NCBI RefSeq assembly: GCF_013315695.1
Contig: NZ_CP054353.1
Length of the DNA stretch: 64,000 bases
Origin: Escherichia coli
Lineage (GTDB): Bacteria > Pseudomonadota > Gammaproteobacteria > Enterobacterales > Enterobacteriaceae
Strand: one strand, 5' to 3'
Notes under the pieces: generated by a model
The model's database searches: none
What the model was told of the DNA's origin: nothing
The model's input: the letters and a program-made list of their open reading frames with translations, nothing else
In this document: piece after piece, positions 1 through 64,000 of the stretch
Layout of the letters: each line of letters begins with the position of its first letter
How positions within the stretch are numbered: position 1 is the stretch's first letter
Translations under genes and position numbers: made by a program

Positions 1-632
1 TGGGCACCGCAGCTGGCCCACATCCTTATCCGACCATTGTCCGTGAGTTTCAGCGAATGATTGGCGAAGAAACCAAAGCACAGATTCTGGAAAGAGAAGG
101 TCGCCTGCCGGATGCGGTTATCGCCTGTGTTGGCGGCGGTTCGAATGCCATCGGCATGTTTGCAGATTTCATCAACGAAACCGACGTCGGCCTGATTGGT
201 GTGGAGCCTGGCGGCCACGGTATCGAAACTGGCGAGCACGGCGCACCGTTAAAACATGGTCGCGTGGGCATCTATTTCGGTATGAAAGCGCCGATGATGC
301 AAACCGAAGACGGGCAAATTGAAGAGTCTTACTCCATTTCTGCCGGGCTGGATTTCCCGTCCGTCGGCCCGCAACATGCGTATCTCAACAGCACTGGACG
401 CGCTGATTACGTGTCTATTACCGACGATGAAGCCCTGGAAGCCTTTAAAACGCTTTGCCTGCATGAAGGGATCATCCCGGCGCTGGAATCCTCCCACGCC
501 CTGGCCCATGCGCTGAAAATGATGCGCGAAAATCCGGAAAAAGAGCAGCTATTGGTGGTTAACCTTTCCGGTCGCGGCGATAAAGACATCTTCACCGTTC
601 ACGATATTTTGAAAGCACGAGGGGAAATCTGA
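1..632 (+). CDS. trpB: tryptophan synthase beta chain, 3' portion (5' end outside window)
   Basis: Frame open from window edge; translated C-terminus (...[13 protein letters not shown]...NLSGRGDKD...) is TrpB-like; stop overlaps next start as TGATG. Confidence 0.9.
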
Positions 633-1438
633 TGGAACGCTACGAATCTCTGTTTGCCCGTTTGAAGGAGCGCAAAGAAGGCGCATTCGTTCCTTTCGTC
701 ACCCTCGGTGATCCGGGCATTGAGCAGTCGCTGAAAATTATCGATGCGCTAATTGAAGCCGGTGCTGACGCGCTGGAGTTAGGCATCCCCTTCTCCGACC
801 CACTGGCAGATGGCCCGACGATTCAAAACGCCACACTGCGTGCCTTTGCGGCAGGTGTGACCCCGGCGCAGTGCTTTGAGATGCTGGCACTCATTCGCCA
901 GAAACACCCGACCATTCCCATTGGCCTGCTGATGTATGCCAACCTGGTGTTTAACAAAGGCATTGATGAGTTTTATGCCCAGTGCGAAAAAGTCGGCGTC
1001 GATTCGGTGCTGGTTGCCGATGTGCCCGTGGAAGAGTCCGCGCCCTTCCGCCAGGCCGCGTTGCGTCATAATGTCGCACCTATCTTTATCTGCCCGCCAA
1101 ATGCCGATGACGACCTGCTGCGCCAGATAGCCTCTTACGGTCGTGGTTACACCTATTTATTGTCGCGTGCGGGCGTGACCGGCGCAGAAAACCGCGCCGC
1201 GTTACCCCTCAATCATCTGGTCACGAAGCTGAAAGAATACAATGCTGCGCCTCCATTGCAGGGATTTGGTATTTCCGCCCCGGATCAGGTAAAAGCAGCG
1301 ATTGATGCAGGAGCTGCGGGCGCGATTTCTGGTTCGGCCATCGTTAAAATCATCGAGCAACATATTAATGAGCCAGAGAAAATGCTGGCGGCACTGAAAG
1401 CTTTTGTACAACCGATGAAAGCGGCGACGCGCAGTTAA
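632..1438 (+). CDS. trpA: tryptophan synthase alpha chain
   Basis: 268-aa [32 protein letters not shown]...; start overlaps trpB stop. Confidence 0.95.
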
Positions 1439-1445
1439 TCCCACA

Positions 1446-1472
1446 GCCGCCAGTTCCGCTGGCGGCATTTTT
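1446..1472 (+). terminator. intrinsic terminator after trpA (trp t)
   Basis: Stem GCCGCCAG/CTGGCGGC with 5-nt loop followed by a T-run, directly after the trpA stop. Confidence 0.7.
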
Positions 1473-1818
1473 ACTTTCTTTAACGAAGCCGGAAAAATCC
1501 TAAATTCATTTATTATTTATCTTTTTACCGTTTCGCTTACCCCTGTCGAACGTCAACTTACGTCTTTTTTCCGCCCAACAGTAATATAATCAAACAAATT
1601 AATCCCGCAACATAACACCAGTAAAGTCAATAATTTTCTCTAAGTCACTTATTCCTCAGGCAATTGTTAATATATCCAGAATGTTCCTCAAAATATATTT
1701 TTCCTCTTTTTTCTCGTTACGCTTAATTTGACTAATTCTCATTTGCGACTAATTTTAATGAGTGTCGACACACAACACTCATATTAATCAAACAATGCAG
1801 CGCAACGGGAGAAATAAC

Positions 1819-1998
1819 ATGGCCGAACATCGTGGTGGTTCAGGAAATTTCGCCGAAGACCGTGAGAAGGCATCCGACGCAGGCCGTAAAGGCGGTCAGC
1901 ATAGCGGCGGTAATTTTAAAAATGATCCGCAACGCGCATCTGAAGCAGGTAAAAAATGCGGTCAACAAAGCGGTGGTAATAAATCAGGAAAATCCTGA
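1819..1998 (+). CDS. yciG: small KGG-repeat stress protein
   Basis: 59-aa product MAEHRGGSGNFAEDREKASDAGRKGGQHSGGNF...; GGGAG 8 nt upstream; the ORF-track ORF starts earlier at 1762. Confidence 0.8.
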   Translation: MAEHRGGSGNFAEDREKASDAGRKGGQHSGGNFKNDPQRASEAGKKCGQQSGGNKSGKS

Positions 1999-2083
1999 TT
2001 CACCGTTCATTATTAATATCAGCTGATAAAGATAATTGCATCTGCGGGCCGTATGGCTCGCAGTGATTTCACTGGAGAAAAAT

Positions 2084-2584
2084 ATGAATATGAAGACCAT
2101 TGAAGATGTATTTATTCACCTGCTTTCAGACACCTACAGTGCAGAAAAACAATTAACACGTGCACTGGCAAAACTCGCTAGAGCAACATCAAACGAAAAA
2201 TTAAGTCAGGCTTTTCATGCGCACCTCGAGGAAACACATGGACAGATTGAACGTATTGATCAAGTTGTGGAATCAGAATCGAATCTGAAAATTAAGCGCA
2301 TGAAATGTGTGGCAATGGAAGGTCTTATTGAAGAAGCTAATGAGGTCATCGAAAGTACCGAGAAAAACGAAGTGCGTGATGCCGCACTGATTGCCGCAGC
2401 ACAGAAAGTCGAGCATTATGAGATTGCCAGTTACGGGACATTAGCGACGCTGGCTGAACAATTAGGTTACCGTAAAGCAGCTAAGCTTCTGAAAGAAACT
2501 CTTGAAGAAGAAAAGGCCACCGACATCAAACTAACTGATCTGGCCCTTAATAACGTAAATAAGAAAGCCGAAAATAAAGCCTGA
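2084..2584 (+). CDS. yciF: ferritin-like stress protein YciF
   Basis: 166-aa product from MNMKTIEDVFIHLLSDTYSAEKQ...; ORF-track ORF extends upstream to 2036. Confidence 0.85.
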   Translation: MNMKTIEDVFIHLLSDTYSAEKQLTRALAKLARATSNEKLSQAFHAHLEETHGQIERIDQVVESESNLKIKRMKCVAMEGLIEEANEVIESTEKNEVRDAALIAAAQKVEHYEIASYGTLATLAEQLGYRKAAKLLKETLEEEKATDIKLTDLALNNVNKKAENKA

Positions 2585-2629
2585 AATATGAACTTTAACT
2601 TTTAGTCATTTTATAAAGAGGACATTTTC

Positions 2630-2921
2630 ATGAATCGTATTGAACATTATCATGACTGGTTACGTGACGCCCACGCAATGGAAAAGCAAGCCGAATCTAT
2701 GCTTTAATCCATGGCCAGCCGTATAGATAATTATCCTGAACTACGCGCTCGTATTGAACAACATCTTAGTGAAACCAAAAACCGATTGTTCAACTGGAAA
2801 CTATTCTTGATCGTAATGACATTTCACGTTCAGTCATTAAAGATTCCATGAGTAAAATGGCTGCGCTTGGGCAGTCAATCGGTGGTATATTTCCTTCTGA
2901 TGAAATAGTCAAAGGCTCTAT
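2630..2921 (+). pseudogene. yciE: yciE remnant: in-frame stop, -1 frameshift and truncation by IS1
   Basis: ATG at 2630 gives MNRIEHYHDWLRDAHAMEKQAESML then TAA at 2705-2707; same frame continues SMASRIDNYPELRARIEQHLSETKN; homologous reading resumes in another frame (VQLETILDRNDISRSVIKDSMSKMAALGQSIGGIFPSDEIVKGS) and runs into the IS1 end at 2922. Confidence 0.7.
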
Positions 2922-2976
2922 GGTGATGCTGCCAACTTACTGATTTAGTGTATGATGGTGTTTTTGAGGTGCTCCA

Positions 2977-3252
2977 GTGGCTTCTGTTTCTATCAGCTGT
3001 CCCTCCTGTTCAGCTACTGACGGGGTGGTGCGTAACGGCAAAAGCACCGCCGGACATCAGCGCTATCTCTGCTCTCACTGCCGTAAAACATGGCAACTGC
3101 AGTTCACTTACACCGCTTCTCAACCCGGTACGCACCAGAAAATCATTGATATGGCCATGAATGGCGTTGGATGCCGGGCAACAGCCCGCATTATGGGCGT
3201 TGGCCTCAACACGATTTTACGTCACTTAAAAAACTCAGGCCGCAGTCGGTAA
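2977..3252 (+). CDS. insA: IS1 InsA
   Basis: 91-aa product [39 protein letters not shown]... Confidence 0.95.
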
Positions 3253-3674
3253 CCTCGCGCATACAGCCGGGCAGTGACGTCATCGTCTGCGCGGAAATGG
3301 ACGAACAGTGGGGCTATGTCGGGGCTAAATCGCGCCAGCGCTGGCTGTTTTACGCGTATGACAGGCTCCGGAAGACGGTTGTTGCGCACGTATTCGGTGA
3401 ACGCACTATGGCGACGCTGGGGCGTCTTATGAGCCTGCTGTCACCCTTTGACGTGGTGATATGGATGACGGATGGCTGGCCGCTGTATGAATCCCGCCTG
3501 AAGGGAAAGCTGCACGTAATCAGCAAGCGATATACGCAGCGAATTGAGCGGCATAACCTGAATCTGAGGCAGCACCTGGCACGGCTGGGACGGAAGTCGC
3601 TGTCGTTCTCAAAATCGGTGGAGCTGCATGACAAAGTCATCGGGCATTATCTGAACATAAAACACTATCAATAA
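3171..3674 (+). CDS. insB: IS1 InsB frame (expressed as InsAB' by -1 frameshifting)
   Basis: 167-aa frame overlapping the insA 3' end; sequence typical of IS1 transposase. Confidence 0.9.
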
Positions 3675-3888
3675 GTTGGAGTCATTACCGTGATAAACAT
3701 CCGGTTTCTTCCACCATCGCACCGGACAGGCGACTATGAGGGGACAACGCCGCGCTCCGTTAACGCGGTAAACCCCGGTGTGTATCGTTTTTGATTATCC
3801 CCGCACACTCGCGCAGAGGAGTCTCCCTGTCGGGCTGCGGTCTCTGTTAATGAGGGAATACAGCGACGATACGGCGCATCAACAAAAC

Positions 3889-4356
3889 TTATTTCAGGCA
3901 CTGAGTACGGATATATTCCTGCGCCCCTTCCAGTTGCTTCTGCATCGTCATCAGCCGCTCTCTGAGGGTGAAATAATCCCGTGTAACGGTGTCTGCCAGT
4001 TGGGGGCCGGTTGCATTATCCACGCGGGCGGTGCCGGTGGCTTCACGCACGGGACCTGGACAGGTGGCGTTGATACGCAGGCGCTTACGACCAGCGGCAA
4101 CGTCAGCGCGAAGAGTTTCATTTTCAGCTTTCGCATCAGCTAACTCCTTCGTGTATTTTGCATCGAGCGCAGCAACATCACGCTGACGCATCTGCATGTC
4201 AGTAATTGCCGCGTTCGCCAGCTTCAGTTCTCTGACATTTTTGTCGCGCTGGGCTTTGTAGGTAATGGCGTTATCACGGTAATGATTCAGCCCCAGACTA
4301 AGCGCACCACAGGCCACCAGCAGGGCAATGATGACCACGCACAGTACGCGGTTCAT
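3889..4356 (-). CDS. Rz i-spanin
   Basis: 155-aa product with N-terminal TM segment ([16 protein letters not shown]) and coiled-coil-like periplasmic part; contains an embedded Rz1 frame. Confidence 0.85.
3951..4136 (-). CDS. Rz1 o-spanin lipoprotein, embedded in Rz in another frame
   Basis: 61-aa frame with signal peptide plus lipobox-like LVVSAC and a proline-rich mature part. Confidence 0.7.
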
Positions 4357-4357
4357 T

Positions 4358-4456
4358 TCACCACCAGCGTATCTGACCGATGAAATAACCGGAGGCCATA
4401 ATCACAAACACCAGCCAGATAAGAATGAACTTCCAGGTGGATAATTTTTCAGCCAT
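4358..4456 (-). CDS. putative 32-aa single-TM peptide, translationally coupled to Rz
   Basis: ATG preceded by GGGAG at 9-nt spacing; product [32 protein letters not shown]; its TGA lies 1 nt before the Rz ATG. Confidence 0.35.
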
Positions 4457-4654
4457 CACTCGAATCTCCCGAATCAGTTTGCTAAAATCAAACACACTTT
4501 CTCCTTTGACTTTTCCGGAGTCAGGAAACACAAAACCCCGCTTGGTGCCAACAAACGGGGTTTTTACTTTTATTCACTTACGTTTCGCCAGTTCGCAGGA
4601 TTTCGTGTTATCCGCCCGCGTGGCCATGCCTTATTTTTCAGCAAAATATTCTGC

Positions 4655-5188
4655 TTATCTGTCGATTCCCCAGCACGCCAGCGCGCTCTCCTGGTCACGA
4701 CGGGATACCTGACCATAACAGTTGTTTGAGCGGATACGGCAGTCTCTGCCACCGTCCTTAATCCACCAGCGAATCGCCTCACACGCTCCCCTGCGATCAC
4801 CTGCATTAATTCGTTTATAAAACGTCGACGGGAAACACTTACCGGGACCAATGTTGTACGGACAGAATGACGCGATCCCCGCTTTCTGGGGTTCACTCAA
4901 TGGCACTCTGATGTTTTTCTCCACCCATGCCAGCGCCTCATCACGCTCAATGGCGTTAACCCGGTCGCATTTTTCCTTCGACAACTTCATGCCCGGAACG
5001 ACAGGTTTGCCATCCACCAGGATGGCACCGCGGCAGATGGTCCAGATACCCGCACCATCACGGTATGCCGTGGTGTGGTTACCTTCCTTTTCATCCAGAA
5101 ACTGGTCGAGAATGTCAGGCGCAGGCGCACCAGCGGCAATCAGCGCCAGAACGGCAGCCGACAGGCCGTATCTGATTTTTGCGTTCAT
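4655..5188 (-). CDS. SAR endolysin (phage lysozyme, T4-lysozyme family)
   Basis: 177-aa product; N-terminal weakly hydrophobic signal-anchor-release segment (YGLSAAVLALIAAGAPAP) followed by a lysozyme-like domain. Confidence 0.85.
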   Translation of the reverse strand: MNAKIRYGLSAAVLALIAAGAPAPDILDQFLDEKEGNHTTAYRDGAGIWTICRGAILVDGKPVVPGMKLSKEKCDRVNAIERDEALAWVEKNIRVPLSEPQKAGIASFCPYNIGPGKCFPSTFYKRINAGDRRGACEAIRWWIKDGGRDCRIRSNNCYGQVSRRDQESALACWGIDR

Positions 5189-5293
5189 GGATATTTATCA
5201 GGATTTATCGGTTTCTGAGCCCTGGATATGTTTATCAGTTCCAGCCTGTTGCCTCAGGCTGCTAACAGGTCAATACAATCATGAGGATTATTT

Positions 5294-5566
5294 ATGGACA
5301 ATAACACCATTTCTCTACAGGAGTTGCTCGACAGCATTTCCAGGCTTCGGGAAGACGTGAATACCCTTACCGTCGCCTTCTCATATCTGGCATTCTCAAT
5401 TCCAAGGGAACAGATGCAATCAACGCTGGCATCAATCCAGTTTGAATCATGCAATCCCAAATGGTCTCAGGAACAACAAGACTCTTTCAGGCGGCTTGCT
5501 GTATTACTGGATGAAAAATATGCTGGTAAAATTACCATTTCGGCGGACTCTTCAGAGAACCCGTAA
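5294..5566 (+). CDS. hypothetical protein (90 aa), opposite strand to the lysis genes
   Basis: ATG with GAGGA 6 nt upstream; no recognised domain; 3' end overlaps the convergent 114-aa ORF by 35 bp. Confidence 0.4.
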   Translation: MDNNTISLQELLDSISRLREDVNTLTVAFSYLAFSIPREQMQSTLASIQFESCNPKWSQEQQDSFRRLAVLLDEKYAGKITISADSSENP

Positions 5567-5876
5567 TTATTCCCGGTAGTTTTCCTCTGTAGGTTATCAA
5601 CACATCCTGCGCCTCTAAAATTACGGGGCGCTTTTCCGGCGACTGCTCATCCCCTTCACATAACCCGGCAGCAACATCCAGGAAGACCTGTCTGATGCTC
5701 CTTCTGGCTGCTGCCTCATAAAACTCCAGCGCGGCACCTTCAACACGGTCCAGCGAGATGTCCAGGTCAAAAATTTCACCGTCAAAGCGTTTTTTGTCCC
5801 GTAACGCTAAAGTTACCGTAACTTTATTCTCAAAATTGCGGATCCCTTTCACAATCAGTTCATAGTTTTGAGTCAT
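5532..5876 (-). CDS. hypothetical protein (114 aa) immediately downstream of the holin
   Basis: ATG 4 nt after the holin stop with GGGGAGAG as SD; soluble-looking product MTQNYELIVKGIRNFENKV...; no recognised domain. Confidence 0.55.
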   Translation of the reverse strand: MTQNYELIVKGIRNFENKVTVTLALRDKKRFDGEIFDLDISLDRVEGAALEFYEAAARRSIRQVFLDVAAGLCEGDEQSPEKRPVILEAQDVLITYRGKLPGIITGSLKSPPKW

Positions 5877-5880
5877 TGAA

Positions 5881-6096
5881 TTACTCTCCCCGTGCAGCCT
5901 TACGACGGTCCTCTCTGATTTTGAAATACAGGTTAGTCAGATATGTCAGCAGCCCAAACAGCAGACTCCCCAGCACGCCTATTGCCGCCCACTGAGACGG
6001 GGAAACCCTGTCCAGCAACTGCAGGAACCAGTAGCCCGTTCCCACCGCTGACGTGGTGTATGACACACCTGTTGTGATTTTTTCCATCTGGTACAT
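5881..6096 (-). CDS. class II pinholin, phage-21 S-like, dual start (71-aa and 68-aa forms)
   Basis: [13 protein letters not shown]... with two in-frame Met codons 3 codons apart (starts at 6096 and 6087); two TM segments; C-terminus ...[14 protein letters not shown]; ORF-track ORF extends to 6174. Confidence 0.8.
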
Positions 6097-6131
6097 ACCC
6101 CGTCTCCCGTTATCCGGAAGCTGACAACAAT

Positions 6132-6162
6132 AAAAAAAGCCACCAGTTAAGTACTGATGGCT
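6132..6162 (-). terminator. intrinsic terminator between esterase and holin
   Basis: On the minus strand, a 10-bp stem (one mismatch) followed by TTTTTTTATT. Confidence 0.45.
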
Positions 6163-6246
6163 CTGATAACTCATGCAGGCATCTCAGACGACCCACTGAC
6201 ACTACCGGTGAGTTTAACGATACCTTCCATTTGGCTGGCTCACTTT

Positions 6247-8100
6247 TTATGATGATGCCGGTGCATTTATCTCCAGCACCAGACTTTCTATCTCAACGCC
6301 ATACGCTGCATTTTTGGTAATATCCGTCAGCGTCAGCGCATTCAGCCCCAGTGTCAGACTGTCTTTTATGACCTGGAATGCCGGGCCAGCCACTCCATTC
6401 AGTTTCGGAGTAACCGTGGCACTGCCGGCGGTGAACACCAGCTCCAGCGTCTGCCAGTCGTTACTGTAATTCCCGAACTCGCCCAACTTTGTGTTTCCTG
6501 CTTTCTTGTGATGCATCAGATTCAGTTTGCCGTCTGTGGTCTGGGTGAAGAACGACATCAGGAACGGGTTACCAGTCCCGGTCATCGCCACGACGTCAGG
6601 TAACGCTACATCGGTATACAGATAAATTCCCAGACCGAACTGGTTGTTGGTCAGTGCGCCTGACAGTCGAAACTTACAGCTCAGTCTGCCACCCCGTGTC
6701 AGCAGGGAGACTGCGTCATCCACCGGGCGCGTCAGGGACCAGGCTTTATTGCTCTGCTTGGTGATCTTAAATACACCATCTGACAACTGAATTCCGCCAT
6801 TCTTAATGCTCCAGCCCTGCGCAGCAGCGTCTCCGGCTGTCGGCAACAGGGAGATTGTGCGTATGGATGCATCTTCAGACGGCCCCGATGGCGTGTCGCC
6901 GCCGGGCGAGGGTTTGATTTCCGGTGCCTTACCACTAATGAAGGCTAAGGTGCGACCGGCTACGTTCAGAATAGCAGTTGCCATACGATCGGGAATAATG
7001 CCACGACGCGCCCATGAGCTGAAATGCGTCGGGCGATTTGATGATACCCAGTTTTTGTTCGTTCGGGATGCCGAACCGTAATAACCAGACCCGGCAATAT
7101 CAGGATCTTCTGACGGGTTGTTTGTCGGTGTATTAACTCCGCTACCATCGGTCATAAAGGGAACAAAATAAATCTGCTGGGATTCTTTACCTTTATATGC
7201 ACCATATACCACTTCATATTGCGTACCGTGTTCTTGTTTCCACGCGTATGTCGTGTCGCCACAAATCCAGGGGACTGATGCCGGACTTCCACCGTGACAC
7301 TGCGCCGCCAGCCCGGCAAGGTCAGCACGGAACTGCTGTACCATTGCAAGAAATGCTGCTGGCTGCTGGGCGTAACTGGCATTCGTCATATCGAATTCCC
7401 CCTGCATCCAGCATATCGCCAGCAAAACGTTTTTCGGGTTTTTCTGCAATGCTGCCTTCGTGCGGAAAAGCAGATCCTGATATAACGGCTTACCCACTCC
7501 CCAGCGAGCCGAATCCTGACTGGCTCCCGTGGACTCGCTGAATGTCCCCTCCGTGCCCTGGGTGAATGCCGAACCACCACGACAGCATGGTACCAGCAGG
7601 ATCCCCGCATTATTAGGGATATACGGAAGCAGTTTTTTGGCAATATGTAAGCCCTGTCCGACACAGCCGTACTGCCCTTTGCTCAGGTCAGCCCGGGGAT
7701 GGTTAATCGTACTCATATCCTGAACATCATGCAGACAATGGTCAGCAGGAATGATGTCGTTAAATACGCATACTTCACCACCGGGAGTCACTGTGTTACG
7801 ACGGGCCAGTTGCTTAATGCGCGGATGGGGCGCATCGTATGAATCCGGAAGCGGAAGCCCTTCACCGTAAGCCATGGCATTGGATTGCCCGGCCAGTACG
7901 ATGACGTAGTACCACTCCGGCTCAGTTGCACCACTGACGACCACATCACCTTCTGCTGCAATCGCCTGCATCAGGGTATAAGGGGTTATGGCCACCGGAC
8001 TACCAAACGGCTGCCAGCCCTCCTTCAGTTTTTGTGTCAGTCGTTTCGCAAGGTCTGACGGCGATGCCGCCCTGACCACGTCATAGTGTTTAAATGCCAT
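6247..8100 (-). CDS. prophage sialate O-acetylesterase-like SGNH hydrolase (NanS-p-like)
   Basis: 617-aa product; LAGQSNAMAYGEG block typical of SASA/SGNH esterases; GGGAGGA SD 5 nt upstream; position between tRNA genes and holin as in Stx-type lambdoid phages. Confidence 0.65.
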   Translation of the reverse strand: MAFKHYDVVRAASPSDLAKRLTQKLKEGWQPFGSPVAITPYTLMQAIAAEGDVVVSGATEPEWYYVIVLAGQSNAMAYGEGLPLPDSYDAPHPRIKQLARRNTVTPGGEVCVFNDIIPADHCLHDVQDMSTINHPRADLSKGQYGCVGQGLHIAKKLLPYIPNNAGILLVPCCRGGSAFTQGTEGTFSESTGASQDSARWGVGKPLYQDLLFRTKAALQKNPKNVLLAICWMQGEFDMTNASYAQQPAAFLAMVQQFRADLAGLAAQCHGGSPASVPWICGDTTYAWKQEHGTQYEVVYGAYKGKESQQIYFVPFMTDGSGVNTPTNNPSEDPDIAGSGYYGSASRTNKNWVSSNRPTHFSSWARRGIIPDRMATAILNVAGRTLAFISGKAPEIKPSPGGDTPSGPSEDASIRTISLLPTAGDAAAQGWSIKNGGIQLSDGVFKITKQSNKAWSLTRPVDDAVSLLTRGGRLSCKFRLSGALTNNQFGLGIYLYTDVALPDVVAMTGTGNPFLMSFFTQTTDGKLNLMHHKKAGNTKLGEFGNYSNDWQTLELVFTAGSATVTPKLNGVAGPAFQVIKDSLTLGLNALTLTDITKNAAYGVEIESLVLEINAPASS

Positions 8101-8294
8101 GAATCCTCCCGGGCGGGATAATGTTGTGAGTCAGATAAGGAGCAGGCTGAAGTCCGGAAGTTACAGGACAATGGCAGAAGGGAGACTACAGCCCGCAATT
8201 CGAAAAAGACCGCGCAGTTGCGCAGAGTGATTACTATGGGGTATTATTCGCCAGCTGAAATATTACTTCACGTTTTATTGTTTATTCCTTGCCG

Positions 8295-8322
8295 CCCGCG
8301 TCTCCCAGCGCGGGCTTTTTTT
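8295..8322 (+). terminator. plus-strand intrinsic terminator
   Basis: CCCGCG-loop-CGCGGG hairpin followed by a T7 run. Confidence 0.4.
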
Positions 8323-8325
8323 GTC

Positions 8326-8562
8326 CATAAGAAAGCCCCTCCGGAGAGGGGCTAAAGCCGCGTATCTGTATCATCATGCACATGGTGCCGGGTGCCTCCC
8401 GGTGAGTTCAGCCCGGTGCCACTAAACCCGCGTCATTCTCGTTTTGATAATCAGAGATTATACCGTCACCAGTCGCCCCTCCGCTCAGGGGGATTCACCA
8501 TGCGAAATTTTTTTAACAAATGCCCAGTCTGACAGGCAACTGTCAACTTACTGAATTGTGAG
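8326..8562. repeat. direct repeat copy A (about 237 bp) in the late operon
   Basis: Shares with copy B the blocks AAAGCCCCTCCGGAGAGGGGCT, CATGGTGCCGGGTGCCTCCCGGTGA, GCCCCTCCGC-CAGGGGGATTCACCATGC, TTTTAACAAA and CTGAATTGTGAG. Confidence 0.6.
8335..8352 (-). terminator. hairpin GCCCCTC-CGGA-GAGGGGC with downstream U-rich tract on the minus strand (repeat A)
   Basis: Perfect 7-bp GC stem; in minus orientation followed by TTTCTT. Confidence 0.45.
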
Positions 8563-8812
8563 CAACATAGCATTTAACGGGGAACCTGTTTTCTGCAGTA
8601 AAAAGGCCCACCGGAGCGGATGGGCCTGGAAGGATAGCGGTCATGTGATGCCGGTTTCCCGGTAACTCAGCACCGGTATCTGAGTCAACGTTTTCTCTAC
8701 TGGGTCATTTCCGATACGCCCTGCCTGCTGACAGGCTTTCATCACATCTGAAAATATAGCACCCTGACTGATACTGTAGTACCTAAGGTTCCAGAAACTG
8801 TGATGTATCCGG

Positions 8813-9038
8813 CACAGAAAAGCCCCTCCGGAGAGGGGCTGGAGAGTGGCGCTATGTGCCATTGCATGGTGCCGGGTGCCTCCCGGTGAATTCAGTACCA
8901 GCACCTGAATCCGCGATTATCCCATATACCTACTCGCTGATTGCCCCTCCGCACAGGGGGATTCACCATGCCAGTTTCTTTTAACAAACTCCCCGCAAAC
9001 CAGACAACAGTCAACCGCCTGAATTGTGAGACATTTAA
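8813..9038. repeat. direct repeat copy B
   Basis: Imperfect copy of repeat A about 480 bp away. Confidence 0.6.
8822..8839 (-). terminator. hairpin GCCCCTC-CGGA-GAGGGGC with downstream U-rich tract on the minus strand (repeat B)
   Basis: Same hairpin as copy A; in minus orientation followed by TTTTCT. Confidence 0.45.
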
Positions 9039-9074
9039 AAAAAGCCCGCAAAAGCGAGCCAGGGAAAATAAGTG

Positions 9075-9151
9075 TGGCGCGTTGTACTGGATTCGAACCA
9101 GTGACCGATTGCTTAGAAGGCAATTGCTCTGTCCGGCTGAGCTAACAACGC
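9075..9151 (-). tRNA. tRNA-Arg (anticodon UCU)
   Basis: Manual fold of the reverse complement: acceptor GCGTTGT/ACAACGC, D-arm GCTC/GAGC, anticodon stem ATTGC/GCAAT with loop CTTCTAA, T-arm ACTGG-TTCGAAT-CCAGT, discriminator G, CCA encoded. Confidence 0.8.
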
Positions 9152-9164
9152 AGGATACAGATAA

Positions 9165-9241
9165 TGGACCGCCTTCGGGGACCCGAACTCCGCGCAACCA
9201 GCTTCGAAAGCTGGCGCTCTTTCCTGATGAGCTAATGGCGG
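9165..9241 (-). tRNA. tRNA-like gene, Arg-type (anticodon UCG by manual fold), possibly degenerate
   Basis: D-arm TAGCTCATCAGGAAAGAGC, anticodon stem CCAGC/GCTGG with loop TTTCGAA, CCA encoded; one mismatch in the acceptor stem and one in the T stem; T-loop TTCGGGT is non-consensus. Confidence 0.5.
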
Positions 9242-9248
9242 TATGTGA

Positions 9249-9324
9249 TGGTGGCCCTTGCTGGATTTGAACCAGCGACCTGGCGATTATGAGTCGCTCG
9301 CTCTCACCACTGAGCTAAAGGGCC
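9249..9324 (-). tRNA. tRNA with CAU anticodon, ileX-like (tRNA-Ile2/lysidine type; could be Met)
   Basis: Acceptor GGCCCTT/AAGGGCC perfect, anticodon loop CTCATAA, T-arm GCTGG-TTCAAAT-CCAGC, discriminator A, CCA encoded; closely resembles E. coli ileX from memory. Confidence 0.8.
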
Positions 9325-9373
9325 GGGAGCAGAATAATAATGGTGCGTAATTAATTCTGCAATCTCATCCGTT

Positions 9374-10423
9374 TCAAACGATTAAATCCTGAACTTCCCT
9401 GACTGTCTGCTCAAAACGTCCGGTCTCCAGTTCAACGCCAATCGCACGACGCCCAAGCGCCAGTGCCGCTTTTACCGTTGAACCTGAGCCCATAAAAAAA
9501 TCTGCAACCAGGTCACCCGGACGACTGCTTGCGCTGATTATCTGCTGCAGCATTTCTGCCGGTTTTTCGCACGGATGTTTCCCGGGATAGAACTGCACCG
9601 GTTTATGTGTCCACACATCCGTGTACGGCACCTGCGCCGTCACACCAAAATACCGCCGCAGATGCTTATATTCACTCTGCAGCTCCACATACTGCCGGTT
9701 CAGTGACGTATACGTATCCACCAGCTGGTGGTGGGGCTTTTCCAGTTCACCGCGCTGATGTTTCTCTTCTGCCACCCGGGCAAACAGCGACTGTAATTTC
9801 AGATAATCGCTTTCGTTCGGTAGCTGCCACTGACTGGCACTGAACCAGTGCGACACCATGTTTTTCTTTCCTGTGGCATCTGCAATCTGTTTTGCCGTTA
9901 TCCCCAGGGCAGCGCGCGCATCACGAAAGTAAGAAATCAGCGGGGCCATCACATGCTGTTTCAGTGCACTGCCCTTCGCCGCATACCCGGCATCTTTCGG
10001 ACGATACGGCCCCTGATAATGTTCCGCGAACAGAATGCGCTCTGTGGCGGGGAAATACGCCCGCAGGCTTTCCTTGTTGCATCCGTTCCAGCGTCCGGAC
10101 GGCTTCGCCCAGATAATATGGTTCAGCACACTGAAGCGTTCACGCATCATGATTTCGATATCAGATGCCAGGCGATGACCACAGAACAGGTAAAGACTTC
10201 CGACAGGTTTCAGCACCCGCCAGAACTGCGCCAGACACTGGTCCAGCCACTTCAGGTAATCATCGTCGCCCTTCCACTGGTTATCCCAGCCCTCAGGCTT
10301 CACTTTAAAGTACGGCGGGTCCGTGACTATCAGGTCAACAGAATTTTCGGGTAACGACCGGATAAATTCCAGGCAGTCGGCGTTGATTAACTCACAACTG
10401 GATATTTTTACAGTATTAAGCAT
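9374..10423 (-). CDS. orphan DNA methyltransferase (beta-class N6-adenine/N4-cytosine type)
   Basis: 349-aa product with catalytic DPPY motif near the N-terminus (LIVTDPPYF) and AdoMet motif FFMGSGST near the C-terminus; no adjacent restriction endonuclease gene. Confidence 0.8.
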   Translation of the reverse strand: MLNTVKISSCELINADCLEFIRSLPENSVDLIVTDPPYFKVKPEGWDNQWKGDDDYLKWLDQCLAQFWRVLKPVGSLYLFCGHRLASDIEIMMRERFSVLNHIIWAKPSGRWNGCNKESLRAYFPATERILFAEHYQGPYRPKDAGYAAKGSALKQHVMAPLISYFRDARAALGITAKQIADATGKKNMVSHWFSASQWQLPNESDYLKLQSLFARVAEEKHQRGELEKPHHQLVDTYTSLNRQYVELQSEYKHLRRYFGVTAQVPYTDVWTHKPVQFYPGKHPCEKPAEMLQQIISASSRPGDLVADFFMGSGSTVKAALALGRRAIGVELETGRFEQTVREVQDLIV

Positions 10424-10561
10424 GGATCATTAAGCCTGTCTCTGATAGGCTCATTCTGCTTTTGCGCAAAGCAGTGGGCCTGAGGTTTGCTTGTGAACCC
10501 AACGCATGAGCAGATGGCTGGTGGGTGCCCCTAACACCCACCAGCCGCCCATTTACCACAA

Positions 10562-10587
10562 ATAAAAAAGCCTTCAGGACTGAAGGC
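10562..10587 (-). terminator. intrinsic terminator after the 65-aa ORF
   Basis: Minus-strand hairpin GCCTTCAG-TC-CTGAAGGC followed by TTTTTTATTT; stem overlaps the last codons of the upstream ORF. Confidence 0.55.
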
Positions 10588-10771
10588 GTCTGTAACAACC
10601 GAACTGATAGTCTGCCAGACCCGCCATAACCAGCTGGGTCAGTATTAACTGGCAGCGTTCGCGTGAAAGGTAAGTATTCTGCGCTATCTCCCCGACTGTC
10701 GCCGGTTCGGTAACGCTTAATTCATTAAACACCACTCTGGCGGTTTCTGTCATATCCTGCTGTTTTAGCAT
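10574..10771 (-). CDS. small winged-helix-like protein (65 aa)
   Basis: ATG at 10771 preceded by AAGGAAAAAG; product MLKQQDMTETARVVFNELSVTEPATVGEIAQNTYLSRERCQLILTQLVMAGLADY...; ORF-track ORF extends to 10858. Confidence 0.45.
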   Translation of the reverse strand: MLKQQDMTETARVVFNELSVTEPATVGEIAQNTYLSRERCQLILTQLVMAGLADYQFGCYRRLQS

Positions 10772-10902
10772 GTCTTTTTCCTTTTTCCGGTTAACGTGAC
10801 ATACCAATAACTCTTGTCGAAAAAGCCAGCAAGCTGAAAGACCCGTATTCGCAACCACCAGCGTGTTTACTGTACTGACGCGATTTTGGGCATAAAAAAA
10901 AA

Positions 10903-10925
10903 CCGCCTGACGGCAGTTTTTTTTC
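10903..10925 (-). terminator. bidirectional intrinsic terminator just downstream of Q (tR'-like)
   Basis: Short GC hairpin CUGCC-GUCA-GGCGG flanked by A8 and T9 runs. Confidence 0.5.
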
Positions 10926-10929
10926 TTAC

Positions 10930-10985
10930 TTTGCCATCGCGTACAAAATCGGCAAAATATCAGATTTATATGAAACGTACGCTAT
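10930..10985 (-). promoter_or_regulatory. candidate late promoter PR' region
   Basis: Minus-strand TATAAA hexamer about 20 nt after the Q stop with weak TCAATT 17 nt upstream; position analogous to lambda PR'; not verified. Confidence 0.25.
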
Positions 10986-11675
10986 TTAATTGACTTTTGC
11001 AATATCTCGTCGTGAAAAAGTCGCTTTTTGTTGCGCTCTTATTTTCACGGTGCAAATCACAGATTCTCTATCGAGACTCTTAAAAATATCGCACATCTCA
11101 CGCCAGTAGTTCGCATAATTATGGCTCCAGTTATCAGGCTTAACTCCACACAGTCTGGCAAGCTCCTGTCTCTGGTAGACCTCACACCCGGTAATCCATC
11201 CTCTGACATCCTGTGCCGCCAGCCAGATCAACTTCTTCACGCGCTCCTGCGTTTTCCCTGCAATTTTTCTGGTGCCGTACCGGGTTTTAAATTCATTCCA
11301 CACCCACTGCGTTATCGCGATCTGATATTCCCAACAAATACTCCCGCTGTAACACCACAACAACCAGGCTTTATGATGTTCTTCAAGAGACAGAACAGCC
11401 CGCCGCCACGATGATGTCGAAAACTCAACCGGACTGACGAGAGGAATTGACACCCCCTTCGCCAGCGATTGCTTTCCCGGGATTGGTGGATTATCCCGCG
11501 TTATCATTTTTCCAGTCACTTCATCGCGGTACCGGATTTTTTTACGCCTGTAACGCCCTGTATCAAACATGGCATTCTCCTGCCAGGCCTCAAGCTGCCC
11601 TTTTGTTGATCCACTCAAATCGGCGGTGGCAATCATGAGTTGCTCACGAACAAACTGTAAATACTGGTTATTCAT
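10986..11675 (-). CDS. putative late-gene antiterminator Q
   Basis: 229-aa ORF in the canonical position (after rusA, before the terminator-rich late operon); Cys-rich central region; the family assignment is by position and my recall only. Confidence 0.55.
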   Translation of the reverse strand: MNNQYLQFVREQLMIATADLSGSTKGQLEAWQENAMFDTGRYRRKKIRYRDEVTGKMITRDNPPIPGKQSLAKGVSIPLVSPVEFSTSSWRRAVLSLEEHHKAWLLWCYSGSICWEYQIAITQWVWNEFKTRYGTRKIAGKTQERVKKLIWLAAQDVRGWITGCEVYQRQELARLCGVKPDNWSHNYANYWREMCDIFKSLDRESVICTVKIRAQQKATFSRRDIAKVN

Positions 11676-12037
11676 GCGTACTCCAGTTCTGTGATTTTTA
11701 TCCCCAACCGCCCACCAGGAACAAGCTGACCGCGCACAATATTAATTTCATCAAACTGCTCGTCGTCTATGAGCAGCCCCGCATGCGTCAGTACATCCAG
11801 TGGTGCCTTCAGGATATTGTCCAGGTCACGACGGCGCTTATCCGGTGGCTCTGCAATAATTTCTATTGCCGGCCTTCCGGACAGGTTTAATTTCAGTTGC
11901 TGCTGGCGAACAATAAGCGCCACATCACGGCGATAACGCTCACCGACTTTTGATACAAAATATGTGCTGCCACGACGTCGCCAGTAAGTGTTCACCGTTG
12001 GCGGGTAAGGCAAAACAAATTCTATGCGTTCAGTCAT
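11672..12037 (-). CDS. rusA: RusA-type Holliday junction resolvase
   Basis: 121-aa product MTERIEFVLPYPPTVNTYWRRRG...DKRRRDLDNILKAPLDVLTHAGLLIDDEQ... matches the RusA pattern. Confidence 0.8.
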   Translation of the reverse strand: MTERIEFVLPYPPTVNTYWRRRGSTYFVSKVGERYRRDVALIVRQQQLKLNLSGRPAIEIIAEPPDKRRRDLDNILKAPLDVLTHAGLLIDDEQFDEINIVRGQLVPGGRLGIKITELEYA

Positions 12038-13093
12038 TTATGCTTTCCACTTCAGAACACCCGAATTTCTCGCGTGCATTAAAAAACGAATCAGCAACAA
12101 CAGCTGGCTGCCGTGTTTTTCTTCAAAATCTTTTACCCCGGCGTGTAGTTCGCTATGGCATTTACGGCACAGCGGAATAACAAACAAATCATCAGCCTTT
12201 GTTCCCATCCCTCCCAGTCCATGACCAATGATGTGATGCGGATCATCTGCCTGATTGCCACACGTCATGCATTTCTGCGTTTTTACCCAACGCGTGTATA
12301 CAGGCATCTCTTCCCGTTGTGATTTCTGGCGCTGGAGATACTGAGCCGGTGACTCCGGATCAACGGCAATGCTGACCACCGTCTTTTCCTGTGGCGGGTT
12401 TTGCTGGTGGGCGTGAGGCAGCGGCGCAAGATTTTTTGTGCGCTGCTTCAGTATGCTGGTGGCGGTCTGCTCTCCCGGTACGATGTCGCTTTCACGGTAC
12501 ATTGAGCGGATTTTTTCCGCACGCAACCCCAGCGAACGACGTAATACCGCTTCCGGTAGCGCGTCCGCCACCTGATTGCGGACCGCCCACCAGGATAATT
12601 CAGCCAGCGATAATTCCCGTTCCTGCGAGCCATTCATTGCATGGCGTATGACGTCAATCATCCATGCAGACAGGTTTTGGTGAGCAAGTTGCCCGAGTGA
12701 TTCGGAGGTCTGGTCGCGCAGCTGGTTGTCGCAGTGCCAGCACAACACCATTGCGCCGGTACCATAACGGTGAATGACGGTTTCACTGTGGTGATAATCG
12801 CCGTGTGGCCACTGGCAGGATTTAACATGGCGCAGTAACCAGTCAGACAATGCGCCAGCGCCACCAGCAGCACGAATCACTCGTTCGTCGCTGAAAAATG
12901 GCAGTAATGATTTATCCTCCGCCAGCGGCTGGCGAACGGCAGGAACGACCCCGGACGGCAGATTACGCATGCTTTTCGGTTCCGGCTCCACCAGTACCCG
13001 GGTATTGTGGAATACCGGCATGGATTCACGGCCCGGCTTAACGATCACCAGCCCGAGTTCCGGTACCAGAACAGGTCGAAGTAATACCCGCAC
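12038..13093 (-). CDS. DUF968-type phage protein (YdfU-like) with C-terminal HNH/zinc-finger-like motif
   Basis: 351-aa product; C-terminal CMTCGNQADDPHHIIGHG...CRKCHSELH motif. Confidence 0.6.
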   Translation of the reverse strand: MRVLLRPVLVPELGLVIVKPGRESMPVFHNTRVLVEPEPKSMRNLPSGVVPAVRQPLAEDKSLLPFFSDERVIRAAGGAGALSDWLLRHVKSCQWPHGDYHHSETVIHRYGTGAMVLCWHCDNQLRDQTSESLGQLAHQNLSAWMIDVIRHAMNGSQERELSLAELSWWAVRNQVADALPEAVLRRSLGLRAEKIRSMYRESDIVPGEQTATSILKQRTKNLAPLPHAHQQNPPQEKTVVSIAVDPESPAQYLQRQKSQREEMPVYTRWVKTQKCMTCGNQADDPHHIIGHGLGGMGTKADDLFVIPLCRKCHSELHAGVKDFEEKHGSQLLLLIRFLMHARNSGVLKWKA

Positions 13094-13094
13094 G

Positions 13095-13367
13095 TTACCT
13101 CCAGATGCGTTGCTGGAATGTGCGGGACGGACGCGGTGGGCGTTCAGAGTAAGGAAGCCTGACGGAGATTATCCAGTGACGATAATCGAGGCTGAGGGCT
13201 TTCTTAATCTCGTATCCGCGTCTGCGGTAGTTATGAATTAGCCATTCGGCCTGTTCTTCAGTACATGGTGGGTGTTGGTACCAGTCGGTTTTAAATGCGT
13301 GTGAACGCCGCCCATGCCGGATGGCAAGGTCGGTATCAGAATTGTGAAATTTGGTTTTGTGCGCCAT
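13095..13367 (-). CDS. hypothetical phage protein (90 aa), position of Qin rem
   Basis: ORF between hok and the DUF968 gene; no recognised domain. Confidence 0.4.
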   Translation of the reverse strand: MAHKTKFHNSDTDLAIRHGRRSHAFKTDWYQHPPCTEEQAEWLIHNYRRRGYEIKKALSLDYRHWIISVRLPYSERPPRPSRTFQQRIWR

Positions 13368-13432
13368 CTGTTTTCTCTGCTGGCGCAGCAGGTGTCAGGT
13401 GTTCAGGCTGACGTGCGAATTGTAAACCAGAA

Positions 13433-13466
13433 TGCCAGAAAAAAACAAAACCCGCCGAAGCGGGTT
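13433..13466 (-). terminator. intrinsic terminator downstream of hok
   Basis: Minus-strand hairpin AACCCGC-UUCG-GCGGGUU followed by a U-rich tract. Confidence 0.6.
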
Positions 13467-13534
13467 AAGTGCGGGTGCGTTGAGGATGCCTGACACATCA
13501 GAGGTGGCGAGGGATTTCTCCCCCGCCAGGTCTC

Positions 13535-13690
13535 TTACTCCTCAGGTTCGTAAGCTGTGAAGACAGCGACCTCCGTCTGGCCGGTTCGGAGTCGTACCTC
13601 GCAGAGGTCTTTCCTCGTTACCAGTGCCGTCACTATGACGGTTAAACAGATGACGATCAGGGCGATTAACATCGCCTTTTGCTGCTTCAT
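13535..13690 (-). CDS. hok: Hok/Gef-family type I toxin (HokD-like)
   Basis: 51-aa product MKQQKAMLIALIVICLTVIVTALVTRKDLCEVRLRTGQTEVAVFTAYEPEE; the ORF-track ORF carries a 19-codon in-frame upstream extension. Confidence 0.85.
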   Translation of the reverse strand: MKQQKAMLIALIVICLTVIVTALVTRKDLCEVRLRTGQTEVAVFTAYEPEE

Positions 13691-13927
13691 AGCCTGCTTC
13701 CCCTTGCCTTTCGGCACGTAAGAGGCTAACCTACATTTGTGAGACATAGATTGGGCCTCAGATTAATGTTAAGCGTCTTGCAGGACGCGAAATGTTAACT
13801 GGGGCTTTTCTCTATCTGCCTTTCAGTGTTCATGCCTGAGACAGATAGCCTCAAGCACCCGCAGCCATTCTACTTAACTCACGTCACCTCGCCAATATGA
13901 AATCAATCAGAAAGGTGATCCATAAAA

Positions 13928-14614
13928 TCACTCCTTCTCTTCTTTTCCGTAGTGGAGTTGGCCAATTTTGATAAGAGGGCGTCCCTGAGATTTGCGGTGT
14001 AGATTGGTATCGCGCAGAGAATACACACAGCCACAATATTCCTGCTGATAGAATTTTTCGCGCTTGCTGATTTCAATCATACGGGACGAGCCGCCCTGCT
14101 TGCGCCAGTTATAATCCCAGTACACCATACCCGGATAATGCGCAACAGCTCGCCGCCCACACTCGTTAACCTGCTGCATATTTTTCCAGCGTGAAATGCC
14201 CAGTGAACTGCTGATCACACTGAAACCATTTTCAGCAGCGTACAACGCTGTCCGCTCAAAACGCATGTCAAAACACATGGTACAACGGATCCCCCTCTCA
14301 GGCTCCCATTCCATTCCTTTGGCACGTTCAAACCAGTTGTCGGTGTCGTAATCAGCATCGATAAACGGCACGCCGTGTTGTTCAGCAAAGCGAATATTTT
14401 CATCCTTACGAATTAAATACTCTTTCTGAGGATGAATGTTCGGGTTGTAGAAAAAGATGGTGTAGTCGATTCCCGAGGCCTGAAGCGCCTCCATCACTTC
14501 ACCGGAACATGGAGCACAGCAAGAGTGCAGTAGTAGTTTGTTTGCCCCGTTTGGGAGCTCCAATTTAGGCCGTTTGAAATCAGCAATAGTCATAAATATT
14601 TTTATTGGGGTCAT
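13928..14614 (-). CDS. QueH-like (DUF208) epoxyqueuosine reductase homologue
   Basis: 228-aa product with N-terminal [11 protein letters not shown] motif and further Cys motifs (CTMCF, YCGCVY) characteristic of the QueH/DUF208 family; true start may be the Met 7 codons downstream. Confidence 0.6.
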
Positions 14615-14767
14615 GAAAATAGCACAGAGTGTAGCATCAGAGCAGGTCTATCGGGAATATATGTCTAAATCTGGTAATATCTGGTTTTGACGCAAAGCGG
14701 ACAACCACGCTGGCTCTACCCTGCGCCATGAAAATGTCAATTCACATCTGAACTAATGCTCTTTAAT

Positions 14768-15208
14768 CTAGTAACGTCTAAAATACCTAACATTTCCTTG
14801 ATAAAATGCCAGTACACGCTGCATAGCTTCGCTCTTCCGGCACTCGCGACAGATTATATTCAGGCGCCTGTCGTAGCGGCGTATTTCGCCGTCTGGTAAC
14901 GACCAGATAAGGTCCGGATCAACCACTGCAGGTTTCTTCACCTTTGCCCTTGAGAGTTTTTTGCGAGCATTTTGCCAGTCCTTACGCGCCTGTTCAGACG
15001 GGAATAACCCGTAACCAGAGTTGTATACATCGCCACTGGCAACCAGCTCTCTGGCGAGAACACTCATCAGATATCTTGTCGCACCTGTCCTGGCTTCCAG
15101 TTGCCGCAACGTCTCGCGACCGCTCAGACGTACAAGTTCAACAACCTGCCCTTTAATTTTTTCCCGCTCTTCTTGTGTAAATACTTTTGCCATAAGCGCC
15201 TCCGGCAA
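14768..15208 (-). CDS. hypothetical phage protein (146 aa)
   Basis: ORF in the nin-like region; C-terminal CRECRK motif; no confident domain call. Confidence 0.5.
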   Translation of the reverse strand: MPEALMAKVFTQEEREKIKGQVVELVRLSGRETLRQLEARTGATRYLMSVLARELVASGDVYNSGYGLFPSEQARKDWQNARKKLSRAKVKKPAVVDPDLIWSLPDGEIRRYDRRLNIICRECRKSEAMQRVLAFYQGNVRYFRRY

Positions 15209-15979
15209 TCACTTTTCCGATACAACACGGCGGGAAGAATCAGTAATCTGTCGAACAATATCCCGGTGCTTGTTCAGCTCCCGCAGCGCGGCGCAGACTC
15301 GCTCCCACTTCTGAACATCACTTTTCGCCCTGCGCAGCGCCAGGTTTGCCCTGCGAAGGGACGGAAAAATCAGCTCATCTGCTTGCGTTTCGGTAAACGA
15401 TGGCAACGGCTGCACAATGTCCGCCACAGTTTCTGTTTTAATTTCTTCCTGTGTTGCGGCTTCCCGGACTGGTAACGCAGCACCTGCTGGCTGAGGAAAG
15501 GCCTTACCATCACTTTCCGTTACCAGCGCGGCTTTCGGCTCTGCTGGTAAATTATCGCCCGGCATGCAGTAACGAAATTTACCGTTCTGATTAACGCGTG
15601 CCAGCCGCCCCGTTGCGGTTACCACCGCCAGCGTGGAAGCAACCTTGCGAGTACTGACACCGAACTTACCCGCCAGTTCCTCACACGTTTTAGCCCCATC
15701 CTGACCGATAAACTCAATCATCATGTCTGCGGTAACTTTTTGTTCGACCTCCCCGGTCAGCATATCCTGTGCTTCAGATTTTACTGGCCGCTCTTCGGTT
15801 ACCCGGGATTCACCTTCGCCAGCCAGAAACCAGGTGTGACCAGTTTTATCAACGACGCCTTTTCTTTTGAGTTCCCACAGCTCGTTGACAGCCTCTTCAC
15901 GACTGATTCCAAGGCGAGCTGCCACCACATGTGAAGAGGCTTTTTTCAGTGCTTTCAGTGCGTCAGATACGGTTTCCAT
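15209..15979 (-). CDS. hypothetical phage protein (256 aa) with N-terminal winged-helix-like repeats
   Basis: ORF directly downstream of the DnaC-like gene; two similar N-terminal segments (SHVVAARLGISREEAVNELWELKRKG / KTCEELAGKFGVSTRKVASTLAVV). Confidence 0.5.
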   Translation of the reverse strand: METVSDALKALKKASSHVVAARLGISREEAVNELWELKRKGVVDKTGHTWFLAGEGESRVTEERPVKSEAQDMLTGEVEQKVTADMMIEFIGQDGAKTCEELAGKFGVSTRKVASTLAVVTATGRLARVNQNGKFRYCMPGDNLPAEPKAALVTESDGKAFPQPAGAALPVREAATQEEIKTETVADIVQPLPSFTETQADELIFPSLRRANLALRRAKSDVQKWERVCAALRELNKHRDIVRQITDSSRRVVSEK

Positions 15980-16000
15980 TAAAATTTCCTCCGGACAAAA

Positions 16001-16747
16001 TTACTTCACAACCCTCATATTGCTGACATTTGGACGCCAGCTATCCCAGTTAAACGTCACCCATCGACCACCGTTCATGGTCATGCGGTCCATAATCCTC
16101 TCACCAAGAAGCGTACTCATTGCGGCATGATTCAGGTTTGTTAACATCCCGACACTGCACAGTGATGCTGTCCGGCGATCAATTATCTGGTGCAATACCA
16201 CCTGCTCGTTTTTCGTCTCCCGCTGAACGCCTATTTCATCCAGGACCAGCAAATCAACCCCGCAAAGCTCCTGTAAAAATTTTTCCCCGGATTTGCCGTT
16301 GTCGTAGCTGTCATGCAACACGCTCATGACGTCAGACACGGTGACGATAATCACGCTGCGCCCCTTCACCATCAGCCGGTTGCCCATCGCCGCTGCAAGG
16401 TGATTTTTCCCGGTGCCGGTTTTACCGCTGAACACAAAATTCGTGCACCCGGTCATCAGTTCGTCAGCTATGGATTTGGCCTGGCTCAGCGCGTATTTTT
16501 GCCCGTCGTTCTGCACCTGATAATTTGCAAACGAGCATTTGCTGTGCAGAGGCTGGATGCCCGAACGATTCAGGATTTTTTCCACCCGCAACTGGCGATT
16601 CTGGCGGTTAATCTCCTCGCTGCGTTTTCGTCCTTCAGCAAGTTGCCATTCCCGCCACTCCTCCACCGTCCGGTACGGTGGAACCGACCCCTGTGGTGCA
16701 AGTCTGCGAATACGTTCAAGACCCCCAACTGCCGCAATGTTTTTCAT
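16001..16747 (-). CDS. phage replication protein, DnaC-like helicase loader (YdaV-like)
   Basis: 248-aa product with Walker A GKTGTGKNHLAAAMG and Walker B LLVLDEIG. Confidence 0.85.
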   Translation of the reverse strand: MKNIAAVGGLERIRRLAPQGSVPPYRTVEEWREWQLAEGRKRSEEINRQNRQLRVEKILNRSGIQPLHSKCSFANYQVQNDGQKYALSQAKSIADELMTGCTNFVFSGKTGTGKNHLAAAMGNRLMVKGRSVIIVTVSDVMSVLHDSYDNGKSGEKFLQELCGVDLLVLDEIGVQRETKNEQVVLHQIIDRRTASLCSVGMLTNLNHAAMSTLLGERIMDRMTMNGGRWVTFNWDSWRPNVSNMRVVK

Positions 16748-16753
16748 GACACG

Positions 16754-17731
16754 TCACCCCCTGAATCCCGGCGGTATTTCAGTGTCCGGTTCAGAAATGT
16801 GATTCACGCAACGCTGCGCAGGCGAACGCCCCAGGCGGATAACCAGTTCATCCCATTTTTCCCGGAGTTTTGCCGGACTCATGATGTTTTTTACCCAGAA
16901 CGAATCCCGCTGGAGACGCCCAAACATTTCACAAATTTGTCTGTGAGTTCTGCCATCCAGCATCCGCATTGTGCGAACGTCATTGGCCCATGCTGTCCAG
17001 TTGGGTTCTTTCGGTCTAGTGATCTCGCCATCATAGCTGGCCGCCTGCTCGTAAAGACTCACGATTCGTCCCCAGATCCACTGTGCGCACACCAAATCTT
17101 CCTGACTTCCCCACTGGCGTTTTTTCGCACTGAACACAACCGCGTCAGGGTGTCGGGTTAAAAAATCCTGTTCAGCCGTCTGCGGGTCCGGTTGCGAAGC
17201 GTCCGGACAAGAAGATCTTTTATCTGACGGATCAGGTTTTAATACTGACGGATCGGGGTCAATCATCGCCCCCCTAATCGGCAGTTTTTTATCAACAGTT
17301 GATCCATCAAAATTTGACGGGTCAACCGTTGAGGGGTCAATATTTGACGGGTCAACTGTTAACGGGTCATTTTTTGCCGGGCTAATTTTTCTTTTCGGTT
17401 TATATGACTCACGCGCCGCCGCCGCAGCTGCTTCGAGTTTTTCCACATTAAGCCGATAGATATTGCTTACATTACGCCCACCGACCTTACGCTCTTCCTT
17501 CGTCAGCCAGCCCTCTTTCGCCAGTTCTGCAATAGCCGATTTCACTGTGGATTCACTTCTTGCACCGATCTGACGCCGGATAGTTTCAATGGCAGGCCAT
17601 GACACGCCCTCGTCATTGCTGTAGTCTGCAAGACGGGCCATAACCGCCACCCTGGATAAGATCATGCCGGTGAAGGCGCACCCTTCCCAGACAAGACCAT
17701 GAAGCTTGCTGCTCATAAAACCCCCGAACAC
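16754..17731 (-). CDS. phage replication initiator, O-like (YdaU-like)
   Basis: 325-aa product with N-terminal HTH-like region; central repeated peptide DPSNIDPSTVDPSNFDGSTVD encoded by DNA iterons; immediately upstream of the DnaC-like gene. Confidence 0.6.
   Translation of the reverse strand: MFGGFMSSKLHGLVWEGCAFTGMILSRVAVMARLADYSNDEGVSWPAIETIRRQIGARSESTVKSAIAELAKEGWLTKEERKVGGRNVSNIYRLNVEKLEAAAAAARESYKPKRKISPAKNDPLTVDPSNIDPSTVDPSNFDGSTVDKKLPIRGAMIDPDPSVLKPDPSDKRSSCPDASQPDPQTAEQDFLTRHPDAVVFSAKKRQWGSQEDLVCAQWIWGRIVSLYEQAASYDGEITRPKEPNWTAWANDVRTMRMLDGRTHRQICEMFGRLQRDSFWVKNIMSPAKLREKWDELVIRLGRSPAQRCVNHISEPDTEIPPGFRG
17220..17400. repeat. replication-origin-like iteron array inside the O-like gene
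   Basis: Repeated TGACGGGTCAA-type units (TTGACGGGTCAACCG, TTGACGGGTCAACTG, CTGACGGATCGGGGTCAAT, GTTGAGGGGTCAAT, GTTAACGGGTCA) followed by an AT-rich tract. Confidence 0.6.
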
Positions 17732-17738
17732 CGTGCTT

Positions 17739-18164
17739 TTAGTGCATCACCACAGCATTCCCTGCCGGGCCGCCGCGATTCATCTGGTCATACAAAACAA
17801 CCGCTGACGCAACAAAATCATCGACATCCTTCACCAGCCGATCCCTCCGTTCGACGATCTCACGGTAATATTCAGAACTGTGGCTGCGCATACGGGCCAC
17901 CAGCAAAGGCGGCATCGCCTTTTCGATCGCCGGTAACAGAGCCTGCATTTTTTCAACAGCATCAGGGGGGGCTTTCTCTACCCAGCGGAAAATTTTCTGG
18001 GTATTGCGAGCCAGGGCTTCCGGATGGCTGTCGTCATACAGTTCCGGGAACGTCATACCCAACTCAAAATAAGCCTGGGTTATTCCAGCTGCTGGAACTT
18101 TTTCGCCATCAGGACGCGCCCAGGCATTCATCGCCATGCGGATGTGTTCATGCTTGATTTTCAT
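17739..18164 (-). CDS. YdaT-like CII-type regulator
   Basis: 141-aa product MKIKHEHIRMAMNAWARPDGEKVPAAG...; position after the cro-like gene; assignment from my recall of Rac YdaT. Confidence 0.6.
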   Translation of the reverse strand: MKIKHEHIRMAMNAWARPDGEKVPAAGITQAYFELGMTFPELYDDSHPEALARNTQKIFRWVEKAPPDAVEKMQALLPAIEKAMPPLLVARMRSHSSEYYREIVERRDRLVKDVDDFVASAVVLYDQMNRGGPAGNAVVMH

Positions 18165-18429
18165 GAATCAAGCTCCTAGAAAGTGGTTGTGTTAACGTTT
18201 TGGTATCTTCCAGCTCGGGCCAAATATTCATCCAATCAAAAGGCCTTAGTTGCTGACGTGTAACTTCACCATTACTGGCTCGCTCAATAAGGACACATAA
18301 CGATGCCCCTAACACTTGACCTTTACTCAATGCCTTTCTTAGATAACCGATGCTGGTACCACACTCGCATGCAAACATACGCTGTTCATCTGACGAAAGA
18401 GAATTGAGAAATATTCTTAATTCTTCCAT
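18148..18429 (-). CDS. Cro-like HTH regulator (YdaS-like)
   Basis: 93-aa ORF divergent from the repressor gene; first gene of the minus-strand early operon. Confidence 0.55.
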   Translation of the reverse strand: MEELRIFLNSLSSDEQRMFACECGTSIGYLRKALSKGQVLGASLCVLIERASNGEVTRQQLRPFDWMNIWPELEDTKTLTQPLSRSLIHENQA

Positions 18430-18458
18430 AGCTACTCCTTAGTAAACACAGCAAAGAA

Positions 18459-18536
18459 TACCCACAGGTAAACAAAAGCCAATACCCACAGGTTGTTTAC
18501 CTTGCGGTAATCGCATCTATTATTTACCTATGGACA
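18459..18536. promoter_or_regulatory. OR-like operator cluster between cro-like and repressor genes
   Basis: Three TACC-N4-GGTA-type sites: TACCCACAGGTA (18459-18470), TACCCACAGGTT (18483-18494), TACCTATGGACA (18525-18536, overlapping the repressor ATG). Confidence 0.55.
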
Positions 18537-18949
18537 AATATGAATTTAGACGACAGCAACTCATCAAAATTCGTGATGAGAAATGCGATGGTAAAGCGGT
18601 TAACGTGGCCAGAAAGATCGGGCGCGAGCCTTCTTATGTATCAAGAATGTTGTACCCAGAGGGGAAAAAGGGAAAAAAACGGATCGCTGATGATATGGTG
18701 GAGATTATCGAAGAGTCCTTTGGGTTACCCCGGGGATGGATGGATGGTATCGTTTCATCATCAACGAACACAGCCTCCAGTTATGAAACAAGGGTTCTAA
18801 CGCCACGACAACGTATTTTTTTAGATCTCTTAGACGAACTGCCAGAAAGTGAAGCGGATAAATTATTAAAAACTCTTGAAGAGAAAAAACAGTATTACAA
18901 TATGATCTACGAAGAAATCCGTAAAAAGAAAGCACAAAACGCATCATAG
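18530..18949 (+). CDS. prophage repressor (CI-like, HTH)
   Basis: 139-aa ORF divergent from the cro-like gene; N-terminal HTH-like segment AVNVARKIGREPSYVSRMLY. Confidence 0.55.
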   Translation: MDKYEFRRQQLIKIRDEKCDGKAVNVARKIGREPSYVSRMLYPEGKKGKKRIADDMVEIIEESFGLPRGWMDGIVSSSTNTASSYETRVLTPRQRIFLDLLDELPESEADKLLKTLEEKKQYYNMIYEEIRKKKAQNAS

Positions 18950-18990
18950 CTCACCAAACAACTAGTCACCAGTTAAGACACCGCAAAATT

Positions 18991-19027
18991 TACCCATGGG
19001 TATTTACTTTTTAAATACCTATGGGTA
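18991..19027. promoter_or_regulatory. OL-like operator pair downstream of the repressor gene
   Basis: Perfect palindrome TACCCATGGGTA (18991-19002) and TACCTATGGGTA (19016-19027), same TACC-N4-GGTA architecture as the OR sites. Confidence 0.55.
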
Positions 19028-19213
19028 TCCTTCTTTTCATACCAACCCACCCCGCCCCACAGAATGCAGGGCAATACTTCGAGTTACCAGGCAGTGGTCA
19101 GGGGTTAAGTAGCCAGCCCGAGGCGTAAGAACATGACGGCAGGGTTCAACTTTAATAACTATGCAGCAGGTTTTTGTTCCGCTACCCCGGCGTTAAGGGG
19201 AAATGAGGTCAGC

Positions 19214-19366
19214 ATGGATACTATCGATCTTGGCAACAGCGAATCTCTGGTATGTGGCGTGTTCCCCAACCAGGACGGTACGTTCACCGCGATGACGTAT
19301 ACCAGAAGCAAAACGTTTAAAACTGAAGCTGGCGCGCGTCGCTGGTTAACCAGAAACACTGACTGA
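19214..19366 (+). CDS. small early-left protein (50 aa)
   Basis: ATG with GAGG 5 nt upstream; C-terminal Arg-rich stretch; ORF-track ORF starts earlier at 19133. Confidence 0.4.
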   Translation: MDTIDLGNSESLVCGVFPNQDGTFTAMTYTRSKTFKTEAGARRWLTRNTD

Positions 19367-19377
19367 TGAGGTTGACG

Positions 19378-19779
19378 ATGGAATTTAAAGATTTACCAGT
19401 ACCATTCCAGGAAATGGCATCGAATGTGGTTCGCTCTCAACTGGCGACTCTTGACCTGAGTACCGTAGAAAAGGAAACCATCGATACTATATCCGGTAAC
19501 GTGCGTCGTGCCTTTATAGGTCTGTATGAAGAGAAGCGCCTATTCGGCGGACAGAATTCGCCTGAAAACAAGAATCAAGCAAATGATGAGAAGCTGAAAC
19601 ACATTATCGCCTTACTTTTGGAAGACGCAAAACGTCTACAGCAACTGGAACCAAATGCAGGCACAGAGGCCCGCATTTGGATTGCCATGAAATCACTCAA
19701 ATGTGAAAGCAGTGATTATTTCAAAACAACAATTAAAACTACTCAACTTTCGGGAGAGCTACTGAAGAAATTGCCATAA
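19378..19779 (+). CDS. hypothetical early-left protein (133 aa)
   Basis: ATG with GAGG upstream, 12 nt after the previous stop; no recognised domain. Confidence 0.45.
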   Translation: MEFKDLPVPFQEMASNVVRSQLATLDLSTVEKETIDTISGNVRRAFIGLYEEKRLFGGQNSPENKNQANDEKLKHIIALLLEDAKRLQQLEPNAGTEARIWIAMKSLKCESSDYFKTTIKTTQLSGELLKKLP

Positions 19780-20017
19780 GAGCATGGTCTTTCTCTTGTT
19801 CTGCAAGATGAGCATTAATACCTGGTATGGTTTTTTCAAATTTATCTATCTGTTGAATAACAACTTCGCGGTATACGTTTGTTTTTGTACCACCAAGCGC
19901 AGCCGTTAATGCAGAAAGCATATTTAGTATCATATCAGTGCGATATGAAAGAATCCTGATAGCTTCATCTTGTTCTTCAATAATAGATTGCAGGGCCTCA
20001 ATTTGCTTTTTATCCAT
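19739..20017 (-). CDS. hypothetical coiled-coil-like protein (92 aa), antisense to the early-left operon
   Basis: ATG preceded by perfect AGGAGG at 5-nt spacing; overlaps the 3' end of the convergent 133-aa gene by 41 bp; ORF-track ORF extends to 20056. Confidence 0.5.
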   Translation of the reverse strand: MDKKQIEALQSIIEEQDEAIRILSYRTDMILNMLSALTAALGGTKTNVYREVVIQQIDKFEKTIPGINAHLAEQEKDHALMAISSVALPKVE

Positions 20018-20588
20018 TTCACCCTCCTGAGGGTTGGTAATTAAGGAGTTCTCCACGGGTCAGGTGGAGTGCGTGCGCCGGACACGGGTGAGCATCCGGC
20101 ACTGACAGCTTACTGAAAGGATATGTCCCTGAAAAGTCAGGGCATAACGCGAAAGCGCACGGCGAAATTGGTCTCTCTGTACGGTGTCGTTAAATTTAGT
20201 TCGACCGTGCGCTTCCGGTTGTGGCACTCCGCGAAATGGCGCGGCGGTAAGTATGGCTGGGGTTTCCTCCATTGCTCCAGAAAATGCACCGGGTTGTCAG
20301 GTTGACCATACGCTTAAGTGACAACCCCGCTACAACGCCCTCTGTTATCAATTTTCTGGTGACATTTGGCGGTATCAGTTTTACTCCGTGACTGCTCTGC
20401 CGCCCTTTTTAAAGTGAATTTTGTGATGCGGTGAATGCGGCTATGCGCACGCGGAACAGTTAAAGCAGTAAGGCGGTATTTTACGGGCGTAACGAGCATC
20501 AACTAACCCGGCGTTAATTGTTAACTGGTTAACGTCACCTGGAGGCACCAGGCACTGCATCACAAAATTCATTGTTGAGGACGCGATA

Positions 20589-20777
20589 ATGGAAACGTTA
20601 TTACCAAACGTTAATACGTCTGAAGGTTGTTTTGATATTGGTGTTCTGCTCAGTAACCGGGAGTTTACTGAAGATGCCATTAATATGAGGAAATATGAGC
20701 CTTATCTGCTCAATGATAATTCCATACTTTCCCGAATTGCTCTTCTTGAACTTGGTATTTTCGGAGAACGTCAATGA
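20589..20777 (+). CDS. hypothetical small protein (62 aa)
   Basis: AT-rich ORF with GAGGA upstream; stop overlaps next start (ATGA). Confidence 0.4.
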   Translation: METLLPNVNTSEGCFDIGVLLSNREFTEDAINMRKYEPYLLNDNSILSRIALLELGIFGERQ

Positions 20778-20962
20778 CTTCAGCATTTGCACTGATGATG
20801 ACGGTTTTTCTTATAACGGGTGAATCACAGAATGTGATTACCGGAATTTATGCAAGTAAAGAATCCTGCCTCCAGGCAAGAGACGAGCAAAAAATTTCTG
20901 GTGAATGCCTCCCGCTAAAAAAAGTATCGCTGTACCTGAATAACGAAACACCGGCTGGATAA
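20774..20962 (+). CDS. hypothetical small protein (62 aa) with N-terminal hydrophobic segment
   Basis: Translationally coupled to the preceding ORF; N-terminus MTSAFALMMTVFLITG is signal/TM-like. Confidence 0.4.
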   Translation: MTSAFALMMTVFLITGESQNVITGIYASKESCLQARDEQKISGECLPLKKVSLYLNNETPAG

Positions 20963-21057
20963 CCCTCCAGCCATATTAACACCATACCAACGGATTAAAA
21001 ATGCCAGCAATGGCAGGGATTCGTTCACCCTGAAATCTGTAATGAGGTTAAAACAAA

Positions 21058-23529
21058 ATGAGTAAGGTCTTTATTTGCGCTGCTATTCCTGATGAACAGG
21101 CCATAAAAGAAGATAGCGCTGTTGCGGTGGCCACTGCCATTGAAGCTGGTGATGAGCGTCGCGCACGCGCAAAATTTCATTGGCAATTTCTGGAGCAATT
21201 CCCTGCAGCTCAGGACTGCGCTTATAAATTTATTGTCTGTGAGGATAAACCCGGCATACCCCGCCCTGCCCTCGATTCCTGGGATGCTGAATATATGCAG
21301 GAAAACCGCTGGGATGAGGAGTCTGCTTCCTTTGTCCCGGTTGAGACTGAATCCGATCCGATGAACGTCACTTTTGACAAGCTGGCCCCTGAAGTACAGA
21401 ACGCTGTCATGGTTAAGTTCGACACATGTGAAAACATCACCGTTGATATGGTTATTAGCGCACAGGAATTGTTGCAGGAAGACATGGCAACATTCGACGG
21501 ACATATCGTTGAAGCGTTGATGAAAATGCCAGAAGTTAACGCCATGTATCCGGAGCTTAAGCTGCATGCCATCGGGTGGGTTAAGCATAAATGTAAGCCT
21601 GGTGCCAAATGGCCCGAAATTCAGGCAGAGATGCGCATCTGGAAAAAACGTCGCGAAGGTGAACGTAAGGAAACCGGAAAATACACGTCTGTTATTGATC
21701 TCGCCCGCGCCAGAACCAATCAACAGCACAGTGAAAATTCAACAGGAAAAATCAGCCCGGTCATTGCTGCCATTCATCGCGAATACAAGCAGACATGGAA
21801 AACACTGGATGACGAACTGGCCTACGCTCTCTGGCCTGGTGATGTGGATGCCGGAAACATTGACGGCAGCATCCATCGCTGGGCAAAAAATGAAGTTATC
21901 GACAACGACCGCGAAGACTGGAAGCGTATCTCGGCATCAATGCGCAAACAGCCTGATGCCCTTCGCTACGACCGCCAAACTATTTTTGGCCTTGTCCGTG
22001 AGCGTCCGATCGACATTCACAAAGATCCCGTAGCACTGAACAAATATATCTGCGAATACCTGACGACAAAGGGCGTGTTTGAGAATGAAGAAACAGACCT
22101 GGGCACTGTTGATGTTCTCCAGTCATCAGAAACACAAACTGATGCAGTGGAAACTGAGGTATCTGATATCCCAAAAAATGAAACCGCGCCGGAAGCTGAA
22201 CCATCTGTAGAGCGTGAGGGGCCGTTCTATTTCCTCTTCGCAGATAAGGACGGAGAAAAATGCGGTCGCGCAAACAAACTTTCTGGTCTGGATAAGGCAC
22301 TGGCTGCTGGCGCCACTGAAATCACAAAAGAAGAATATTTTGCCCGAAAAAATGGCACATACACGGGCTTACCGCAAAATGTAGATACCGCTGAAGATTC
22401 AGAACAACCAGAGCCGATAAAAGTTACCGCTGACGAAGTAAACAAAATTATGCAGGCAGCCAATATCAGCCAGCCTGACGCCGATAAGTTGCTTGCTGCA
22501 TCACGTGGTGAATTTGTTGAAGGGATTAGTGACCCGAATGATCCGAAATGGGTTAAGGGGATCCAGACCCGCGATTCTGTGAACCAGAACCAGCATGAAT
22601 CGGAACGGAACTACCAAAAAGCGGAACAAAACAGCCCAAATGCGTTACAAAACGAGCCAGAAACGAAACAGCCTGAACCAGTGGCGCAACAGGAAGTGGA
22701 AAAAGTCTGCACCGCCTGCGGTCAGACCGGCGGCGGCAACTGCCCTGATTGTGGCGCGGTGATGGGCGACGCAACATACCAGGAAACATTCGATGAAGAG
22801 TATCAGGTTGAAGTTCAGGAAGATGATCCGGAGGAAATGGAAGGCGCTGAACATCCACACAAGGAGAACACTGGCGGCAATCAGCATCACGATAGCGATA
22901 ATGAAACTGGCGAGACGGCAGATCGCTCAATTAAGGTGAACGGTCATCACGAAATCACATCCACCAGCAGGACGTGTGACCATCTAATGATCGACCTTGA
23001 AACCATGGGAAAAAATCCTGATGCCCCGATCATCTCAATAGGTGCAATATTTTTCGATCCGCAAACCGGAGATATGGGACCGGAATTTAGTAAGACTATC
23101 GATCTGGAAACTGCTGGCGGAGTCATTGATCGGGACACCATTAAATGGTGGCTTAAGCAATCACGCGAAGCGCAATCTGCCATTATGACCGATGAAATCC
23201 CGTTAGATGATGCACTGTTACAATTGCGGGAATTTATCGACGAAAACTCCGGTGAATTTTTTGTTCAGGTTTGGGGAAATGGAGCCAACTTCGACAACAC
23301 GATTTTGCGCCGTTCATACGAACGGCAGGGGATCCCCTGCCCGTGGCGTTACTACAACGATCGCGATGTACGCACAATCGTTGAGCTGGGGAAAGCCATA
23401 GACTTCGATGCCAGAACGGCTATTCCATTCGAAGGTGAGCGCCATAATGCACTTGATGACGCCCGTTACCAGGCAAAATACGTTTCAGTTATCTGGCAAA
23501 AACTGATCCCGAGTCAGGCTGATTTTTAA
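21058..23529 (+). CDS. prophage exonuclease (823 aa) with C-terminal DnaQ-like DEDDh 3'-5' exonuclease domain
   Basis: C-terminal motifs MIDLETMG (Exo I), GNGANFDNTIL (Exo II), HNALDDARY (Exo III); central zinc-ribbon-like CTACGQTGGGNCPDCG; long acidic region; early-left operon position of recE. Confidence 0.6.
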   Translation: MSKVFICAAIPDEQAIKEDSAVAVATAIEAGDERRARAKFHWQFLEQFPAAQDCAYKFIVCEDKPGIPRPALDSWDAEYMQENRWDEESASFVPVETESDPMNVTFDKLAPEVQNAVMVKFDTCENITVDMVISAQELLQEDMATFDGHIVEALMKMPEVNAMYPELKLHAIGWVKHKCKPGAKWPEIQAEMRIWKKRREGERKETGKYTSVIDLARARTNQQHSENSTGKISPVIAAIHREYKQTWKTLDDELAYALWPGDVDAGNIDGSIHRWAKNEVIDNDREDWKRISASMRKQPDALRYDRQTIFGLVRERPIDIHKDPVALNKYICEYLTTKGVFENEETDLGTVDVLQSSETQTDAVETEVSDIPKNETAPEAEPSVEREGPFYFLFADKDGEKCGRANKLSGLDKALAAGATEITKEEYFARKNGTYTGLPQNVDTAEDSEQPEPIKVTADEVNKIMQAANISQPDADKLLAASRGEFVEGISDPNDPKWVKGIQTRDSVNQNQHESERNYQKAEQNSPNALQNEPETKQPEPVAQQEVEKVCTACGQTGGGNCPDCGAVMGDATYQETFDEEYQVEVQEDDPEEMEGAEHPHKENTGGNQHHDSDNETGETADRSIKVNGHHEITSTSRTCDHLMIDLETMGKNPDAPIISIGAIFFDPQTGDMGPEFSKTIDLETAGGVIDRDTIKWWLKQSREAQSAIMTDEIPLDDALLQLREFIDENSGEFFVQVWGNGANFDNTILRRSYERQGIPCPWRYYNDRDVRTIVELGKAIDFDARTAIPFEGERHNALDDARYQAKYVSVIWQKLIPSQADF

Positions 23530-23593
23530 TGTTCAACCCCGGTCGTTGCCCACCAGCTATAGTGGCGGCGACCATGATTAGCGAACGACGCCC

Positions 23594-23842
23594 ATGGCAA
23601 GACTTATTCTGCTCACTGAGTGGGCAAAAGAGGAATTCAGTGAACCGGTCCCTACTCCGAGTACGTTAAGTAAATACGCTAAAGCCGGAATGATATTTCC
23701 TCTCCCCAAAAAAGTTGGAAGACGCTGGCGAGTGGATCCGCAAGCTCGCTTTGTCGGAATGGTAAACAAGCCGGAGGTGATCGCCACAGATCACCCTGCT
23801 TTGAAGAGGATACTGGAAGATGGCGCGCCCGCGAAAATATAA
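23594..23842 (+). CDS. xis: excisionase (Xis-like)
   Basis: 82-aa ORF immediately upstream of and overlapping the integrase gene; contains ...GMIFPLPKKVGRRWRVDP... Confidence 0.6.
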   Translation: MARLILLTEWAKEEFSEPVPTPSTLSKYAKAGMIFPLPKKVGRRWRVDPQARFVGMVNKPEVIATDHPALKRILEDGAPAKI

Positions 23843-24950
23843 AACCGATGTTCCGGGATTATCTCCGTATTTTGACAAAAGAAATAACAAAGTTTACTGG
23901 CGTTACAGGCATCCCATAACAGGCAAAAATCACGGTCTCGGCAGTATTGACCAGAAACTGGCAGAAACTATTGCAGCAGAAGCGAACAGCCGTCTTGCCC
24001 GGCAGCAAATGGAACAAATGCTCAGTCTGCAGGAGAAAATTATTAGTGATACCGGCGGTTCATCAACCGTTACCATTTTTCTGAATAATTACAGAAAAAT
24101 TCAACAGGAAAGATATGAAAACGGCGAGATCAAACTCAACACGCTGAAACAGAAAGCAGCTCCTCTCAGGGTATTTGATGAACGTTTTGGCACCAGACCG
24201 TTAGATGCCATAACCGTAAAAGATGTGGTATCAGTACTGGAAGAGTACAAGGCCAGAGGACATAACAGAATGGGACAAATTTTCAGGAAAGTACTGATCG
24301 ATGTTTTCCGGGAAGCTCAGCAAACGGGCGATGTCCCGCCAGGCTTTAACCCTGCAGAATCGGCAAAAAAACCGCAGGTGCGGATATCAAGACAGCGACT
24401 GACTTTTGATGAGTGGATGATGATTTATAACGCAGCGGAAAAGGATGGTTACTTTTTACAGCGCGGTATGCTGCTGGCACTGATGACAGGCCAGCGCCTT
24501 TCAGATATTTGCAAAATGCAATTTTCGGATATCCGGGATGGTTATCTTCATGTCGAACAGCAAAAAACAGGAACCCGGATTGCCATCCCTCTGGCTCTGC
24601 GTTGCGATAAATTAAATCTCACCCTGGATGATGTGGTGTCATCCTGCCGCGATTGCGTTCTTAGTCCGTGGCTATTGCACCACCATCACGCGAAAGGGAC
24701 AGCTAAGCGCGGCGGGATGGTTAAGCCAGCAACATTAACCGTTGCATTTAAAAAAGCCCGGGATTCTGTGGATTACAACTGGCGTGCTAATGGCACCCCT
24801 CCCTCTTTCCATGAGCAGAGATCTTTATCAGAGCGATTGTTCAGAGAGCAGGGGGTTGATACCAAAATTTTGCTAGGCCATTCGAATCAAAAAATGACCG
24901 ATATTTACAACGACGCACGCGGTAAGGAATGGAAAAAACTGGTCATTTGA
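23820..24950 (+). CDS. int: tyrosine site-specific integrase (lambda Int family)
   Basis: 376-aa product; C-terminal catalytic-domain pattern (...RLSDICKMQFSDI...HEQRSLSERLF...LLGHSNQKMTDIY...) consistent with a tyrosine recombinase. Confidence 0.9.
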   Translation: MARPRKYKTDVPGLSPYFDKRNNKVYWRYRHPITGKNHGLGSIDQKLAETIAAEANSRLARQQMEQMLSLQEKIISDTGGSSTVTIFLNNYRKIQQERYENGEIKLNTLKQKAAPLRVFDERFGTRPLDAITVKDVVSVLEEYKARGHNRMGQIFRKVLIDVFREAQQTGDVPPGFNPAESAKKPQVRISRQRLTFDEWMMIYNAAEKDGYFLQRGMLLALMTGQRLSDICKMQFSDIRDGYLHVEQQKTGTRIAIPLALRCDKLNLTLDDVVSSCRDCVLSPWLLHHHHAKGTAKRGGMVKPATLTVAFKKARDSVDYNWRANGTPPSFHEQRSLSERLFREQGVDTKILLGHSNQKMTDIYNDARGKEWKKLVI

Positions 24951-24984
24951 TGACCAGTTTTGCAGAGGGGTTTTGCAGAGAAAA
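24951..24984. other. prophage-host junction (att region) between int stop and ompW stop
   Basis: 34-bp spacer containing the direct repeat TTTTGCAGAG x2; preceded by palindrome GGTCATTTGATGACC spanning the int stop. Confidence 0.4.
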
Positions 24985-25623
24985 TTAAAAACGATATCCT
25001 GCGGAGAACATAAACACCCACGGATCCAGTCGTACCGAGTCTTTTACGGTAGTAACACCAGATTTGTACTTAGCCGTGGTATCGATATCCATGTACCACA
25101 CTGACATGTTAACCAACCAGTCACGGTTAATCAGATAATCAACCCCCACCTGCCCGGCAGCTCCCCAGGAATCTTTCAGACTGAGATCGGAAAGCCCCGC
25201 CTCTTTGCCATGATCGTTAAATCCATTATCAAAGAAGGTGGTGTAGTTAATACCTGCCCCAACGTAAGGACGGAATTTGCTGCTGGCATCACCAAAATAC
25301 CACTGCGCCATCAGTGTTGGCGGCAGATGATGAACGGTTGCAATATCGCCGGTCGCCCGGGTGCCGATTTTATGGCGGAACGGCGTCGCAGCCAGTAATT
25401 CCACACCAATGTTGTCGGTCGCCATATAAGTAAACGTCAGGCCCAGTTGCGTGTTATTGGTCACGCTGAATCCACCCAGACTTCCTAACGTACCACCAGC
25501 ACCTTCTGTTGGACGTACGGTTGCAGACCCTGCACGCATAAAAAATTCGCCTGCTTCATGCGCATAGGCACTGCCAGAGAGAAGAGTTGTTACTGCCAAA
25601 GCCGCCACTGTTAACTTTTTCAT
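24985..25623 (-). CDS. ompW: outer membrane protein W
   Basis: 212-aa product MKKLTVAALAVTTLLSGSAYA... ending ...FSAGYRF; ORF-track ORF extends upstream to 25701. Confidence 0.95.
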   Translation of the reverse strand: MKKLTVAALAVTTLLSGSAYAHEAGEFFMRAGSATVRPTEGAGGTLGSLGGFSVTNNTQLGLTFTYMATDNIGVELLAATPFRHKIGTRATGDIATVHHLPPTLMAQWYFGDASSKFRPYVGAGINYTTFFDNGFNDHGKEAGLSDLSLKDSWGAAGQVGVDYLINRDWLVNMSVWYMDIDTTAKYKSGVTTVKDSVRLDPWVFMFSAGYRF

Positions 25624-25977
25624 ATCCGCTCCGTCGTTATGGTTATAAAAACGTGACGAATATACCCACATTGGAGTAACAAATGATCCTACACAGATCA
25701 CATTATATATGATAATTCACCCTTTATTGATCTGGATTAATTTAGAAGTTGCACTGTGAATCCTGGTTAATGTGATTTAAATCAATTCCTATATATTTCA
25801 CTACGCAAACATTAACTCGCTCGCCACTTGCTGCGGTTTGCCCATAGCTTAGACCCGCAATTACCTCCGCTTTACAAAGATATGCTTTTCCATACAAGAC
25901 CTGATGCTGCCACCCGAGGCTTAACCAGGGTACAATTGCCCGCTAATTAACACCTGCATAAAACTCAAGGAGAGTGC

Positions 25978-26721
25978 ATGTCTATCACGGCGCAGTCCGT
26001 ATACCGTGACACCGGAAATTTCTTCCGTAATCAATTTATGACCATTCTGTTGGTATCGTTGCTATGTGCGTTTATCACAGTGGTGTTAGGGCATGTTTTC
26101 TCACCCAGTGATGCACAGCTTGCTCAGCTCAATGACGGCGTGCCCGTTAGCGGCAGTAGTGGGTTGTTCGACCTGGTTCAGAATATGTCACCTGAACAGC
26201 AACAAATTTTGCTGCAGGCTTCAGCGGCGTCCACTTTTTCAGGATTAATCGGTAACGCCATTCTCGCCGGAGGCGTAATATTAATTATCCAGCTGGTGTC
26301 TGCGGGTCAGAGAGTCAGTGCGCTTCGAGCTATTGGTGCCAGTGCGCCGATATTGCCAAAGTTATTTATTCTGATTTTTCTGACTACCCTTTTAGTACAG
26401 ATTGGCATCATGCTGGTGGTCGTTCCGGGAATTATCATGGCCATTTTACTGGCTCTGGCACCGGTGATGTTGGTACAGGACAAAATGGGCATTTTTGCCT
26501 CGATGCGTAGCAGTATGCGGCTGACATGGGCGAATATGCGTCTGGTGGCACCCGCAGTACTGAGCTGGTTGCTGGCAAAAACACTGTTGCTGCTTTTTGC
26601 CTCTTCTTTTGCCGCATTAACCCCGGAAATTGGTGCCGTACTGGCGAACACCTTGAGCAACCTGATTTCAGCCGTATTGCTCATCTATCTGTTCCGCCTG
26701 TATATGTTGATTCGCCAATAA
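25978..26721 (+). CDS. yciC: inner membrane protein YciC (UPF0259)
   Basis: 247-aa multi-TM ORF. Confidence 0.9.
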
Positions 26722-26750
26722 CCTTAAGCATTTGATTACGGAATCGTAAA

Positions 26751-27290
26751 ATGAAGCAGTTTCTTGATTTTTTACCGCTGGTTGTCTTTTTCGCGTTCTA
26801 CAAGATTTATGACATCTATGCGGCTACTGCGGCGCTCATCGTCGCCACGGCGATTGTGCTTATCTATAGCTGGGTTCGCTTTCGTAAGGTTGAGAAGATG
26901 GCCCTGATCACTTTTGTTCTGGTGGTCGTCTTCGGTGGCTTAACGCTGTTCTTCCACAATGATGAGTTTATTAAATGGAAGGTTACTGTCATTTATGCCC
27001 TGTTTGCGGGTGCCCTGTTAGTCAGTCAATGGGTGATGAAAAAGCCGCTAATTCAGCGGATGCTGGGTAAAGAACTCACCCTGCCGCAATCGGTATGGTC
27101 GAAGCTGAATCTGGCCTGGGCTGTTTTCTTTATCCTTTGCGGCCTGGCAAACATCTACATCGCATTCTGGCTGCCGCAAAATATTTGGGTCAACTTTAAA
27201 GTCTTTGGCCTGACCGCCCTTACCTTAATCTTCACATTGTTAAGCGGTATCTATATCTACCGCCACATGCCGCAGGAAGATAAATCCTAA
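26751..27290 (+). CDS. yciB: inner membrane protein YciB (intracellular septation protein family)
   Basis: 179-aa multi-TM ORF. Confidence 0.9.
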
Positions 27291-27394
27291 CCAGACTGCC
27301 AGTCCTTCGGGGCTGGCGCTGTATCTCCTCTGTTCTCCTCAGGAAAATCATAGTAGCATCGCGCCTGTGATTTTCCTTTTAAGTCGGTTTTACC

Positions 27395-27793
27395 ATGTCT
27401 ACAACACATAACGTCCCTCAGGGCGATCTTGTTTTACGTACTTTAGCCATGCCCGCCGATACCAATGCCAATGGTGACATCTTTGGTGGTTGGTTAATGT
27501 CACAAATGGATATTGGCGGCGCTATTCTGGCGAAAGAAATTGCCCACGGTCGTGTAGTGACCGTGCGGGTTGAAGGAATGACTTTCTTACGACCGGTTGC
27601 GGTCGGCGATGTGGTGTGCTGCTATGCACGCTGTGTCCAGAAAGGGACGACATCGGTCAGCATTAATATTGAAGTGTGGGTGAAAAAAGTCGCGTCTGAA
27701 CCCATCGGGCAACGCTATAAAGCGACAGAAGCATTATTTAAGTATGTCGCGGTTGATCCTGAAGGAAAACCTCGCGCCTTACCTGTTGAGTAA
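27395..27793 (+). CDS. yciA: acyl-CoA thioesterase YciA
   Basis: 132-aa hotdog-fold-like ORF. Confidence 0.9.
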   Translation: MSTTHNVPQGDLVLRTLAMPADTNANGDIFGGWLMSQMDIGGAILAKEIAHGRVVTVRVEGMTFLRPVAVGDVVCCYARCVQKGTTSVSINIEVWVKKVASEPIGQRYKATEALFKYVAVDPEGKPRALPVE

Positions 27794-27796
27794 TAG

Positions 27797-27824
27797 TCAA
27801 AAGCCTCCGGTCGGAGGCTTTTGA
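27797..27824. terminator. bidirectional terminator between yciA and tonB
   Basis: Perfect 14-bp palindrome GTCAAAAGCCTCCG/CGGAGGCTTTTGAC between convergent genes. Confidence 0.8.
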
Positions 27825-27832
27825 CTTTATGC

Positions 27833-28549
27833 TTACTGAATTTCGGTAGTGCCGTTAATTTTAAACAGGATATTCACCACAATCCCACTGCCTGGCTTAC
27901 CCGGCTCATAACGCCATCTGCGCATCGCATTTTTCACTTCACGCTCAAACATGTTCGCAGGCTTGGCTGAGAGGATTTGTACGTTATCCACGCGACCATC
28001 TGGCGTGACATCAAATTTAACTTTAACCTGCCCTTCAATGCGCAATGCCTGTGCTCGTGCCGGATACTGCGGCTGATTACGGCTTAATGCGCGTGGTCCT
28101 GAAGCCACACTGGTAACCGGCTTGCTGGTTGCAGCCGTTGCCGTACTTGATGTCGGGCGCGCGGGTGCCGTATTTTCAAACGGTGATGCCGGACGCGACT
28201 CTACGGGTTTGACATCGCGTTTTGGCTGCTCCACCTTTTTCACCGGCTTCGGTTTTGGCTTAGGTTTCGGCTTCGGCTTTTCAATGACCACCGGAGCTTC
28301 TTTTGGCGGTTCAGGGATCGGCTCAGGTTCCGGTTCTGGCTCTACCACCGGCTCCGGTGGTGGTTGAACGGCTTGTGGCGGTTCGAGATCCGCTGGCGCA
28401 ACCATCGTGACAGAAATCGGCTGCGCGGGCGCAGGTAGTTCAATAACCTGATGTACCGAGGTATAGAGCAAACCCGCCACAACAGCACCATGAATGCAGA
28501 CCGAAAGTAACGTCGGCCAGGGGAAGCGGCGAGGTAAATCAAGGGTCAT
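27833..28549 (-). CDS. tonB: TonB energy transducer
   Basis: Product [28 protein letters not shown]... with (EP)n and (KP)n repeat tract; ORF-track ORF extends to 28600. Confidence 0.95.
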
Positions 28550-28772
28550 TGAAGTCATAATCATTTCAGTAGAAAAACCAGGCCCCGATTTTAAATGCAA
28601 ATAGCAATCATATTCAATAAGGCAAGACGATCAGGATCAGTGAAAATGTCATTTTTGGCGTAATTGACCTTACTTTATGCATGGTCTTAACAAAGACATC
28701 ATCTTTCCGTTGCAGATCTTCGCCCTTTCAAATAACGTACTTTACAACTTTCCCGAACAAGGAGTTGTGCCT

Positions 28773-29069
28773 GTGTTGTATGTTATTTACGCTCAAGACA
28801 AAGCTGATAGCCTCGAAAAACGCCTTTCCGTTCGTCCGGCACATTTAGCACGTTTACAGTTACTGCATGATGAAGGTCGTTTGTTGACCGCCGGTCCAAT
28901 GCCAGCAGTAGACAGTAACGATCCAGGGGCTGCGGGATTTACTGGCTCAACCGTTATTGCTGAATTTGAGTCGCTGGAAGCAGCTCAGGCCTGGGCCGAT
29001 GCTGACCCGTACGTAGCGGCAGGAGTCTATGAACACGTTTCAGTGAAACCATTTAAGAAAGTGTTTTGA
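28773..29069 (+). CDS. yciI: YciI-like protein
   Basis: GTG start 5 nt after AAGGAG; product [38 protein letters not shown]... Confidence 0.85.
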
Positions 29070-29221
29070 ATAAATTAAATATTATTTAAATTCAAAGCAA
29101 TAACGAAAGACAGTCAACATAATCAATAATAAAGGGCGCATTTAAGTACACATTAATCTAAGCGCCCCTTTTTTTTCGCTACGACTTATACTTTCAGTCT
29201 GACATCTGGCTGGAGGTTTCT

Positions 29222-29479
29222 ATGTGCGGACGCTTTTCACAGTCAATGACGCGTGAAGACTATCTCGCCCTTCTCGCAGATGAAGTCGAGCAAGACATTC
29301 CATATGACCCTGAACCGATCGGACGTTTCAACGTTGCGCCAGGCACCAAAGTTCTGCTTCTGAGCGAACGTGACGAGAAACTCCATCTTGATCCAGTTTT
29401 CTGGGGATACGCCCCGGATGGTGGGATAAACCTGGATTTTTACACATACCAAAGACAGATTAGATACTCTACTAATTAG
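29222..29479 (+). pseudogene. 5' fragment of an SRAP/YedK-family gene (about 70 codons), truncated
   Basis: MCGRFSQSMTREDYLALLADEVEQDIPYDPEPIGRFNVAPGTKVLLLSERDEKLHLDPVFWGYAP then unrelated AT-rich sequence and a stop; full-length family members are about 220 aa. Confidence 0.6.
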
Positions 29480-29587
29480 ATTTTAAACTCATGATTAGTA
29501 AGAGAGACTACCATGATTTATTTAACCAAAATGTCATTTTGTGATATTCTGCATAAAAGTTCATTATTCTAGAGATAGAGCATTAAT

Positions 29588-31381
29588 ATGAGTATCGGTT
29601 TGAGCAAAGTCGTTACAAGATATAAAAACTTAAAGTTGAAATCATATGTTTTCGACATTGTCAACGTTATGTTTTTATTGTACTTATTTTGTTTTCTAAA
29701 TCAGTCAATAGTTATCATAGGAAATATTGAACCGCCTAAAGAGTTAATTGGTGCAATATTGAATTTCATCTGGCGTTCATCCCCCATTTTGTTTATTTAT
29801 TTGTTATTTAGAATAATAAACATTCCAATTTTTCTATGTTCTTATTTATCAGGCATCGCAATTATAACATTGATGTTTGTGAACAGTACTAAAATGGCGT
29901 TAACCGGTGAGCCTTTATCATTTAATGACATTGTTTCTGGATTCAATTTGAGTGTCGCAGGAAAATACCTCAACTTATCATCCATTACTTACTCTGTCGC
30001 TATTCTAATTGGCGCAATAATCTCAATCCTACTTAGCAAAAAAACGGTCACAACAAGAAAAAATTATATATCGTTATTTCTTTTAATTATCATTACGATC
30101 CCCTTTTCATTCTACCCCTATATTGGAACCATTTTTAGCCCTAACAATAGGATTTCTGAAATCATAAACTCCAGCGCGAACAACTTAAATATAAAATATA
30201 TTTACTGGAATTGGTCTCAAAATATTGGCGTTAATGGCTTGCCAATGCATATAATACAAACAAGTGTCAGAAAATCTGTACCACATGCAACTGATGCAGA
30301 ACAATTAAGATATTTAGATGAAAAAAGATCTTTAGTATCCACTCATATAAAAAATAAAACCATTATTTATGTTTTATGTGAATCATGTTGGTATGATAAA
30401 AAAAACTTCCGAGAAAATTTCAAACCTGTTATTGATGAAGGTTACAGTGAATTACGGGCCATCTCACCAGTTTACGGTGGAGGTACCGCAAATGCCGAAT
30501 TTGAAATGCTGACAGGACTACCAAGTAATTCAGATAAAATATCAGGAATCATCTATCAAGAATATTCAGATGCATTCAAACCAAAAGTTGACGCATTACC
30601 TAATGCCCTGAAAAACAAAGGCTATATTACTTTCGCAGCACATAATTACCAAGCAGACTTTTGGTATAGGAATAAAATTTACCCTAAATTTGGATTTGAT
30701 AGATTTGATAGCATTATTAATATGGGAGATTTACCACCAGAGTATAGCAGTATTAAAAAACCATGGCAGTGGCAACCTGATGACTACCTGCTTTACAATG
30801 CAGCATTAAAAGCCATCCAAAATGCAGGAAACAAAGATATTTTTGTACATTTGATCACTATGTCAACTCATGGTCCTTATCAACACATTAATGATTATGG
30901 TGAAGGTGTTTATACCTATGAGATTAATGAGGCAGTCAAAAGATTCGTTCAATTTTCACAGCAAGTAGAAAAAATAGATCCAAATGCTGTAATCGTCTTT
31001 TACGGTGACCATAAACCACCACTAAATAAATATTTCGTCGAAAATGGGGTGCTACCAAGTAATATTTTCAACAAAATCGGAGAAGAAAAAGATGAAGATT
31101 TCGTCTTTAAAATGAGCACAACCCCACTCGATTTTGGTGATGTTCCTGTGCTTATTAAATCAAATGATAAAGACGCCATTAAAAAATTCATAACCGACGC
31201 CAATGGAAAACCTTTTTTCTGTGTATCTTCATTAGTTGATAAACATTTCATTCAATCTGGATTGGTATCATTTAATCACAACGCAAAGCATGTCTGTGAA
31301 AACAGTGATAACTTTAATTATGATAAGTTAATTAACATGACCCCGTCGTGGATTTATTCAATGTCATTATTTCACGATTAG
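29588..31381 (+). CDS. sulfatase-superfamily membrane protein (LTA-synthase / phosphoethanolamine-transferase-like), AT-rich
   Basis: 597-aa product; N-terminal multi-TM region, C-terminal domain with YVLCESCW and STHGPYQH motifs; codon usage strongly AT-biased. Confidence 0.6.
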   Translation: MSIGLSKVVTRYKNLKLKSYVFDIVNVMFLLYLFCFLNQSIVIIGNIEPPKELIGAILNFIWRSSPILFIYLLFRIINIPIFLCSYLSGIAIITLMFVNSTKMALTGEPLSFNDIVSGFNLSVAGKYLNLSSITYSVAILIGAIISILLSKKTVTTRKNYISLFLLIIITIPFSFYPYIGTIFSPNNRISEIINSSANNLNIKYIYWNWSQNIGVNGLPMHIIQTSVRKSVPHATDAEQLRYLDEKRSLVSTHIKNKTIIYVLCESCWYDKKNFRENFKPVIDEGYSELRAISPVYGGGTANAEFEMLTGLPSNSDKISGIIYQEYSDAFKPKVDALPNALKNKGYITFAAHNYQADFWYRNKIYPKFGFDRFDSIINMGDLPPEYSSIKKPWQWQPDDYLLYNAALKAIQNAGNKDIFVHLITMSTHGPYQHINDYGEGVYTYEINEAVKRFVQFSQQVEKIDPNAVIVFYGDHKPPLNKYFVENGVLPSNIFNKIGEEKDEDFVFKMSTTPLDFGDVPVLIKSNDKDAIKKFITDANGKPFFCVSSLVDKHFIQSGLVSFNHNAKHVCENSDNFNYDKLINMTPSWIYSMSLFHD

Positions 31382-31731
31382 TATCTAGAAAATAATTGTA
31401 ATAAATCATCATTAATTATGTAGACGCCTAAAATTAGGCATCTACATTTTATTAGAAAAGAGGTTGTCCTGACTAGGTTGTGGAAATGTGCATCGCATAA
31501 ATCAAGGCTATAGAGCATGAAAGTGCGTTCTTCCCCCTCTACCATTGATAAATATTTAAAAGTGCTCACGCTGGATTCGATCCAGGCATTAGCATCTTTG
31601 AGTGAGAATTCCCAGTTAACTTTGCTCAACCCCTGAACAAATCGCTGTGTAGTGACGGTCTTCCGGCCATTCGGCTCTTGCTGTATCGAAGAATACCAGG
31701 CTATTTCAATATCGCTGCGTCGTGGCATCAT
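31378..31731 (-). CDS. hypothetical protein (117 aa), possibly a gene fragment
   Basis: ATG pair with GAGGG upstream; divergent from the dinI-like gene; ORF-track ORF extends to 31977. Confidence 0.35.
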   Translation of the reverse strand: MMPRRSDIEIAWYSSIQQEPNGRKTVTTQRFVQGLSKVNWEFSLKDANAWIESSVSTFKYLSMVEGEERTFMLYSLDLCDAHFHNLVRTTSFLIKCRCLILGVYIINDDLLQLFSRY

Positions 31732-31771
31732 TACGCCCTCTCTTGAATACCGGATAAAAACACAGTATAAA

Positions 31772-31791
31772 TACTGTATATACACCCAGTA
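31772..31791. promoter_or_regulatory. LexA (SOS) box upstream of the dinI-like gene
   Basis: TACTGTATATACACCCAGTA: CTGT-N8-CCAG, one mismatch from the CTGT-N8-ACAG core; overlapping palindrome ACAGTATAAATACTGT just upstream. Confidence 0.6.
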
Positions 31792-31806
31792 AAGAGGCAA
31801 TGAGCA

Positions 31807-32034
31807 ATGTTCGTGGAACTCGTTTATGGCAAAAGGAATTTTGATGGACTGCCCGGTGCAAAAGATATCATTCTGGGCGAGTTGACCAAGAGGGTTCACC
31901 GGATTTTCCCCGGCGCTGATGTCCGGGTTAAACCGATGATGACATTGCCGGCGATCAACACTGACGCCAACAAGCATGAGAATGAACAGATAAGCCGTAC
32001 TGTTCAGGAAATGTTTGAAGAGACTGATATGTAG
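31807..32034 (+). CDS. DinI-like protein
   Basis: 75-aa product MFVELVYGKRNFDGLPGAKDIILGELTKRVHRIFPGADVRVKPMMTLPAINTDANKHENEQISRTVQEMFEETDM; AGAGG RBS; LexA box upstream. Confidence 0.7.
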   Translation: MFVELVYGKRNFDGLPGAKDIILGELTKRVHRIFPGADVRVKPMMTLPAINTDANKHENEQISRTVQEMFEETDM

Positions 32035-32122
32035 CTGTTTTCAGATTAAACGCCTTGAACCGTCACACTGATTAAGTACAATCCGGCGTGGTTGCGGCTT
32101 CCAGATTATAAGAATGATTCCC

Positions 32123-32550
32123 TTACTCACTTTTCAGCGCATTCACTTCTTCTCGTAATTCACTGAGTTCGTTCATTAGTACCAGAATCGCTTCATGATG
32201 CAACGCTGCCGCAACGCCGTAAGTATCTGGAGAGAGTACTCCTTCCACCATAGTTCCATCAGGAAGTTGACGATCACCTCCCTCAGTTACTGCCTGGGGG
32301 AAGATTTTCTTAACATCCTGCGCGATAAACCCAATCCCCCATTGTCCGGTATCTTTTCGCGTCCAGGAACAACCTTTTAGCATTTCCATCTTACTGAGCG
32401 GGTCTCCAATTCTGGACACTCCATCTTTCAGGCGGCCATCTGAATTCGGAACCCATGCTCCAGGCGCTACAGCGTTACCAGTTGATTTCATAAAGCTCCA
32501 TGTGGTTCCTGAGCTTGCGTTTGCTACCTGAATATTCCCTGATAAAGAAC
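32123..32550 (-). pseudogene. C-terminal fragment of a phage tail-fibre protein (intramolecular chaperone-type domain), 5' end removed by IS insertion
   Basis: ...GQWGIGFIAQDVKKIFPQAVTEGGDRQLPDGTMVEGVLSPDTYGVAAALHHEAILVLMNELSELREEVNALKSE; the frame runs upstream into the IS inverted repeat. Confidence 0.6.
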
Positions 32551-33473
<923 letters not shown>

Positions 33474-33602
33474 GTATCGGTAGAAAAAAGAAACTTTACC
33501 AGCCTGACTGATCCTTGCGTTCAGCCCATGAGAATCTGAAATGGTTTCGATATCATCTCGTTTCTTGCCCAGGGACTTCCTGAGCTTTGTGTCGGTAATC
33601 AT
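33474..33602 (-). pseudogene. N-terminal fragment (43 codons) of a P4-type integrase, cut by the IS element
   Basis: [43 protein letters not shown] resembles the DUF4102-type N-terminus of P4-family integrases; frame runs into the IS right end. Confidence 0.5.
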
Positions 33603-34105
33603 TGAATGTGTACACATCTGGCTTGCGAGTACGCAAAAGTGTACACAAAACTCGTTGCTCAAAGATACCCGCAATGTAACACTTGTACTCGAAGTGTGAT
33701 GGCTTAGGGGCTGAAAGGCAGATGGCGTAAGGGTTCAACGTAACAGAACGTTTTTATGCGAAATTCTTCGAAATGGTCTGAATGACATTTTAAGAAAGTG
33801 TTCTGAATAGAAATTCAATATTTAAGGGCACGGTTTTTGCAACCGTGTTCTTGTTTGGCCTTTCCTTATAGGTCGGTCAGTGCATTCACCACCACAAGCA
33901 GATAATAACTTTATCTGTATTTCTTTATATGATGTGAACATATTCAGGAAAATGCCCTTTCCTGACGCAGAGTTGCTCACTCAAAACCTTTGATTACTGC
34001 GGATAAAGTCATCTACTATTGTTTAACACATTCACGCGCTGCATGTATGTTCAGAAAATGTGCACGTTGAGATAATTAAACAAAATTGTGGTTACAGAGG
34101 TATCA

Positions 34106-35359
34106 GTGAGTCACTGGACTACATTCAAACAAACAGCAACAAAGTTATGGGTGACCCTACGGCACGACATTCTCGCGCTGGCCGTCTTTTTAAATGGATT
34201 GCTTATTTTTAAAACAATCTATGGTATGTCGGTCAATTTGCTTGATATTTTCCATATCAAAGCATTTTCAGAGCTGGATCTCTCCTTGCTGGCAAACGCC
34301 CCACTATTTATGCTCGGCGTATTTCTTGTCCTGAACTCCATTGGCTTACTGTTCCGGGCAAAGCTCGCATGGGCAATCAGTATCATTTTGTTGTTGATAG
34401 CGCTAATTTACACTCTGCATTTTTATCCCTGGCTGAAATTTAGTATTGGATTTTGCATTTTTACGCTGGTGTTTTTGCTGATACTGCGCAAAGACTTCTC
34501 CCACAGTAGCGCAGCAGCCGGGACAATTTTCGCATTTATTAGTTTCACGACGTTACTGTTTTACTCCACTTACGGTGCGCTTTATTTAAGCGAAGGTTTT
34601 AATCCGCGAATAGAAAGTTTGATGACCGCGTTCTATTTTTCGATAGAAACCATGTCAACCGTCGGCTATGGCGATATTGTCCCTGTTTCTGAATCAGCAC
34701 GATTGTTCACTATTTCGGTCATTATTTCCGGCATTACCGTTTTTGCCACCTCTATGACCTCAATTTTTGGTCCGCTTATCCGCGGGGGATTCAACAAACT
34801 TGTAAAAGGAAACAATCATACAATGCATCGTAAAGATCATTTTATTGTTTGCGGACATTCGACTCTCGCCATCAATACGATCCTGCAACTGAATCAACGC
34901 GGACAAAACGTTACGGTTATCAGCAACTTGCCTGAAGATGATATCAAGCAACTTGAGCAACGCTTAGGCGATAACGCCGATGTTATCCCCGGTGACAGTA
35001 ATGACAGTTCAGTGTTAAAGAAAGCGGGAATCGATCGTTGCCGGGCCATTCTGGCGCTGAGTGATAACGATGCAGATAACGCGTTTGTTGTACTCTCGGC
35101 AAAAGATATGAGCAGTGATGTCAAAACAGTTCTCGCCGTCAGTGATAGCAAAAACCTGAATAAGATTAAGATGGTACATCCGGATATCATTCTCTCACCA
35201 CAACTGTTTGGCAGCGAAATTCTGGCGCGAGTTTTAAATGGTGAAGAGATTAATAATGATATGCTCGTTTCAATGTTGTTGAACTCCGGTCATGGCATTT
35301 TCAGCGATAACGATGAACAAGAAACGAAAGCTGAAAGTAAAGAATCGGCGCAAAAATAG
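34106..35359 (+). CDS. kch: voltage-gated potassium channel Kch
   Basis: GTG start; product VSHWTTFKQTATKLWV... with selectivity filter TVGYGD and C-terminal RCK-like domain. Confidence 0.9.
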   Translation: MSHWTTFKQTATKLWVTLRHDILALAVFLNGLLIFKTIYGMSVNLLDIFHIKAFSELDLSLLANAPLFMLGVFLVLNSIGLLFRAKLAWAISIILLLIALIYTLHFYPWLKFSIGFCIFTLVFLLILRKDFSHSSAAAGTIFAFISFTTLLFYSTYGALYLSEGFNPRIESLMTAFYFSIETMSTVGYGDIVPVSESARLFTISVIISGITVFATSMTSIFGPLIRGGFNKLVKGNNHTMHRKDHFIVCGHSTLAINTILQLNQRGQNVTVISNLPEDDIKQLEQRLGDNADVIPGDSNDSSVLKKAGIDRCRAILALSDNDADNAFVVLSAKDMSSDVKTVLAVSDSKNLNKIKMVHPDIILSPQLFGSEILARVLNGEEINNDMLVSMLLNSGHGIFSDNDEQETKAESKESAQK

Positions 35360-35413
35360 AGTTTAAAGACGGAAAAGTAAACTTATTGGGCACCGAAATG
35401 GTGCCCAGAACAT

Positions 35414-35587
35414 TTAGATATTGTAGATCGCAAACAATAACGAGTTACGCTGTTTGTTTAGAATGCACTTCCTGATGCTGTGGATACGCATATTTCGGCG
35501 CGACTGCCCCTCAAGCCAACGCGATTTACGTCGGCTAGCCTGACGCTGCATGCGCCAGCGCCCCACTTCCGTTCTACTCCGCTTCAT
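35414..35587 (-). CDS. yciY: small protein YciY (57 aa)
   Basis: MKRSRTEVGRWRMQRQASRRKSRWLEGQSRRNMRIHSIRKCILNKQRNSLLFAIYNI; ORF-track ORF extends to 35698. Confidence 0.6.
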   Translation of the reverse strand: MKRSRTEVGRWRMQRQASRRKSRWLEGQSRRNMRIHSIRKCILNKQRNSLLFAIYNI

Positions 35588-35729
35588 GTTAACTACTCTA
35601 TGCAATAACAGAATGGTCATTATACCCCCGCCCCCGACGCTGACCAGTGCTTTTCCCGCGTTTTTATTTGCCAGATGAATCCATATGCGTAAACTCATAA
35701 CAATGCGCTTTCAAAAGGATTTCTAATCT

Positions 35730-37554
<1,825 letters not shown>

Positions 37555-37576
37555 ATAATCGCTTTTGGAGTGAAAA

Positions 37577-37598
37577 AGGGCTGACAACTGTCAGCCCT
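37577..37598. terminator. bidirectional terminator between yciU and oppF
   Basis: Palindrome AGGGCTGACA-AC-TGTCAGCCCT between convergent genes. Confidence 0.7.
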
Positions 37599-37606
37599 TA
37601 TTGTGT

Positions 37607-38611
37607 TTAAAGCGGATCGACTTTCAGGCAAGAAACGGCGTGTCTGAAACTCCCCTCCAGCACAGGACGTGTTTTGGCACACTCCGGACCGGCAATCGGA
37701 CAACGGGTACGGAAAACACAACCGGAAGGCGGGTTGATCGGCGACGGTAATTCCCCTTCCAGTAACTGGATGGTTTTGTTCTTCTCCAGATCCGGATCAG
37801 GTATGGGGACTGCCGACATCAATGCCCTGGTGTAAGGATGTAGTGGATTGTGGTAGACCTCATCATAGGTCCCCAGTTCTACCGCATGGCCGAGATACAT
37901 CACTAACACACGATCGGAAATGTGTTTTACCACGGCCAGGTCGTGAGCGATAAAAATTAATGACAATCCCATCTCACGTTGTAACTGCTGGAGCAGGTTG
38001 ACCACCTGCGCCTGAATTGACACATCCAGCGCCGACACCGGCTCATCACAGATAATCAGCTTCGGTTCAAGAATAAGTGCACGTGCAATCCCGATACGCT
38101 GGCACTGCCCACCAGAGAACTCATGCGGATAGCGGTTAATCAGGTTAGGCAATAACCCGACTTTCAGCATCATCGCCTTCACGCGCTCGCGAACTTCCTG
38201 GCGTGACATTTTCGGATGATAAGTACGCAGTGGTTCAGCGATGATCTCGCCGATGGTCATACGCGGGTTCAGCGATGCCAACGGATCCTGGAAAATCATC
38301 TGAATATCACTGCGAACGGCACGCCATTCATCGGGCTTCATGCCCAGCAACTCTTTACCTAACCAGGCAACATGACCGTCGGTCGCCTTGACCAAACCGA
38401 TGATGGCGCGAGCAAAGGTGGACTTACCGCATCCCGATTCCCCTACCACACCTAATGTTTCCCCTTCATACAGGCGAAGAGTTACACCATCGACGGCTTT
38501 GAGCGTTTTCGGCGGTTGCCAGAACCACTGTTTGCCATCTTTGATTTCAAAGTGCACTTTCAGATCGGCGATTTCGAGGAGGACTTTTCTTCCTTCGGTT
38601 ACAGCATTCAT
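37607..38611 (-). CDS. oppF: oligopeptide ABC transporter ATP-binding protein OppF
   Basis: 334-aa ABC ATPase (Walker A GESGCGKST). Confidence 0.95.
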   Translation of the reverse strand: MNAVTEGRKVLLEIADLKVHFEIKDGKQWFWQPPKTLKAVDGVTLRLYEGETLGVVGESGCGKSTFARAIIGLVKATDGHVAWLGKELLGMKPDEWRAVRSDIQMIFQDPLASLNPRMTIGEIIAEPLRTYHPKMSRQEVRERVKAMMLKVGLLPNLINRYPHEFSGGQCQRIGIARALILEPKLIICDEPVSALDVSIQAQVVNLLQQLQREMGLSLIFIAHDLAVVKHISDRVLVMYLGHAVELGTYDEVYHNPLHPYTRALMSAVPIPDPDLEKNKTIQLLEGELPSPINPPSGCVFRTRCPIAGPECAKTRPVLEGSFRHAVSCLKVDPL

Positions 38612-39621
38612 AACAGTTCCTCCACCGGTTTAAAGCAAGCACGCAGACGGCCAGGCGTAAACTCTTCCAGCGGCGGTGCGCTACTACAAATTTCCATCGC
38701 ATGCGGACAACGTGGCTGGAACGGGCAACCTTTCGGTAATCGCAGCAGGTTTGGCGGATTACCCGGAATAGTCAACATTGTTTCACCTTCCGCATCGAGA
38801 CGCGGCACCGCGTTGAGCAAACCGATAGAATAAGGATGAACGGGTTGATAAAAGACATCGCGCGCGTTGCCATATTCCATCGTGCGCCCGGCGTACATTA
38901 CCAGCACTTTGTCGCAGATCCCCGCCACCACGCCAAGATCGTGGGTGATCATAATGATGGCGGTATTAAATTCCCGCTTCAGTTCATTCAATAGCGTCAT
39001 GATCTGCGCCTGTACGGTGACGTCCAGCGCAGTAGTGGGTTCATCCGCAATCAGCAGCTTAGGTCGACATAGCAACGCCATCGCAATCATGACTCGCTGA
39101 CGCATGCCGCCAGAAAATTCGTGCGGGTACATTTTCATGCGTTTACGCGCTTCCGGCATTTTTACCGCATCGAGCATCCGCACCGACTCTTCAAACGCCT
39201 CAGCTTTGCTCATGTTCTTATGCAGCATCAGCACTTCCATCAACTGCTCACCGACGCGCATATAGGGATTCAACGAAGTCATTGGGTCCTGAAAAATCAT
39301 TGAGATTTGTTCAGCTCGCAGTTTATTGAGTTCACGCTCTGGCAAATTGAGGATTTCACGCCCATTGAAGGTTGCCGATCCGCCAATACGTCCGTTGGCA
39401 GCCAACAGGCCCATCAACGCAAATGCGGTTTGCGATTTGCCCGAACCAGACTCACCTACGATGCCCAGCGTTTCTCCGGCACGTAGGGAAAAATTCAGAT
39501 CATTGACCGCCGTGACGTCGCCGTCCGGGGTATTAAAGGTGACACGCAAATCTTTCACGTTCAGCAGTGCGTCAGCCTGTTGTTGTGCGAGCGGCACAGT
39601 TGCAGTTTCAATTACGCTCAT
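38608..39621 (-). CDS. oppD: oligopeptide ABC transporter ATP-binding protein OppD
   Basis: 337-aa ABC ATPase (GESGSGKSQ). Confidence 0.95.
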   Translation of the reverse strand: MSVIETATVPLAQQQADALLNVKDLRVTFNTPDGDVTAVNDLNFSLRAGETLGIVGESGSGKSQTAFALMGLLAANGRIGGSATFNGREILNLPERELNKLRAEQISMIFQDPMTSLNPYMRVGEQLMEVLMLHKNMSKAEAFEESVRMLDAVKMPEARKRMKMYPHEFSGGMRQRVMIAMALLCRPKLLIADEPTTALDVTVQAQIMTLLNELKREFNTAIIMITHDLGVVAGICDKVLVMYAGRTMEYGNARDVFYQPVHPYSIGLLNAVPRLDAEGETMLTIPGNPPNLLRLPKGCPFQPRCPHAMEICSSAPPLEEFTPGRLRACFKPVEELL

Positions 39622-39632
39622 GGCTGCACTCC

Positions 39633-40541
39633 TTAACGATCTTTCGGGTCGAGGGCATCACGCAAGCCATCGCCGATAAAGTTGAAACAAAATAGCGTCA
39701 CCACGAGGAATCCCGCTGGGAACAACAGTAACCATGGAGAGACTTCCATCGAGTTCGCGCCATCACTCAGCAATGCGCCCCAGCTGCTTAACGGCTCTTG
39801 CGTCCCCAACCCCAGGAAGCTAAGGAAAGATTCAAAGAGGATCATGCTGGGCACCAATAGCGATGCGTAGACCACCACCACACCGAGTACGTTCGGCACA
39901 ATGTGGCGAATAACAATGCCCGGCGTCGATACACCGCCAACTTGTGCCGCCTCAATAAACTCTTTGCGCTTCAGACTCAGGGTTTGCCCACGCACAATAC
40001 GAGCCATATCCAGCCAGGAAACCATGCCAATCGCCACGAAAATCAGCAGGATGTTTTGACCGAAAAAGGTCACCAGCAAAATGACGAAGAACATGAATGG
40101 GAAGGAGTTGAGGATTTCCAGCAGACGCATCATTACCGAATCCACTTTACCGCCCAGATAACCGGAAAGCGAACCATAAAGTGTCCCCACGACCACTGCC
40201 ACCAGTGCCGCAGCAACACCGACCATGAGTGAGATACGCCCGCCAATCGCAACGCGCACAAGCAGGTCGCGACCAGATGAGTCAGTACCAAAGTAGTGAC
40301 CGGACTCCATATCCGGGGCGCTGGACATCATCGCCCAGTCAGTATCGTCATAGGCAAACTGCGAAAGCATCGGTGCCAGGATGACAAATAACGCGATCAG
40401 CACCAGCACTATCAGACTGGCAACCGCCGCACGGTTATGCATAAAACGTCGACGTGCGTCCTGCCACAAGCTGCGCCCTTCGACCTCCAGCTTTTCACTG
40501 AAATTTTCCAGCGTCTCGCTGTTTTTCTTACTTAACATCAT
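39633..40541 (-). CDS. oppC: oligopeptide ABC transporter permease OppC
   Basis: 302-aa multi-TM permease. Confidence 0.95.
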   Translation of the reverse strand: MMLSKKNSETLENFSEKLEVEGRSLWQDARRRFMHNRAAVASLIVLVLIALFVILAPMLSQFAYDDTDWAMMSSAPDMESGHYFGTDSSGRDLLVRVAIGGRISLMVGVAAALVAVVVGTLYGSLSGYLGGKVDSVMMRLLEILNSFPFMFFVILLVTFFGQNILLIFVAIGMVSWLDMARIVRGQTLSLKRKEFIEAAQVGGVSTPGIVIRHIVPNVLGVVVVYASLLVPSMILFESFLSFLGLGTQEPLSSWGALLSDGANSMEVSPWLLLFPAGFLVVTLFCFNFIGDGLRDALDPKDR

Positions 40542-40555
40542 CGCGAGCTCCAGTA

Positions 40556-41476
40556 TCAGTAACGGATTTTCGGGTCGATAACCGCATATAGCACATCGAC
40601 AATGGCATTAAACAAAATGGTTAAAGCACCAACCAGGATGGTCAGGCTTAACACTAAGGAATAGTCACGGTTCAATGCACCATTAACGAACAATTGCCCA
40701 ATCCCCGGCAAACCATAAATGGTTTCGATGACCATAGAACCGGTAATAATGCCGACAAATGCAGGGCCCATATAGGAGAGCACGGGTAACAGAGCAGGTT
40801 TTAATGCGTGGCGTAAAATGATCCGCCGCATAGGTAACCCTTTCGCCCGGGCAGTACGAATAAAGTTGGAGTGTAATACTTCAATCATAGAGCCACGGGT
40901 AATACGCGCAATACTGGCGATATAGGCGAGTGACAACGCCACCATTGGCAGTATCATGAATTTAAGCGCACCACCATTCCAGCCACCGCCCGGCAGCCAA
41001 TGCAAAATGATCGCAAATATCATGACTAATAATGGCGCAACCACAAAACTGGGGATAACAACCCCGGTCATTGCCAGCCCCATCACGGTATAGTCCCATT
41101 TGGTGTTTTGTTTTAATGCGGCAATAACGCCAGCACTAACACCCAGTATTACCGCAAGGAAAAATGCTGCGGCTCCCAGTTTGGCAGAAACGGGAAAACT
41201 GGATGCAACCAGGTCATTGACCGAATAATCTTTATATTTAAACGATGGACCGAAATCGCCATGCGCCAGTTGTTTCAGGTAGCTGAAATACTGTGTCATG
41301 ATCGGATCATTAAGATGATATTTCGCTTCGATATTGGCCATCACTTCCGGTGGTAAAGTACGTTCGCCGGTAAAAGGACTGCCCGGCGCGAGGCGCATCA
41401 TAAAGAACGAAATAGTAATAAGAATAAATAGCGTCGGAATCGCTTCCAGACAGCGACGTAGAATAAATTTTAACAT
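40556..41476 (-). CDS. oppB: oligopeptide ABC transporter permease OppB
   Basis: 306-aa multi-TM permease. Confidence 0.95.
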   Translation of the reverse strand: MLKFILRRCLEAIPTLFILITISFFMMRLAPGSPFTGERTLPPEVMANIEAKYHLNDPIMTQYFSYLKQLAHGDFGPSFKYKDYSVNDLVASSFPVSAKLGAAAFFLAVILGVSAGVIAALKQNTKWDYTVMGLAMTGVVIPSFVVAPLLVMIFAIILHWLPGGGWNGGALKFMILPMVALSLAYIASIARITRGSMIEVLHSNFIRTARAKGLPMRRIILRHALKPALLPVLSYMGPAFVGIITGSMVIETIYGLPGIGQLFVNGALNRDYSLVLSLTILVGALTILFNAIVDVLYAVIDPKIRY

Positions 41477-41561
41477 TGCCCTACCTTCTGGCCTGTGCCT
41501 TCTGTAATGCGATAAAAATCAGACACCGTGGAGCAGGACACTCCTGCCCCACGTATTGCCA

Positions 41562-43193
41562 TTAGTGCTTCACAATGTACATATTCCGGGTGTAGGTATT
41601 ATCCAGCGGATCTTTGCCGGTATAGCCACCAACCCACGGTTTCACCAGACGCGCATTCACGTAGTAATAAACAGGAACAATGGCCGAATCCTTATCCAGC
41701 TGTTGTTCTGCTTTAGTGTACAGAGCTGTGCGCTGCGCCTCGTCAGTCGCTTTCAGCGTTTCCGCCATAATGCTGTCAAAGGCCGGGCTCTTATAATGCG
41801 CGGTATTCATCGAGCTGTTCGACAGCATGGTGTTCAGGAAGGAAGTTGGTTCGTTGTAGTCTGCACACCAGCCTGCACGGGCCACATCAAAAGTGCCCTG
41901 GTGACGGGTGTCGAGGAACGTTTTCCACTCCTGGTTAACCAGTTTGACGTTTACACCAATGTTTTTCTTCCACAATGAAGAGGCAGCAATCGCCAGCTTT
42001 TTATGCAGATCGGAGGTGTTATACAACAGGTTGATGGTTAACGGTTTGTCTGCGGTATAACCCGCTTCAGCCAGCAGTTTTTTCGCTTCTTCGTTACGTT
42101 TTTCCTGGCTCCAGCCAAACCATTCCGGCTGAGTCAATTTTGCGCCATCAGTATATGGTGGAGTGTAACCATAGGCGGGCATGTCGCCCTGCGCTTTCAC
42201 TTTATTAACAATGATATCGCGGTCCATACCCAATTTCAGTGCGGTACGCACACGCACGTCATTAAATGGCGGTTTCTGGTTGTTAATTTCGTAATAGTAA
42301 GTGCACAGGTATGGATCAACGTGAACTTCGTCCGGGATCTCTTTTTTCAGCTTCTGGAACAATTCGATCGGCATGTTGTTATAAGTCATGTCGATTTCAC
42401 CACTACGGTAGCGGTTGACATCGGTAACTTCAGAAGCAATAGGCAAATAGGTTACCTGGTTAATAACGGTTTTCGCGTTGTTCCAGTAGGTCGGGCTGCG
42501 TTCAAGAACGATTCGTTCGTTTACGACCCAATCTTTTAAGGTATAGGCACCGTTGGTGACGATATTACCAGGCTGGGTCCATTTTTCGCCGAATTTCTCG
42601 ATAGCGGCTTTTGGCACCGGTGAAGTTGATGGGTGAACAAGTAATTTATAGAAGTACGGAACAGGTTCACTTAAGGTGACTTCTAATGTGTGATCATCAA
42701 TAGCTTTCACGCCGAGATCGGTAATCGGTTTTTTCCCTTCAAGAATTTCATCAATACCGGCGATATGCCCATATTGCAGATAACTGGCATACGGAGAAGC
42801 AGTGTTTGGATCAACAGAACGTTGCCAGCTATACACAAAGTCTTGTGCTGTGACTGGCGTGCCATCAGACCATTTCGCATCTTTACGCAAATGGAAGGTC
42901 CAGACTTTCGCGTCTTTATTATCCCAGGATTCAGCGACGCCAGGTGCCGGATGGCCGTCAAGATCGCTAACCAGTAAGCCTTCAAACAGGTCTCGGCTGA
43001 TATTAGACTCCGGAACACCTTCAATTTTGTGCGGATCTAATGACTGAACTTCTGAACCATTGTTACGTACCAGCGTTTGTTTTTCCGCCAGTGTGACACC
43101 TGCGGGTACATCAGCTGCCAGCGCGACATTCCCTGCCATAAGCGCAGCCAAAACGCCAGCTGCTACTAAACTTCTCTTGGTGATGTTGGTCAT
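41562..43193 (-). CDS. oppA: periplasmic oligopeptide-binding protein OppA
   Basis: 543-aa product from MTNITKRSLVAAGVLAALMAGNVALA (signal peptide); ORF-track ORF extends to 43265. Confidence 0.95.
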   Translation of the reverse strand: MTNITKRSLVAAGVLAALMAGNVALAADVPAGVTLAEKQTLVRNNGSEVQSLDPHKIEGVPESNISRDLFEGLLVSDLDGHPAPGVAESWDNKDAKVWTFHLRKDAKWSDGTPVTAQDFVYSWQRSVDPNTASPYASYLQYGHIAGIDEILEGKKPITDLGVKAIDDHTLEVTLSEPVPYFYKLLVHPSTSPVPKAAIEKFGEKWTQPGNIVTNGAYTLKDWVVNERIVLERSPTYWNNAKTVINQVTYLPIASEVTDVNRYRSGEIDMTYNNMPIELFQKLKKEIPDEVHVDPYLCTYYYEINNQKPPFNDVRVRTALKLGMDRDIIVNKVKAQGDMPAYGYTPPYTDGAKLTQPEWFGWSQEKRNEEAKKLLAEAGYTADKPLTINLLYNTSDLHKKLAIAASSLWKKNIGVNVKLVNQEWKTFLDTRHQGTFDVARAGWCADYNEPTSFLNTMLSNSSMNTAHYKSPAFDSIMAETLKATDEAQRTALYTKAEQQLDKDSAIVPVYYYVNARLVKPWVGGYTGKDPLDNTYTRNMYIVKH

Positions 43194-43930
43194 TGTTTTT
43201 TGGACTCCCTCATTATAATTACTGGTATTAACCAGCATGTGTAATCCCGGATTGGGACCCTGCACAGGCTCGGAGACTTTCTGCTGTCAGGTTACTTTAT
43301 CGTTACGTATTACTATCACCGACTTTATTAATTCTGGTGATTCAGACGATCACCTTATGTCGATTCGTACTGTGTCTCCCCTGTCGAGACACATTATTCT
43401 TTCGCGACGATCTTTAATTGTTAATTATTCTCATTACCAATAAAGAATCGCCTTGCGGTTGCCCGGAAAGTACCAAATGCGGTTCTTACTCGCCAATACA
43501 TTTTGCAAAATTGTTAAGCAATTCTCTTTTATTGACCGTATCAGAATCTATAGCTTGCATCCATGCCTTAACAAACATCTTTCAATTCAATCAAATAGAG
43601 GTTGGTTAAGCATGTCTCTCTTTTCTGATTACAGTTCCAGTAGTGAAATGCACAATAATTTAACAATTGATTATTATTTAGCACTTTCCTCTGCCAAAGG
43701 CAGTGGAATTACTAATATCATTTCAATTATTCTTCAGCAAGCCCAGGATTATGATGTGGCGAAAATAACATGATGGTGAGGAGAAGCAGTTGAGGAAATC
43801 CTTATAACTAACTGTAATTTGAGAAGAATATTTTTACCTACTCCTTTTGCTTTTGATAACTGCGCAGGAACAAAGTAAAAATAATGACGAAGTAAACGGA
43901 GCATGGCAGCTCCGTTTCAATTGAAAGGAA

Positions 43931-44578
43931 TTAATTAAGCAGGCCGGGGAAAATCCCCTTAATACCAGTAACGATAAATTCAATCCCCAATGCCATCAGC
44001 AATAGCCCCATAATACGCGTAATCACGTTGATGCCGGTCTGGCGTAAAACCCGTACCAGCCACGGTGCCATGCGAAACAATCCCCAGCAACATAAAGCGA
44101 ACAATGCAATAGCCACAAAGAAACCAAACAGATAGCTAATGCTGTGATAACGCGTACCCCAGACGATGGTAGAACTGATCGCCCCTGGCCCCGCCATCAA
44201 CGGCAACGCCAATGGCACCACACCAATGCTTTCACGTACCGCGGTTTCTGATTTTTCTTGCTTGTTCTGTTTATCCTCACCAAGCTTGCCGCTGATCATC
44301 GACATCGCTATTGTCACCACCAGGATGCCCCCGGCGATACGGAATGAATCAATTGATATACCAAAAAGTTGTAGAATCGTGTCGCCGAGAAAAAGCGAGA
44401 TCCACAAGATAATGGCCACAGACAGGTTGGCTGTAAGGTTCGTTTTGTTTCGCGCTGCCGCTGTCTGATAACTGGTCATGCTGATAAAGACGGGAATAAT
44501 CCCTACCGGGTTGACCAGCGCAAATAACCCGATGAAAAATTTGAAGTAAACGGGAAAATCAAAAAGGGTCTGAATCAC
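43931..44578 (-). CDS. ychE: MarC-family inner membrane protein YchE
   Basis: 215-aa multi-TM ORF. Confidence 0.9.
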   Translation of the reverse strand: MIQTLFDFPVYFKFFIGLFALVNPVGIIPVFISMTSYQTAAARNKTNLTANLSVAIILWISLFLGDTILQLFGISIDSFRIAGGILVVTIAMSMISGKLGEDKQNKQEKSETAVRESIGVVPLALPLMAGPGAISSTIVWGTRYHSISYLFGFFVAIALFALCCWGLFRMAPWLVRVLRQTGINVITRIMGLLLMALGIEFIVTGIKGIFPGLLN

Positions 44579-45054
44579 GGTTAGCTCCGAAGCAAAAGCC
44601 GGATAATGTTAGCCATAAATAAGGTTGAAAAGACGCGCTGACAATACGCCTTTTGACAGCATTTTTCACCTCCTAACTACTTAAAATTGCTATCATTCGT
44701 TATTGTTATCTAGTTGTGCAAAACATGCTAATGTAGCCAACAAATCATACTACAATTTATTAACTGTTAGCTATAATGGCGAAAAGCCATGCTGAAAGGT
44801 GTCAGCTTTGCAAAATTTTGATTTGGATCACGTAATCAGTACCCAGAAGTGAGTAATCTTGCTTACGCCACCTGGAAGTGACGCATTAGAGATAATAACT
44901 CTAATGTTTAAACTCTTTTAGTAAATCACAGTGAGTGTGAGCGCGAGTAAGCTTTTGATTTCCATCGGTTAAGCAAATCATCACCGCACTGACTATACTC
45001 TCGTATTCGAGCAGATGATTTACTAAAAAAGTTTAACATTATCAGGAGAGCATT

Positions 45055-47730
45055 ATGGCTGTTACTAATGTCGCTGAACTTAACGCACTCGTAGAGCGTG
45101 TAAAAAAAGCCCAGCGTGAATATGCCAGTTTCACTCAAGAGCAAGTAGACAAAATCTTCCGCGCCGCCGCTCTGGCTGCTGCAGATGCTCGAATCCCACT
45201 CGCGAAAATGGCCGTTGCCGAATCCGGCATGGGTATCGTCGAAGATAAAGTGATCAAAAACCACTTTGCTTCTGAATATATCTACAACGCTTATAAAGAT
45301 GAAAAAACCTGTGGTGTTCTGTCTGAAGACGACACTTTTGGTACCATCACTATCGCTGAACCCATCGGTATTATTTGCGGTATCGTTCCGACCACTAACC
45401 CGACTTCAACTGCTATCTTCAAATCGCTGATCAGCCTGAAGACCCGTAACGCCATTATCTTCTCCCCGCACCCGCGTGCAAAAGATGCAACCAACAAAGC
45501 GGCTGATATCGTTCTGCAGGCTGCTATCGCTGCCGGTGCTCCGAAAGATCTGATCGGCTGGATCGATCAACCTTCGGTTGAACTGTCTAACGCACTGATG
45601 CACCACCCAGACATCAACCTGATCCTCGCGACTGGTGGTCCGGGCATGGTTAAAGCCGCATACAGCTCCGGTAAACCAGCTATCGGCGTAGGCGCGGGCA
45701 ACACTCCGGTTGTTATCGATGAAACTGCTGATATCAAACGTGCAGTTGCATCTGTACTGATGTCCAAAACCTTCGACAACGGCGTAATCTGTGCTTCTGA
45801 ACAGTCTGTTGTTGTTGTTGACTCTGTTTATGACGCAGTACGTGAACGTTTCGCAACCCACGGCGGCTATCTGTTGCAGGGTAAAGAGCTGAAAGCTGTT
45901 CAGGACGTTATCCTGAAAAACGGTGCGCTGAACGCAGCTATCGTTGGTCAGCCAGCCTATAAAATTGCTGAACTGGCAGGCTTCTCTGTACCAGAAAACA
46001 CCAAGATTCTGATCGGTGAAGTGACCGTTGTTGATGAAAGCGAACCGTTCGCACATGAAAAACTGTCCCCAACTCTGGCAATGTACCGCGCTAAAGATTT
46101 CGAAGACGCGGTAGAAAAAGCAGAGAAACTGGTTGCTATGGGCGGTATCGGTCATACCTCTTGCCTGTACACTGACCAGGATAACCAACCGGCTCGCGTT
46201 TCTTACTTCGGTCAGAAAATGAAAACGGCTCGTATCCTGATTAACACCCCGGCTTCTCAGGGTGGTATCGGTGACCTGTATAACTTCAAACTCGCACCTT
46301 CCCTGACTCTGGGTTGTGGTTCCTGGGGTGGTAACTCCATCTCTGAAAACGTTGGTCCGAAACACCTGATCAACAAGAAAACCGTTGCTAAGCGAGCTGA
46401 AAACATGTTGTGGCACAAACTTCCGAAATCTATCTACTTCCGCCGTGGCTCCCTGCCAATCGCGCTGGATGAAGTGATTACTGATGGCCACAAACGTGCG
46501 CTCATCGTGACTGACCGCTTCCTGTTTAACAATGGTTATGCTGATCAGATCACTTCCGTACTGAAAGCAGCAGGCGTTGAAACTGAAGTCTTCTTCGAAG
46601 TAGAAGCTGACCCGACCCTGAGCATCGTTCGTAAAGGTGCAGAACTGGCAAACTCCTTCAAACCAGACGTGATTATCGCGCTGGGTGGTGGTTCCCCGAT
46701 GGACGCCGCGAAGATCATGTGGGTTATGTACGAACATCCGGAAACTCACTTCGAAGAGCTGGCGCTGCGCTTTATGGATATCCGTAAACGTATCTACAAG
46801 TTCCCGAAAATGGGCGTGAAAGCGAAAATGATCGCTGTCACCACCACTTCTGGTACAGGTTCTGAAGTCACTCCGTTTGCGGTTGTAACTGACGACGCTA
46901 CTGGTCAGAAATATCCGCTGGCAGACTATGCGCTGACCCCGGATATGGCGATTGTCGATGCCAATCTGGTTATGGACATGCCGAAGTCCCTGTGTGCTTT
47001 CGGTGGTCTGGACGCAGTAACTCACGCCATGGAAGCTTATGTTTCTGTACTGGCATCTGAGTTCTCTGATGGTCAGGCTCTGCAGGCGCTGAAACTGCTG
47101 AAAGAATATCTGCCAGCGTCCTACCACGAAGGATCTAAAAATCCGGTAGCGCGTGAACGTGTTCACAGTGCAGCAACTATCGCGGGTATCGCGTTTGCGA
47201 ACGCCTTCCTGGGTGTATGTCACTCAATGGCGCACAAACTGGGTTCCCAGTTCCATATTCCGCACGGTCTGGCAAACGCCCTGCTGATTTGTAACGTTAT
47301 TCGCTACAACGCGAACGACAACCCGACCAAGCAGACTGCATTCAGCCAGTATGACCGTCCGCAGGCTCGCCGTCGTTATGCTGAAATTGCTGACCACCTG
47401 GGTCTGAGCGCACCGGGCGACCGTACTGCTGCTAAGATCGAGAAACTGCTGGCATGGCTGGAAACGCTGAAAGCTGAACTGGGTATTCCGAAATCTATCC
47501 GTGAAGCTGGCGTTCAGGAAGCAGACTTCCTGGCGAATGTGGATAAACTGTCTGAAGATGCATTCGATGACCAGTGCACCGGCGCTAACCCGCGTTACCC
47601 ACTGATCTCCGAGCTGAAACAGATTCTGCTGGATACCTACTACGGTCGTGATTATGTAGAAGGTGAAACTGCAGCGAAAAAAGAAGCCGCTCCGGCTAAA
47701 GCTGAGAAAAAAGCGAAGAAATCCGCTTAA
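45055..47730 (+). CDS. adhE: bifunctional aldehyde/alcohol dehydrogenase
   Basis: 891-aa product [35 protein letters not shown]...; aldehyde dehydrogenase N-domain plus iron-type alcohol dehydrogenase C-domain. Confidence 0.97.
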
Positions 47731-47771
47731 TCAGTAGCGCTGTCTGGCAACATAAACGGTCCCTTCTGGGG

Positions 47772-49197
47772 TAATGCCAGTCAGTTAAGCAACTGACTGG
47801 CTCTTTTTCGGGGCTGTGGGGTATTTCCAGGGCCTCTCCTTTACCACTCTCGGGAAGGCCCTTTCCCTTCTTGTCGGTAATTTCACAAGTTGTCCCATAC
47901 TTGCAAGATCGCGCATCAGCTCCGGTATACGTCCCGGTGAAGCGCCCTGCAATGTCATCAGCATTCTCATCACCATTCCGCATGATTCTGAGAAACTCAG
48001 TTGATTCGGCCAGTAACCTTTCAGATGTTCCGCCATTTTAATCATCTGATATCTCACCAGATTATAAGCCAGTAAGACACCCCACAGCTCTTGCTCCACA
48101 AGCTCCGGTTTTTTACTTCTCAGCGTCAGCCTGCTCAGTTGCATCGTCTGTTTTATCTCCCTGTATCCCAGTTCGATTTCCCAGCGATGACTGTACAGAT
48201 CCGCCATTTCTCCTCCGGGGAAGCGCATGGCGTCCGTCATCGACGTCAGCAGATGGCAGACTTTTCCTTTGCGCGTCACGGTCAGCAGGCGGGCTGTCAC
48301 TTCATTTCCCAGTCCCGGCCACTTTTTTCGTGCCTGCGGGCTGGTTTTCAGCTTCACCAGATGATCGCCTTTACCCAGTTTTCTGATCTCTTCATATTGC
48401 GCTCCCTTTCTGAGAGGTATCATCCAGTGGCGGTGTTCTCCCGCCAGGCTCCAGGCATTTAACAGTCCCAGTGAGTAATAACCTTTATCCATTAACGTCA
48501 GAGTGTTATCGCCGGTTTGTTCTATAAGTTGCTCAGCAAGCTCATTTTCGCTGTTCTTCATCGTGCCGAAGGCTGCAGCCGTCAGCAGATGGCTGGTCAG
48601 TTCCATCTGGCAGACCATTTTGACCTGCGGGTAGAGCGCCGGGTTCCCGGCATGTGTCTGGCGGGGGAAGGCTGCATCGTTCTCTGGTGTATCCGGTGTG
48701 CGCCAGAACACACCATCGATGGCCAGCAGGGTCAGGCCGCACCAGTGCGGATGCGGCGTGGCGTTATGCCAGAGCTGCGCTGTTTTCGTGAACACGCGGC
48801 GGACAGCCTCACTTCCCAGGCGCTGGCGGGCCTGAATAACGGCACTGGGGGCAACGAAGGGGCGATTGCCCGGCAGCATGATGTCCAGGCGATTCACAAT
48901 CTGGTGAAGAGGTTCTTTACGCTCAAGCGCCATGCCAACAATACACCAGACCATCATTTCGAGGGGAAGACGGCGCTTGCGTAGCGTTACAGTACCTGAT
49001 TCGGCAAGGCAACGAGAGATGAGTTCGGGGTCGAGGTAATCCCCCAGAGAAGTCAGTGGGTTACGCAGAGAATCGTAACGGGATACCAGATCAAGAGCCT
49101 GTCCAATGTGCATAAAAAAATCCGGAAACAAGTGAGCGTTTCCGGATTCTTACACAGCCACTGGATCGGTCAACTGATCCTTAACTGATCGGCATTA
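47772..49197 (-). mobile_element. IS4 insertion sequence (1426 bp) with 12-bp target-site duplication
   Basis: Terminal inverted repeats TAATGCCAGTCAGTTAAG... (47772-) and ...CTTAACTGATCGGCATTA (-49197); TCCCTTCTGGGG present on both flanks (47760-47771 and 49198-49209). Confidence 0.9.
47785..49113 (-). CDS. insG: IS4 transposase
   Basis: 442-aa product [40 protein letters not shown]...; ORF-track ORF adds 6 upstream codons. Confidence 0.9.
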
Positions 49198-49470
49198 TCC
49201 CTTCTGGGGCCGTTTTTTTGTTTTACCCAAAGCAACTTTCCCATAAACCGACAGCATTTGCCTTCATCATATTTACGGCGATGTATAACGCCTACACACA
49301 GCGATATTGTACTTTACAGGTTACAAGTCAACGTCACTGTAAAAGCGCTCTGTGAGGGGTATAGTGGCGTTAAAGAACTGTCGAGAAGGGTATATACACC
49401 GGATGAAGTGAGTAAAACGAACTGACAGGATAAAAGCGCCCTGCTCACCCTGTCAGTAAAGAAATTCTTA

Positions 49471-50088
49471 TTAATCGTGGCGATGCCTTTCCTGAATAGC
49501 CGTTAATGAGCCGACTTCTAACGCTTCTTTATAGTGTTTACGGCATACAGAAACGTAGCGTTCATTACCACCAATAACCACCTGCTCACCTTCGTTATAA
49601 GGTCTGCCTGCTTGATCAAGACGCAGCACCATGCTTGCTTTGCGGCCACAAAAACAGATGGTTTTTAATTCAACCAGTTTGTCGGACCATGCCAGTAAGT
49701 ATTGGCTGCCAATAAATAACTCACCTCGAAAATCGGTACGTAAACCATAACAAAGTACGGGTATATCGAGTTGATCGACAACCTCCGATAATTCATATAC
49801 TTGTTGTCTGGTTAAAAACTGGCATTCATCAACCAGTACGCAATGAATTGCCTGCTGTTCATGTTCCGCACGAATCTCATCAAATAATGATGAATTTTGG
49901 TTAAATAATTTTGCAGGCGATGACAAACCTATACGCGAGCTGACTTTCCCGGCACCAAAGCGATCATCAATTTCTGCCGTATATACGACAGTGCGCATGC
50001 CGCGTTCCTGGTAATTGTATGAAGATTGCAACAATGCTGTAGACTTACCCGCATTCATTGCGGAATAGTAGAAATATAGCTGTGCCAT
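49471..50088 (-). CDS. tdk: thymidine kinase
   Basis: 205-aa product [30 protein letters not shown]... Confidence 0.95.
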
Positions 50089-50691
50089 CAGCCACAGGCC
50101 CTCAATGATATGAATTAAAGTTGGCTGGAGTTTATCATAATTCGTCAGTTTTACAGCTCAACAGTATGCACAGAAGTGGTATATGCGTTCTCCCTTACGA
50201 AGCCTTGCATAATCCTTCTGAGCTATCATTACAACTGCCTCGCTTGTTATAAGCGGGTAAATGACTGCTGGTAACTATTCACAATCTTTAACCTGTTGCG
50301 CAAGTAATAGCCCTCTGTTGACCTCCTGGAGATAGTGCAATACTAAGTCCCTGCTCTTATTGCGACTGTTCTACTTTTCATCATTCGCTTAATAGGGAAT
50401 TCTCGTAAACACGACTAATACAGAAGACTGAAAGGTCGTCAGCCTACGATAATCTCCCCATAAAATGTGACATGAATCAGGAAGTTTTAACCTCACGTGC
50501 TGCGAAATCATCGGTGCAAATAGGGCTATATGCCGCGTCTTTTCTGGCTAATTTTATGAAAAGATATTTATTGGCGGCACAAAATAAAGAACAATTTTGA
50601 ATTCCTTACATTCCTGGCTATTGCACAACTGAATTTAAGGCTCTATTATTACCTCAACAAACCACCCCAATATAAGTTTGAGATTACTACA

Positions 50692-51105
50692 ATGAGCGAA
50701 GCACTTAAAATTCTGAACAACATCCGTACTCTTCGTGCGCAGGCAAGAGAATGTACACTTGAAACGCTGGAAGAAATGCTGGAAAAATTAGAAGTTGTTG
50801 TTAACGAACGTCGCGAAGAAGAAAGCGCGGCTGCTGCTGAAGTTGAAGAGCGCACTCGTAAACTGCAGCAATATCGCGAAATGCTGATCGCTGACGGTAT
50901 TGACCCGAACGAACTGCTGAATAGCCTTGCTGCCGTTAAATCTGGCACCAAAGCTAAACGTGCTCAGCGTCCGGCAAAATATAGCTACGTTGACGAAAAC
51001 GGCGAAACTAAAACCTGGACTGGCCAGGGCCGTACTCCAGCTGTAATCAAAAAAGCAATGGATGAGCAAGGTAAATCCCTCGACGATTTCCTGATCAAGC
51101 AATAA
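50692..51105 (+). CDS. hns: nucleoid-associated protein H-NS
   Basis: 137-aa product [41 protein letters not shown]...TWTGQGRTP... Confidence 0.97.
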
Positions 51106-51130
51106 TCTTTTGTAGATTGCACTTGCTTAA

Positions 51131-51158
51131 AAATCCCGCCATCGGCGGGATTTTTTAT
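51131..51158 (+). terminator. hns intrinsic terminator
   Basis: AATCCCGCC-ATCG-GCGGGATT hairpin followed by a T-run. Confidence 0.8.
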
Positions 51159-51195
51159 TGTCCGGTTTAAGACAATTTAATAAGAATAAGCTATA

Positions 51196-51228
51196 AAAAA
51201 ACGGCGTCGATTGCTCAACGCCGTTTCG
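51196..51228 (-). terminator. galU intrinsic terminator
   Basis: Minus-strand hairpin AACGGCGT...ACGCCGTT followed by a T-run. Confidence 0.7.
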
Positions 51229-51249
51229 TGGATAACACCGATACGGATG

Positions 51250-52158
51250 TTACTTCTTAATGCCCATCTCTTCTTCAAGCCAGGCTTTAAATTCCGAGCC
51301 AAGGGTGTTATGACGAATACCGTATTCAACGAAGGCCTGCATGTAACCTAATTTATTACCGCAGTCATGGCTCTTCCCTTTCATATGATAGGCTTCCACC
51401 GTTTCTTTTTCGATCAGCATATCAATTGCGTCGGTGAGCTGAATTTCATCACCAGCACCCGGAGGGGTTTTTGCCAGCAACGGCCAAATATCCGCGCTAA
51501 GAACGTAACGACCCACAATAGCGAGATTAGACGGCGCAACATCCGCTTTTGGTTTTTCAACCACGCCAACCATCGGTACGCTTTCACCCGGCGCTAATTC
51601 AACGCCTTTGCAATCCACAACGCCATATGCGGTCACATCAGCAACCGGTTCAACCATGATCTGGCTATGACCCGTTTCATCAAAGCGGCGGATCATCTCT
51701 GCCAGGTTATCCTGTGACAAATCGGATTCATATTCATCCAGAATAACGTCAGGCAAAATAACAGCCACAGGTTCATCACCCACTACCGGGTGAGCACACA
51801 ATACCGCGTGTCCCAGGCCTTTCGCCAGCCCCTGACGAACTTGCATAATAGTCACGTGCGGCGGACAAATAGACTGCACTTCATCAAGCAGTTGACGTTT
51901 TACACGTTTTTCCAGCATTGCTTCCAGTTCAAAACTGGTATCAAAGTGGTTTTCAATAGAGTTTTTAGATGAGTGAGTAACCAGCACAATTTCAGTAATG
52001 CCAGCCGCAATACATTCATTCACGACGTATTGAATTAATGGCTTATCGACAAGTGGCAGCATCTCTTTCGGGATGGCTTTCGTCGCCGGCAACATCCTGG
52101 TTCCTAATCCCGCAACGGGGATAACGGCTTTTTTGACTTTCGTATTAATGGCAGCCAT
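51250..52158 (-). CDS. galU: UTP--glucose-1-phosphate uridylyltransferase
   Basis: 302-aa product [35 protein letters not shown]... Confidence 0.95.
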
Positions 52159-52359
52159 TTAAATTCTCCTGGACTGTTCGTGTTTTGAACGTGTTCATAT
52201 TTCTGTATCGCATCCCAGTATATCAGTACCCCGAAGGGGCTAAGTTCTGAAAAGGAGGCGAGTTAGCATAATTAAGACAATTACTTATACGAATGGCGAC
52301 GATAGTACCACCAGCCGACATTAGCAGGTAATGCAAATTTAGCCCGCGTTATCGTTTGC

Positions 52360-53373
52360 TCATTCTGCAGACAACATCAAGCGCAGCCGACCACCGGTTC
52401 CCCATATTTGGCATTGCCAGGCATCGCATCGCTGGCTCAATTGATTCAAATAAGCGTTACCTAAAGTGCCTAACGGAACACCATTACTGATTTGTACCTG
52501 GTGTTCGCCGGTATTTAACGTCGCATTCAGACCCGCAGAAACCAGAATGAGATTTTTCAGTTCGCGATGATAATAGCCAACTAATAGCGGAAACTGCCCC
52601 GGCAGATTGGCCTGACGGAGTAAATGGTTTACCTGCTTCAATAACGCGCCCAACTCTGGCAACCGTTGATTTTGGTGTGCAAGCTGTTCCTGTAATAATC
52701 CGTTAAACAATGCGCGTAATAACAAGGCAGCAAGTACGCCATTATGTCCAGCTCGGGTGACATCAAGGCAATAAAATGCCAGATCGTTTTCCGAAAGTGC
52801 GGCAATATCAAGCACCAGGCCGGGTTTGTCCGCGGCAACCAATTGACGATAATTAACCCGGCAATGGGAAATCACCTGCTGAACCGGCGGTTGCAATTCC
52901 TGTAATAATTTCGCCGCTGCGGCAGGGTTATCAACCATTGCATCCCAGTCGCGAAAAAGCCTTTCCTCTTCCTCAACGCGGGAATTAAACATGCTGGGAT
53001 AGAGACAGGCAAAAACCATCTCGCGCAAGCGATTCAGATCTTTAACTGGTTTCAGCAAAACATCTTCAACGCCCAGACGTAACGCTTTGGCAATATCTGC
53101 CATATTTTCAGTGGCAGATATCACCAGAACCGGTGTCTGGTCACCTCTGTTGCGCATATGTTCCAGCAGTTTAAGCCCGTTCATTCTGGGCATCGCGATA
53201 TCACATATCATCAGGTCTGGAGTGAAACCTCCCAGCAACTCAAGGGCATCCACCCCATCAGCCGCCAGTACCGTTGTCGCTCCCAATGAGGAAAACCACG
53301 AATCCAGAAGCGAGCGAAATACCTGCTCATCTTCAACAATGAGAATCTGTTTTCCGACCAATGGCTGCGTCAT
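52360..53373 (-). CDS. rssB: RpoS-proteolysis adaptor response regulator RssB
   Basis: 337-aa product with N-terminal receiver domain (ILIVEDE...DLMICDIAMPRMNG). Confidence 0.95.
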   Translation of the reverse strand: MTQPLVGKQILIVEDEQVFRSLLDSWFSSLGATTVLAADGVDALELLGGFTPDLMICDIAMPRMNGLKLLEHMRNRGDQTPVLVISATENMADIAKALRLGVEDVLLKPVKDLNRLREMVFACLYPSMFNSRVEEEERLFRDWDAMVDNPAAAAKLLQELQPPVQQVISHCRVNYRQLVAADKPGLVLDIAALSENDLAFYCLDVTRAGHNGVLAALLLRALFNGLLQEQLAHQNQRLPELGALLKQVNHLLRQANLPGQFPLLVGYYHRELKNLILVSAGLNATLNTGEHQVQISNGVPLGTLGNAYLNQLSQRCDAWQCQIWGTGGRLRLMLSAE

Positions 53374-53464
53374 GTTCTCTCCCCTGACTGGCTTTACTCA
53401 ATAGTGGCATGCTATTGCCACCTGCGCCTGTCAGAATTAACTTAAGTGTAGATAAAAATTCTGG

Positions 53465-54370
53465 TCAAATGTTGGTGCGTACCAACGGCAAAAGTTCGTC
53501 CATTTTCTTTTCCACTGCCAGCTGCCCAGCCGCAATGGCAGCGTGCGCGCGATGGAAATCAAGCGTAGATATTTGCGGGCAAACAGGTTGAATCAGAATA
53601 TCGGGCGGATCACCTGCCATGCGGTTCCTTTTAAGGCGGTTCTCCAGCACCTGGATAGAAGTGGTCATAATCTCTGTTGCCGTTGGCGCTGTCACCGCCC
53701 GACGTGTCGTTATGCTGCCCAACCTTTCTTTCAGACGCGCATGCCACGGCAGAGAATCACCATTCTCGCTATTTTCTTCACTGACATTAAAGGAGAGCAG
53801 ATCTTGTTGCATCAAATGAGCATCGTGCTGCAGGTCGACCGCTATCACAATATCAGCACCCAATGCACGCGTGAGCGAAATAGGAATTGGGTTAACTACA
53901 GCGCCATCAACCAGCCAGTAGCCGTTATGCGCAACGGGTGCCATTAGTCCTGGAATACTGCATGATGCACGAATAGCAAGATGGAGATCGCCTTCAGTAA
54001 ACCATAATTCGCGCCCAGTACTTAAATTGGTGGCAACAGCCGCGAAGCGACGGGAACAATTTTCGATCTCTGTTTCCGGCATTATTTCGCGATATTGATT
54101 GAAGACACGCTCGCCGCGCAGTAACCCACCGCGCTGCCAGGAGAGATCCATCAGGCGTAAAACATCCCAATAACTGAAAGAGGTTACCCAATCTTCCAGC
54201 GCAGATAATCGATCGCATGCATAGGCCGCGCCCACCAGCGAACCAATTGAGCATCCTGCAACGATATCAATTTCAATACCCACTTTTTTTAGCGCATTAA
54301 TAACGCCAATATGCGACCAACCTCTCGCCGCGCCAGATCCCAGCGCCAGCCCTATTTTTATCTTTCTCAT
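53465..54370 (-). CDS. rssA: patatin-like phospholipase RssA
   Basis: 301-aa product MRKIKIGLALGSGAARGWSHIG...GCSIGSLVGA; ORF-track ORF extends to 54409. Confidence 0.9.
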   Translation of the reverse strand: MRKIKIGLALGSGAARGWSHIGVINALKKVGIEIDIVAGCSIGSLVGAAYACDRLSALEDWVTSFSYWDVLRLMDLSWQRGGLLRGERVFNQYREIMPETEIENCSRRFAAVATNLSTGRELWFTEGDLHLAIRASCSIPGLMAPVAHNGYWLVDGAVVNPIPISLTRALGADIVIAVDLQHDAHLMQQDLLSFNVSEENSENGDSLPWHARLKERLGSITTRRAVTAPTATEIMTTSIQVLENRLKRNRMAGDPPDILIQPVCPQISTLDFHRAHAAIAAGQLAVEKKMDELLPLVRTNI

Positions 54371-54482
54371 TATTCCCGCAAGATTCCCCTGGAATGCAAT
54401 CGTAGCCACATCGCTACTGCTCGGTTAACATAGTGCTACTCAGGCGGTTAATACGCCGTTATTGTTTCCAGGGAGATTATTT

Positions 54483-54941
54483 GTGTCTCAGCTTTGTCCC
54501 TGTGGTAGTGCTGTCGAGTATAGCCTATGTTGCCACCCTTATGTGTCTGGTGAAAAGGTTGCACCTGATCCAGAACATCTCATGCGTTCGCGTTACTGCG
54601 CTTTTGTGATGCAAGACGCAGATTATTTAATAAAGACCTGGCATCCATCTTGTGGAGCAGCGGCGTTACGTGCCGAATTGATGGCCGGATTTGCGCATAC
54701 TGAATGGTTGGGATTGACCGTATTTGAACATTGTTGGCAGGACGCCGACAATATCGGATTTGTCAGTTTTGTTGCTCGATTTACCGAAGGTGGCAAAACA
54801 GGTGCAATCATTGAACGTTCGCGATTTTTGAAAGAAAACGGTCAATGGTACTATATTGACGGTACACGTCCGCAGTTTGGCCGCAACGATCCCTGCCCTT
54901 GTGGTTCAGGTAAAAAATTTAAAAAGTGCTGCGGCCAATAA
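54483..54941 (+). CDS. ychJ: UPF0225 SEC-C-motif protein YchJ
   Basis: GTG start; product [20 protein letters not shown]... with C-terminal [14 protein letters not shown]. Confidence 0.85.
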
Positions 54942-54990
54942 TGGTTGACGGTACGGTTTAGCAAACACTCTCAACAAGGTTTTTCCAGCA

Positions 54991-55833
54991 ATGCATTCAC
55001 TCCAACGTAAAGTTCTGCGTACTATTTGTCCGGACCAAAAAGGTCTGATCGCACGTATCACCAATATTTGCTACAAGCACGAGTTAAATATCGTACAGAA
55101 CAATGAATTTGTTGATCACCGTACCGGGCGCTTTTTTATGCGCACGGAACTGGAAGGGATTTTTAATGATTCCACCCTGCTGGCGGATCTCGATAGCGCA
55201 TTGCCAGAAGGCTCCGTACGTGAGCTGAATCCTGCCGGTCGTCGCCGGATAGTGATTCTGGTCACTAAAGAGGCGCATTGCCTTGGCGATTTGTTGATGA
55301 AAGCCAATTACGGCGGCCTGGATGTCGAAATCGCGGCAGTTATTGGTAACCACGATACTTTACGTTCTCTGGTTGAGCGTTTTGATATTCCGTTTGAGCT
55401 GGTAAGCCATGAAGGGTTAAGCCGCAACGAGCACGATCAAAAGATGGCGGATGCCATTGATGCTTATCAGCCTGACTACGTGGTGCTGGCGAAGTATATG
55501 CGGGTATTAACGCCAGAATTTGTGGCACGCTTCCCGAATAAGATCATCAATATTCACCATTCATTCCTGCCAGCGTTTATCGGCGCACGTCCTTATCACC
55601 AGGCCTATGAACGTGGCGTGAAGATTATTGGCGCAACCGCTCACTATGTGAATGACAATCTGGACGAAGGTCCAATCATCATGCAGGACGTTATTCATGT
55701 CGATCATACCTACACAGCTGAAGATATGATGCGCGCAGGTCGTGACGTCGAGAAAAACGTCTTAAGTCGCGCACTCTACAAAGTACTGGCGCAGCGCGTC
55801 TTTGTTTACGGTAATCGGACGATTATTCTTTAA
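54991..55833 (+). CDS. purU: formyltetrahydrofolate deformylase
   Basis: 280-aa product with N-terminal ACT-like region and formyltransferase domain. Confidence 0.95.
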   Translation: MHSLQRKVLRTICPDQKGLIARITNICYKHELNIVQNNEFVDHRTGRFFMRTELEGIFNDSTLLADLDSALPEGSVRELNPAGRRRIVILVTKEAHCLGDLLMKANYGGLDVEIAAVIGNHDTLRSLVERFDIPFELVSHEGLSRNEHDQKMADAIDAYQPDYVVLAKYMRVLTPEFVARFPNKIINIHHSFLPAFIGARPYHQAYERGVKIIGATAHYVNDNLDEGPIIMQDVIHVDHTYTAEDMMRAGRDVEKNVLSRALYKVLAQRVFVYGNRTIIL

Positions 55834-55992
55834 TCGCCAGCAAAAATAACTGGTTACCTTTAATCCGTTACGGATGAAAATTACGCAACCAGTTCATTTT
55901 TCTCAACGTAACACTTTACAGCGGCGCGTCATTTGATATGATGCGCCCCGCTTCCCGATAAGGGAGCAGGCCAGTAAAAAGCATTACCCCGT

Positions 55993-56076
<84 letters not shown>

Positions 56077-56110
56077 TCTCAAGCATTACCTCAAAATTTG
56101 AATTACCCTT

Positions 56111-56195
<85 letters not shown>

Positions 56196-56333
56196 TTACT
56201 TCCTGAAATACTCAAAACCTGTTACTCCGAGCTAATTCTGCCCGATGGCACCGCGTTTACCGGACCTAAAATATCCTCCCCTGAAGTTCGGATAAGCGAA
56301 GCGCATCCGACAACTCACCCCGCACCGTGCCCA

Positions 56334-56357
56334 TAAAAAAACCCCGCCGAAGCAGGG
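56334..56357 (-). terminator. intrinsic terminator after narI
   Basis: Minus-strand hairpin CCCTGC-UUCG-GCGGGG followed by a U7 run. Confidence 0.7.
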
Positions 56358-56378
56358 TCTGTGTGAACTAAAATTCGC

Positions 56379-57056
56379 TTAGTGACGAGCGCGCACCAGC
56401 TGGTACTTACGTGTCAGATACTCCACCGGGACGCTCCAGATGTGTACCAGACGTGAGAACGGGAACAGCAGGAATAACGTCATCCCCAACACCAGGTGCA
56501 GACGGAAGATAAATGCCACACCATCAAGATGTTGAGAAGCACCACCGTGGAAGGTCACTACCGACTGCGCCCAGCCAACCAGTTTCATCATCTCGCTACC
56601 GTCCATATGCTGGGCTGAGAACGGAATGGTCAGCAAGCCCAGCGCGCACTGGATAACGAGCAGCGACAGGATCAGGATATCCGCTCCGGTAGTGGTTGCA
56701 CGCACGCGTGGGCTGAACAGACGACGCTTCAGCAACAGCACGCCGCCAATCAGACACAGCACACCGCTGGCACCACCAGCAAACATCGCCATTTTCTGTT
56801 TCACTTCAATCGGCAGCCAGGCTTCATACATCCAGTGCGGCGTCAGCATACCGAAGAAGTGACCGACAAAAATCCCCAGAATACCGATATGGAACAGGTT
56901 CGACGCCAGGTTCATCCCTTTGCGATCCAGCATCTGGCTGGACGCCGCGCGCCAGGTGTACTGCCCGTAGTCATAACGCAGCCAGCTACCAATCAGGAAG
57001 ACCGCCCCGGCTATGTACGGGTAGATATCAAAGAAGAACATATTCAGGAATTGCAT
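56379..57056 (-). CDS. narI: respiratory nitrate reductase 1 gamma subunit
   Basis: 225-aa multi-TM product [35 protein letters not shown]... Confidence 0.95.
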
Positions 57057-57766
57057 TAGTGCTGTCCTCCGGTGGTGATATTCAGATATTGCGGCGCGAC
57101 GGCACCGGCAAAGCGACGCTGATGAGCAGTGATTGCTGAATCACCGCAGCCTTTGTCAGCAAAGAATTTAACCTGCTCTTCTTCCCAGACGGCATCCAGC
57201 GCCTGCGGCGTATCGTCGCGCGCTTCGTCGGCAATTTTTTCCGCCACTTTGTCGCTGTCGATAGCGGTATTCGCCAGTTTCAGCAGCAGATCAAACAGCA
57301 CGGCATAACGGCTTTCACGCTGTTGCAGACGCGCACTCAGCAATGCCAGAATCGGCGCAATATCTTTCAAACCCTCCACGGCTTCGCTTTGCGGCAGCTG
57401 CGCCAGGTACTCCAGATACAGCGGCAGATGGTCGGGCAATTCGCGGCTGTTTAACTGCAAACCGTGCTGCTCATACTGCGCCAGCAGGTCTACCATCGCC
57501 TGACCGCGGTCGCGGGATTCACCGTGCACATGTTCAAACAGCAACAGTGACGTGGCACGGCCACGGTCGAACAGTTCGCTGTACTGGGCCTGAGCATCGA
57601 GCGGATCCATCGCCGTTAAATCGCGCAGGAAAATGCCCAGCGCATGGGCATCTTCTTTCGACAGATTTTTCGACGCGGCAATCGCCTCAAACATCTCTTG
57701 TTGATGCTGCCATAAGGCAGCATCCGGATATTCAAGGAGACGCGATACAATCACGAGTTCGATCAT
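57056..57766 (-). CDS. narJ: nitrate reductase molybdenum cofactor assembly chaperone
   Basis: 236-aa ORF between narH and narI; start overlaps narI stop. Confidence 0.95.
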
Positions 57767-59301
57767 GGGTGCGGCTCCGTTTTGCTGGTTACGTCGATGG
57801 CATCGATACGGCGGCTGTTGAACAGATTGAATTTGGTATCTGAACCGTGGCAGCCATCACCAAAGGTAAAGCCGCAGCCATTTTTCTCCGGGAAGGCTTC
57901 CCGCGCCAGTTCACGATGACTACTCGGCACCACAAAGCGATCTTCGTAGTTAGCAATCGCCAGATAACGGTACATCTCCTGTGCCTGGGCTTCGGTCAGA
58001 CCGACCTCTTCCAGCGCACGGGTATCCACTTTCCCGTCAACGGTTTCAGCACGTTTATAATGACGCATCGCCAGCATACGTTTCAGCGCGCGCAGTACCG
58101 GTTTGGTATCACCGGCGGTCAGCAGATTCGCCAGATACTGTACCGGAATACGCAGGCTTTCGACGTCTGGCAGAATGCCGTTGCTGCCCAGCTCACCCGC
58201 ATCTGCTGCAGACTGAATCGGAGACAGAGGCGGCACGTACCAGACCATCGGCAGTGTGCGATATTCCGGATGCAGCGGCAGCGCCAGTTTCCATTCCATC
58301 GCCATTTTATAAACCGGCGACTGCTGTGCGGCTTCAATAACGCTCAGCGGAATACCGTCTTTAATCGCCTGCTCGATGACTTTCGGATCGTTCGGATCGA
58401 GGAACACGTCCAGCTGACGCTGGTAAAGATCTTTCTCGTTCTCAGTGCTGGCTGCACGTTCAATAGCGTCGGCATCGTACAACAGCACGCCGAGATAACG
58501 GATACGACCGACACAGGTTTCTGAGCACACGGTCGGCTGACCCGCTTCAATACGCGGATAGCAGAAGATGCACTTCTCAGACTTACCGCTCTTCCAGTTG
58601 AAATAGATTTTTTTGTACGGGCATCCGGTGATGCACATACGCCAGCCACGGCATTTATCCTGGTCGATCAGAACGATGCCATCTTCTTCACGCTTGTAAA
58701 TCGCACCGCTCGGGCAGGTCGCCACACATGCCGGGTTCAGGCAGTGTTCGCACAGGCGCGGCAAATACATCATGAAGGTGTTTTCGAACTGGCTATACAT
58801 CGCCTTCTGGATGTTGTCGAAGTTCTTGTCTTTCGCCAGCTTGTCGAACTCACCGCCCAGGTCATCTTCCCAGTTCGGCCCTTTTTCGATTTTCGCCATC
58901 CGTTCGCCGGTAATCAGCGAACGCGGACGGGCAATCGGCTGCGACTTGCTGCCTTCCGGCGCGGTATGCAGGTTCTGATAGTCAAAATCGAACGGCTCGT
59001 AATAATCGTCGATCCCCGGCAGATGCGGGTTAGCGAAGATTTTACCCAGCAGCATGGCGCGGTTACCCATGCGCGGCTGCAGTTTGCCGTTGATTTTACG
59101 GATCCAGCCGCCTTTGTATTTTTCCTGGTTTTCCCAGTCAGTCGGGAAGCCCTGGCCCGGCTTGGTTTCCACGTTGTTGAACCACGCGTATTCCACGCCT
59201 TCGCGGCTGGTCCAGACGTTTTTACAGGTAACTGAACAGGTGTGGCAGCCGATGCACTTATCGAGATTCAGCACCATGCCGACTTGTGAACGAATTTTCA
59301 T
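57763..59301 (-). CDS. narH: respiratory nitrate reductase 1 beta subunit
   Basis: 512-aa Cys-rich iron-sulfur protein (CIGCHTCSVTC..., CEHCLNPACVATCP...). Confidence 0.95.
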   Translation of the reverse strand: MKIRSQVGMVLNLDKCIGCHTCSVTCKNVWTSREGVEYAWFNNVETKPGQGFPTDWENQEKYKGGWIRKINGKLQPRMGNRAMLLGKIFANPHLPGIDDYYEPFDFDYQNLHTAPEGSKSQPIARPRSLITGERMAKIEKGPNWEDDLGGEFDKLAKDKNFDNIQKAMYSQFENTFMMYLPRLCEHCLNPACVATCPSGAIYKREEDGIVLIDQDKCRGWRMCITGCPYKKIYFNWKSGKSEKCIFCYPRIEAGQPTVCSETCVGRIRYLGVLLYDADAIERAASTENEKDLYQRQLDVFLDPNDPKVIEQAIKDGIPLSVIEAAQQSPVYKMAMEWKLALPLHPEYRTLPMVWYVPPLSPIQSAADAGELGSNGILPDVESLRIPVQYLANLLTAGDTKPVLRALKRMLAMRHYKRAETVDGKVDTRALEEVGLTEAQAQEMYRYLAIANYEDRFVVPSSHRELAREAFPEKNGCGFTFGDGCHGSDTKFNLFNSRRIDAIDVTSKTEPHP

Positions 59302-62300
59302 TTTACGCTCTCCTGTACCTGGTCATTGCCTTCGCCATCTAACCAGTCAATGTTCTTCATCTTACGCACTACAACAAACTCATCGCGGTTAGAACCTACG
59401 GTGCCGTAGTAGTTAAAGCCGTATGCCAGATGGGCATAGCCGCCGATCATATGCGTCGGTTTCGGCGTGATACGGGTGACCGAGTTATGGATACCACCAC
59501 GCTGTTGGGTAATTTCCGAACCAGGCAGGTTAACGATACGTTCCTGCGCGTGGTACATCATGGTCATCCCTGCCGGAACACGCTGGCTGACAACCGCACG
59601 GGCAGTCAGAGCACCGTTGCTGTTGAAGACTTCAATCCAGTCGTTATCGGCAATGCCCAGATCTTTGGCATCGGCTTCACTCAGCCAGACCACCGGACCA
59701 CCGCGACCTAAAGTCAGCATCAGCAGGTTGTCGCTGTAGGTGGAGTGGATACCCCACTTCTGGTGCGGCGTCAGGAAGTTGAGCGCTTTTTCCGGGTTGC
59801 CGTTGGATTTCTGCCCCATCACTTCTTTCACCGAACGGGTGTCGATCGGCGGACGATAAACCAGCAGGCTTTCACCGAAATCACGCATCCACTGGTGATC
59901 CTGATACAGTTGCTGACGACCAGAGAGCGTACGCCATGGGATCAGCTCGTGAACGTTGGTGTAACCGGCGTTGTAAGAAACGTGTTCATCTTCCAGACCA
60001 GACCAGGTCGGGCTGGAGATAATTTTGCGCGGCTGTGCCTGAATATCGCGGAAGCGGATCTTCTCGTCTTCTTTATTCAGCGCCAGATGCGTATGGTCAC
60101 GACCGGTAAATTCGCTCAGGGCAGCCCAGGCTTTTACAGCTACCTGACCATTGGTTTCCGGTGCCAGCGTCAGGATCATCTCTGCTGCATCAATTGCGGT
60201 ATTGAGCATCGGCTGACCTTTTGCCGGACCTTCCGCTTTGGTGTAGTTGAGCTTACGCAGCAGATCCATCTCGCTCTGGGTGTTCCAGGCAATCCCTTTA
60301 CCGCCATTACCGATTTTCTCCATCAGCGGGCCGATAGAGGTAAAGCGTTCGTAAGTCGCCGGATAATCGCGCTCTACGACCATAATGTGCGGTGCAGTTT
60401 TACCTGGGATCAGGTCGCATTCGCCTTTTTTCCAGTCTTTCACATCCAGCGGCTGTGCCAGTTCAGCGGCAGAGTCGTGCTGGATAGGCAGCGTGACGAT
60501 GTCGGTTTCTTTACCCAGATGACCAACGCACACTTCGGAGAATTTCCTGGCGATGGCTTTGTAGATTTCCCAGTCGCTTTTCGCTTCCCAGGCCGGATCG
60601 ACCGCCGCAGACAGCGGGTGAATAAACGGATGCATATCCGAAGTATTCATGTCGTCTTTTTCGTACCAGGTCGCCGTCGGCAAAATGATGTCGGAATAGA
60701 GACAGGTGCTCGACAGACGGAAGTCCAGCGTCACCACCAGATCCAGCTTGCCTTCCAGACCATTGTCCTGCCAGTCCACTTCTTCCGGCTTCACGCCGCC
60801 CTGCTGCCCCAGATCTTTACCCTGGATACCGTGCTCCGTCCCCAGCAGGTACTTGAGCATAAACTCATGACCTTTACCGGAAGAACCGAGCAGGTTAGAA
60901 CGCCAGATGAACAGGTTACGCGGGTGGTTTTTACCGTTTTCCGGCTGTTCCGCAGCGAAACGGATAGAACCCTCTTTCAGGGATTTCACCGTATAGTCCA
61001 CCGGATTCATCCCGGCTTTTTCTGCTTCGCGAGCGATAGTCAGCGGGTTAGTGCCTAACTGCGGTGCAGACGGCAGCCAGCCCATGCGTTCCGCACGGAC
61101 GTTAAAGTCGATCAGGTGTCCGGTATAACGGGATTTATCCGCCATCGGTGACAGCAACTCTTCCGCCGTGACGGTTTCATAACGCCACTGGCTGGAGTGG
61201 TTATAGAAATAAGAAGTGCTGTTCATGTGACGCGCCGGACGCTGCCAGTCAAGGGCAAACGCCAGCGGCTGCCAGCCGGTTTGCGGACGCAGTTTTTCCT
61301 GACCTACATAGTGCGCCCAGCCACCCCCGCTCTGACCGACACAGCCGCAGAAAATCAGCATGTTGATCAGACCACGATAGTTCATGTCCAGGTGATACCA
61401 GTGGTTCAGTCCCGCACCGACGATAATCATCGAACGACCGTGCGTTTTATCAGCGTTATCGGCAAATTCACGGGCGATGCGAATAATCTGGCTGCGAGAA
61501 ACGCCAGTGATTTGCTCGGCCCACGCCGGAGTGTAAGCTTTCACATCGTCATAGCTGGCTGCACAGTTAACGTCGTTCAGGCCACGTTCCAGACCATAGT
61601 TTGCCAGCGTCAGATCATAAACGGTGGTCACCAGGGCGGTGCTGCCATCAGCCAGTTGCAAGCGTTTCACCGGCAGCTTGTGCAGCAGCACGTTTTCCAG
61701 TTCCACTTTGTTGAAGTGTTCCGTGCCGTCGCCACCAAAGTACGGGAAGCCCACCTCAGCGATCTCATCCTGGCTACCCAGCAGGCTCAGTTGCAGCTCG
61801 GTTTCTTCGCCAGTTTTGCCGTCGCGCTGCTCAAGATTCCATTTGCCCTTCTCGCCCCAGCGGAAGCCAATAGAACCGTTCGGCGCAACCATTTCGCCAT
61901 TGGTATTAAAGGCGACAGTTTTCCATTCCGGATTGTTTTCCTGGCCCAGCGCATCCACCAGATCGGCAGCGCGCAGCATACGACCTGCGGCGTAGTAACC
62001 GTCGCGTTCTTCCAGCATCACCAGCATCGGCATGTCGGTGTAGCGACGCACATAGTCGGTGAAATACTGGCTTGGGTTGTCGAGGTGGAATTCACGCAGC
62101 ATTACGTGACCCATTGCCAGCGCCATTGCCGCATCGGTGCCCTGTTTCGGTGCCAGCCACAGATCGCACAGTTTGGCGATTTCAGCGTAGTCTGGTGTGA
62201 CGGCAACAGTTTTGGTGCCTTTGTAACGCACTTCAGTAAAGAAGTGAGCATCCGGGGTACGCGTCTGCGGCACGTTTGAACCCCAAGCGATGATGTAGCT

Positions 62301-63041
62301 GGAGTTGTACCAGTCAGCAGATTCCGGTACGTCAGTTTGCTCGCCCCAGGTTTGCGGAGACGCAGGAGGCAGGTCGCAGTACCAGTCGTAGAAGCTTAAG
62401 CAAGTACCGCCAATCAGCGAAAGATAGCGTGCACCCGATGCGTAAGAAACCATCGACATTGCCGGAATTGGCGAGAAGCCAGCGACGCGGTCCGGGCCGT
62501 AGTTTTTGATGGTGTAAACGTTAGAGGCGGCGATCAGTTCATTCACTTCCTGCCAGGAAGAACGAACAAAACCACCGCGTCCACGCGCCTGCTTAAAGCT
62601 TTTCGCTTTATCGGCGTCTTCAATGATAGAAGCCCATGCCTCAACCGGATCGCTATGCAGCGCCTTCGCTTCACGCCACATTTTCATCAGGCGTTTGCGC
62701 ATCATTGGGTATTTCAGGCGGTTGGCGCTGTAAAGATACCAGGAGTAGCTGGCACCGCGCGGGCAGCCGCGAGGTTCATGGTTTGGCAGGTCCGGGCGAG
62801 TACGCGGATAGTCAGTCTGCTGGGTTTCCCAGGTCACCAGACCGTTTTTGACGTAGATTTTCCAGCTGCAGGAGCCGGTGCAGTTTACCCCGTGGGTAGA
62901 GCGGACGATTTTGTCATGCTGCCAACGCTGGCGATATCCATCCTCCCAGTCACGGTTGGTATTGAGAAGCTGGCCATGCCCATCGGCAAAGGTTTCACCC
63001 TTCTGTTTGAAGTAGCGAAACCGGTCCAGGAATTTACTCAT
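59298..63041 (-). CDS. narG: respiratory nitrate reductase 1 alpha subunit
   Basis: 1247-aa molybdopterin oxidoreductase MSKFLDRFRYFKQKGETFADGHGQ... Confidence 0.97.
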   Translation of the reverse strand: MSKFLDRFRYFKQKGETFADGHGQLLNTNRDWEDGYRQRWQHDKIVRSTHGVNCTGSCSWKIYVKNGLVTWETQQTDYPRTRPDLPNHEPRGCPRGASYSWYLYSANRLKYPMMRKRLMKMWREAKALHSDPVEAWASIIEDADKAKSFKQARGRGGFVRSSWQEVNELIAASNVYTIKNYGPDRVAGFSPIPAMSMVSYASGARYLSLIGGTCLSFYDWYCDLPPASPQTWGEQTDVPESADWYNSSYIIAWGSNVPQTRTPDAHFFTEVRYKGTKTVAVTPDYAEIAKLCDLWLAPKQGTDAAMALAMGHVMLREFHLDNPSQYFTDYVRRYTDMPMLVMLEERDGYYAAGRMLRAADLVDALGQENNPEWKTVAFNTNGEMVAPNGSIGFRWGEKGKWNLEQRDGKTGEETELQLSLLGSQDEIAEVGFPYFGGDGTEHFNKVELENVLLHKLPVKRLQLADGSTALVTTVYDLTLANYGLERGLNDVNCAASYDDVKAYTPAWAEQITGVSRSQIIRIAREFADNADKTHGRSMIIVGAGLNHWYHLDMNYRGLINMLIFCGCVGQSGGGWAHYVGQEKLRPQTGWQPLAFALDWQRPARHMNSTSYFYNHSSQWRYETVTAEELLSPMADKSRYTGHLIDFNVRAERMGWLPSAPQLGTNPLTIAREAEKAGMNPVDYTVKSLKEGSIRFAAEQPENGKNHPRNLFIWRSNLLGSSGKGHEFMLKYLLGTEHGIQGKDLGQQGGVKPEEVDWQDNGLEGKLDLVVTLDFRLSSTCLYSDIILPTATWYEKDDMNTSDMHPFIHPLSAAVDPAWEAKSDWEIYKAIARKFSEVCVGHLGKETDIVTLPIQHDSAAELAQPLDVKDWKKGECDLIPGKTAPHIMVVERDYPATYERFTSIGPLMEKIGNGGKGIAWNTQSEMDLLRKLNYTKAEGPAKGQPMLNTAIDAAEMILTLAPETNGQVAVKAWAALSEFTGRDHTHLALNKEDEKIRFRDIQAQPRKIISSPTWSGLEDEHVSYNAGYTNVHELIPWRTLSGRQQLYQDHQWMRDFGESLLVYRPPIDTRSVKEVMGQKSNGNPEKALNFLTPHQKWGIHSTYSDNLLMLTLGRGGPVVWLSEADAKDLGIADNDWIEVFNSNGALTARAVVSQRVPAGMTMMYHAQERIVNLPGSEITQQRGGIHNSVTRITPKPTHMIGGYAHLAYGFNYYGTVGSNRDEFVVVRKMKNIDWLDGEGNDQVQESVK

Positions 63042-63132
63042 CGGTTTTCTCCTGTGGGAGCCTGTCGGCCCTCTGATAAATCGACATTGCTAATGTTTAA
63101 GGGCAAAGTAACGCTCTGAAACAGCGTGAGAA

Positions 63133-63146
63133 TTGATAACGATCAA
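63133..63146. promoter_or_regulatory. FNR box in the narG promoter
   Basis: Perfect TTGAT-AACG-ATCAA about 92 bp upstream of the narG start codon; NarL-heptamer-like TACCCCT further upstream (about 63184-63190). Confidence 0.7.
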
Positions 63147-63434
63147 GAGTGATGGGGATGAAAAATAAAGTAAATTCCTAAGATACCCCTTTAGGATAAT
63201 TAGCAGTTACAGCATAACACGCTGTAAATTAAGACGTTTTATACCTGTAGTTATTTAAACTATTAAGATTTTTATGCAGATGGGTATTAAGGAGTATTCC
63301 CCATGGGTAACATATTAATGGCTCTTAATGAAATCCGGCGAAATAAGCCAATATAATATGAGTATGTTGTAACTAAATGACGCATAAAAAAAGCGCGACA
63401 TCATGCCGCGCAAAGGATAATCAAATATTAAGAT

Positions 63435-64000
63435 TTATTTTTTAGAATGCCGACCATATACCGCCCAGGTAATCACCACGCAGGCGATATAGAAAATCAA
63501 AAATACTTTCATTGCGCCGACTGGCGAACCCGTTAATGCCAGCGAGCTACCAAACGCTTTCGGGATAAAGAAGCCACCAATCGCGCCAATCGCAGAGATG
63601 AAACCCAGCGCCGCCGCCGTGTCGGTTGCCGCTTCACGCATCGCACGTTCGTCAGAACCCCCTTCTGCTTTCACGCGATCCATTGTCAGTTTACGGAAGA
63701 TCACGGAAATCATCTGGAAAGTGGAACCACTACCCAGCCCAGCTGTCAGGAACAGCGCCAGGAAGACTGCGAAGAACGCCATGAAGCTTCCGCCCTGTCC
63801 GTCAGTCGGTAAGGTCAGGAACAGCAGGCCGCTGAAAATCGCCATCAGGATAAAGTTCACCAGCGTGACACGAGTTCCGCCCAGACGGTCAGATAATGCA
63901 CCACCTGCAGAACGCGCCAGCGCACCAATAAACGGCCCGAAGAAAGCGTATTGCAGAATCTGAACATCCGGGAACTGCGTTTTTGACAGCATCGCAAAGC
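63435..64000 (-). CDS. narK: nitrate/nitrite antiporter NarK, 3' portion (5' end outside window)
   Basis: MFS-type membrane ORF running off the window end, upstream of narG on the same strand. Confidence 0.85.
   Translation of the reverse strand, partial: FAMLSKTQFPDVQILQYAFFGPFIGALARSAGGALSDRLGGTRVTLVNFILMAIFSGLLFLTLPTDGQGGSFMAFFAVFLALFLTAGLGSGSTFQMISVIFRKLTMDRVKAEGGSDERAMREAATDTAAALGFISAIGAIGGFFIPKAFGSSLALTGSPVGAMKVFLIFYIACVVITWAVYGRHSKK

Follow-up and report, generated by a model that had tools for sequence, protein, structure and literature searches.

The analysed stretch of 64,000 nucleotides of Escherichia coli DNA (contig NZ_CP054353.1; the window) carries a dead yciE gene that very probably decayed in three dated steps, a frameshift followed by a stop codon and then by an IS1 insertion, with the IS1 copy subsequently making adjacent deletions; we give this reading a probability of about 94%. 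The first step would have been a 1-bp deletion in codon 52 that killed yciE in the ancestor of about 123 of 5,426 complete genomes, the second a G>T exchange turning codon 26 into TAA, in a sub-clade that numbers 116 genomes and includes SMS-3-5, and the third the entry of IS1 into yciE after nucleotide 293 in a small and recent sub-lineage comprising the window, MSB1_4I and AF3. From its right end this IS1 would have made deletions rightwards, of 705 bp in AF3 and of about 26 kb in the window, and every step in yciE after the first was presumably selectively neutral. The relevant features of the window are the following.

Up to 1438: trpB-trpA, at the start of the window.
1819 to 1998, plus strand: yciG, first gene of yciGFE, an open frame of 59 aa with KGG repeats (ORF, Pfam KGG match).
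2084 to 2584, plus strand: yciF, intact, 166 aa, DUF892 (Pfam DUF892 profile positions 1-158 of 159).
2630 to 2921, plus strand: remnant of the yciE pseudogene, corresponding to K-12 nucleotides 1-293 of 507 with one base missing.
2705 to 2707, plus strand: nonsense codon, GAA (Glu26) to TAA by G>T at 2705; second lesion in time.
Between 2783 and 2784, plus strand: 1-bp deletion, the A of CAG (Gln52, codon 52); first lesion in time.
2922 to 3689, plus strand: IS1 of the IS1A type, 768 bp (inverted repeats, ORFs, identity to AF3); third lesion in time.
3689/3690, no strand: deletion junction between the IS1 right end and prophage DNA about 200 bp downstream of Rz (collinear AF3 mapping).
3690 to 24970, minus strand: remnant of a lambdoid prophage, about 21 kb, defective (MSB1_4I and AF3 annotation, ORFs, blast mapping).
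3889 to 4356: Rz lysis gene.
4655 to 5188: lysozyme.
23820 to 24950, plus strand: int.
24985 to 25623, minus strand: ompW, intact, integration target of the prophage and normal right-hand neighbour of yciE (ORF, MSB1_4I and AF3 annotation).

A sequence-only reading of the window had placed the opening of a yciE-type frame at 2630 and a TAA at its codon 26, and both translation and the alignment with K-12 bear this out: frame 1 begins with the ATG at 2630 and reads MNRIEHYHDWLRDAHAMEKQAESML up to the TAA at 2705-2707. The same reading put a frameshift near 2775. The frameshift is real and the later frame does read VQLETILDRN..., but its site lies slightly further 3', at 2783/2784, where AACCAGATT of K-12 yciE is aligned with AACCGATT of the window. 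The shifted frame terminates at the TGA 2849-2851 and would encode about 73 aa; past 2783/2784 the YciE sequence IVQLETILDRNDISRSVIKDSMSKMAALGQSIGGIFPSDEIVKGS (IVQLETILDRN...EIVKGS) runs on in the third frame. Only three differences separate K-12 from the 292-nt remnant, namely the G>T of the stop, the 1-bp deletion and a substitution at 2892. The alignment of yciE sequences from the window, K-12, SMS-3-5, MS 21-1, 510016, MSB1_4I and AF3 contains all three of the separate lesions that had been proposed for the gene, and at the positions of the stop and the deletion K-12 and strain 510016 have GAA and CAG.

The homology of the remnant and its position after yciF, in a retained synteny trpA-yciG-yciF-yciE, assign it to the YciE/DUF892 family. 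Compared with Pfam DUF892 (PF05974), one of its peptides covers profile positions 4-24 with 28.2 bits (above the 23.7-bit cut-off), and the second covers positions 27-50 with 22.3 bits (just under it). The intact YciE of K-12 (b1257) is a full-length DUF892 protein, in which the profile spans residues 5-156, and its structure has been solved (PDB 3OGH). The window has no uninterrupted yciE frame for the whole domain of about 159 residues; the stop (codon 26), the frameshift (codon 52) and the truncation (after nucleotide 293) make its yciE a pseudogene and not a functional DUF892 member. Public annotation already flags the remnant as a pseudogene: the copy of MSB1_4I, identical in sequence, bears the RefSeq label "frameshifted; internal stop; incomplete; missing C-terminus", the same label is given in AF3, and PGAP marks the point lesions in SMS-3-5, MS 21-1, AF14, AF10, AF3 and MSB1_4I. 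No description of the allele of the window was found in the searched literature on yciE pseudogenes and on yciGFE. In sum, the yciE of the window is an ordinary dead copy of an E. coli stress gene.

The order of the lesions follows from their distribution. We searched 5,426 complete E. coli genomes by megablast with 40-mers centred on each lesion; a central mismatch leaves no 28-base seed, so that this search finds carriers only. The TAA 40-mer was recovered in 116 genomes and the deletion 40-mer in 123, which makes both lesions common property of a lineage in which the pseudogene is fixed. A synthetic 118-mer combining GAA with the deletion has exact matches in eight genomes, two of which (TCM3e1 and CE-O153H30) are annotated as "frameshifted" only. 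The converse synthetic 119-mer, with the TAA and no deletion, has zero exact matches in this collection, whose commonest allele is the wild-type 119-mer. The presence of eight frameshift-only genomes and of no stop-only genome indicates that the frameshift came first, then the stop and then IS1. Both point lesions are found together within a full-length pseudogene of 506 nt in SMS-3-5, MS 21-1, AF14 and AF10, and according to the SNP pattern over 1439-2921 the frameshift-only strains represent the sister lineage. This nesting was established by parsimony from exact 40-, 118- and 119-mer matches and not by a phylogeny, so that recombination could blur it. The sum of 116 and eight is 124, as compared to 123 genomes with the deletion 40-mer, and the mismatch of one genome is probably caused by a SNP close by, which would abolish the blast seed. 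From what is known of SMS-3-5 and ST648, we take the clade with the yciE lesions to belong to phylogroup F.

The allele of the SMS-3-5 clade (RefSeq "frameshifted; internal stop") has the same G>T and 1-bp deletion as the window. Over the 922 bp of yciF plus the yciE remnant the window shares 100% identity with MS 21-1, AF14 and AF10 and 99.8% with SMS-3-5. In contrast to the window, the copies of this clade measure 506 nt, keep their terminator, are followed by ompW or by the truncated ompW' and contain no IS1. The yciE of K-12 has the same operon context trpA-yciG-yciF-yciE, whereas the copy of the window has the stop and the frameshift and is without the 3' 214 nt; the next gene in K-12 is ompW, and in the window IS1 follows and then a prophage.

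The claim that an IS1 end cuts yciE at 2922 proved right, since the left inverted repeat GGTGATGCTGCCAACTTACTGAT starts at precisely this position; the right end of the element is GGTAATGACTCCAACTTATTGAT. Its size of about 768 bp and its imperfect terminal inverted repeats of about 23 bp are those of IS1, with insA at 2977-3252, an insB ORF at 3171-3674 and, inside their overlap near 3228-3234, the A6C motif TTAAAAAAC for a programmed -1 frameshift. The element is 100% identical to the IS1 of AF3, which is annotated as IS1A family transposase with programmed frameshift, and a scan of the window for further IS1 copies left the one at 2922-3689 as the only one. The 9-bp flanks of this IS1 (AGGCTCTAT and GTGATAAAC) differ, i.e. 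a target-site duplication is absent, which an adjacent deletion would explain. Among the complete genomes the 40-mer of the left junction occurs only in MSB1_4I, AF3 and 510016, and that of the right junction only in MSB1_4I.

The truncation by IS1 is not a simple cut: the element does interrupt yciE, but it also bounds on the left a deletion of about 26 kb. Blast mapping places window positions 2156-3689 on positions 1-1534 of the AF3 locus and 3690-26816 on 26863-50000 of the same strand, so the AF3 interval 1535-26862 (25,328 bp) is absent in the window, starting exactly at the right end of IS1. AF3 itself has IS1 at the same nucleotide and has lost, from the IS1 end onwards, 705 bp that are present in AF14 and AF10 (AF14 locus 5923-6627), which brings the total loss of the window relative to AF14 and AF3 to about 26 kb (705 + 25,328 bp). 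AF14 and AF10 have a full-length yciE pseudogene followed by 126 nt of ompW' (attR), VapA/VapB-like genes, YkgJ and prophage tail genes, and in MS 21-1 the full-length pseudogene is followed by ompW' and the tail end of the prophage; the arrangement of AF14 and AF10 is likely the ancestral one. With this DNA the window has lost the last 214 bp of yciE together with the terminator, the attR remnant ompW', the cargo genes (VapA/VapB-like, YkgJ), Lom and every terminase, head and tail gene. We also considered that the DNA beyond the right end of IS1 had been inverted or translocated, and ruled this out because it is collinear with AF3, in the same orientation, and because the window has IS1 only once.

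A fixed left junction of IS1 combined with collinear right-hand deletions of varied length is the textbook picture of IS1 adjacent deletion. Such deletions were reportedly described by Reif and Saedler in 1975. In the classic cases, i.e. the gal region and genome reduction of the Shigella type, one IS1 end stays fixed and the other abuts collinear DNA that was once distant, the target duplication is lost and the deletions of relatives vary from the same left junction, exactly as in the window, where the DNA past IS1 is collinear and not inverted and the missing interval begins at the IS1 end. We detected no mechanistic difference from these cases, and the deletion in the window merely happens to disable the prophage at ompW.

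The deletion would have arisen by intramolecular transposition of IS1, not by recombination of one IS1 copy with another. An alternative and unlikely, albeit serious, scenario is homologous recombination between two direct IS1 repeats, one in yciE and the other downstream of Rz. Either route would end in a lone IS1 whose flanks do not match and lack a duplication, as observed, and IS1 copies are plentiful in this group, with at least 40 matching pieces in MSB1_4I and AF3. However, none of the sampled genomes has an IS1 at the distal end point: the 40-mer of the right junction is confined to MSB1_4I, and AF3 is uninterrupted at this position. Moreover, AF3 and the window share the left junction and differ in the length of their deletions to the right, which is the classic pattern of adjacent deletion and argues for intramolecular transposition.

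The prophage that flanks the deletion is integrated at the 3' end of ompW, the right-hand neighbour of yciE in the layout of K-12 and SMS-3-5. In AF3 the full prophage measures about 47 kb and ends at int beside an intact ompW. The prophage of the window retains Rz, lysozyme, holin, a SASA-family esterase, three tRNA genes (Ile, Arg, Arg), a DNA methyltransferase, Q, RusA, hokD, QueH, replication and immunity genes, dicB, exo, xis and int. It has lost every gene for terminase, head and tail, and judged from its gene content it is therefore predicted to be defective and should be annotated as such from 3690 to about 24970. One and the same IS1 hence both truncates a chromosomal gene and disables the adjoining prophage. 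The nearest complete genome is that of MSB1_4I (NZ_LR898874.1), a close relative that is collinear over 49.4 kb with 99.945% identity (16 SNPs and one 11-bp indel). At 24968 the window is without 11 bp of MSB1_4I (GGTTTTGCAGA, window strand); this indel falls into the short spacer that separates the stop codons of int (24950) and ompW (24985), which lies in or beside the core of the attachment site.

A second IS1 copy has struck yciE elsewhere. Strain 510016 (NZ_CP025851.1; locus L007, 2715-3500) has an IS1 that sits at the same yciE nucleotide as in the window, with the same orientation, and the 40-mers of the left junction are identical. Unlike the copy of the window it is a simple insertion, with a 9-bp duplication of AGGCTCTAT and both halves of yciE kept, and its yciE allele is K-12-like (GAA, CAG, C at 2892), with neither stop nor frameshift. 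The two IS1 copies differ by 3 nt, which, together with the K-12-like allele, identifies the insertion of 510016 as an independent event. This coincidence suggests that nucleotides 293/294 of yciE (window 2913-2921, AGGCTCTAT) are a locally preferred IS1 target. The G+C content of the yci region is 40%, as compared to 49% for the whole window. We found no general excess of IS1 in the yciGFE operon: IS1 lies within about 1.1 kb of the yciE segment in 17 genomes, which by a rough estimate is about what chance would provide at some ten copies per 5-Mb genome, and only the same-nucleotide coincidence in 510016 stands out. Strain F829 (NZ_OY754443.1; locus L006, 2312-3589) has an IS1 inside yciF with a duplication of GTTGTGGAG and an intact yciE, and about 14 more genomes have IS1 elsewhere in or near the operon.

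The lesions had been taken as a sign of relaxed selection on yciE. Our results are consistent with relaxed selection, but several lesions alone are no proof of it. The gene was dead after the frameshift, so the later stop and the IS1 insertion would be neutral by default, and the number of lesions is a measure of the time since inactivation and not of the selective regime at the first hit. The nested counts (about 123, 116, and two plus the window) show a sequential decay that is compatible with a neutral as well as with a selected first loss. A faster decay of the pseudogene was not seen: since the split from the frameshift-only lineage yciE has two derived changes in 292 nt versus two to three in the 501 nt of yciF, and these numbers are too small for a comparison of rates.

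The dispensability of yciE is independently supported by at least 701 genomes, of the 5,426 complete ones, that show no yciF-yciE match at all. In the two that we inspected, 2017_APHA (ST131; locus L012, 5440-5630) and MS20674 (locus L013, 5440-5620), the whole operon yciG-yciF-yciE is absent, and about 50 bp past trpA a 3' remnant of ompW is followed by prophage DNA. The yciGFE stress operon thus appears to be dispensable in several successful lineages of E. coli. According to PMC7705038, which cites Beraud et al. 2010, yciGFE depends on sigma-S and is under the control of McbR/YncC and H-NS. As yciE is the last gene of yciGFE, its loss entails no polar cost for yciG and yciF.

Both of these neighbours had been described as intact. 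YciF is indeed intact, with 100% identity to SMS-3-5 and 99% to K-12, and yciG is open, but the second KGG motif of YciG has a G47C exchange (G>T at 1957) with respect to both K-12 and SMS-3-5. G47C is confined, in the set of 11 sequences compared, to the window, AF3 and MSB1_4I, i.e. to the sub-lineage that bears the IS1. The exchange may represent the first decay of the remaining operon or a mere neutral marker; judged from the sequences, "intact" holds for yciF and only formally for yciG.

Loss of yciE might, instead of reflecting relaxed selection and drift, have been positively selected in this clade. We regard this scenario as improbable. It could explain why the first lesion is fixed over a clade of about 123 genomes, why so many genomes have no yciF-yciE match, with the entire operon absent from both of those inspected (one of them ST131), and why a distinct IS1 copy struck the same nucleotide in the unrelated strain 510016. 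The usual signature of adaptive loss is a series of recurrent independent knock-outs. In the collection, however, only a single origin of point mutations was detected, further independent knock-outs were not seen besides the sporadic IS1 hits, and the latter are about as frequent as expected by chance (17 genomes within about 1.1 kb; rough estimate). Furthermore, yciF, the paralogue in the same operon, has been kept intact. Adaptive loss has no positive support. A still bolder proposal, which we consider more doubtful again, is that nucleotides 293/294 (AGGCTCTAT) are a true IS1 hot spot and that loss of yciE or yciGFE is recurrently favoured in extra-intestinal E. coli; if it were true, the nested lesions would mark an adaptive loss and not a neutral decay.

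The possibility that stop and frameshift are sequencing or assembly errors, with yciE being intact up to IS1, can be set aside for practical purposes. Single-base indels are a frequent artefact of long reads, but the identical G>T in 116 and the identical deletion in 123 independent complete genomes, from many laboratories and hosts, rule out an assembly error; moreover, the deleted A lies outside any homopolymer run (AACCAGATT), and the PGAP flags in the six genomes named above refer to the same lesions. The comparison with other E. coli that the sequence-only reading had proposed came out in the same sense, because intact yciE homologues are free of the lesion bases of the window, and more than 100 independent assemblies contain the lesions. 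With GAA and CAG in K-12 and 510016 and the wild-type 119-mer as the commonest allele, the lesions are not a matter of chance. Stop and frameshift are genuine, and annotators should not "correct" them. There is likewise next to no prospect of a functional product of the remnant by recoding (read-through plus frameshift) or restart, for although the remnant is probably transcribed, with an intact operon promoter, yciG and yciF before it, even perfect recoding would leave just 97 of the 168 residues of a protein whose four-helix-bundle DUF892 domain extends over residues 5-156.

The DUF892 pseudogene, the IS1A element, the IS1 adjacent deletion and the defective lambdoid prophage at ompW are all of known kinds. 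The locus provides a clean example of three pseudogene lesions that can be ordered by their distribution in the population, with little import beyond bookkeeping. Its shared frameshift and stop offer possible, and simple, markers of the clade to which SMS-3-5 belongs. Further to the right, with coordinates transferred from MSB1_4I, a second degraded mobile patch lies between kch and yciI (about 29,800-33,600; MSB1_4I locus L008, 15805-19534). It contains an integrase Arm-domain fragment, an IS3-family transposase (about 32587-33465), a tail-fibre-domain gene, a DinI-like gene, an LTA-synthase-family gene and a frameshifted gene for an SOS-response peptidase. An IS4 adjoins adhE at about 47785-49131, this position likewise being transferred from MSB1_4I.

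Follow-up and report, generated by a model that had tools for sequence, protein, structure and literature searches.

The window, a 64,000-nucleotide stretch of Escherichia coli DNA, carries a complete IS1 element of the IS1A type at the boundary between a truncated yciE gene and a lambdoid prophage remnant (Table 1). The element is 768 bp long and has the family's imperfect terminal inverted repeats of ~23 bp, the insA and insB′ frames and an A6C frameshift site, and its open reading frames match the InsA zinc-ribbon/HTH and IS1 DDE domains of Pfam, namely Zn_ribbon_InsA (PF03811), HTH_Tnp_IS1 (PF12759) and DDE_Tnp_IS1 (PF03400; 2e-78), as well as the NCBIfam transposase model transpos_IS1 (NF033558). 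The equivalent copy in the genome of strain MSB1_4I is annotated by PGAP as 'IS1A family transposase, programmed frameshift'. The 64-kb window contains no second IS1 copy, no reciprocal junction and no repeat of 100 bp or longer.

One family feature, a flanking 9-bp direct duplication, is missing from this copy. The 9 bp on its left read AGGCTCTAT and the 9 bp on its right GTGATAAAC; the IS1 ends are not bordered by direct repeats, however short. Simple IS1 insertions used as controls have perfect 9-bp duplications, CCCCAACGT in ompW of GPEC1258 and AGGCTCTAT in 510016; as the 510016 copy occupies the same site as the window copy, the missing duplication does not speak against IS1 identity, and it is expected for an IS1 copy that later mediated a deletion. 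A sequence-only reading had described positions 2913–3698 as an IS1 without target-site duplication, placed between yciE and phage DNA about 200 bp from Rz. Re-inspection bears out each element of that description: the interval is IS1 with 9 bp added at either end, these flanks differ, the left flank is the yciE fragment at 2630–2921, the right flank is lambdoid prophage DNA, and the Rz stop codon lies 199 bp from the IS1 end.

Table 1 Features at the IS1 junction, in the prophage remnant and at two comparison loci; positions are those of the window unless a locus is named
Feature	Position	Strand	Basis or remark
yciE pseudogene fragment, 292 nt, corresponding to nt 1–293 of the 507-nt gene	2630–2921	+	Alignment with yciE of GPEC1258, CE10 and 510016
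AGGCTCTAT, remaining left-hand copy of the 9-bp target-site duplication made on insertion	2913–2921	+	Comparison with 510016 and CE10
Complete IS1 (IS1A type), 768 bp	2922–3689	+	Inverted-repeat matches, Pfam, NCBIfam
IRL, GGTGATGCTGCCAACTTACTGAT	2922–2944		One match in window, 0 mismatches; chance expectation 0
insA	2977–3252	+	Frame intact
insB′ frame	3171–3674	+	Intact
A6C frameshift motif AAAAAAC	3228–3234		Programmed −1 frameshift site, intact
IRR	3667–3689		One match in window, 0 mismatches; chance expectation 0
GTGATAAAC, first phage bases past IRR, distal deletion end	3690–3698	+	
Lambdoid prophage remnant, ~21.3 kb	3690 to ~24990		MSB1_4I annotation; collinearity with CE10
Rz spanin gene, last phage gene before the junction	3889–4356	−	Pfam PF03245 Phage_lysis, 4e-51
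Phage lysozyme gene (R), intact	4655–5188	−	Pfam PF00959, 2e-23
Phage integrase gene, adjoining ompW	23820–24950	+	MSB1_4I annotation mapped; same protein accession as CE10
Sole remaining att-region copy, ompW 3′ end at attL	24983–25103		Match to CE10 attR segment
CE10 yciE	L007 5004–5510		W10* stop
510016 IS1	L005 4202–4969		Same yciE nucleotide and orientation as in the window

To the right of IS1, the remnant keeps Rz, lysozyme, holin, a nanS-p-like esterase, three tRNAs, a DNA methyltransferase, Q and RusA, followed by replication genes, an immunity region, dicB, exo, xis and int. It thus has the composition of a defective lambdoid prophage: early, regulatory and lysis genes are kept, packaging, head and tail genes are absent, and the second att site and cos are lost. 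The 12-mer of the lambda cohesive end adjoins the small terminase gene (terS) in AF3, APEC O18 and CE10; the window has no lambda-type cos 12-mer. For the attR segment of CE10 there is one match in the window (24983–25103, 80% identity), so a single att site is left. Excision of the remnant by Int/Xis is impossible because only one att site remains, and packaging from cos is impossible because cos is gone. Nor can the remnant build virions; it is typical of cryptic lambdoid prophages that have become fixed.

The late region at 6247–9330 has the layout of an Stx phage, with Q, methyltransferase, tRNA-Ile/Arg/Arg, nanS-p-like SASA esterase, holin, lysozyme and Rz. The ~1-kb gap that separates the tRNAs from the esterase gene contains no stx, and its open reading frames have no Pfam match, on which ground we rejected an stx remnant at this position. 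Five clustered transitions at window positions 4628, 4715, 4718, 4730 and 4733 set the window apart from both MSB1_4I and AF3, to which it is nearly identical elsewhere; four of the five fall in the lysozyme gene, all synonymous, and the cluster looks like a short gene-conversion tract from the paralogous lysis module of another prophage.

We compared the locus with 5,426 complete E. coli genomes and with metagenome contigs. MSB1_4I (NZ_LR898874.1) is the sole genome of the 5,426 that is collinear with the window across the whole junction, at 99.9% identity. Its gene order runs trpB-trpA-yciG-yciF-yciE′-IS1-Rz-lysozyme-holin-esterase-three tRNAs-methyltransferase-Q-RusA and then from replication genes through the immunity region to dicB-exo-xis-int-ompW-yciC. 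Over the first 12,000 positions there are 8 differences between the window and MSB1_4I, so the junction is present in two independent sequences. The right junction, in which IS1 is followed directly by GTGATAAAC, likewise occurs in 1 of the 5,426 complete genomes, MSB1_4I, and the metagenome scan gave 0 matches to the exact right junction. The left junction was found in the same scan in two contigs (L009 and L010), both of which stop 55–69 bases into IS1.

Related strains preserve earlier states of the locus. In CE10 (NC_017646.1) there is no IS1 at this position; a full-length yciE is followed by attR, a 126-bp displaced fragment of the ompW 3′ end, and then by a whole prophage at the ompW site with complete tail, head, portal and terminase genes. 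This prophage is collinear with the window and 99.6% identical to it over 25.4 kb, encodes the same integrase and excisionase proteins, and AGGCTCTAT is present once in the CE10 locus. Strain 510016 (NZ_CP025851.1) carries IS1 in yciE with AGGCTCTAT on both sides and with both yciE halves kept, the structure of a simple insertion. Bases 1–3689 of the window recur without any difference in AF3 (NZ_OZ547117.1), including the nonsense and frameshift mutations of yciE and all 768 of 768 bases of IS1. To the right of IRR, AF3 continues into the right end of the prophage, with VapA/VapB-family and YkgJ-family genes, and then into the whole morphogenesis module. Relative to CE10, AF3 lacks 704 bp comprising yciE nucleotides 294–507, the intergenic spacer, attR and 306 bp from the tip of the prophage.

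The CE10 prophage has itself acquired an IS3-family element, which separates cos/terS from the YlcI/YnfO gene (L008 29232–30445). With the IS1 of the window, this means that sister prophage copies have been struck by different IS elements.

Alignment of these states defines exactly what the window has lost. Collinearity with AF3 and CE10 ends at window position 3689/3690, and the break in AF3 lies exactly at its own IRR. Relative to AF3, the window lacks 25,328 bp (L004 3735–29062) with 28 annotated genes, and it resumes at GTGATAAAC; the lost genes are right-end prophage cargo and tail, head, portal and terminase genes, and cos was lost with them. In the intact prophages of AF3 and APEC O18, GTGATAAAC occurs once, between Rz and a small hypothetical gene, and is preceded by CATCAATTAATA. 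The total missing DNA, compared with CE10 and AF3, is 704 + 25,328 = 26,032 bp, also absent from MSB1_4I, and takes in yciE nucleotides 294–507, the displaced, attR-forming ompW 3′ fragment and all prophage DNA from the right end to the point 199 bp past Rz. Neither blastn nor tblastx found a match to the AF3 structural module in the window. A relocated copy of the module would be expected at ~100% identity; at ≥99% identity the module is present in five genomes, and MSB1_4I is not among them. The missing DNA thus appears to be truly gone rather than moved elsewhere.

These comparisons uphold the further proposal of the sequence-only reading, that an IS1-mediated deletion removed the morphogenesis half of the prophage, its far att site and the 3′ end of yciE. 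CE10, AF3 and 510016 supply the intact and intermediate states from related strains. The reported absence of terminase, capsid and tail genes agrees with the annotation of the 99.9%-identical MSB1_4I, which has none between IS1 and int, and a search for the missing module and for other IS1 copies found the module neither in the window nor, at ≥99% identity, in MSB1_4I, and a single IS1 in the window.

The junctions have one constant and one variable side. The left junction is the same in 510016, AF3, MSB1_4I and the window and in the two metagenome contigs. The right junction differs between AF3 and the window/MSB1_4I pair, and in each case it starts precisely where an intact IRR ends. One fixed end, one variable end and a nested series of losses are the signature of an IS1-mediated adjacent deletion. 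Consistent with this class of event, the IS is retained, complete and with its frames intact; the novel joint, and with it the deletion endpoint, coincides with the outer IS end; a resident precursor with its duplication exists in 510016; and a common left junction is paired with differing right junctions, after losses of 704 bp in AF3 and 26,032 bp in the window and MSB1_4I. Because a simple insertion with duplication survives in 510016, IS1 was resident in yciE before the deletion and did not arrive with it, and at least two nested deletions, of 704 bp (AF3) and 26 kb (window), started from the same IS1 end.

In the series of events that best accounts for these states, a lambdoid phage would have integrated in the 3′ end of ompW, beside the convergent gene yciE, and IS1 would have inserted in yciE after nucleotide 293, making the 9-bp duplication AGGCTCTAT. 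The IS1 transposase would then have joined the resident IRR end to more distant targets on the same chromosome, an intramolecular or 'abortive' transposition that yields an adjacent deletion, so that the interval between the IRR end and the target would be lost and IS1 and the left junction would stay unchanged. In AF3, such an event would have taken the 704 bp that held the yciE 3′ end, attR and the prophage tip; in the lineage of the window, the deletion would extend to GTGATAAAC, 199 bp past Rz, with another 25,328 bp gone. Under this adjacent-deletion model, GTGATAAAC is the 9-bp target of the deleting event. The anatomy, the earlier states and the exact breakpoints are observed directly; the 26 kb of the window may have gone in one step from the simple insertion or in two, by way of an AF3-like state. 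That the window carries a true IS1-anchored deletion, by whichever route, we regard as nearly certain; that transposase rather than RecA carried it out we infer and consider probable.

The alternative route is a RecA-dependent crossover between yciE::IS1 and a second IS1 in the same orientation, inserted at GTGATAAAC with its own duplication, that left one hybrid IS1. This predicts the structure observed, a complete IS1 with mismatched 9-bp flanks, and the two routes leave identical final products; because the IS1 copies of one genome often have the same sequence, a mosaic would not show, which counts against treating adjacent deletion as the sole fit. Recombination between IS copies is also a documented common cause of missing duplications (PMC11708052), and MSB1_4I and AF3 each have at least 40 places that match IS1, marking the lineage as IS1-rich, so that new insertions are frequent. 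However, this route demands an extra insertion for each deletion, including a separate one only 704 bp away for AF3, and among the 5,426 genomes and the metagenome contigs there is none in which IS1 occupies the phage site and the structural module is still present. Because no whole-prophage genome among the 5,426 has IS1 at the phage site, where TTAATAGTGATAAAC is followed by GTGATAAAC, no two-IS1 intermediate is seen; the lineage is sampled by three genomes only, and such an intermediate could be unsampled. We consider recombination between two IS1 copies possible but unlikely.

Adjacent deletion also has to be set against an error of assembly, a false join that runs from the left junction of one IS1 copy to the right junction of a different copy and leaves out 25 kb that the genome really contains. 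IS1 is multi-copy, repeats are classic sites of misjoining, and the two metagenome contigs break inside IS1. Yet the window shares its junction with MSB1_4I, a complete hybrid-type genome that is not identical to it (8 differences in 12,000 positions), MSB1_4I has the missing module nowhere at ≥99% identity, and on both sides the sequence otherwise keeps its collinearity with CE10 and AF3, making an artefact very improbable. A one-step event, in which IS1 arrived from elsewhere and deleted 26 kb at once with no prior IS1 in yciE, would resemble the duplication-free events proposed for IS5 and IS481 (PMC11708052), but is just as hard to sustain: AF3 has the identical yciE–IS1 left junction without the 25-kb deletion, 510016 has a simple insertion with duplication at the same junction, and the left junction recurs in two metagenome contigs, one of them with the 1-bp yciE deletion of the window. 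Intramolecular IS1 transposition can also yield inversions, but an inverted or transposed structural module, still present at another place in the genome, is barely conceivable given the retained ancestral order and orientation (trp-yciE on the left, Rz…int-ompW on the right), the single IS1 in 64 kb and the absence of the module from the window and, at ≥99% identity, from MSB1_4I.

The yciE gene itself bears further damage. The window fragment has a GAA>TAA nonsense mutation at codon 26 (E26*; window position 2705) and a 1-bp deletion after position 2783, and PGAP annotates yciE in MSB1_4I and AF3 as 'frameshifted; internal stop; missing C-terminus'. Inactivation occurred separately in two lineages, through E26*, the 1-bp deletion and IS1 in the window, AF3 and MSB1_4I, versus W10* in CE10. 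Because two lineages lost the gene independently, the pattern suggests that yciE is dispensable in these strains. We considered the CE10 stop as a pseudogenization that predated IS1 and rejected this, as W10* differs from the E26* and frameshift of the window.

IS1 occupies the same yciE nucleotide in the same orientation in 510016, L009 and L010, in backgrounds that differ by 1–3.5%. We initially favoured independent insertions at a yciE hot spot, a reading encouraged by 510016, whose flanks are 3.5% diverged and whose IS1 differs at 3 positions. Both 510016 and L009 lack the yciE frameshift. L010 led us to give this reading less weight: it shares the 1-bp yciE deletion of the window and is identical to it over 2301–2629, but is ~3% diverged further upstream. 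Because of this mosaic pattern, one ancestral insertion, with flanks later reshuffled by recombination and followed by decay of the dead gene, would fit the sequences better than a hot spot. A broader proposal, that a single resident IS1 has been eroding a prophage step by step within a natural clade of E. coli, with the yciE::IS1 allele possibly spread between lineages by recombination, we offer as speculative. If the deletions were selected, for loss of virion production with immunity, lysis and cargo kept, the locus would record, as a natural time series, how one IS copy domesticated a prophage.

An IS1-anchored deletion that disables a prophage is a textbook phenomenon and raises no new mechanism or question. 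According to the account in PMC10569738, IS1-promoted adjacent deletions were first described by Reif & Saedler (1975) in the E. coli K-12 gal region. Large IS1-related chromosomal deletions around nfsB occur in clinical E. coli, for which adjacent deletion has been invoked (PMC10569738). As in these cases, IS1 at the window junction is intact, the deletions start exactly at the IS1 end and reach variable distal endpoints, tens of kilobases are lost and there is no target-site duplication. Unlike them, it is a natural case in which half a prophage was deleted, and precursor and intermediate are kept in public genomes rather than being laboratory-selected. In the long-term evolution experiment, duplication-free IS copies arose from adjacent deletions or IS–IS recombination, and adjacent deletions often start small and grow stepwise (PMC11708052). 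That work concerns the IS3 family and has frozen samples that give the order of events, whereas the window concerns IS1 and its deletion order has to be deduced.

The remnant also belongs to a class familiar from E. coli and Shigella. The cryptic prophages Rac, DLP12 and Qin of K-12 are defective lambdoid prophages. O157 Sakai carries a pool of defective prophages (PMC2669165). Like the K-12 and Sakai elements, the window remnant keeps early, regulatory and lysis genes and has lost morphogenesis genes through deletions and IS activity; unlike them, its disabling event, breakpoints and intact sister prophage are all identifiable. In contrast to several Sakai prophages, it also lacks cos and one att site, so that rescue by a helper phage would need recombination. 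The locus is a fully resolved natural example of how an insertion sequence makes an immobile remnant out of an intact prophage. It can serve teaching and the annotation of junctions, where an IS1 without target-site duplication marks a deletion scar, and the ompW-site prophage of the window strain should be scored as defective.

Two other features lie elsewhere in the window. A 4.7-kb insertion between yciI and kch (29084–33788), absent from CE10, is what is left of another prophage or island, much decayed, and contains an integrase Arm-domain fragment, an IS3-family transposase, a tail-fibre-domain gene, a DinI-like gene, an LTA-synthase-family gene and an SOS-response peptidase fragment. An IS4 copy adjoins adhE at about 47796–49142, as mapped to the window from the MSB1_4I annotation.

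Follow-up and report, generated by a model that had tools for sequence, protein, structure and literature searches.

Locus and gene model

The lysis cassette described here lies on a 64,000-nucleotide stretch of an Escherichia coli contig (NZ_CP054353.1), which we call the window. Its minus strand carries an endolysin gene (R) and the overlapping spanin genes Rz and Rz1, with a P21-type holin gene nearby (Table 1). The Gly/Ala-rich hydrophobic N terminus of R and the adjacent P21-type holin suggest that the endolysin is of the signal-anchor-release (SAR) type. Between R and Rz is a small open reading frame (ORF) that had been proposed, from the letters alone, to encode an unannotated 32-codon transmembrane (TM) peptide translationally coupled to Rz. 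The position of this ORF between endolysin and Rz, its start and stop, and the GGGAG SD sequence 9 nt ahead of its ATG are all as proposed, and a single base (4357) indeed separates its stop codon from the Rz ATG at 4356.

Table 1 Features of the locus between the holin and spanin genes
Feature	Coordinates	Strand	Basis
Rz (i-spanin)	3889..4356	-	Pfam Phage_lysis, E 4e-51
Rz1, embedded in Rz	3951-4136		sequence
Long ORF, 45 codons plus stop (GTG 4495-4493, TGA 4360-4358)	4358..4495	-	phrog_6632 match, dN/dS
32-codon ORF, product of conserved internal start (ATG 4456-4454, Met14; TGA 4360-4358)	4358..4456	-	sequence
Weak -35-like TCGAAT	4460-4465	+	sequence
Internal SD GGGAG (4470-4466), codons 9-10, 9 nt before ATG 4456	4466..4470	-	sequence, conservation
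Extended -10 TGcTAAAAT, codons 3-6	4480..4488	+	predicted, conservation
Predicted cis-antisense RNA, ~75-80 nt	4495..4572	+	inferred from promoter and terminator positions
Long-form SD AAGGAG, 5 nt before GTG 4495	4501..4506	-	conserved in leader alignments
Hairpin 2, CCTGACT...AGTCAAAGG, 3' arm overlapping the SD	4503..4525	-	fold
Hairpin 1, terminator-like, flanked by an A tract and a T tract	4532..4564	both	terminator scan
Endolysin R	4655..5188	-	Pfam Phage_lysozyme, E 2e-23
P21-type holin PF04971	5881-6096		Pfam

The ORF is a real coding sequence, but its length was underestimated: the frame is open and conserved for 13 codons further upstream; the conserved gene has 45 codons, and the 32-codon ORF forms its C-terminal two thirds. 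The PHROG profile phrog_6632 (E 1.2e-29) covers residues 1-45 with its positions 1-45, and every homologue likewise aligns from the first residue, that is, from the GTG. Length by itself says little, as 63 ORFs of at least 25 amino acids occur within 4.5 kb here and the 32-codon ORF alone is not beyond chance. We count the ORF as real because it is conserved (PHROG match, dN/dS, and homologue clusters), and on this basis consider it almost certainly a protein-coding gene and the existence of the 45-codon form very likely. The description "unannotated" is true of most phage records, but in some genomes PGAP names an identical 45-residue protein (WP_000459345.1, hypothetical protein). Both phrog_6632 and WP_000459345.1 are already catalogued, without a function; the leader, internal start, and antisense element described below are absent from both entries. 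We recommend annotating the gene with 45 codons and a GTG start; a covariance model can be used to find the leader.

A conserved, predicted tail-anchored peptide

Among 1.84 billion representative proteins, the family forms 57 clusters at 50% identity, with members of 45 to 50 amino acids in phages of Escherichia, Salmonella, and Pseudomonas (the last at 37% identity). What is conserved is the ORF and not only its nucleotides: dN/dS is 0.17 to 0.20 with dS near 1, indicating purifying selection on the protein. The reading frame is intact in essentially all copies, hydrophobic residues are replaced conservatively, and the 13 N-terminal codons are also under selection at the protein level.

The shared motif, xDFSKLIRELRxMxEKLPxWRF, is followed by a TM segment. 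An AlphaFold model (pLDDT 81) places one helix at residues 4 to 17 and a second, the predicted TM helix, at residues 20 to 41, so the proposed hydrophobic single-pass peptide stands as a prediction. The best explanation is a tail-anchored inner-membrane peptide, predicted to consist of a cytoplasmic amphipathic helix, a Leu-Ser/Pro break, one TM helix, and a periplasmic RWW terminus. By eye, the N-terminal helix shows a heptad-like pattern. At 45 residues it is of the size and character of type I toxins (hydrophobic membrane peptides of <60 amino acids), and it might be membrane active or toxic when overproduced, a suggestion that we make tentatively.

Searches of Pfam, NCBIfam, PADLOC, and PDB sequences gave no significant match to the peptide. 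None of 4 diverse family members matched a PADLOC defence model, and none of 42 members matched a Pfam holin family. Spanin features are absent: there is no Phage_lysis match, and only 5 residues follow the TM helix. An hhalign comparison with the small peptides that we term type B aligned only the last 18 columns (probability, 75%), and we do not claim a common protein superfamily. Literature searches by accession or PHROG identifier returned nothing, and general searches on lysis cassettes found no paper on this ORF; the supplements of Hücker 2017 on small genes of O157 Sakai do not include the sequence strings of this peptide.

Leader hairpins and two candidate in-frame starts

The gene is preceded by a leader with two conserved hairpins. 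Compensatory changes affect 7 of the 12 pairs of hairpin 1 (RNAalifold), and 99% of its cells are paired in the covariance-model alignment. It folds well on both strands (means of -22.5 and -20.9 kcal/mol), slightly more stably on the sense strand, and, judged by its flanking A and T tracts, may terminate transcription in both directions. Hairpin 2 keeps its pairing even though its sequence differs among copies, all five of its pairs being changed on both sides in the covariance-model alignment. In that alignment as a whole, the paired cells amount to 98.4% and double changes are seen at 10 of 15 pairs, counts that are drawn from an alignment fitted to the structure; none of 500 shuffles reached these values and slid controls were far lower, although the compared sequences are related and the p-values overstate their independence.

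The long form would be translated sparingly. Its SD is modestly occluded, with an accessibility of 0.37 compared to 0.50 after shuffling (below the shuffles in 25 of 32 copies), and among 86 distinct modules the start codon is GTG in 66, TTG in 7, and ATG in 11. The conserved block begins approximately 10 nt before the terminator hairpin, and no conserved sense promoter was found inside it; in this respect the gene does not have the promoter of its own that a type I toxin gene would have. In the baseplate and head operons where the same leader also occurs, which are not known to be antiterminated, a terminator at this 5' position is hard to square with good expression of the genes that follow.

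The SD and ATG of the original prediction form a conserved candidate site for internal initiation. Of 32 nonredundant copies, 31 have Met14, and the Glu10 codon is GAG in all 32. In each of these copies the internal SD is stronger than in synonymous-codon shuffles, with a mean SD-anti-SD duplex energy of -7.5 kcal/mol versus -4.2 kcal/mol. We therefore lean towards the view that the internal start is used.

A predicted promoter and antisense RNA on the opposite strand

The synonymous sites at the beginning of the gene are frozen. Third-position conservation is 0.88 to 0.97 at codons 3 to 6, compared to 0.34 to 0.59 at typical codons, and dS is 0.36 for codons 2 to 13 versus 0.88 for codons 15 to 45. 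Read on the other strand, the frozen sites spell TGnTAnnnT, a predicted extended -10 element that is in register in 29 of 32 diverged copies and occurs only once elsewhere on that strand of these ORFs. Its wobble positions are fixed while the amino acids vary. These sites lead us to predict a cis-antisense RNA over the SD and start of the long form. It would fold into two stem-loops (-23.2 kcal/mol), would be complementary to the start codon, the SD, and hairpin 2, and would end at hairpin 1 and its U tract. A conserved A tract lies 5' of this hairpin and makes sense only as the U tract of the other strand. By sequence, then, the opposite strand carries a candidate promoter followed by a terminator, and we judge the existence of the antisense RNA to be somewhat favoured.

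The main alternative is that there is no antisense RNA and that the frozen sites of codons 3 to 12 meet needs of the sense strand only, namely, an unstructured AU-rich stretch after a weak start and the internal SD, with hairpin 1 being only a sense terminator or an mRNA-stabilizing hairpin carried with the moron. Early codons are AU rich in bacterial genes generally, the internal SD can explain the GAG at Glu10, and hairpin 1 is the more stable on the sense strand. The -35 element is poor (on average 2.5 of 6 matches), and a simple two-hexamer promoter scan did not call the site. However, AU richness does not explain the fixed wobble C of codon 5 (AGC or ATC, for Ser or Ile), which is the G of the TG motif. 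Nor does this alternative explain why GC-rich Pseudomonas copies retain TGnTAnnnT, GAT TTT included, or why 7 of 7 leader-linked ORFs with unrelated N termini keep an equivalent hexamer (TAnnnT) at the same place, whereas 3 small ORFs that lack the leader have no such hexamer or a weak one. The A tract likewise fits only the other strand. We thus regard a purely sense-strand explanation as rather unlikely. Separately, part of the synonymous constraint may come from AU-rich codons after the weak start. The asymmetry of G-U pairs does not clearly favour either strand.

Candidate RNAs were also sought among known families and small RNA (sRNA) lists. Rfam gave only subthreshold, terminator-driven matches at the locus and nothing in related loci. 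Lists of Hfq-bound sRNAs of O157 Sakai contain none between R and Rz in Sp10 or Sp15, a weak test because both prophages carry a different insert there. Several other candidates were set aside: EcOnc22 (~85 nt, antisense) sits in the tail I-J gap of Sp15, where there is no ORF of this family; EcOnc11 is located downstream of Rz; the Pas sRNAs lie between esterase and holin genes; and Gifsy-1 orf45 is a different ORF. STnc2080 is upstream of a tRNA-Arg gene and STnc1380 is listed approximately 30 kb from it on the same strand; probably neither is at a lysis cassette. A promoter-like site on the plus strand at 4373-4402, found by the scan, is by eye not conserved in Rac-SA53 or SPN3UB.

Genomic contexts

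The gene is widespread. It is full length in 870 of 5,426 complete E. coli genomes. About 1 in 6 of the complete genomes thus have it beside their spanin genes, Shiga-toxin phages such as H-19B and many Stx1a, Stx2a, and Stx2c phages being included. Up to 12 places per E. coli genome match a 401-nt query comprising the endolysin end, the module, and the Rz start; the module is not present in the Qin prophage of K-12. Of 192 sampled loci, 114 are between endolysin and Rz, 29 are between baseplate genes V and W, and approximately 35 are elsewhere. The same leader accompanies the gene in these baseplate loci, in operons of tail and head genes, and upstream of terminase in toxin-antitoxin islands (with ParE, RelB, HicAB, and YhaV modules as neighbours). 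In every context the gene has the orientation of the late genes, and homology begins approximately 10 nt before hairpin 1 and stops at the stop codon.

Close relatives that share the same holin and endolysin may have or lack the gene, at least three endolysin types are found alongside it, and in other E. coli prophages other small TM ORFs occupy the same site (e.g., ant plus a different small TM ORF before Rz in Sakai Sp10 and Sp15). It is thus a facultative insert between conserved late genes, as a moron is, but the coding strand has a terminator upstream and no sense promoter was found, rather than a promoter upstream and a terminator downstream. In our view, the gene is best explained as belonging to a portable module that, in the manner of a moron, has been inserted between the late genes of many phages. 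The same leader seems also to serve other small peptides that end in RWW.

Where the module precedes Rz, the junction of stop codon, single nucleotide, and Rz ATG is kept in 117 of 119 related endolysin-Rz loci, which makes translational coupling of Rz to the peptide plausible. The last codons of the peptide, TGG TGG TGA, resemble an SD for Rz.

Proposed model and alternatives

The steps of expression and activity that follow are ones we infer from the observed sequence features and their conservation. The module would comprise, in order, a bidirectional terminator-like hairpin, an SD-pairing hairpin, a usually weak GTG or TTG start, and an ORF with a second in-frame start at codon 14, with the opposite-strand extended -10 lying in codons 3 to 6. 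Because the module is without a sense promoter, production of the peptide would depend entirely on late transcripts that extend past hairpin 1. The opposite-strand promoter would, in the lysogen, yield the short RNA ending at hairpin 1, fully complementary to the long-form SD and start. Together with hairpin 2, this RNA would keep the long form off while the internal start stays free, shifting output towards the 32-residue form. During late transcription, sense RNA would exceed antisense RNA and both forms would be made. Ribosomes finishing the peptide would terminate 1 nt before the Rz ATG, and Rz translation is thus probably coupled in this prophage. We place about even confidence in this reading as a whole, a dual-start membrane peptide in a portable, antisense-controlled module. 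Our best guess for the peptide is a tightly throttled, late-expressed, membrane-active accessory, here coupled to Rz; that it modulates lysis seems unlikely.

In one alternative, which builds on the original prediction, a dedicated 32-residue lysis peptide would act with the pinholin, SAR endolysin, or spanin, time lysis, and be coupled to Rz. The majority position between endolysin and Rz, the conserved junction with Rz, and the conserved internal SD and ATG all fit it; dual in-frame starts with a stem-loop at the start recall holin/antiholin genes, and different small TM ORFs take the same site in other E. coli prophages. In the window, the gene encodes a predicted TM domain and lies beside the endolysin, as a holin gene would; this is not the case in 40% of related loci. 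The same gene and leader are found beside baseplate, tail, head, and toxin-antitoxin genes with no adjacent lysis gene, which does not indicate a lysis-specific role. The gene is also dispensable among close relatives with the same holin and endolysin and accompanies several endolysin types, its 13 N-terminal codons are selected as protein, and the cassette already has a P21-type holin. We consider a dedicated lysis peptide improbable.

Somewhat less probable still is a moron expressed from the prophage that serves as a superinfection-exclusion or defence factor, blocking DNA entry or triggering abortive infection, with no role in lysis. The moron-like scatter in late operons and the ParE, RelB, HicAB, and YhaV neighbours would suit such a factor, and small inner-membrane exclusion proteins encoded in tail operons are known, HK97 gp15 being an example. 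In prophage BTP1, exclusion is mediated by an antisense RNA of the late genes (PMC7067206). However, with no sense promoter inside the conserved block and a terminator directly upstream, protein expression from a repressed prophage looks unlikely, and there is no PADLOC match.

It is very unlikely that the peptide itself is functionless and that only its translation matters, opening the Rz start in the manner of Gifsy-1 orf45/anrP. The Rz junction and the SD-like last codons agree with such a regulatory upstream ORF, and there is precedent for combining terminator read-through, a sequestered ribosome-binding site, and coupling (PMC4825925). But the protein is under purifying selection, the family spans enterobacterial and Pseudomonas phages, and the gene also occurs without any coupled downstream gene, whereas for orf45 the amino acid sequence is reported not to be conserved (PMC4825925). 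Finally, a chance ORF conserved only as DNA that carries the Rz ribosome-binding site and the endolysin terminator, although short ORFs are plentiful in the region, is refuted by the comparative data (dN/dS of ~0.2 with dS near 1, conservative hydrophobic replacements, homologues at 37% identity in Pseudomonas phages, and a frame intact in essentially all copies).

Returning to the antisense-controlled module, near-identical leaders recur within one genome, so that a relative, whether induced or superinfecting, could be a target in trans of antisense RNA from a resident prophage. The long peptide would then be held in check there, and in lambdoid phages the coupled spanin with it. Taken to its full extent, the module would be an undescribed phage switch (a self-contained antisense-RNA gene with dual-start, nested, tail-anchored peptides), disseminated as a cassette among the late operons of phages of enterobacteria and Pseudomonas, with the antisense RNA acting in trans on lysis. 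We regard this version as a long shot; if true, it would constitute a layer of RNA-based cross talk or exclusion acting on lysis.

If the model holds, lambdoid lysis cassettes gain an antisense-controlled dual-start membrane peptide, and one more small RNA gene would be seen to lie within a late operon. The leader and antisense promoter behave as a reusable control cassette for different small membrane peptides, which bears on how phages evolve tightly repressed, potentially toxic genes. All this would concern a widespread gene, carried by Shiga-toxin phages too, that has so far been listed as encoding a hypothetical protein.

Comparison with known systems

Dual starts are well known in holin/antiholin genes, such as lambda S107/S105, with its sdi stem-loop, and S21 71/68. 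As in those genes, a predicted membrane protein gene in a lysis cassette has two candidate in-frame starts and a stem-loop at the first. In contrast, the starts here are 13 codons apart rather than 2 or 3, there is a single TM helix, the gene is facultative and also occurs outside lysis cassettes, and the cassette has its own P21-type holin.

Lambdoid morons are promoter-gene-terminator inserts in late operons. The module resembles them as a facultative single-gene insert between late genes that varies among close relatives and encodes a small membrane protein. It differs in that its terminator is 5', no sense promoter was found, and the sole self-contained promoter-terminator unit is the one predicted on the opposite strand.

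With type I toxin-antitoxin systems (hok/sok, ldr/rdl, symE/symR, and zorO/orzO), the module has in common a peptide that is small and hydrophobic, a 5' leader whose structure hides the SD, frequent occurrence in prophages, and, here as a prediction, a short antisense RNA in cis that covers the start and has a promoter and terminator to itself. Unlike in those systems, the conserved unit has no toxin promoter, and late operon read-through of the 5' terminator would be needed. The TM segment is C-terminal, behind an amphipathic helix, and toxicity is only putative.

The sieB/esc genes of P22 and their sas antisense RNA (Ranade and Poteete 1993, as cited in PMC7067206 and PMC12197685) offer another parallel. 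In the account given by these citing papers, the gene contains an antisense promoter, an internal start in the same frame yields a product shortened at its N terminus, and the antisense RNA is proposed to switch translation between two products; the corresponding promoter here is predicted and the shortened product is deduced from sequence. SieB is much larger and belongs to the immunity region, and we found no sequence relationship.

The Gifsy-1 isrK-orf45-anrP locus likewise combines a transcript that reads through a terminator, a small ORF whose ribosome-binding site is sequestered, and a stop codon that abuts the next start, with translational coupling (PMC4825925). Regulation there is by an sRNA of the sense strand that works in trans (PMC4825925). 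That locus is a different one, after Q, and its orf45 peptide is reported not to be conserved (PMC4825925), whereas the peptide described here is conserved.

A 45-codon gene upstream of Rz

We conclude that the short ORF predicted from the sequence alone in this lambdoid lysis cassette is genuine and deserves more interest than a stray reading frame. The original prediction was exact in its details: an ATG, 32 codons, and a TGA on the minus strand, with a GGGAG Shine-Dalgarno (SD) sequence 9 nt 5' of the ATG and a single base between the stop codon and the Rz ATG at 4356. Because 63 ORFs of ≥25 aa lie in the 4.5 kb around the locus, a 32-codon ORF is not significant by itself, and the case for it rests on conservation. 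The proposed extent of the gene needs revision: the frame is open further upstream, as far as a GTG preceded at 5 nt by AAGGAG, and from this GTG the 45-position PHROG 6632 profile (function unknown) matches with an E value of 1e-29. The gene has 45 codons, and the predicted ATG survives as a conserved, probable internal start. Its description as unannotated holds for the majority of phage records (H-19B among them, and many Stx1a, Stx2a, and Stx2c phages) and fails for some E. coli genomes, in which PGAP calls the identical 45-aa protein (WP_000459345.1, hypothetical protein). The gene is thus already catalogued as hypothetical and is uncharacterized.

Features of the lysis region and of other parts of the window
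Feature	Coordinates	Strand	Remarks
IS1 element	2950-3720
insA-like ORF	2977-3252	+
insB-like ORF	3171-3674	+
Rz	3889-4356	-	Phage_lysis
Rz1	3951-4136	-	embedded in Rz
45-codon gene	4358-4495	-	GTG start at 4495
32-codon ORF	4358-4456	-	ATG 4456-4454, TGA 4360-4358
GGGAG	4470-4466	-	SD of 32-codon ORF
TGcTAAAAT	4480-4488	+	predicted extended -10
Leader covariance-model match	4487-4571		66.7 bits
AAGGAG	4506-4501	-	SD of 45-codon gene
Hairpin 2	4525-4503		3' arm part of SD
Hairpin 1	4564-4532		AAA...UUU base, GC-rich stem, A tract on one side, T tract on other; called by terminator scan
Noncoding stretch	4571-4654	-	contains GCCACGCGGGCGGATAACAC
Endolysin	4655-5188	-	Phage_lysozyme
90-aa ORF	5294-5566	+	antisense to ydfR 3' part
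YdfR/DUF1327	5532-5876	-
P21-type holin	5881-6096	-	PF04971
SASA-type esterase ORF	6247-8100	-	617 aa
STnc100, two copies	8323-8532, 8810-9000	-	Rfam
Three tRNAs	9078-9324	-	Rfam
sok antitoxin RNA, DicF, isrC, two further tRNAs	13685-13860 (-), 20354-20405 (+), 32619-32741 (+), 55993-56192 (+)		Rfam, gathering score

Homologues align from residue 1 in Salmonella phages SPN3UB and SEN34, in Rac-SA53, and in Pseudomonas phage YMC11/02/R656. An exhaustive profile search gathered 57 clusters (50% identity), almost all of 42 to 54 aa, with the motif xDFSKLIRELRxMxEKLPxWRF followed by a hydrophobic segment and often by RWW at the end. Conservation is at the level of protein and not only of nucleotides: 43 distinct 45-codon alleles compared pairwise give a dN/dS of 0.17 to 0.20, with dS near 1, and replacements within the first 13 residues are conservative (L/I/V/F, R/K/H), so we regard all 45 codons as protein coding. 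The transmembrane character first proposed is supported by AlphaFold (42-sequence alignment), which predicts helices at residues 4 to 17 and 20 to 41 separated by a break at 18 and 19 (pLDDT 81). As its positive charges lie on the N-terminal side, the peptide is probably tail anchored, N terminus in and C terminus out, with only QIRWW past the membrane. The RWW end is retained where the gene is coupled to nothing and is thus a protein feature. No relatives of the peptide were found in Pfam, NCBIfam, PADLOC, or PDB.

A structured leader and a probable antisense RNA

The gene belongs to a mobile module that comprises a structured leader, a probable cis-antisense RNA, and a probable internal start. 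DNA homology across genomic contexts runs from about 10 nt upstream of the terminator-like hairpin 1 down to the stop codon, and the leader covariance model finds one copy in the window and one preceding every family member. In hairpin 1, RNAalifold reports compensatory changes in 7 of 12 pairs. Pairing of hairpin 2 is kept though its sequence differs between copies (CCTGACT/AGTCAAAGG here; CCTTG/CAAGG, CCTTCTG/CAGAAGG, and TCCTAT/ATAGGA elsewhere). In a 44-sequence covariance-model alignment, itself fitted to the structure, 98.4% of cells are paired and 10 of 15 pairs show double-sided changes (5 of 5 in hairpin 2), values reached by none of 500 shuffles and far above those of slid controls. 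Accessibility of the SD is 0.37, versus 0.50 for leader shuffles, and is lower in 25 of 32 copies, a modest effect; start codons among 86 distinct modules are GTG (66), TTG (7), and ATG (11). All features of the first start suggest that its translation is throttled. Between the endolysin stop and hairpin 1, outside the portable module, lies a noncoding stretch of roughly 85 nt common to E. coli cassettes and SPN3UB.

At codons 3 to 6, conservation of the third positions scores 0.91, 0.94, 0.97, and 0.88, versus 0.34 to 0.59 at ordinary family codons, while the encoded amino acids vary (D/N/H/E; F/I/L/S/Y; S/I/T). Read on the opposite strand, precisely the fixed bases make up TGnTAnnnT. This motif keeps its register in 29 of 32 nonredundant copies, occurs only once otherwise on that strand of these ORFs, and is kept in GC-rich Pseudomonas copies via GAT TTT AGC; synonymous divergence is 0.36 over codons 2 to 13 versus 0.88 over codons 15 to 45. 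The motif is probably an extended -10 promoter. Transcription from it would begin near 4495 (+) and yield an RNA of about 75 to 80 nt with two stem-loops, complementary to the start codon, SD, and hairpin 2 and terminated near 4565 to 4572 by hairpin 1 with its U tract. Such a transcript would account for the conserved A tract before the hairpin 1 stem and for a terminator located 5' of the gene, where it would keep antisense transcription out of the upstream late gene. The -35 is poor (mean, 2.5 of 6 matches), a two-hexamer promoter scan made no call at this site, and G-U asymmetry favors neither strand decisively. The predicted RNA matches no Rfam family and is absent from the published EHEC and Salmonella sRNA lists consulted; the Sakai prophages checked carry a different insert at the site. 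Another antisense sRNA unit within a late operon, unrelated in sequence, is EcOnc22 of Sp15, an Hfq-bound sRNA of about 85 nt known from published work (Sakai 2902714-2902774; collected locus L196, 2215-2275, +), which lies antisense in the tail I-J gene gap over a terminator-like hairpin.

The covariance model shows that the leader also precedes other small ORFs, which share a C-terminal transmembrane segment and in most cases the AIRWW end and have unrelated N termini; examples are MKLYRNFFRMRLSMKDGTFELQSPVSNSINRAVTYAICIISTGVAAWLVLHSLAAIRWW and a 60-aa ORF that takes the place of the 45-codon gene in some E. coli cassettes. Each of these seven leader-linked ORFs carries an opposite-strand TAnnnT (one a perfect TATAAT) whose 3' end lies 5 to 13 nt inside the ORF; of three leaderless small ORFs, two lack such a hexamer and one has a weak hexamer without TG. 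Since a profile comparison of the two peptide types aligns only the last 18 columns (probability, 75%), we limit our claim to a shared RNA cassette and tail and propose no protein superfamily.

Probable internal start and link to Rz

Of 32 copies, 31 have Met14, and all encode Glu10 by GAG. Predicted anti-SD binding of the stretch 5 to 15 nt 5' of the Met14 ATG averages -7.5 kcal/mol, versus -4.2 for synonymous recodings; it is stronger than the recodings in 32 of 32 copies and as strong as that of the first-start SD (-6.8). The 32-aa form is annotated by some pipelines. We read the 32-codon ORF as the product of a conserved, probable internal start, so that two nested peptides may be made from the locus. 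Of the two starts, only the first would be covered by the predicted antisense RNA.

The arrangement of stop, one base, and Rz ATG recurs in 117 of 119 endolysin-Rz loci, and the last codons, TGG TGG TGA, resemble an SD. The translational coupling to Rz originally proposed is plausible on these grounds, in which case the control on the peptide may extend to Rz synthesis. Elsewhere than at Rz, the gene is coupled to nothing.

Genomic contexts

Among 192 loci from phage records, IMG/VR, and assemblies, 114 lie in the endolysin-Rz interval, as in the window prophage; in 29, the gene separates a baseplate V-like from a W-like gene, in two myovirus tail types (SEN34 and Rac-SA53), and about 35 lie elsewhere. 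The latter include the lambda-like tail K/I-J region (Pseudomonas phages included), a Mu-like head operon between protease/scaffold and capsid genes, a podovirus-like operon adjoining virion genes, and a site just upstream of terminase amid ParE, RelB, HicAB, and YhaV toxin-antitoxin pairs. Orientation follows the late genes in every context, and at least three endolysin types accompany the gene within lysis cassettes. It does not belong to lysis cassettes as such. Of 5,426 complete E. coli genomes, 870 have the full arrangement; K-12 Qin lacks the gene, and the same site holds other inserts in close relatives of the window cassette. The gene is facultative and, in this variability, moron-like.

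For small membrane peptides, the endolysin-Rz interval is a hot spot. In other E. coli prophages, it is occupied by different small single-transmembrane ORFs (L007, 2203-2531; L008, 2266-2379; L010, 2339-2687; L197, 2249-2395, -), for example, MSDKLITLAKILCVIVGISF..., the 60-aa MAKCKRILLRLTMKNG..., and the 37-aa MKGIEVETPASLDLTRAAAFAIRIVAIAVLVWAIRWW, at times two or three consecutively and at times after an antirepressor gene. Upstream of terminase, locus L091 (3920-6590; also L116 and L118) alternates three leader-plus-small-ORF modules with ParE/RelB-type pairs, and the related L092, L093, and L095 have the module flanked by HicAB pairs. In the Salmonella-type lysis region of L130 (974-2114), a pertussis-like ADP-ribosyltransferase toxin pair, ArtA/ArtB-like by eye, separates endolysin from module.

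Elsewhere in the window, IS1 lies about 170 to 230 bp downstream of the Rz stop and breaks up the stretch that contains YdfO, YnfO, or Bor-type genes in related prophages. The STnc100 copies and three tRNAs lie upstream of the esterase ORF, the standard layout of the Q-tRNA-esterase region in Stx-like lambdoid prophages. The 90-aa ORF is of doubtful coding status; in other genomes, PGAP calls its equivalent a hypothetical protein (e.g., WP_001351274.1 in L001).

Comparison with known systems

We favor a late-expressed, tightly throttled, putative membrane-active accessory peptide, for which modulation of lysis is one possibility among several. In its apparent working, the module resembles three known systems and belongs to none. 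It recalls type I toxin-antitoxin loci but has no toxin promoter. In its predicted antisense RNA, it follows the logic of P22 sieB/esc, where sas RNA is described as lying antisense over one of two in-frame starts (cited in PMC7067206 and PMC12197685), but shows no homology to it. Its two probable in-frame starts recall holin dual starts, but it is not a cassette-bound holin. A further analogue is Gifsy-1 isrK-orf45-anrP, in which read-through, a hidden ribosome-binding site, and coupling have been studied experimentally (PMC4825925), although the ORF and its place are different.

Follow-up and report, generated by a model that had tools for sequence, protein, structure and literature searches.

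The question raised by this locus is whether two small convergent genes, found between the holin and the endolysin genes of an Escherichia coli prophage, form a module of their own or are separable genes that meet at their 3′ ends. In the window, by which we mean the whole 64,000-nucleotide stretch of contig NZ_CP054353.1 that was analysed, a holin, a 114-aa ORF, an endolysin and Rz make up a cassette on the minus strand, and the 114-aa ORF together with a 90-aa ORF of the opposite strand (hereafter ORF90) occupies the interval between holin and endolysin. An earlier reading of the letters alone (the sequence-only reading) had described the two ORFs as a convergent pair overlapping by 35 bp between pinholin and endolysin, and all of its coordinates for this arrangement were confirmed. 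The account that we favour and consider rather probable is that the region consists of a late-operon YdfR gene and an independent moron-like single-gene insert; our confidence is high for the gene calls, the family assignment, the insertion and the independence of the two genes, and low for function.

The first gene of the cassette, a class II holin of 71 aa (5881..6096, minus strand), is an S21-type pinholin by homology, matches phrog_20 and phrog_9876 and is labelled “class II holin family protein” by RefSeq in identical loci. Its mechanical ORF extends to 6174, the likeliest start being at 6096, from which the protein begins MYQMEK and displays a Met1/Met4 dual-start motif. The holin of locus L006, also of 71 aa and matched there by PF04971, has the same printed sequence as the window holin when the two are compared by eye. 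Upstream of the holin gene a strong intrinsic-terminator-like hairpin was reported by the terminator scan at 6136..6164 on the minus strand, in the direction of the late operon, with a 12-pair stem followed by TTTTTATTGTT; expression of S, ydfR, R and Rz would thus need Q antitermination. On the other side of the two ORFs lies the endolysin gene (177 aa, lysozyme family, 4655..5188, minus strand; phrog_7, with PF00959 matched on the L006 homologue), whose N-terminal Gly/Ala-rich hydrophobic stretch suggests a SAR endolysin, followed by an Rz-like i-spanin (3889..4356, minus strand, phrog_13) with an embedded Rz1 ORF taken from the ORF list (3951..4136, minus strand). Between the 114-aa gene and the endolysin gene, the late strand has a gap of 343 untranslated nt, with ORF90 lying opposite.

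The 114-aa ORF (5532..5876, minus strand) starts with an ATG 4 nt after the holin stop and has a GGAG 9 nt upstream, the sequence-only reading having noted a strong SD for it. Its product matches Pfam PF07041 (DUF1327) with an E value of 7.9e-43 (query 1-111, model 1-91 of 93) and phrog_406 at full length, and is named “YdfR family protein” by RefSeq in identical loci. From these matches it is clearly a member of the YdfR/DUF1327 family, a usual occupant of the holin-endolysin slot, and the window gene lies where it would be expected, between the class II holin and the lysozyme of a lambdoid prophage. The view that lambdoid cassettes run S-R-Rz uninterrupted was overstated, as ydfR-like sequence is present in 4304 of 5426 complete E. 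coli genomes. Likewise, the statement that neither product belongs to a recognised family has to be given up for the 114-aa protein and is upheld for ORF90, which matched nothing in Pfam (queried both as one sequence and as a set of 25 members), in NCBIfam, in PADLOC or among PDB sequence profiles.

Two parts can be distinguished in the window YdfR, an N-terminal beta-beta-beta-alpha domain (aa 1-73, 5658-5876) and a C-terminal module (aa ~77-114, 5532-5648). Structure prediction and profile searches, which had been proposed as a check, were run on both proteins: with AlphaFold2 the N-terminal domain of YdfR appears folded (pLDDT 80-91 at aa 11-70), pLDDT drops to 56 at aa 71-80 and is below 50 from aa 77 on, and the C-terminal module is accordingly predicted to be disordered on its own; ORF90 is modelled as three helices. 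The same two parts separate the window protein from YdfR of the K-12 Qin prophage (P76160). Both genes are situated between a class II holin and a lysozyme (rrrQ in Qin), and the N-terminal 74 residues of the two proteins are 81% identical, with the same predicted fold of three strands and a long helix (for K-12, from the AlphaFold description quoted in PMC13232886). Beyond this stretch they are unrelated: the K-12 C-terminus is helical, whereas the window protein ends in an EKRPxILEAQ...ITGSLKxPPKW module, and the K-12 gene overlaps the endolysin start with no antisense gene opposite.

The sole functional lead for the family is a 2026 report on the K-12 protein (PMC13232886). Residues 1-72 of K-12 YdfR were enough to give two-hybrid signals with both RNase E and RNase G, an RNase E fragment (1-598) and DNase-resistant nucleic acid came down with Strep-YdfR, and cells overproducing the protein showed few altered transcripts and no slowing of growth (PMC13232886). 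The evidence of RNase E and RNA binding comes from the K-12 protein only; its interacting residues 1-72 fall within the stretch of 81% identity, and by analogy the lead would bear on the domain that the window protein and K-12 YdfR have in common. As a separate observation, six weak DUF1327-like stretches were seen in a 3128-aa protein, P0110, which may be a repeat artefact.

For ORF90 (5294..5566, plus strand), the good SD noticed earlier is a GAGGA at 5283..5287 on the plus strand, 6 nt upstream of the ATG. ORF90 matches phrog_2411 over residues 1-90 of 90 with an E value of 1.1e-58, PHROG 2411 carrying no assigned function, and our searches retrieved 62-94 homologues from Escherichia, Shigella, E. 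albertii, Citrobacter and Brenneria. Length is kept among these homologues: 90 aa down to 71% identity, 83-85 aa at 58-65% and 83-92 aa down to ~47%. In the part of ORF90 that overlaps nothing, pairwise dN/dS ranges from 0.10 to 0.37. Variable sites fall on codon positions 1, 2 and 3 in numbers of 12/8/30; this periodicity persists in 5461-5531, where ORF90 alone is open (5/3/10), and vanishes upstream of the ATG (3/6/6). The ATG is conserved, and the SD reads GAGGA in the six E. coli loci compared and AAGGA in L006.

A 68-aa minus-strand ORF with a TTG start (5254..5460) was considered as a competing gene, as the pN/pS of its frame, 0.23, is as low as that of ORF90. It was rejected, since its third codon positions coincide with those of ORF90, since stops interrupt it internally in L013 and early on in three other loci, and since its C-terminal part is without periodicity. 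The stops in the competing frame, together with the periodicity that holds in 5461-5531 and is lost before the ORF90 ATG, indicate that the plus frame is the gene. By its conserved length and this pattern of substitution ORF90 is a real gene, far beyond chance, under purifying selection; roughly one in five complete E. coli genomes carries it. The outcome that the sequence-only reading had regarded as contrary to its proposal, namely homology of the 114-aa protein to a lysis accessory protein beside an unconserved 90-aa frame, was not what we found: the 90-aa frame is conserved, and YdfR is no established lysis accessory protein.

The ORF90 product is acidic (pI 4.5), its maximum Kyte-Doolittle value in a 19-residue window is 0.75, and sequence analysis found no membrane segment or signal peptide in either ORF90 or YdfR. 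Its three helices are modelled at a pLDDT of 74, and residues 79-90, with a pLDDT below 50, form a disordered tail; the product is thus predicted to be an acidic, soluble, cytoplasmic three-helix bundle. Foldseek returned uncharacterised proteins of 83-99 aa from Salmonella, Serratia, Pantoea and others at 21-31% identity with TM of 0.7-0.8. Some database entries carry the name “ybl58”, on which a literature search found nothing; one of these entries is a frameshifted copy.

How ORF90 came to overlap ydfR can be read from phage vB_EcoS-640R1, which has no cargo at this place. Pairwise alignment with its cassette, together with a multiple alignment of the spacer, leaves two homologous stretches, 5189-5242 and, at 93% identity, everything examined from 5537 on; the ~294 bases that separate them are extra and make up the inserted segment, 5243..5536 (plus strand). 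This insert contains the hairpin, candidate promoter hexamers, the SD and codons 1-81 of ORF90. The last ten codons of ORF90 and its TAA stop are antisense ydfR sequence that is also present in 640R1, and the convergent 3′ overlap of the two genes (5532-5566, 35 bp) is therefore a by-product of the insert junction rather than a regulatory design. Such an origin fits with the predicted disorder of the ORF90 tail and with the tail being the least conserved part of the protein. It also fits with the four sites that vary within the overlap, of which three are third positions in ydfR codons and three are second positions in ORF90 codons. The G+C content of ORF90 is 45.1%, as compared to 53-55% in S, R and Rz; that of the ydfR N-domain is also low (46%).

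Next to the insertion stands the distribution of the two genes. The full ydfR and ORF90 pair is found in 1128 of the 5426 complete E. coli genomes, and ORF90 is encoded in only 3 of 50,697 phage records. ydfR without ORF90 occurs in K-12 (Qin) and in phage 640R1, and the C-terminal YdfR module without ORF90 in 640R1, phage 86 and PhiR5_1. Conversely, loci L006 and L007 carry an ORF90 (72% identical, and intact in L006) between the same holin and endolysin, while stop codons interrupt their ydfR partner, of which the C-terminal module alone can still be read; in L006 a ParDE pair adjoins the endolysin. The partners of the ORF90 relatives in L009, L019 and P0102 have a coiled-coil N-terminus in place of DUF1327, and these coiled-coil partners (Citrobacter loci and P0102) are convergent to the ORF90 relative and keep a C-terminal ITGSL(K/R)xP motif. 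Distant relatives are also located upstream of a holin (L016, L019), beside an autotransporter gene (L017) and, in L018, in the immunity region between an N-type antiterminator and a cI-type repressor; no ITGSL(K/R)xP-type partner is present in L016, L017 or L018. In the phage contexts examined, the ORF90 relatives are oriented opposite to the phage genes around them. Since ydfR and ORF90 are each found on their own, they are not a linked module and, by their distribution, are independent accessory genes with no obligate pairing; the idea of the pair as a unit, for which its distribution across prophages had been proposed as a check, does not survive this comparison.

A functional link between the two products, which we regard as unlikely, should nonetheless be weighed here. 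It would hold that ORF90 binds the otherwise disordered C-terminal module of YdfR and so neutralises or regulates YdfR, in the manner of a toxin-antitoxin, an immunity or a regulator-target relation; in one variant, the ORF90 of a lysogen could block the YdfR of a superinfecting relative. In fact, a convergent ITGSL(K/R)xP partner recurs beside the ORF90 homologues of E. coli and Citrobacter, even where its N-terminus is a coiled coil, and the low pLDDT of the lone C-terminal module (below 50) would fit with folding on a partner such as ORF90 as well as with plain disorder. However, the motif lies across or directly beside the 3′ end of ORF90, and proximity alone would predict the linkage; where ORF90 and the module are physically linked, as in several loci of Escherichia and Citrobacter, the data do not tell such a linkage from a functional one. 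The loci described above in which the module lacks ORF90 (640R1, phage 86 and PhiR5_1), or the ORF90 relative lacks such a partner (L016, L017 and L018) or has one broken by stops (L006), also argue against a functional pair, as does selection in the overlap, which tracks the ydfR frame and not that of ORF90.

Type II toxin-antitoxin pairs, such as ParDE in L006, resemble the locus in being two small adjacent genes in a prophage accessory position. Yet ORF90 and ydfR are convergent rather than a co-directional operon, their distributions are independent, searches of PADLOC, NCBIfam and Pfam gave no toxin, antitoxin or defence profile match for the pair, and the overproduced K-12 paralogue of YdfR was not toxic (PMC13232886). 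We consequently set aside the suggestion that the pair is a toxin-antitoxin or defence module.

It is likewise unlikely that both genes are lysis-timing accessories of the pinholin/SAR-endolysin pathway, for instance an antiholin-like protein or a regulator of endolysin release, which would account for their position in the cassette. The position of ydfR between holin and endolysin is indeed conserved in thousands of genomes, and a genome-wide screen, as it is cited in PMC13232886, has ydfR among the genes affecting envelope integrity. Against this, holin and endolysin act in the membrane and the periplasm, and neither YdfR nor ORF90 has a membrane segment or signal peptide; profile searches found no homology to known antiholins, releasins or spanins; and ORF90 is antisense to the late operon and has relatives outside lysis cassettes.

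The signals around ORF90 bear on how it might be expressed. At the R-proximal border of the insert lies a perfect 7-bp inverted repeat with a 6-nt loop (5242..5261; CAGCCTG at 5242-5248 and CAGGCTG at 5255-5261). This is the hairpin that had been noticed before the plus-strand ORF, although its earlier limits, 5241-5262, took in one base too many on either side. The window has one perfect 7-bp stem per 810 bp, which gives an expectation of 0.13 for the 105-bp spacer; folding yields z-scores of -1.9 to -2.0, matched by 7-10 of 200 shuffles, so the hairpin by itself is not beyond chance. In homologues 5-6 of the 7 pairs are kept, with substitutions that break one or two pairs and no compensation. 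It was rejected as an intrinsic terminator, the stem lacking a T-run (it is followed by CTAACAGG on the plus and by GAACTGAT on the minus strand) and not being reported by the terminator scan. The other cargo types and the Citrobacter relatives of ORF90 have a different hairpin at the equivalent place, CCCGCCAGTGGTAGGACACTGGCG, in which 87% of cells are paired; its only compensatory change does not stand out from shuffles. A border hairpin is therefore recurrent and could be either a 5′ element of the cargo mRNA or a late-mRNA element upstream of the endolysin.

The standard (stricter) promoter scan returned no promoter for ORF90. A scan of our own gave a candidate sigma-70 promoter, TTGCCT-N19-TACAAT (5249..5279, plus strand), with 9 of 12 matches and a non-canonical spacing, from which a transcription start at ~5286 would remove most of the SD. 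An alternative is a -10-like TATGTT at 5227-5232. All cargo-bearing variants have this hexamer, 9-12 nt ahead of the hairpin, whereas the single cargo-less example has CAGGTT instead. Both are weak candidate promoters for ORF90, judged by their sequence. Downstream, the terminator scan found no plus-strand terminator between 5566 and the holin gene, and the sole terminator-like site on that strand (6055-6069) is weak and inside the holin gene.

That the product of 5294-5566 is rather an antisense transcript interfering with ydfR or endolysin expression from the late mRNA, its open frame being secondary or an annotation artefact, is very improbable. In its favour, convergent transcription would overlap the ydfR 3′ end, the 343 nt of late mRNA opposite ORF90 are untranslated and a hairpin marks the same border in each slot variant. 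Against it, the protein is under purifying selection with its length kept across 47-99% identity, its ATG and GAGGA-type SD (AAGGA in L006) are conserved, the Foldseek relatives of the same fold extend to other Enterobacterales, and no Rfam family matched the locus.

Morons of lambdoid phages, in the Juhala/Hendrix sense, are exemplified by lambda bor, an antisense neighbour of the lysis genes. ORF90 resembles them in being a single small gene, present or absent between conserved neighbours of related phages, oriented against the late operon, unlike S, R and Rz in G+C and varying between otherwise similar phages. It differs from them in that the scans gave no convincing promoter and no factor-independent terminator of its own downstream, and in ending inside ydfR; moreover, unlike the lambda bor lipoprotein, its product is predicted to be soluble and cytoplasmic. 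The label of moron is hence reasonable for ORF90, in view of the insertion, the G+C content lower than that of the lysis genes and the independently moving relatives, and not for the pair as a module.

Taken as a late gene and an independent insert, the locus is best explained by recombination having placed two independent accessory genes tail to tail. ydfR would belong to the Q-dependent late operon, and ORF90 would be a ~294-bp moron-like insertion in the short ydfR-endolysin spacer that has its own ribosome-binding site and probably brings its own weak promoter. Having no stop codon of its own, ORF90 would be translated for 10 codons into antisense ydfR, giving the 35-bp overlap. Since ORF90 runs opposite to the local phage operon in the phage contexts examined, its expression most likely does not depend on late transcription and could take place in the lysogen, for example, and its product would most likely act by binding another protein.

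On the side of YdfR, phage proteins that act on RNase E include T7 gp0.7, phiKZ Dip and T4 Srd. By analogy, YdfR may likewise be a small phage protein that contacts RNase E during infection, although it has no sequence or fold relationship to any of them. From K-12 homology, the most likely ligands of the window YdfR are the catalytic half of RNase E and/or RNA, and it might thereby adjust host or phage RNA turnover in lytic growth, although the binding was seen with a K-12 paralogue that has a different C-terminus and whose overexpression changed few transcripts. What looked like an odd two-gene module thus resolves into ordinary, separable parts, a YdfR-family late gene and a small independent insert, and the arrangement is a common mosaic rather than a new two-gene system. 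The RNase E report is thereby linked to the YdfR slot that is very common in Stx-like and Qin-like prophages, which suggests a possible role in RNA turnover around lysis.

Finally, ORF90 is not the only antisense cargo of this slot. ORFs in the same orientation are found there in phage 86 (104 aa), PhiR5_1 (86 aa) and strain NC101 (79 aa); these three proteins match distinct PHROGs without known function, and no defence match was found for any of them. Common ancestry of the antisense cargos was rejected for the two tested, phage 86 and PhiR5_1, for which the hhalign probability against ORF90 was below 1%, and a “DUF1823” label on the PhiR5_1 ORF (E value of 0.042) is not significant. In the multiple alignment, the 44 bases adjoining the endolysin start (the leader at 5189..5232) are common to all slot variants, including one without a small ORF, and the sequences diverge beyond. 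By these alignments, the ydfR-endolysin junction is a hotspot where unrelated small antisense genes are swapped.

Perhaps, ORF90 is the founder of an uncharacterised Enterobacterales family of lysogen-expressed small helical prophage proteins, which would exclude superinfecting phages, counter host defence or modulate YdfR-RNase E, with the junction exchanging at least four unrelated single-gene cargo families; this wider proposal is speculative, and we consider it improbable as a whole. Should an exclusion or anti-defence factor emerge among these cargos, further ones could usefully be sought in the slot. The YdfR proteins that accompany the other three cargos measure 268 aa in phage 86, 211 aa in PhiR5_1 and 104 aa in strain NC101.

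A hairpin CCCGCCAGTGGTAGGACACTGGCG, different from the one at the endolysin-side edge of the window's insert carrying ORF90 (the conserved 90-aa gene convergent with ydfR), is conserved upstream of small antisense ORFs in the comparison loci L003 (2140-2165), L005, L014, L008, L009, L019 and L017, often with TTT directly after it. It precedes Citrobacter relatives of ORF90 as well as the unrelated small antisense ORFs of other variants of the slot, the spacer between ydfR and the endolysin gene. In the hairpin 87% of cells were paired, and the one compensatory change was not significant. A -10-like TATGTT (5227-5232 in the window) is found 9-12 nt upstream of the border hairpin in all variants bearing an insert, and this position reads CAGGTT in the single cassette examined that carries no small antisense ORF in the slot (n = 1; the equivalent position of L004 was compared).

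A 68-aa TTG-start ORF antisense to ORF90 (5254-5460, minus strand) was rejected as a gene, as stops break its frame in homologues. The low pN/pS also observed in this frame is due to its third codon positions coinciding with those of ORF90.

Of 5426 complete E. coli genomes, 1128 carry the ydfR-ORF90 pair, whereas only 3 of the 50,697 records of the phage collection encode ORF90; a likely cause of this scarcity in phage records would be a sampling bias towards Stx phages. The late region of the window (6247-9324, minus strand) has the same kind of layout as that of an Stx phage: tRNAs (Met/Arg/Arg, 9075-9324) are followed by two copies of the STnc100 sRNA (8323-8532 and 8810-9000) and then by the gene of a 617-aa SASA/NanS-p-type esterase (6247..8100), all on the minus strand. 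Among the ORFs of the window, none of stxAB size lies between the tRNAs and the esterase gene. The stretch separating the esterase and holin genes contains a strong hairpin that resembles an intrinsic terminator and has a T-run (6136-6164, minus strand, in the direction of the late operon). At the other end of the cassette, about 200 bp past the Rz stop, an IS1 element (2977-3674, plus strand; NCBIfam NF033558) with insA (2977..3252, plus) and insB (3171..3674, plus) interrupts the prophage late region right after the lysis cassette.

In the related prophage of L006/L007, a ParE-like toxin/ParD-like antitoxin pair (2589-3123, minus strand) between the endolysin gene and a Rha/antirepressor-type gene marks another accessory slot immediately downstream of the endolysin. 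In L018 (3696-4389, minus strand), which represents a lambdoid prophage, two genes of the immunity region adjoin the ORF90 relative: one encodes a 103-aa protein containing hydrophobic segments, the other a protein of 130 aa whose start resembles a signal peptide. Both lie between a cI-type repressor and an N-type antiterminator, an interval that is the usual site of exclusion genes.

P0110, a repetitive protein of 3128 aa, matched YdfR (E 4e-10) through six weak stretches with 31% identity to YdfR residues 7-75; the similarity may be an artefact of the repeats or may reflect a distantly related domain. Elsewhere in the window, Rfam matches were listed for the sok antitoxin RNA, DicF and isrC (13685-13860, minus; 20354-20405, plus; 32619-32741, plus), small RNAs typical of lambdoid/Qin-like prophages.

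Follow-up and report, generated by a model that had tools for sequence, protein, structure and literature searches.

In the Escherichia coli prophage studied here, which is of the Stx-phage type without stx genes, the interval between the antiterminator gene Q and the holin gene carries a series of hairpins followed by U-tracts, all oriented with the late transcript. The question is whether these hairpins punctuate a late operon that stays silent in the lysogen until Q acts, as suggested by the original prediction from five of them, or whether they have another origin or role. The interval (positions 6100–10950) is part of a 64,000-nt stretch of DNA, referred to below as the window. All features are located on the minus strand unless indicated otherwise.

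Clustering of terminators between Q and the holin gene

Scanning of the interval with a d'Aubenton-Carafa-type score reveals eight co-oriented intrinsic terminator candidates on the minus strand, named T1 to T8 from Q towards the holin. All five hairpins of the original prediction (after Q, after a 65-aa gene, in each of two tandem repeats and before the holin) are found at their given positions, and its count of "at least five" holds, as the scan adds three sites that had been missed (9044–9059, 8605–8626 and a weak one at 8210–8225). Predicted folding energies of the hairpins range from -9.3 to -18.5 kcal/mol, with z-scores between -2.6 and -6.5. This interval makes up 7.5% of the 64-kb window and contains 8 of its 18 minus-strand candidates.

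A chance origin of these hairpin-plus-T-run matches might be argued from a looser generic scan of positions 1–20000, in which 29 sites against 21.1 +/- 4.6 in shuffles represent only a mild excess. However, 60 dinucleotide-preserving shuffles of the interval gave a mean of 0.13 candidates and a maximum of 1 under the stricter score, and seven of the real sites but none in the shuffles exceed d = 15. The plus strand of the same interval has a single candidate against eight on the minus strand, and the sites are conserved and covary in related phages. Chance is therefore hardly conceivable as an explanation, and the shuffle counts together with the covariation of T1 described below refute it.

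Comparable numbers of late-strand terminators are present between Q and the holin in 933W (six), WGPS2 (five) and PPyecE (six). The layout is the ordinary and known one of a lambda-like (Shiga-toxin-phage-type) prophage, in which a late promoter and its terminator precede small inserted cassettes, each with a stop signal, and it is partly annotated in the 933W record.

The late promoter and its first terminator

The Q gene (10986–11675) encodes a protein of 229 aa which matches Pfam PF06323 (E 1.4e-83, model positions 1–217 of 220), the Q82 family (PMC9388147), as well as PHROG phrog_304, 'anti-termination protein Q-like'. The 3' end of Q overlaps a late promoter pR' of the phage 82 type (10974–11002), which consists of a -35 element TTGCAA (11002–10997), a 17-bp spacer and a -10 element TACGTT (10979–10974). 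Its start is deduced at A10967 with AAA as the first bases, and the wild-type 82 pR' transcript also begins with AAA (PMC5001585). The Q family, the -35 element and the spacer length are likewise shared with phages 82 and 434 (PMC5001585; OL657226), whereas the -10 element differs from the TATACT or TATATT of 434 and other relatives. Alignment places the promoter at the equivalent position in phage 434, PPompW and PhiR47_2, and it is conserved in 31 of the 32 distinct sequences found downstream of Q (81 loci).

Immediately downstream, a sigma70-dependent pause and Q-loading region is predicted at 10943–10962. It comprises an extended -10-like element TGaTATTTT at +6 to +14, GCC at +15 to +17, an AT-rich stretch and a U at +25 (10943). 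For phage 82 pR', an extended -10-like element, GCC at +15–17 and a pause at +25 on U have been described (PMC5001585), and all features of our region agree with this account, the comparison being one by description. The region is invariant or nearly so in 18 aligned leaders. The leader belongs to the long form and carries an additional hairpin (+9 to +42), which is absent from the 434 leader.

T1 (10894–10925) is a hairpin located between A8 and U9. Its core stem of the CTGCCG/CGGCGG type (10916–10903) is followed by U9 (10902–10894); the core GC stem alone has 5 bp and -6.9 kcal/mol, while pairing of the A-tract lengthens it to 14 pairs, and the 41-nt context folds with -18.5 kcal/mol (z -6.5). 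Flanked in this way, T1 has the form of a bidirectional terminator. A hairpin with a U-tract is present at this position in all relatives, although the stem itself occurs in at least nine sequence versions; compensatory changes affect four of its pairs, and practically none of the pairs is disrupted. The equivalent site carries a 'terminator' annotation in the curated phage 434 record, and in phages 82 and 434 too a hairpin and U-tract lie within about 75 nt of the start. The site at 10903–10925 had originally been placed "after Q"; its position stands, but on sequence grounds it is the tR' of pR' and not a terminator of the Q gene. With transcription starting at A10967 and T1 downstream, the lysogen should produce an RNA of about 73 nt.

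It is possible that T1 is leaky or non-functional and that T2, alone or with later sites, is the effective tR', in which case the pR' RNA of the lysogen would be about 400 nt long and include the 65-aa ORF. Such a situation would resemble Sp5/933W, where the pR' transcript ends at the second hairpin. The 933W record gives two 'possible terminators' after pR', and Sy et al. placed the 3' end of the Sakai Sp5/933W pR' transcript 258 nt downstream, at the second 933W terminator (PMC7547250). This RNA passes a promoter-proximal hairpin with U7 that is similar in quality to T1, so that a convincing first hairpin is not necessarily the efficient tR', and the short core stem of T1 points in the same direction. 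However, T1 has a U9 tract and the lengthened 14-pair stem, hairpin and U-tract survive complete stem replacements in Q82-type leaders, the T1 equivalent is the sole terminator annotated after Q in phage 434, and the 258-nt Sp5 species is compatible with partial termination at the first hairpin. We therefore regard a leaky T1 as unlikely and continue with T1 as tR'.

Genes and terminators downstream of T1

The first gene after T1 is an ORF of 65 aa (10574–10771; phrog_331, function not assigned), which has more than 90% DNA identity in Stx2 phages with unrelated Q alleles. T2 (10562–10587) is located directly 3' of this ORF, with the stop codon inside the hairpin, and consists of a 7-bp stem followed by U6AUUU (-10.5 kcal/mol, z -3.8). 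Its counterpart in PPyecE_EH1910 has the same stem and a different loop. A very stable hairpin without U-tract (-33.7 kcal/mol) is also present at 10513–10549. The next gene (9374–10423) encodes a DNA methyltransferase (N6_N4_Mtase, Pfam PF01555, E 2.7e-44).

Three tRNA genes (9075–9324), homologues of ileZ (anticodon CAT), argN and argO according to ARAGORN, Rfam and the RefSeq annotation of strain CE10, are preceded by the promoter pT (9334–9362; TTGCAG, 17 bp, TATTAT), which aligns base for base with the 933W feature 'pT; putative tRNA promoter'. T3 (9036–9060, hairpin 9044–9059) follows the third tRNA; its homologue in 933W is annotated as 'possible rho-independent terminator upstream of the stx genes'.

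The tandem repeats do contain hairpins, as originally noted, and Rfam provides their identity. Copy A (8810–9000) and copy B (8323–8532) match the STnc100 sRNA family (RF02076) with 136.3 and 165.4 bits, respectively, against a gathering score of 47, and a third, degenerate STnc100-like element lies between them (8598–8771; 30.1 bits, below threshold, E 9e-4). T4 (8822–8839), T5 (8605–8626) and T6 (8335–8352) are the 3' hairpins of copy A, the degenerate element and copy B. As judged from these matches, the terminators of the repeats mark where STnc100 sRNA genes end and did not evolve as punctuation of the operon. T4 and T6 have identical 8-bp GC stems (-17.3 and -17.2 kcal/mol) and short, interrupted U-tracts (UUUUCUGU in T4 and UUUCUUAU in T6).

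On the plus strand, a candidate convergent sRNA (8269–8322) has its own terminator (8294–8315 plus U7). It occupies the position at which AsxR and AgvB are found in 933W and PPyecE; alignment shows a promoter region common to the sRNAs of this position, and its body matches an EPEC RIL-seq sRNA candidate.

Expression data from related strains bear on the earlier expectation that the tRNAs are silent in the lysogen, which is probably wrong. A primary transcription start site driving the tRNAs has been mapped in Sakai Sp5 lysogens (PMC7547250), transcripts of STnc100 copies are present in EDL933 without induction (PMC5331693), and RpoD binds STnc100 promoters in Salmonella LT2 (PMC10794520). Because pT is conserved here and published data assign separate promoters to STnc100 genes, both the tRNAs and the sRNAs are probably not silent, and the reservation "unless internal promoters exist" in the original prediction was apt.

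The remaining cargo is a gene for a NanS-p-type sialate O-acetylesterase (6247–8100; Pfam DUF1737, SASA and DUF6645). T7 (8203–8225), a terminator-like hairpin 5' of this gene, is weak (d = 4.4, -9.3 kcal/mol). In 933W the corresponding hairpin, GGCTGCGCAACTGCGCGGCC with a U5 tract behind it, is stronger, and T7 represents a weakened copy of it. Given the weakness of T7 and the U-tracts of T4 and T6, some of the sites may end transcription poorly. T8 (6132–6164) lies 36 nt upstream of the start codon of the first lysis-cassette gene, a class II (phage 21-type) holin (5881–6096; Pfam PF04971, E 9e-33). It has a stem of 9–12 bp followed by U7AUU (-17.0 kcal/mol, z -5.5) and is kept in 933W, WGPS2 and PPyecE, while in its positional equivalent in E2348/69 PP2 an A-T pair is replaced by G-C in a compensatory manner.

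Instead of acting as terminators, some hairpins (T7, T2 and the U-less one at 10513–10549 in particular) might serve to process or stabilize the long late mRNA, by blocking 3' exonucleases or as RNase III or RNase E sites. The low terminator score of T7, the stability of the U-less hairpin and the processing of Sp5 pR' RNA by RNase E (PMC7547250) would fit such a role. However, T1, T2, T3 and T8 carry canonical U-tracts immediately 3' of the stem, which a stability element does not require, and we consider this role quite improbable.

A by-product origin deserves more weight. The hairpins might be mere 3' ends of independent genes (sRNAs, tRNAs and morons) which recombination has gathered, so that their clustering reflects cargo at a recombination hot spot and no selected gating or insulating role. 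At least T3, T4, T5 and T6 belong to units with their own promoters elsewhere, the homology with other phages forms a mosaic in which a junction falls precisely on the T1 U-tract, and the cargo between tRNAs and esterase varies among phages (stx2AB, STnc100 copies or other ORFs). However, T1, T2 and T8 end no known autonomous gene with a promoter, and a terminator just 5' of the holin recurs with different sequences. We find this origin possible, though somewhat doubtful. It is largely compatible with an insulating role, since a moron terminator insulates whatever the reason for its presence.

Comparison with known phages and a model for late transcription

The closest known layout is that of 933W and Sakai Sp5, which runs Q, pR', qut, tR', pT, ileZ-argN-argO, terminator, stx2AB, STnc100/AsxR, nanS-p and S (NC_000924; PMC7547250). 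Module order is the same in our prophage; pT, the post-tRNA terminator and the pre-holin terminator are homologous, and in both a small RNA converges on the 3' end of a late-strand STnc100 gene. A constitutive pR' that is terminated in the lysogen was measured there (PMC7547250) and is predicted here. In contrast to 933W, our prophage has a Q allele and a pR'/qut/tR' stem that belong to the phage 82 type; its predicted leader RNA measures about 73 nt instead of 258 nt, and it lacks the StxS sequence. As in Stx2a_WGPS2, tR' is separated from the tRNAs by the 65-aa ORF, T2 and the methyltransferase gene. Two intact STnc100 copies and a degenerate one take the place of stx2AB.

StxS of EHEC and IsrK of Salmonella Gifsy-1 are regulatory RNAs from antitermination-controlled phage promoters, and the predicted 73-nt RNA, structured and made constitutively, would likewise arise as a by-product of antitermination control. 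In Gifsy-1, too, a hairpin and U-tract follow a Q gene of the Q82 family. However, the Rfam isrK model scores only 19.6 bits here, far below its threshold of 50.

With lambda the locus shares the general logic: the late promoter is constitutive, a sigma70-dependent pause lies close to it, a terminator follows at once, and polymerase modified by Q reads through all downstream terminators. However, lambda Q belongs to the unrelated family PF03589, the lambda pause is at +16/17, and S follows tR' directly without cargo cassettes between. The lambda 6S RNA is 194 nt long. The moron concept, which reportedly comes from Hendrix and colleagues, describes cassettes of promoter, gene and terminator that have been inserted into the genomes of lambdoid phages. 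The pT-tRNA-T3 and STnc100 units look autonomous in the same way, each with a 3' terminator inside a phage operon, but their cargo consists of RNA genes and not of protein genes.

Taken together, we consider it likely that the interval is the promoter-proximal part of a Q-gated late operon with moron-type cassettes in a 933W-like lambdoid prophage. The esterase and lysis genes probably depend on Q, as originally expected, which fits the published rise of nanS-p by 1–2.4 logs (10- to 250-fold) with mitomycin C (PMC10462455). No promoter was identified for the methyltransferase and esterase genes, which agrees with Q dependence as negative evidence only.

The analysis shows that the sequence elements exist, that they cluster beyond chance, are conserved and covary, and that they have homologues among annotated or published features. 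How efficiently the sites terminate, how active the promoters are and how far this strain depends on Q are inferred from these observations, as follows. In the lysogen, pR' over the 3' end of Q would fire constitutively, and RNA polymerase would pause near +25 at the sigma70-dependent pause element and, without Q, stop at T1. T2, about 330 nt beyond T1, would serve as a second lock. Further downstream, each small cassette of the moron kind would be closed by a separate intrinsic terminator: the 65-aa ORF by T2, pT with the three tRNAs by T3, the two intact STnc100 genes by T4 and T6, the degenerate copy by T5 and the esterase gene by T8. These terminators would set the 3' ends of own-promoter units expressed in the lysogen, and would keep both cassette transcription and leakage from pR' from reaching the holin. 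Modification of RNA polymerase by Q is the accepted means of crossing a series of co-oriented terminators. Upon induction, Q would load onto the paused polymerase and make it terminator-resistant, and the modified polymerase would cross all eight sites and go on to transcribe the lysis and structural genes.

Terminator candidates between Q and the holin gene

The segment of the window from 8000 to 12100 is 100% identical to prophage DNA present in many E. coli genomes, e.g. CE10 (NC_017646). The RefSeq gene order in CE10 is DUF968, RusA, antitermination protein Q, hypothetical protein, DNA methyltransferase, tRNA-Ile, tRNA-Arg, tRNA-Arg, SASA esterase, class II holin, YdfR and lysozyme, and the counterparts of the CE10-annotated Q-region genes are all located on the minus strand of the window, which is the late strand. 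The product of the Q gene (10986–11675, minus strand) matches Pfam PF06323 over nearly the full model length with an E-value of 1.4e-83. PF06323 is the Q82 family, one among three unrelated families of Q proteins (PMC9388147), and the Q gene of the window is 77% identical at the DNA level to the Q fragment of phage 82 (X92588). Pfam matches on the same strand were also obtained for the methyltransferase gene (PF01555), the NanS-p-type esterase gene (DUF1737, SASA and DUF6645), the phage 21-type holin gene (PF04971) and the lysozyme gene.

Both strands of the whole window were scanned for intrinsic terminators using a d'Aubenton-Carafa-type score (d) built from hairpin energy per length and a weighted T-tail. 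An intrinsic terminator was taken to be a GC-rich stem of ~5–14 bp closed by a loop of 3–8 nt and followed directly on its 3' side by a U-rich tract of ~7–9 nt. The original prediction had placed five such sites downstream of Q, and all five are found where they were claimed: T1 (10916–10903), T2 (10587–10570), T4 (8839–8822), T6 (8352–8335) and T8 (6161–6139). The scan of the minus strand between 6100 and 10950 returns eight candidates where five had been listed, so that the five sites are real but the series had been under-counted, with T3 (9059–9044), T5 (8626–8605) and the weak T7 (8225–8210, d = 4.4) overlooked. Folding with ViennaRNA gives −10.5 to −18.5 kcal/mol for the five hairpins predicted originally (z −2.8 to −6.5 against dinucleotide shuffles). 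All eight form GC-rich stem-loops, having stems of 5–12 bp and energies of −9.3 to −18.5 kcal/mol (z −2.6 to −6.5). U-tracts are clear at T1 (U9), T2 (U6AUUU), T3 (U7) and T8 (U7AUU), and short or interrupted at T4 (UUUUCUGU), T5 (UUUUUACU), T6 (UUUCUUAU) and T7 (UCUUUUUCG).

All eight sites are intergenic and oriented on the late strand, where they follow Q and its promoter, a 65-aa ORF, the tRNAs, the sRNA bodies and the esterase gene. Sixty dinucleotide-preserving shuffles of 6100–10950 yield a mean of 0.13 candidates and a maximum of one, against the eight observed; seven of the observed candidates lie above d = 15, a score reached by none in the 60 shuffles. The segment makes up 7.5% of the window length yet contains 8 of its 18 minus-strand candidates, along with a single plus-strand one. 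These shuffle counts and the strand bias show that the cluster is real, non-random, strand-specific and larger than had been counted. Factor-independent release of the transcript at T1–T8 is putative, the hairpins being known from sequence and folding.

A predicted phage-82-type late promoter and its terminator

The 3' end of Q and the downstream sequence were aligned between the window and phages 434, PPompW, PhiR47_2 and Gifsy-1; the curated record of phage 434 labels its Q as 'Q82-like'. The window, 434, PPompW and PhiR47_2 have in common TTGCAA as the −35 box, a spacer of 17 bp, a −10 box, six further bases and the stretch AAAT(C/T)TG(A/G)TAT. The −10 box itself reads TATATT or TATACT in the three phages, against TACGTT in the window. 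Gifsy-1, the most divergent of the aligned sequences, shares only the hairpin and U-tract with the window. When A10967 is taken as +1, an extended −10-like element (TGaTATTTT) occupies +6 to +14 and is followed by GCC at +15 to +17, an AT-rich stretch and a U at +25. The late promoter pR' of phage 82 has been reported to start its transcript with AAA, to carry a −10-like pause element extended by TG and a GCC discriminator at +15–17, and to pause the polymerase at +25/26 with a terminal U (PMC5001585). In the window sequence (AAATCTGATATTTTGCCGATTTTGT), each 82-type pause element is present at its published position. The predicted late promoter, which overlaps the 3' end of Q or lies just downstream of it, is on these sequence features a phage-82-type pR'. 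This assignment is based on the verbal description in PMC5001585 and on 434 and other relatives, because the phage 82 record X92588 stops within Q, without pR', and a full-text literature search for the exact 82 pR' leader string returned no relevant paper. Among 81 IMG/VR loci with a Q 82–100% identical to that of the window, which give 32 distinct downstream sequences, the architecture of pR' and pause is kept in 31 of the 32.

T1 spans +43 to +74 relative to the pR' start. The site at 10903–10925, listed in the original prediction as lying after Q, is tR', the terminator downstream of the phage-82-type pR', and not a terminator of the Q gene; the equivalent hairpin in the phage 434 record is annotated as 'terminator'. 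The stem at this position has been replaced repeatedly among the relatives (at least nine variants), while the pairing and a T6–T9 tract are always kept. RNAalifold analysis of 18 distinct long-form leaders recovers the terminator stem with four covarying pairs, changed on both sides, and essentially none broken. Because T1 is located between A8 and U9, it has the form of a bidirectional terminator. The T1 U-tract (window 10894–10925; phage loci L002 and L003) marks the exact point where homology to Stx2 phages carrying unrelated Q alleles begins, and these phages have a different hairpin at the T1 spot. Each Q allele therefore moves as a unit with the promoter, Q-utilisation site and terminator stem that belong to it, and the U-tract is the joint at which the Q/pR' module recombines with the cargo 3' of it.

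The predicted leader RNA of 75 nt folds into two hairpins (−26.8 kcal/mol, z −4.4). Q82-type leaders occur in two forms (phage loci L004, L009, L069 and L088 compared with window 10894–10967): the long form, to which the window belongs, has an extra conserved hairpin from +9 to +42 ahead of tR', and in the short, phage 434-like form tR' lies directly 3' of the pause region. In the Q82-type relatives, the leader sequence is conserved well past the elements needed for pausing. The ~73-nt RNA from pR' to tR' would be constitutive, and its two hairpins and long U-tract would give it the usual form of an Hfq-binding RNA. We consider it unlikely that this RNA goes beyond being a side product of Q control and is a trans-acting sRNA of the StxS/IsrK kind. 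A permissive Rfam scan of the T1 region gave only sub-threshold matches (isrK, 19.6 bits; Phe_leader, 25.9; STnc370, 39.4, on the plus strand), and membership in these families was not accepted.

The tRNA, sRNA and lysis cassettes

T2 is located directly 3' of the conserved 65-aa ORF (phrog_331), which has no Pfam match and belongs only to a PHROG of unknown function. In PPyecE_EH1910, one of the Stx-type phages compared, the stem of T2 is retained and its loop is variable. The pR' RNA of Sakai Sp5 and 933W is 258 nt long (PMC7547250). It hence extends beyond the first of two hairpins that the 933W record annotates. By analogy, T1 may be leaky and T2 may then act as a second lock. About 20 nt 3' of T2, and upstream of the methyltransferase gene, the minus strand forms a further hairpin of ~14 bp (10513–10549; −33.7 kcal/mol, z −6.0) without a U-tract. 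Stx2 phages keep it apart from a single change of G-C to G-U, and it could serve in RNA processing or as a non-canonical signal for termination or pausing. A modest hairpin just 5' of the methyltransferase start codon (10433–10451) is not significant against shuffles (z −1.1) and also appears in the generic scan as a plus-strand terminator-like site.

Past the stop codon of the methyltransferase gene and ahead of tRNA-Ile, a sequence at 9362–9334 (TTGCAG, 17 bp, TATTAT) aligns base for base with the element that the 933W record labels 'pT; putative tRNA promoter'. T3 aligns with another element of that record, labelled 'possible rho-independent terminator upstream of the stx genes'. Sy et al. 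have mapped a primary start site driving these tRNAs in Sakai cultures (PMC7547250). A generic promoter scan of the minus strand between 6100 and 10950 found no sigma70-like site, which is a weak negative because the scan misses pT as well (its −35 matches at 3 of 6 positions). The first tRNA (9249–9324, minus strand) is called tRNA-Met with anticodon CAT by ARAGORN and tRNA-Ile (ileZ) in RefSeq and in the 933W record; the annotation of its homologue as ileZ implies that the CAU anticodon is lysidine-modified.

T4 and T6 had been described as terminators within tandem repeats. Our analysis identifies them as the 3' hairpins of two STnc100 sRNA genes on the minus strand, at 8810–9000 (136.3 bits) and 8323–8532 (165.4 bits), both of which match Rfam RF02076 over the full model length, well beyond its gathering threshold of 47 bits. 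Between these intact copies lies a third, degenerate STnc100-like element (8598–8771, minus strand), which scores 30.1 bits, below the threshold for membership, and has T5 as its own terminator-like 3' hairpin. In 933W and Stx2a_WGPS2, STnc100 copies occupy the corresponding place, 3' of stx2B. They have been reported to be transcribed in uninduced EDL933, with one copy confirmed by Northern blot (PMC5331693), and are akin to the EPEC sRNAs PasD1 and PasD2 (bioRxiv 10.64898/2026.05.13.724894); STnc100 promoters are bound by RpoD in Salmonella LT2 (PMC10794520). Within the window, STnc100 promoters could not be assigned confidently from sequence, the candidates being a −35 of TTGTCT/TTGCCT and an extended −10 of TGnTAAAA(G/A).

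A plus-strand sRNA gene at ~8269–8322, with a terminator at 8294–8315 and U7, is convergent with STnc100 copy B (8323–8532) and lies where AsxR is found in 933W and AgvB in PPyecE_EH1910. It has a promoter-like upstream region in common with these two sRNAs but differs from them in body and terminator stem, and it goes undetected by the Rfam models for AgvB and AsxR. The EPEC RIL-seq sRNA candidate 'E2348C_1409.E2348C_1408.IGR' matches its body, seed CUUGCG included. The gene may represent a third allele at the anti-sRNA locus. An OmrA-B match over this sRNA in the permissive Rfam scan (25.2 bits) is sub-threshold and was not accepted.

T7 is a weakened copy of a stronger hairpin found 5' of the esterase gene in 933W and PPyecE_EH1910. 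T8 is positioned 36 nt upstream of the holin start codon and is kept in 933W, Stx2a_WGPS2 and PPyecE_EH1910; E2348/69 PP2 has a terminator of different sequence at this position, with an A-T to G-C compensatory change. In EPEC, PasA lies between the esterase and holin genes, and T8 was considered as the PasA terminator. This was rejected because E2348/69 carries PasA on the opposite strand and the window contains no PasA sequence. Within the lysis cassette, the 300-nt gap between lysozyme and Rz contains a 13-bp hairpin (4532–4564, both strands; −18.9 kcal/mol, z −3.9) whose flanking A/T runs give it the form of a bidirectional terminator. Elsewhere, the window encodes sok antitoxin RNA (13685–13860, minus strand), next to hokD in the CE10 annotation, DicF (20354–20405, plus strand), isrC (32619–32741, plus strand) and two tRNA-Tyr genes (55993–56195, plus strand). 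A strong minus-strand terminator is also present at 13451–13464.

Proposed expression of the late region in lysogens and induced cells

Beside the sequence features, statistics, conservation and homologies, which are observed, we infer terminator efficiencies, promoter activities and Q dependence in this prophage. In the lysogen, pR' would be constitutive, with the polymerase pausing at ~+25 and terminating at T1, and any leak would be stopped at T2. The pT-tRNA unit and the STnc100 units would each be driven by a promoter of its own, with T3 to T6 ending their transcription and T8 left as the final barrier ahead of the holin. Upon induction, Q would load at the pause, and the polymerase would then read through all of the sites. 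Such Q-dependent read-through of tR' and the downstream terminators is suggested by the family to which Q belongs.

The original prediction held that genes beyond these terminators are transcribed mainly by Q-mediated antitermination and are silent in the lysogen unless internal promoters exist. The logic of Q control and the caveat on internal promoters hold well, but the tRNAs, like the sRNAs, are probably not silent in the lysogen, as predicted from homology to the pT of 933W, the start site mapped in Sakai and the literature on STnc100 in other strains. The esterase and lysis genes are probably on only after induction. Transcripts of nanS-p rise by 1–2.4 logs with mitomycin C in Stx2a strains (PMC10462455), which is consistent with read-through of all sites by Q and agrees with the proposed Q dependence of the esterase. 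There is only a small chance, in our estimate, that the terminator series, and chiefly T8, represents selected insulation; if it did, the constitutive tRNA and sRNA cassettes would never switch on the holin.

The terminator series itself is already known as the standard late-region control of lambdoid and Stx phages, here in a stx-less prophage with a phage-82-type Q module. The same scan of the late strand from Q to holin gives six candidates in 933W, five in Stx2a_WGPS2 and six in PPyecE_EH1910. The 933W record already contains pR', qut, two terminators, pT and a post-tRNA terminator, and transcripts of 933W-type lysogens (the pR'-tR' RNA and the tRNA start site) were mapped in 2020 by dRNA-seq and Term-seq (PMC7547250). 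Compared with 933W and the Stx2 phages, the window differs mainly in its Q/pR'/tR' allele and its cargo. The finding is a re-description of Q/pR'/tR' control and of an architecture of inserted cassettes ('morons'), and is of little importance in itself. Its practical value is the clean annotation of a widespread stx-less E. coli prophage, supplying a phage-82-type pR' whose start and pause site are predicted, eight terminator candidates and the genes probably expressed in the lysogen. The place of stx2AB in toxin phages is taken in this prophage by the STnc100 genes, and an array of sRNA genes at the stx position bears on the exchange of prophage sRNA cargo.
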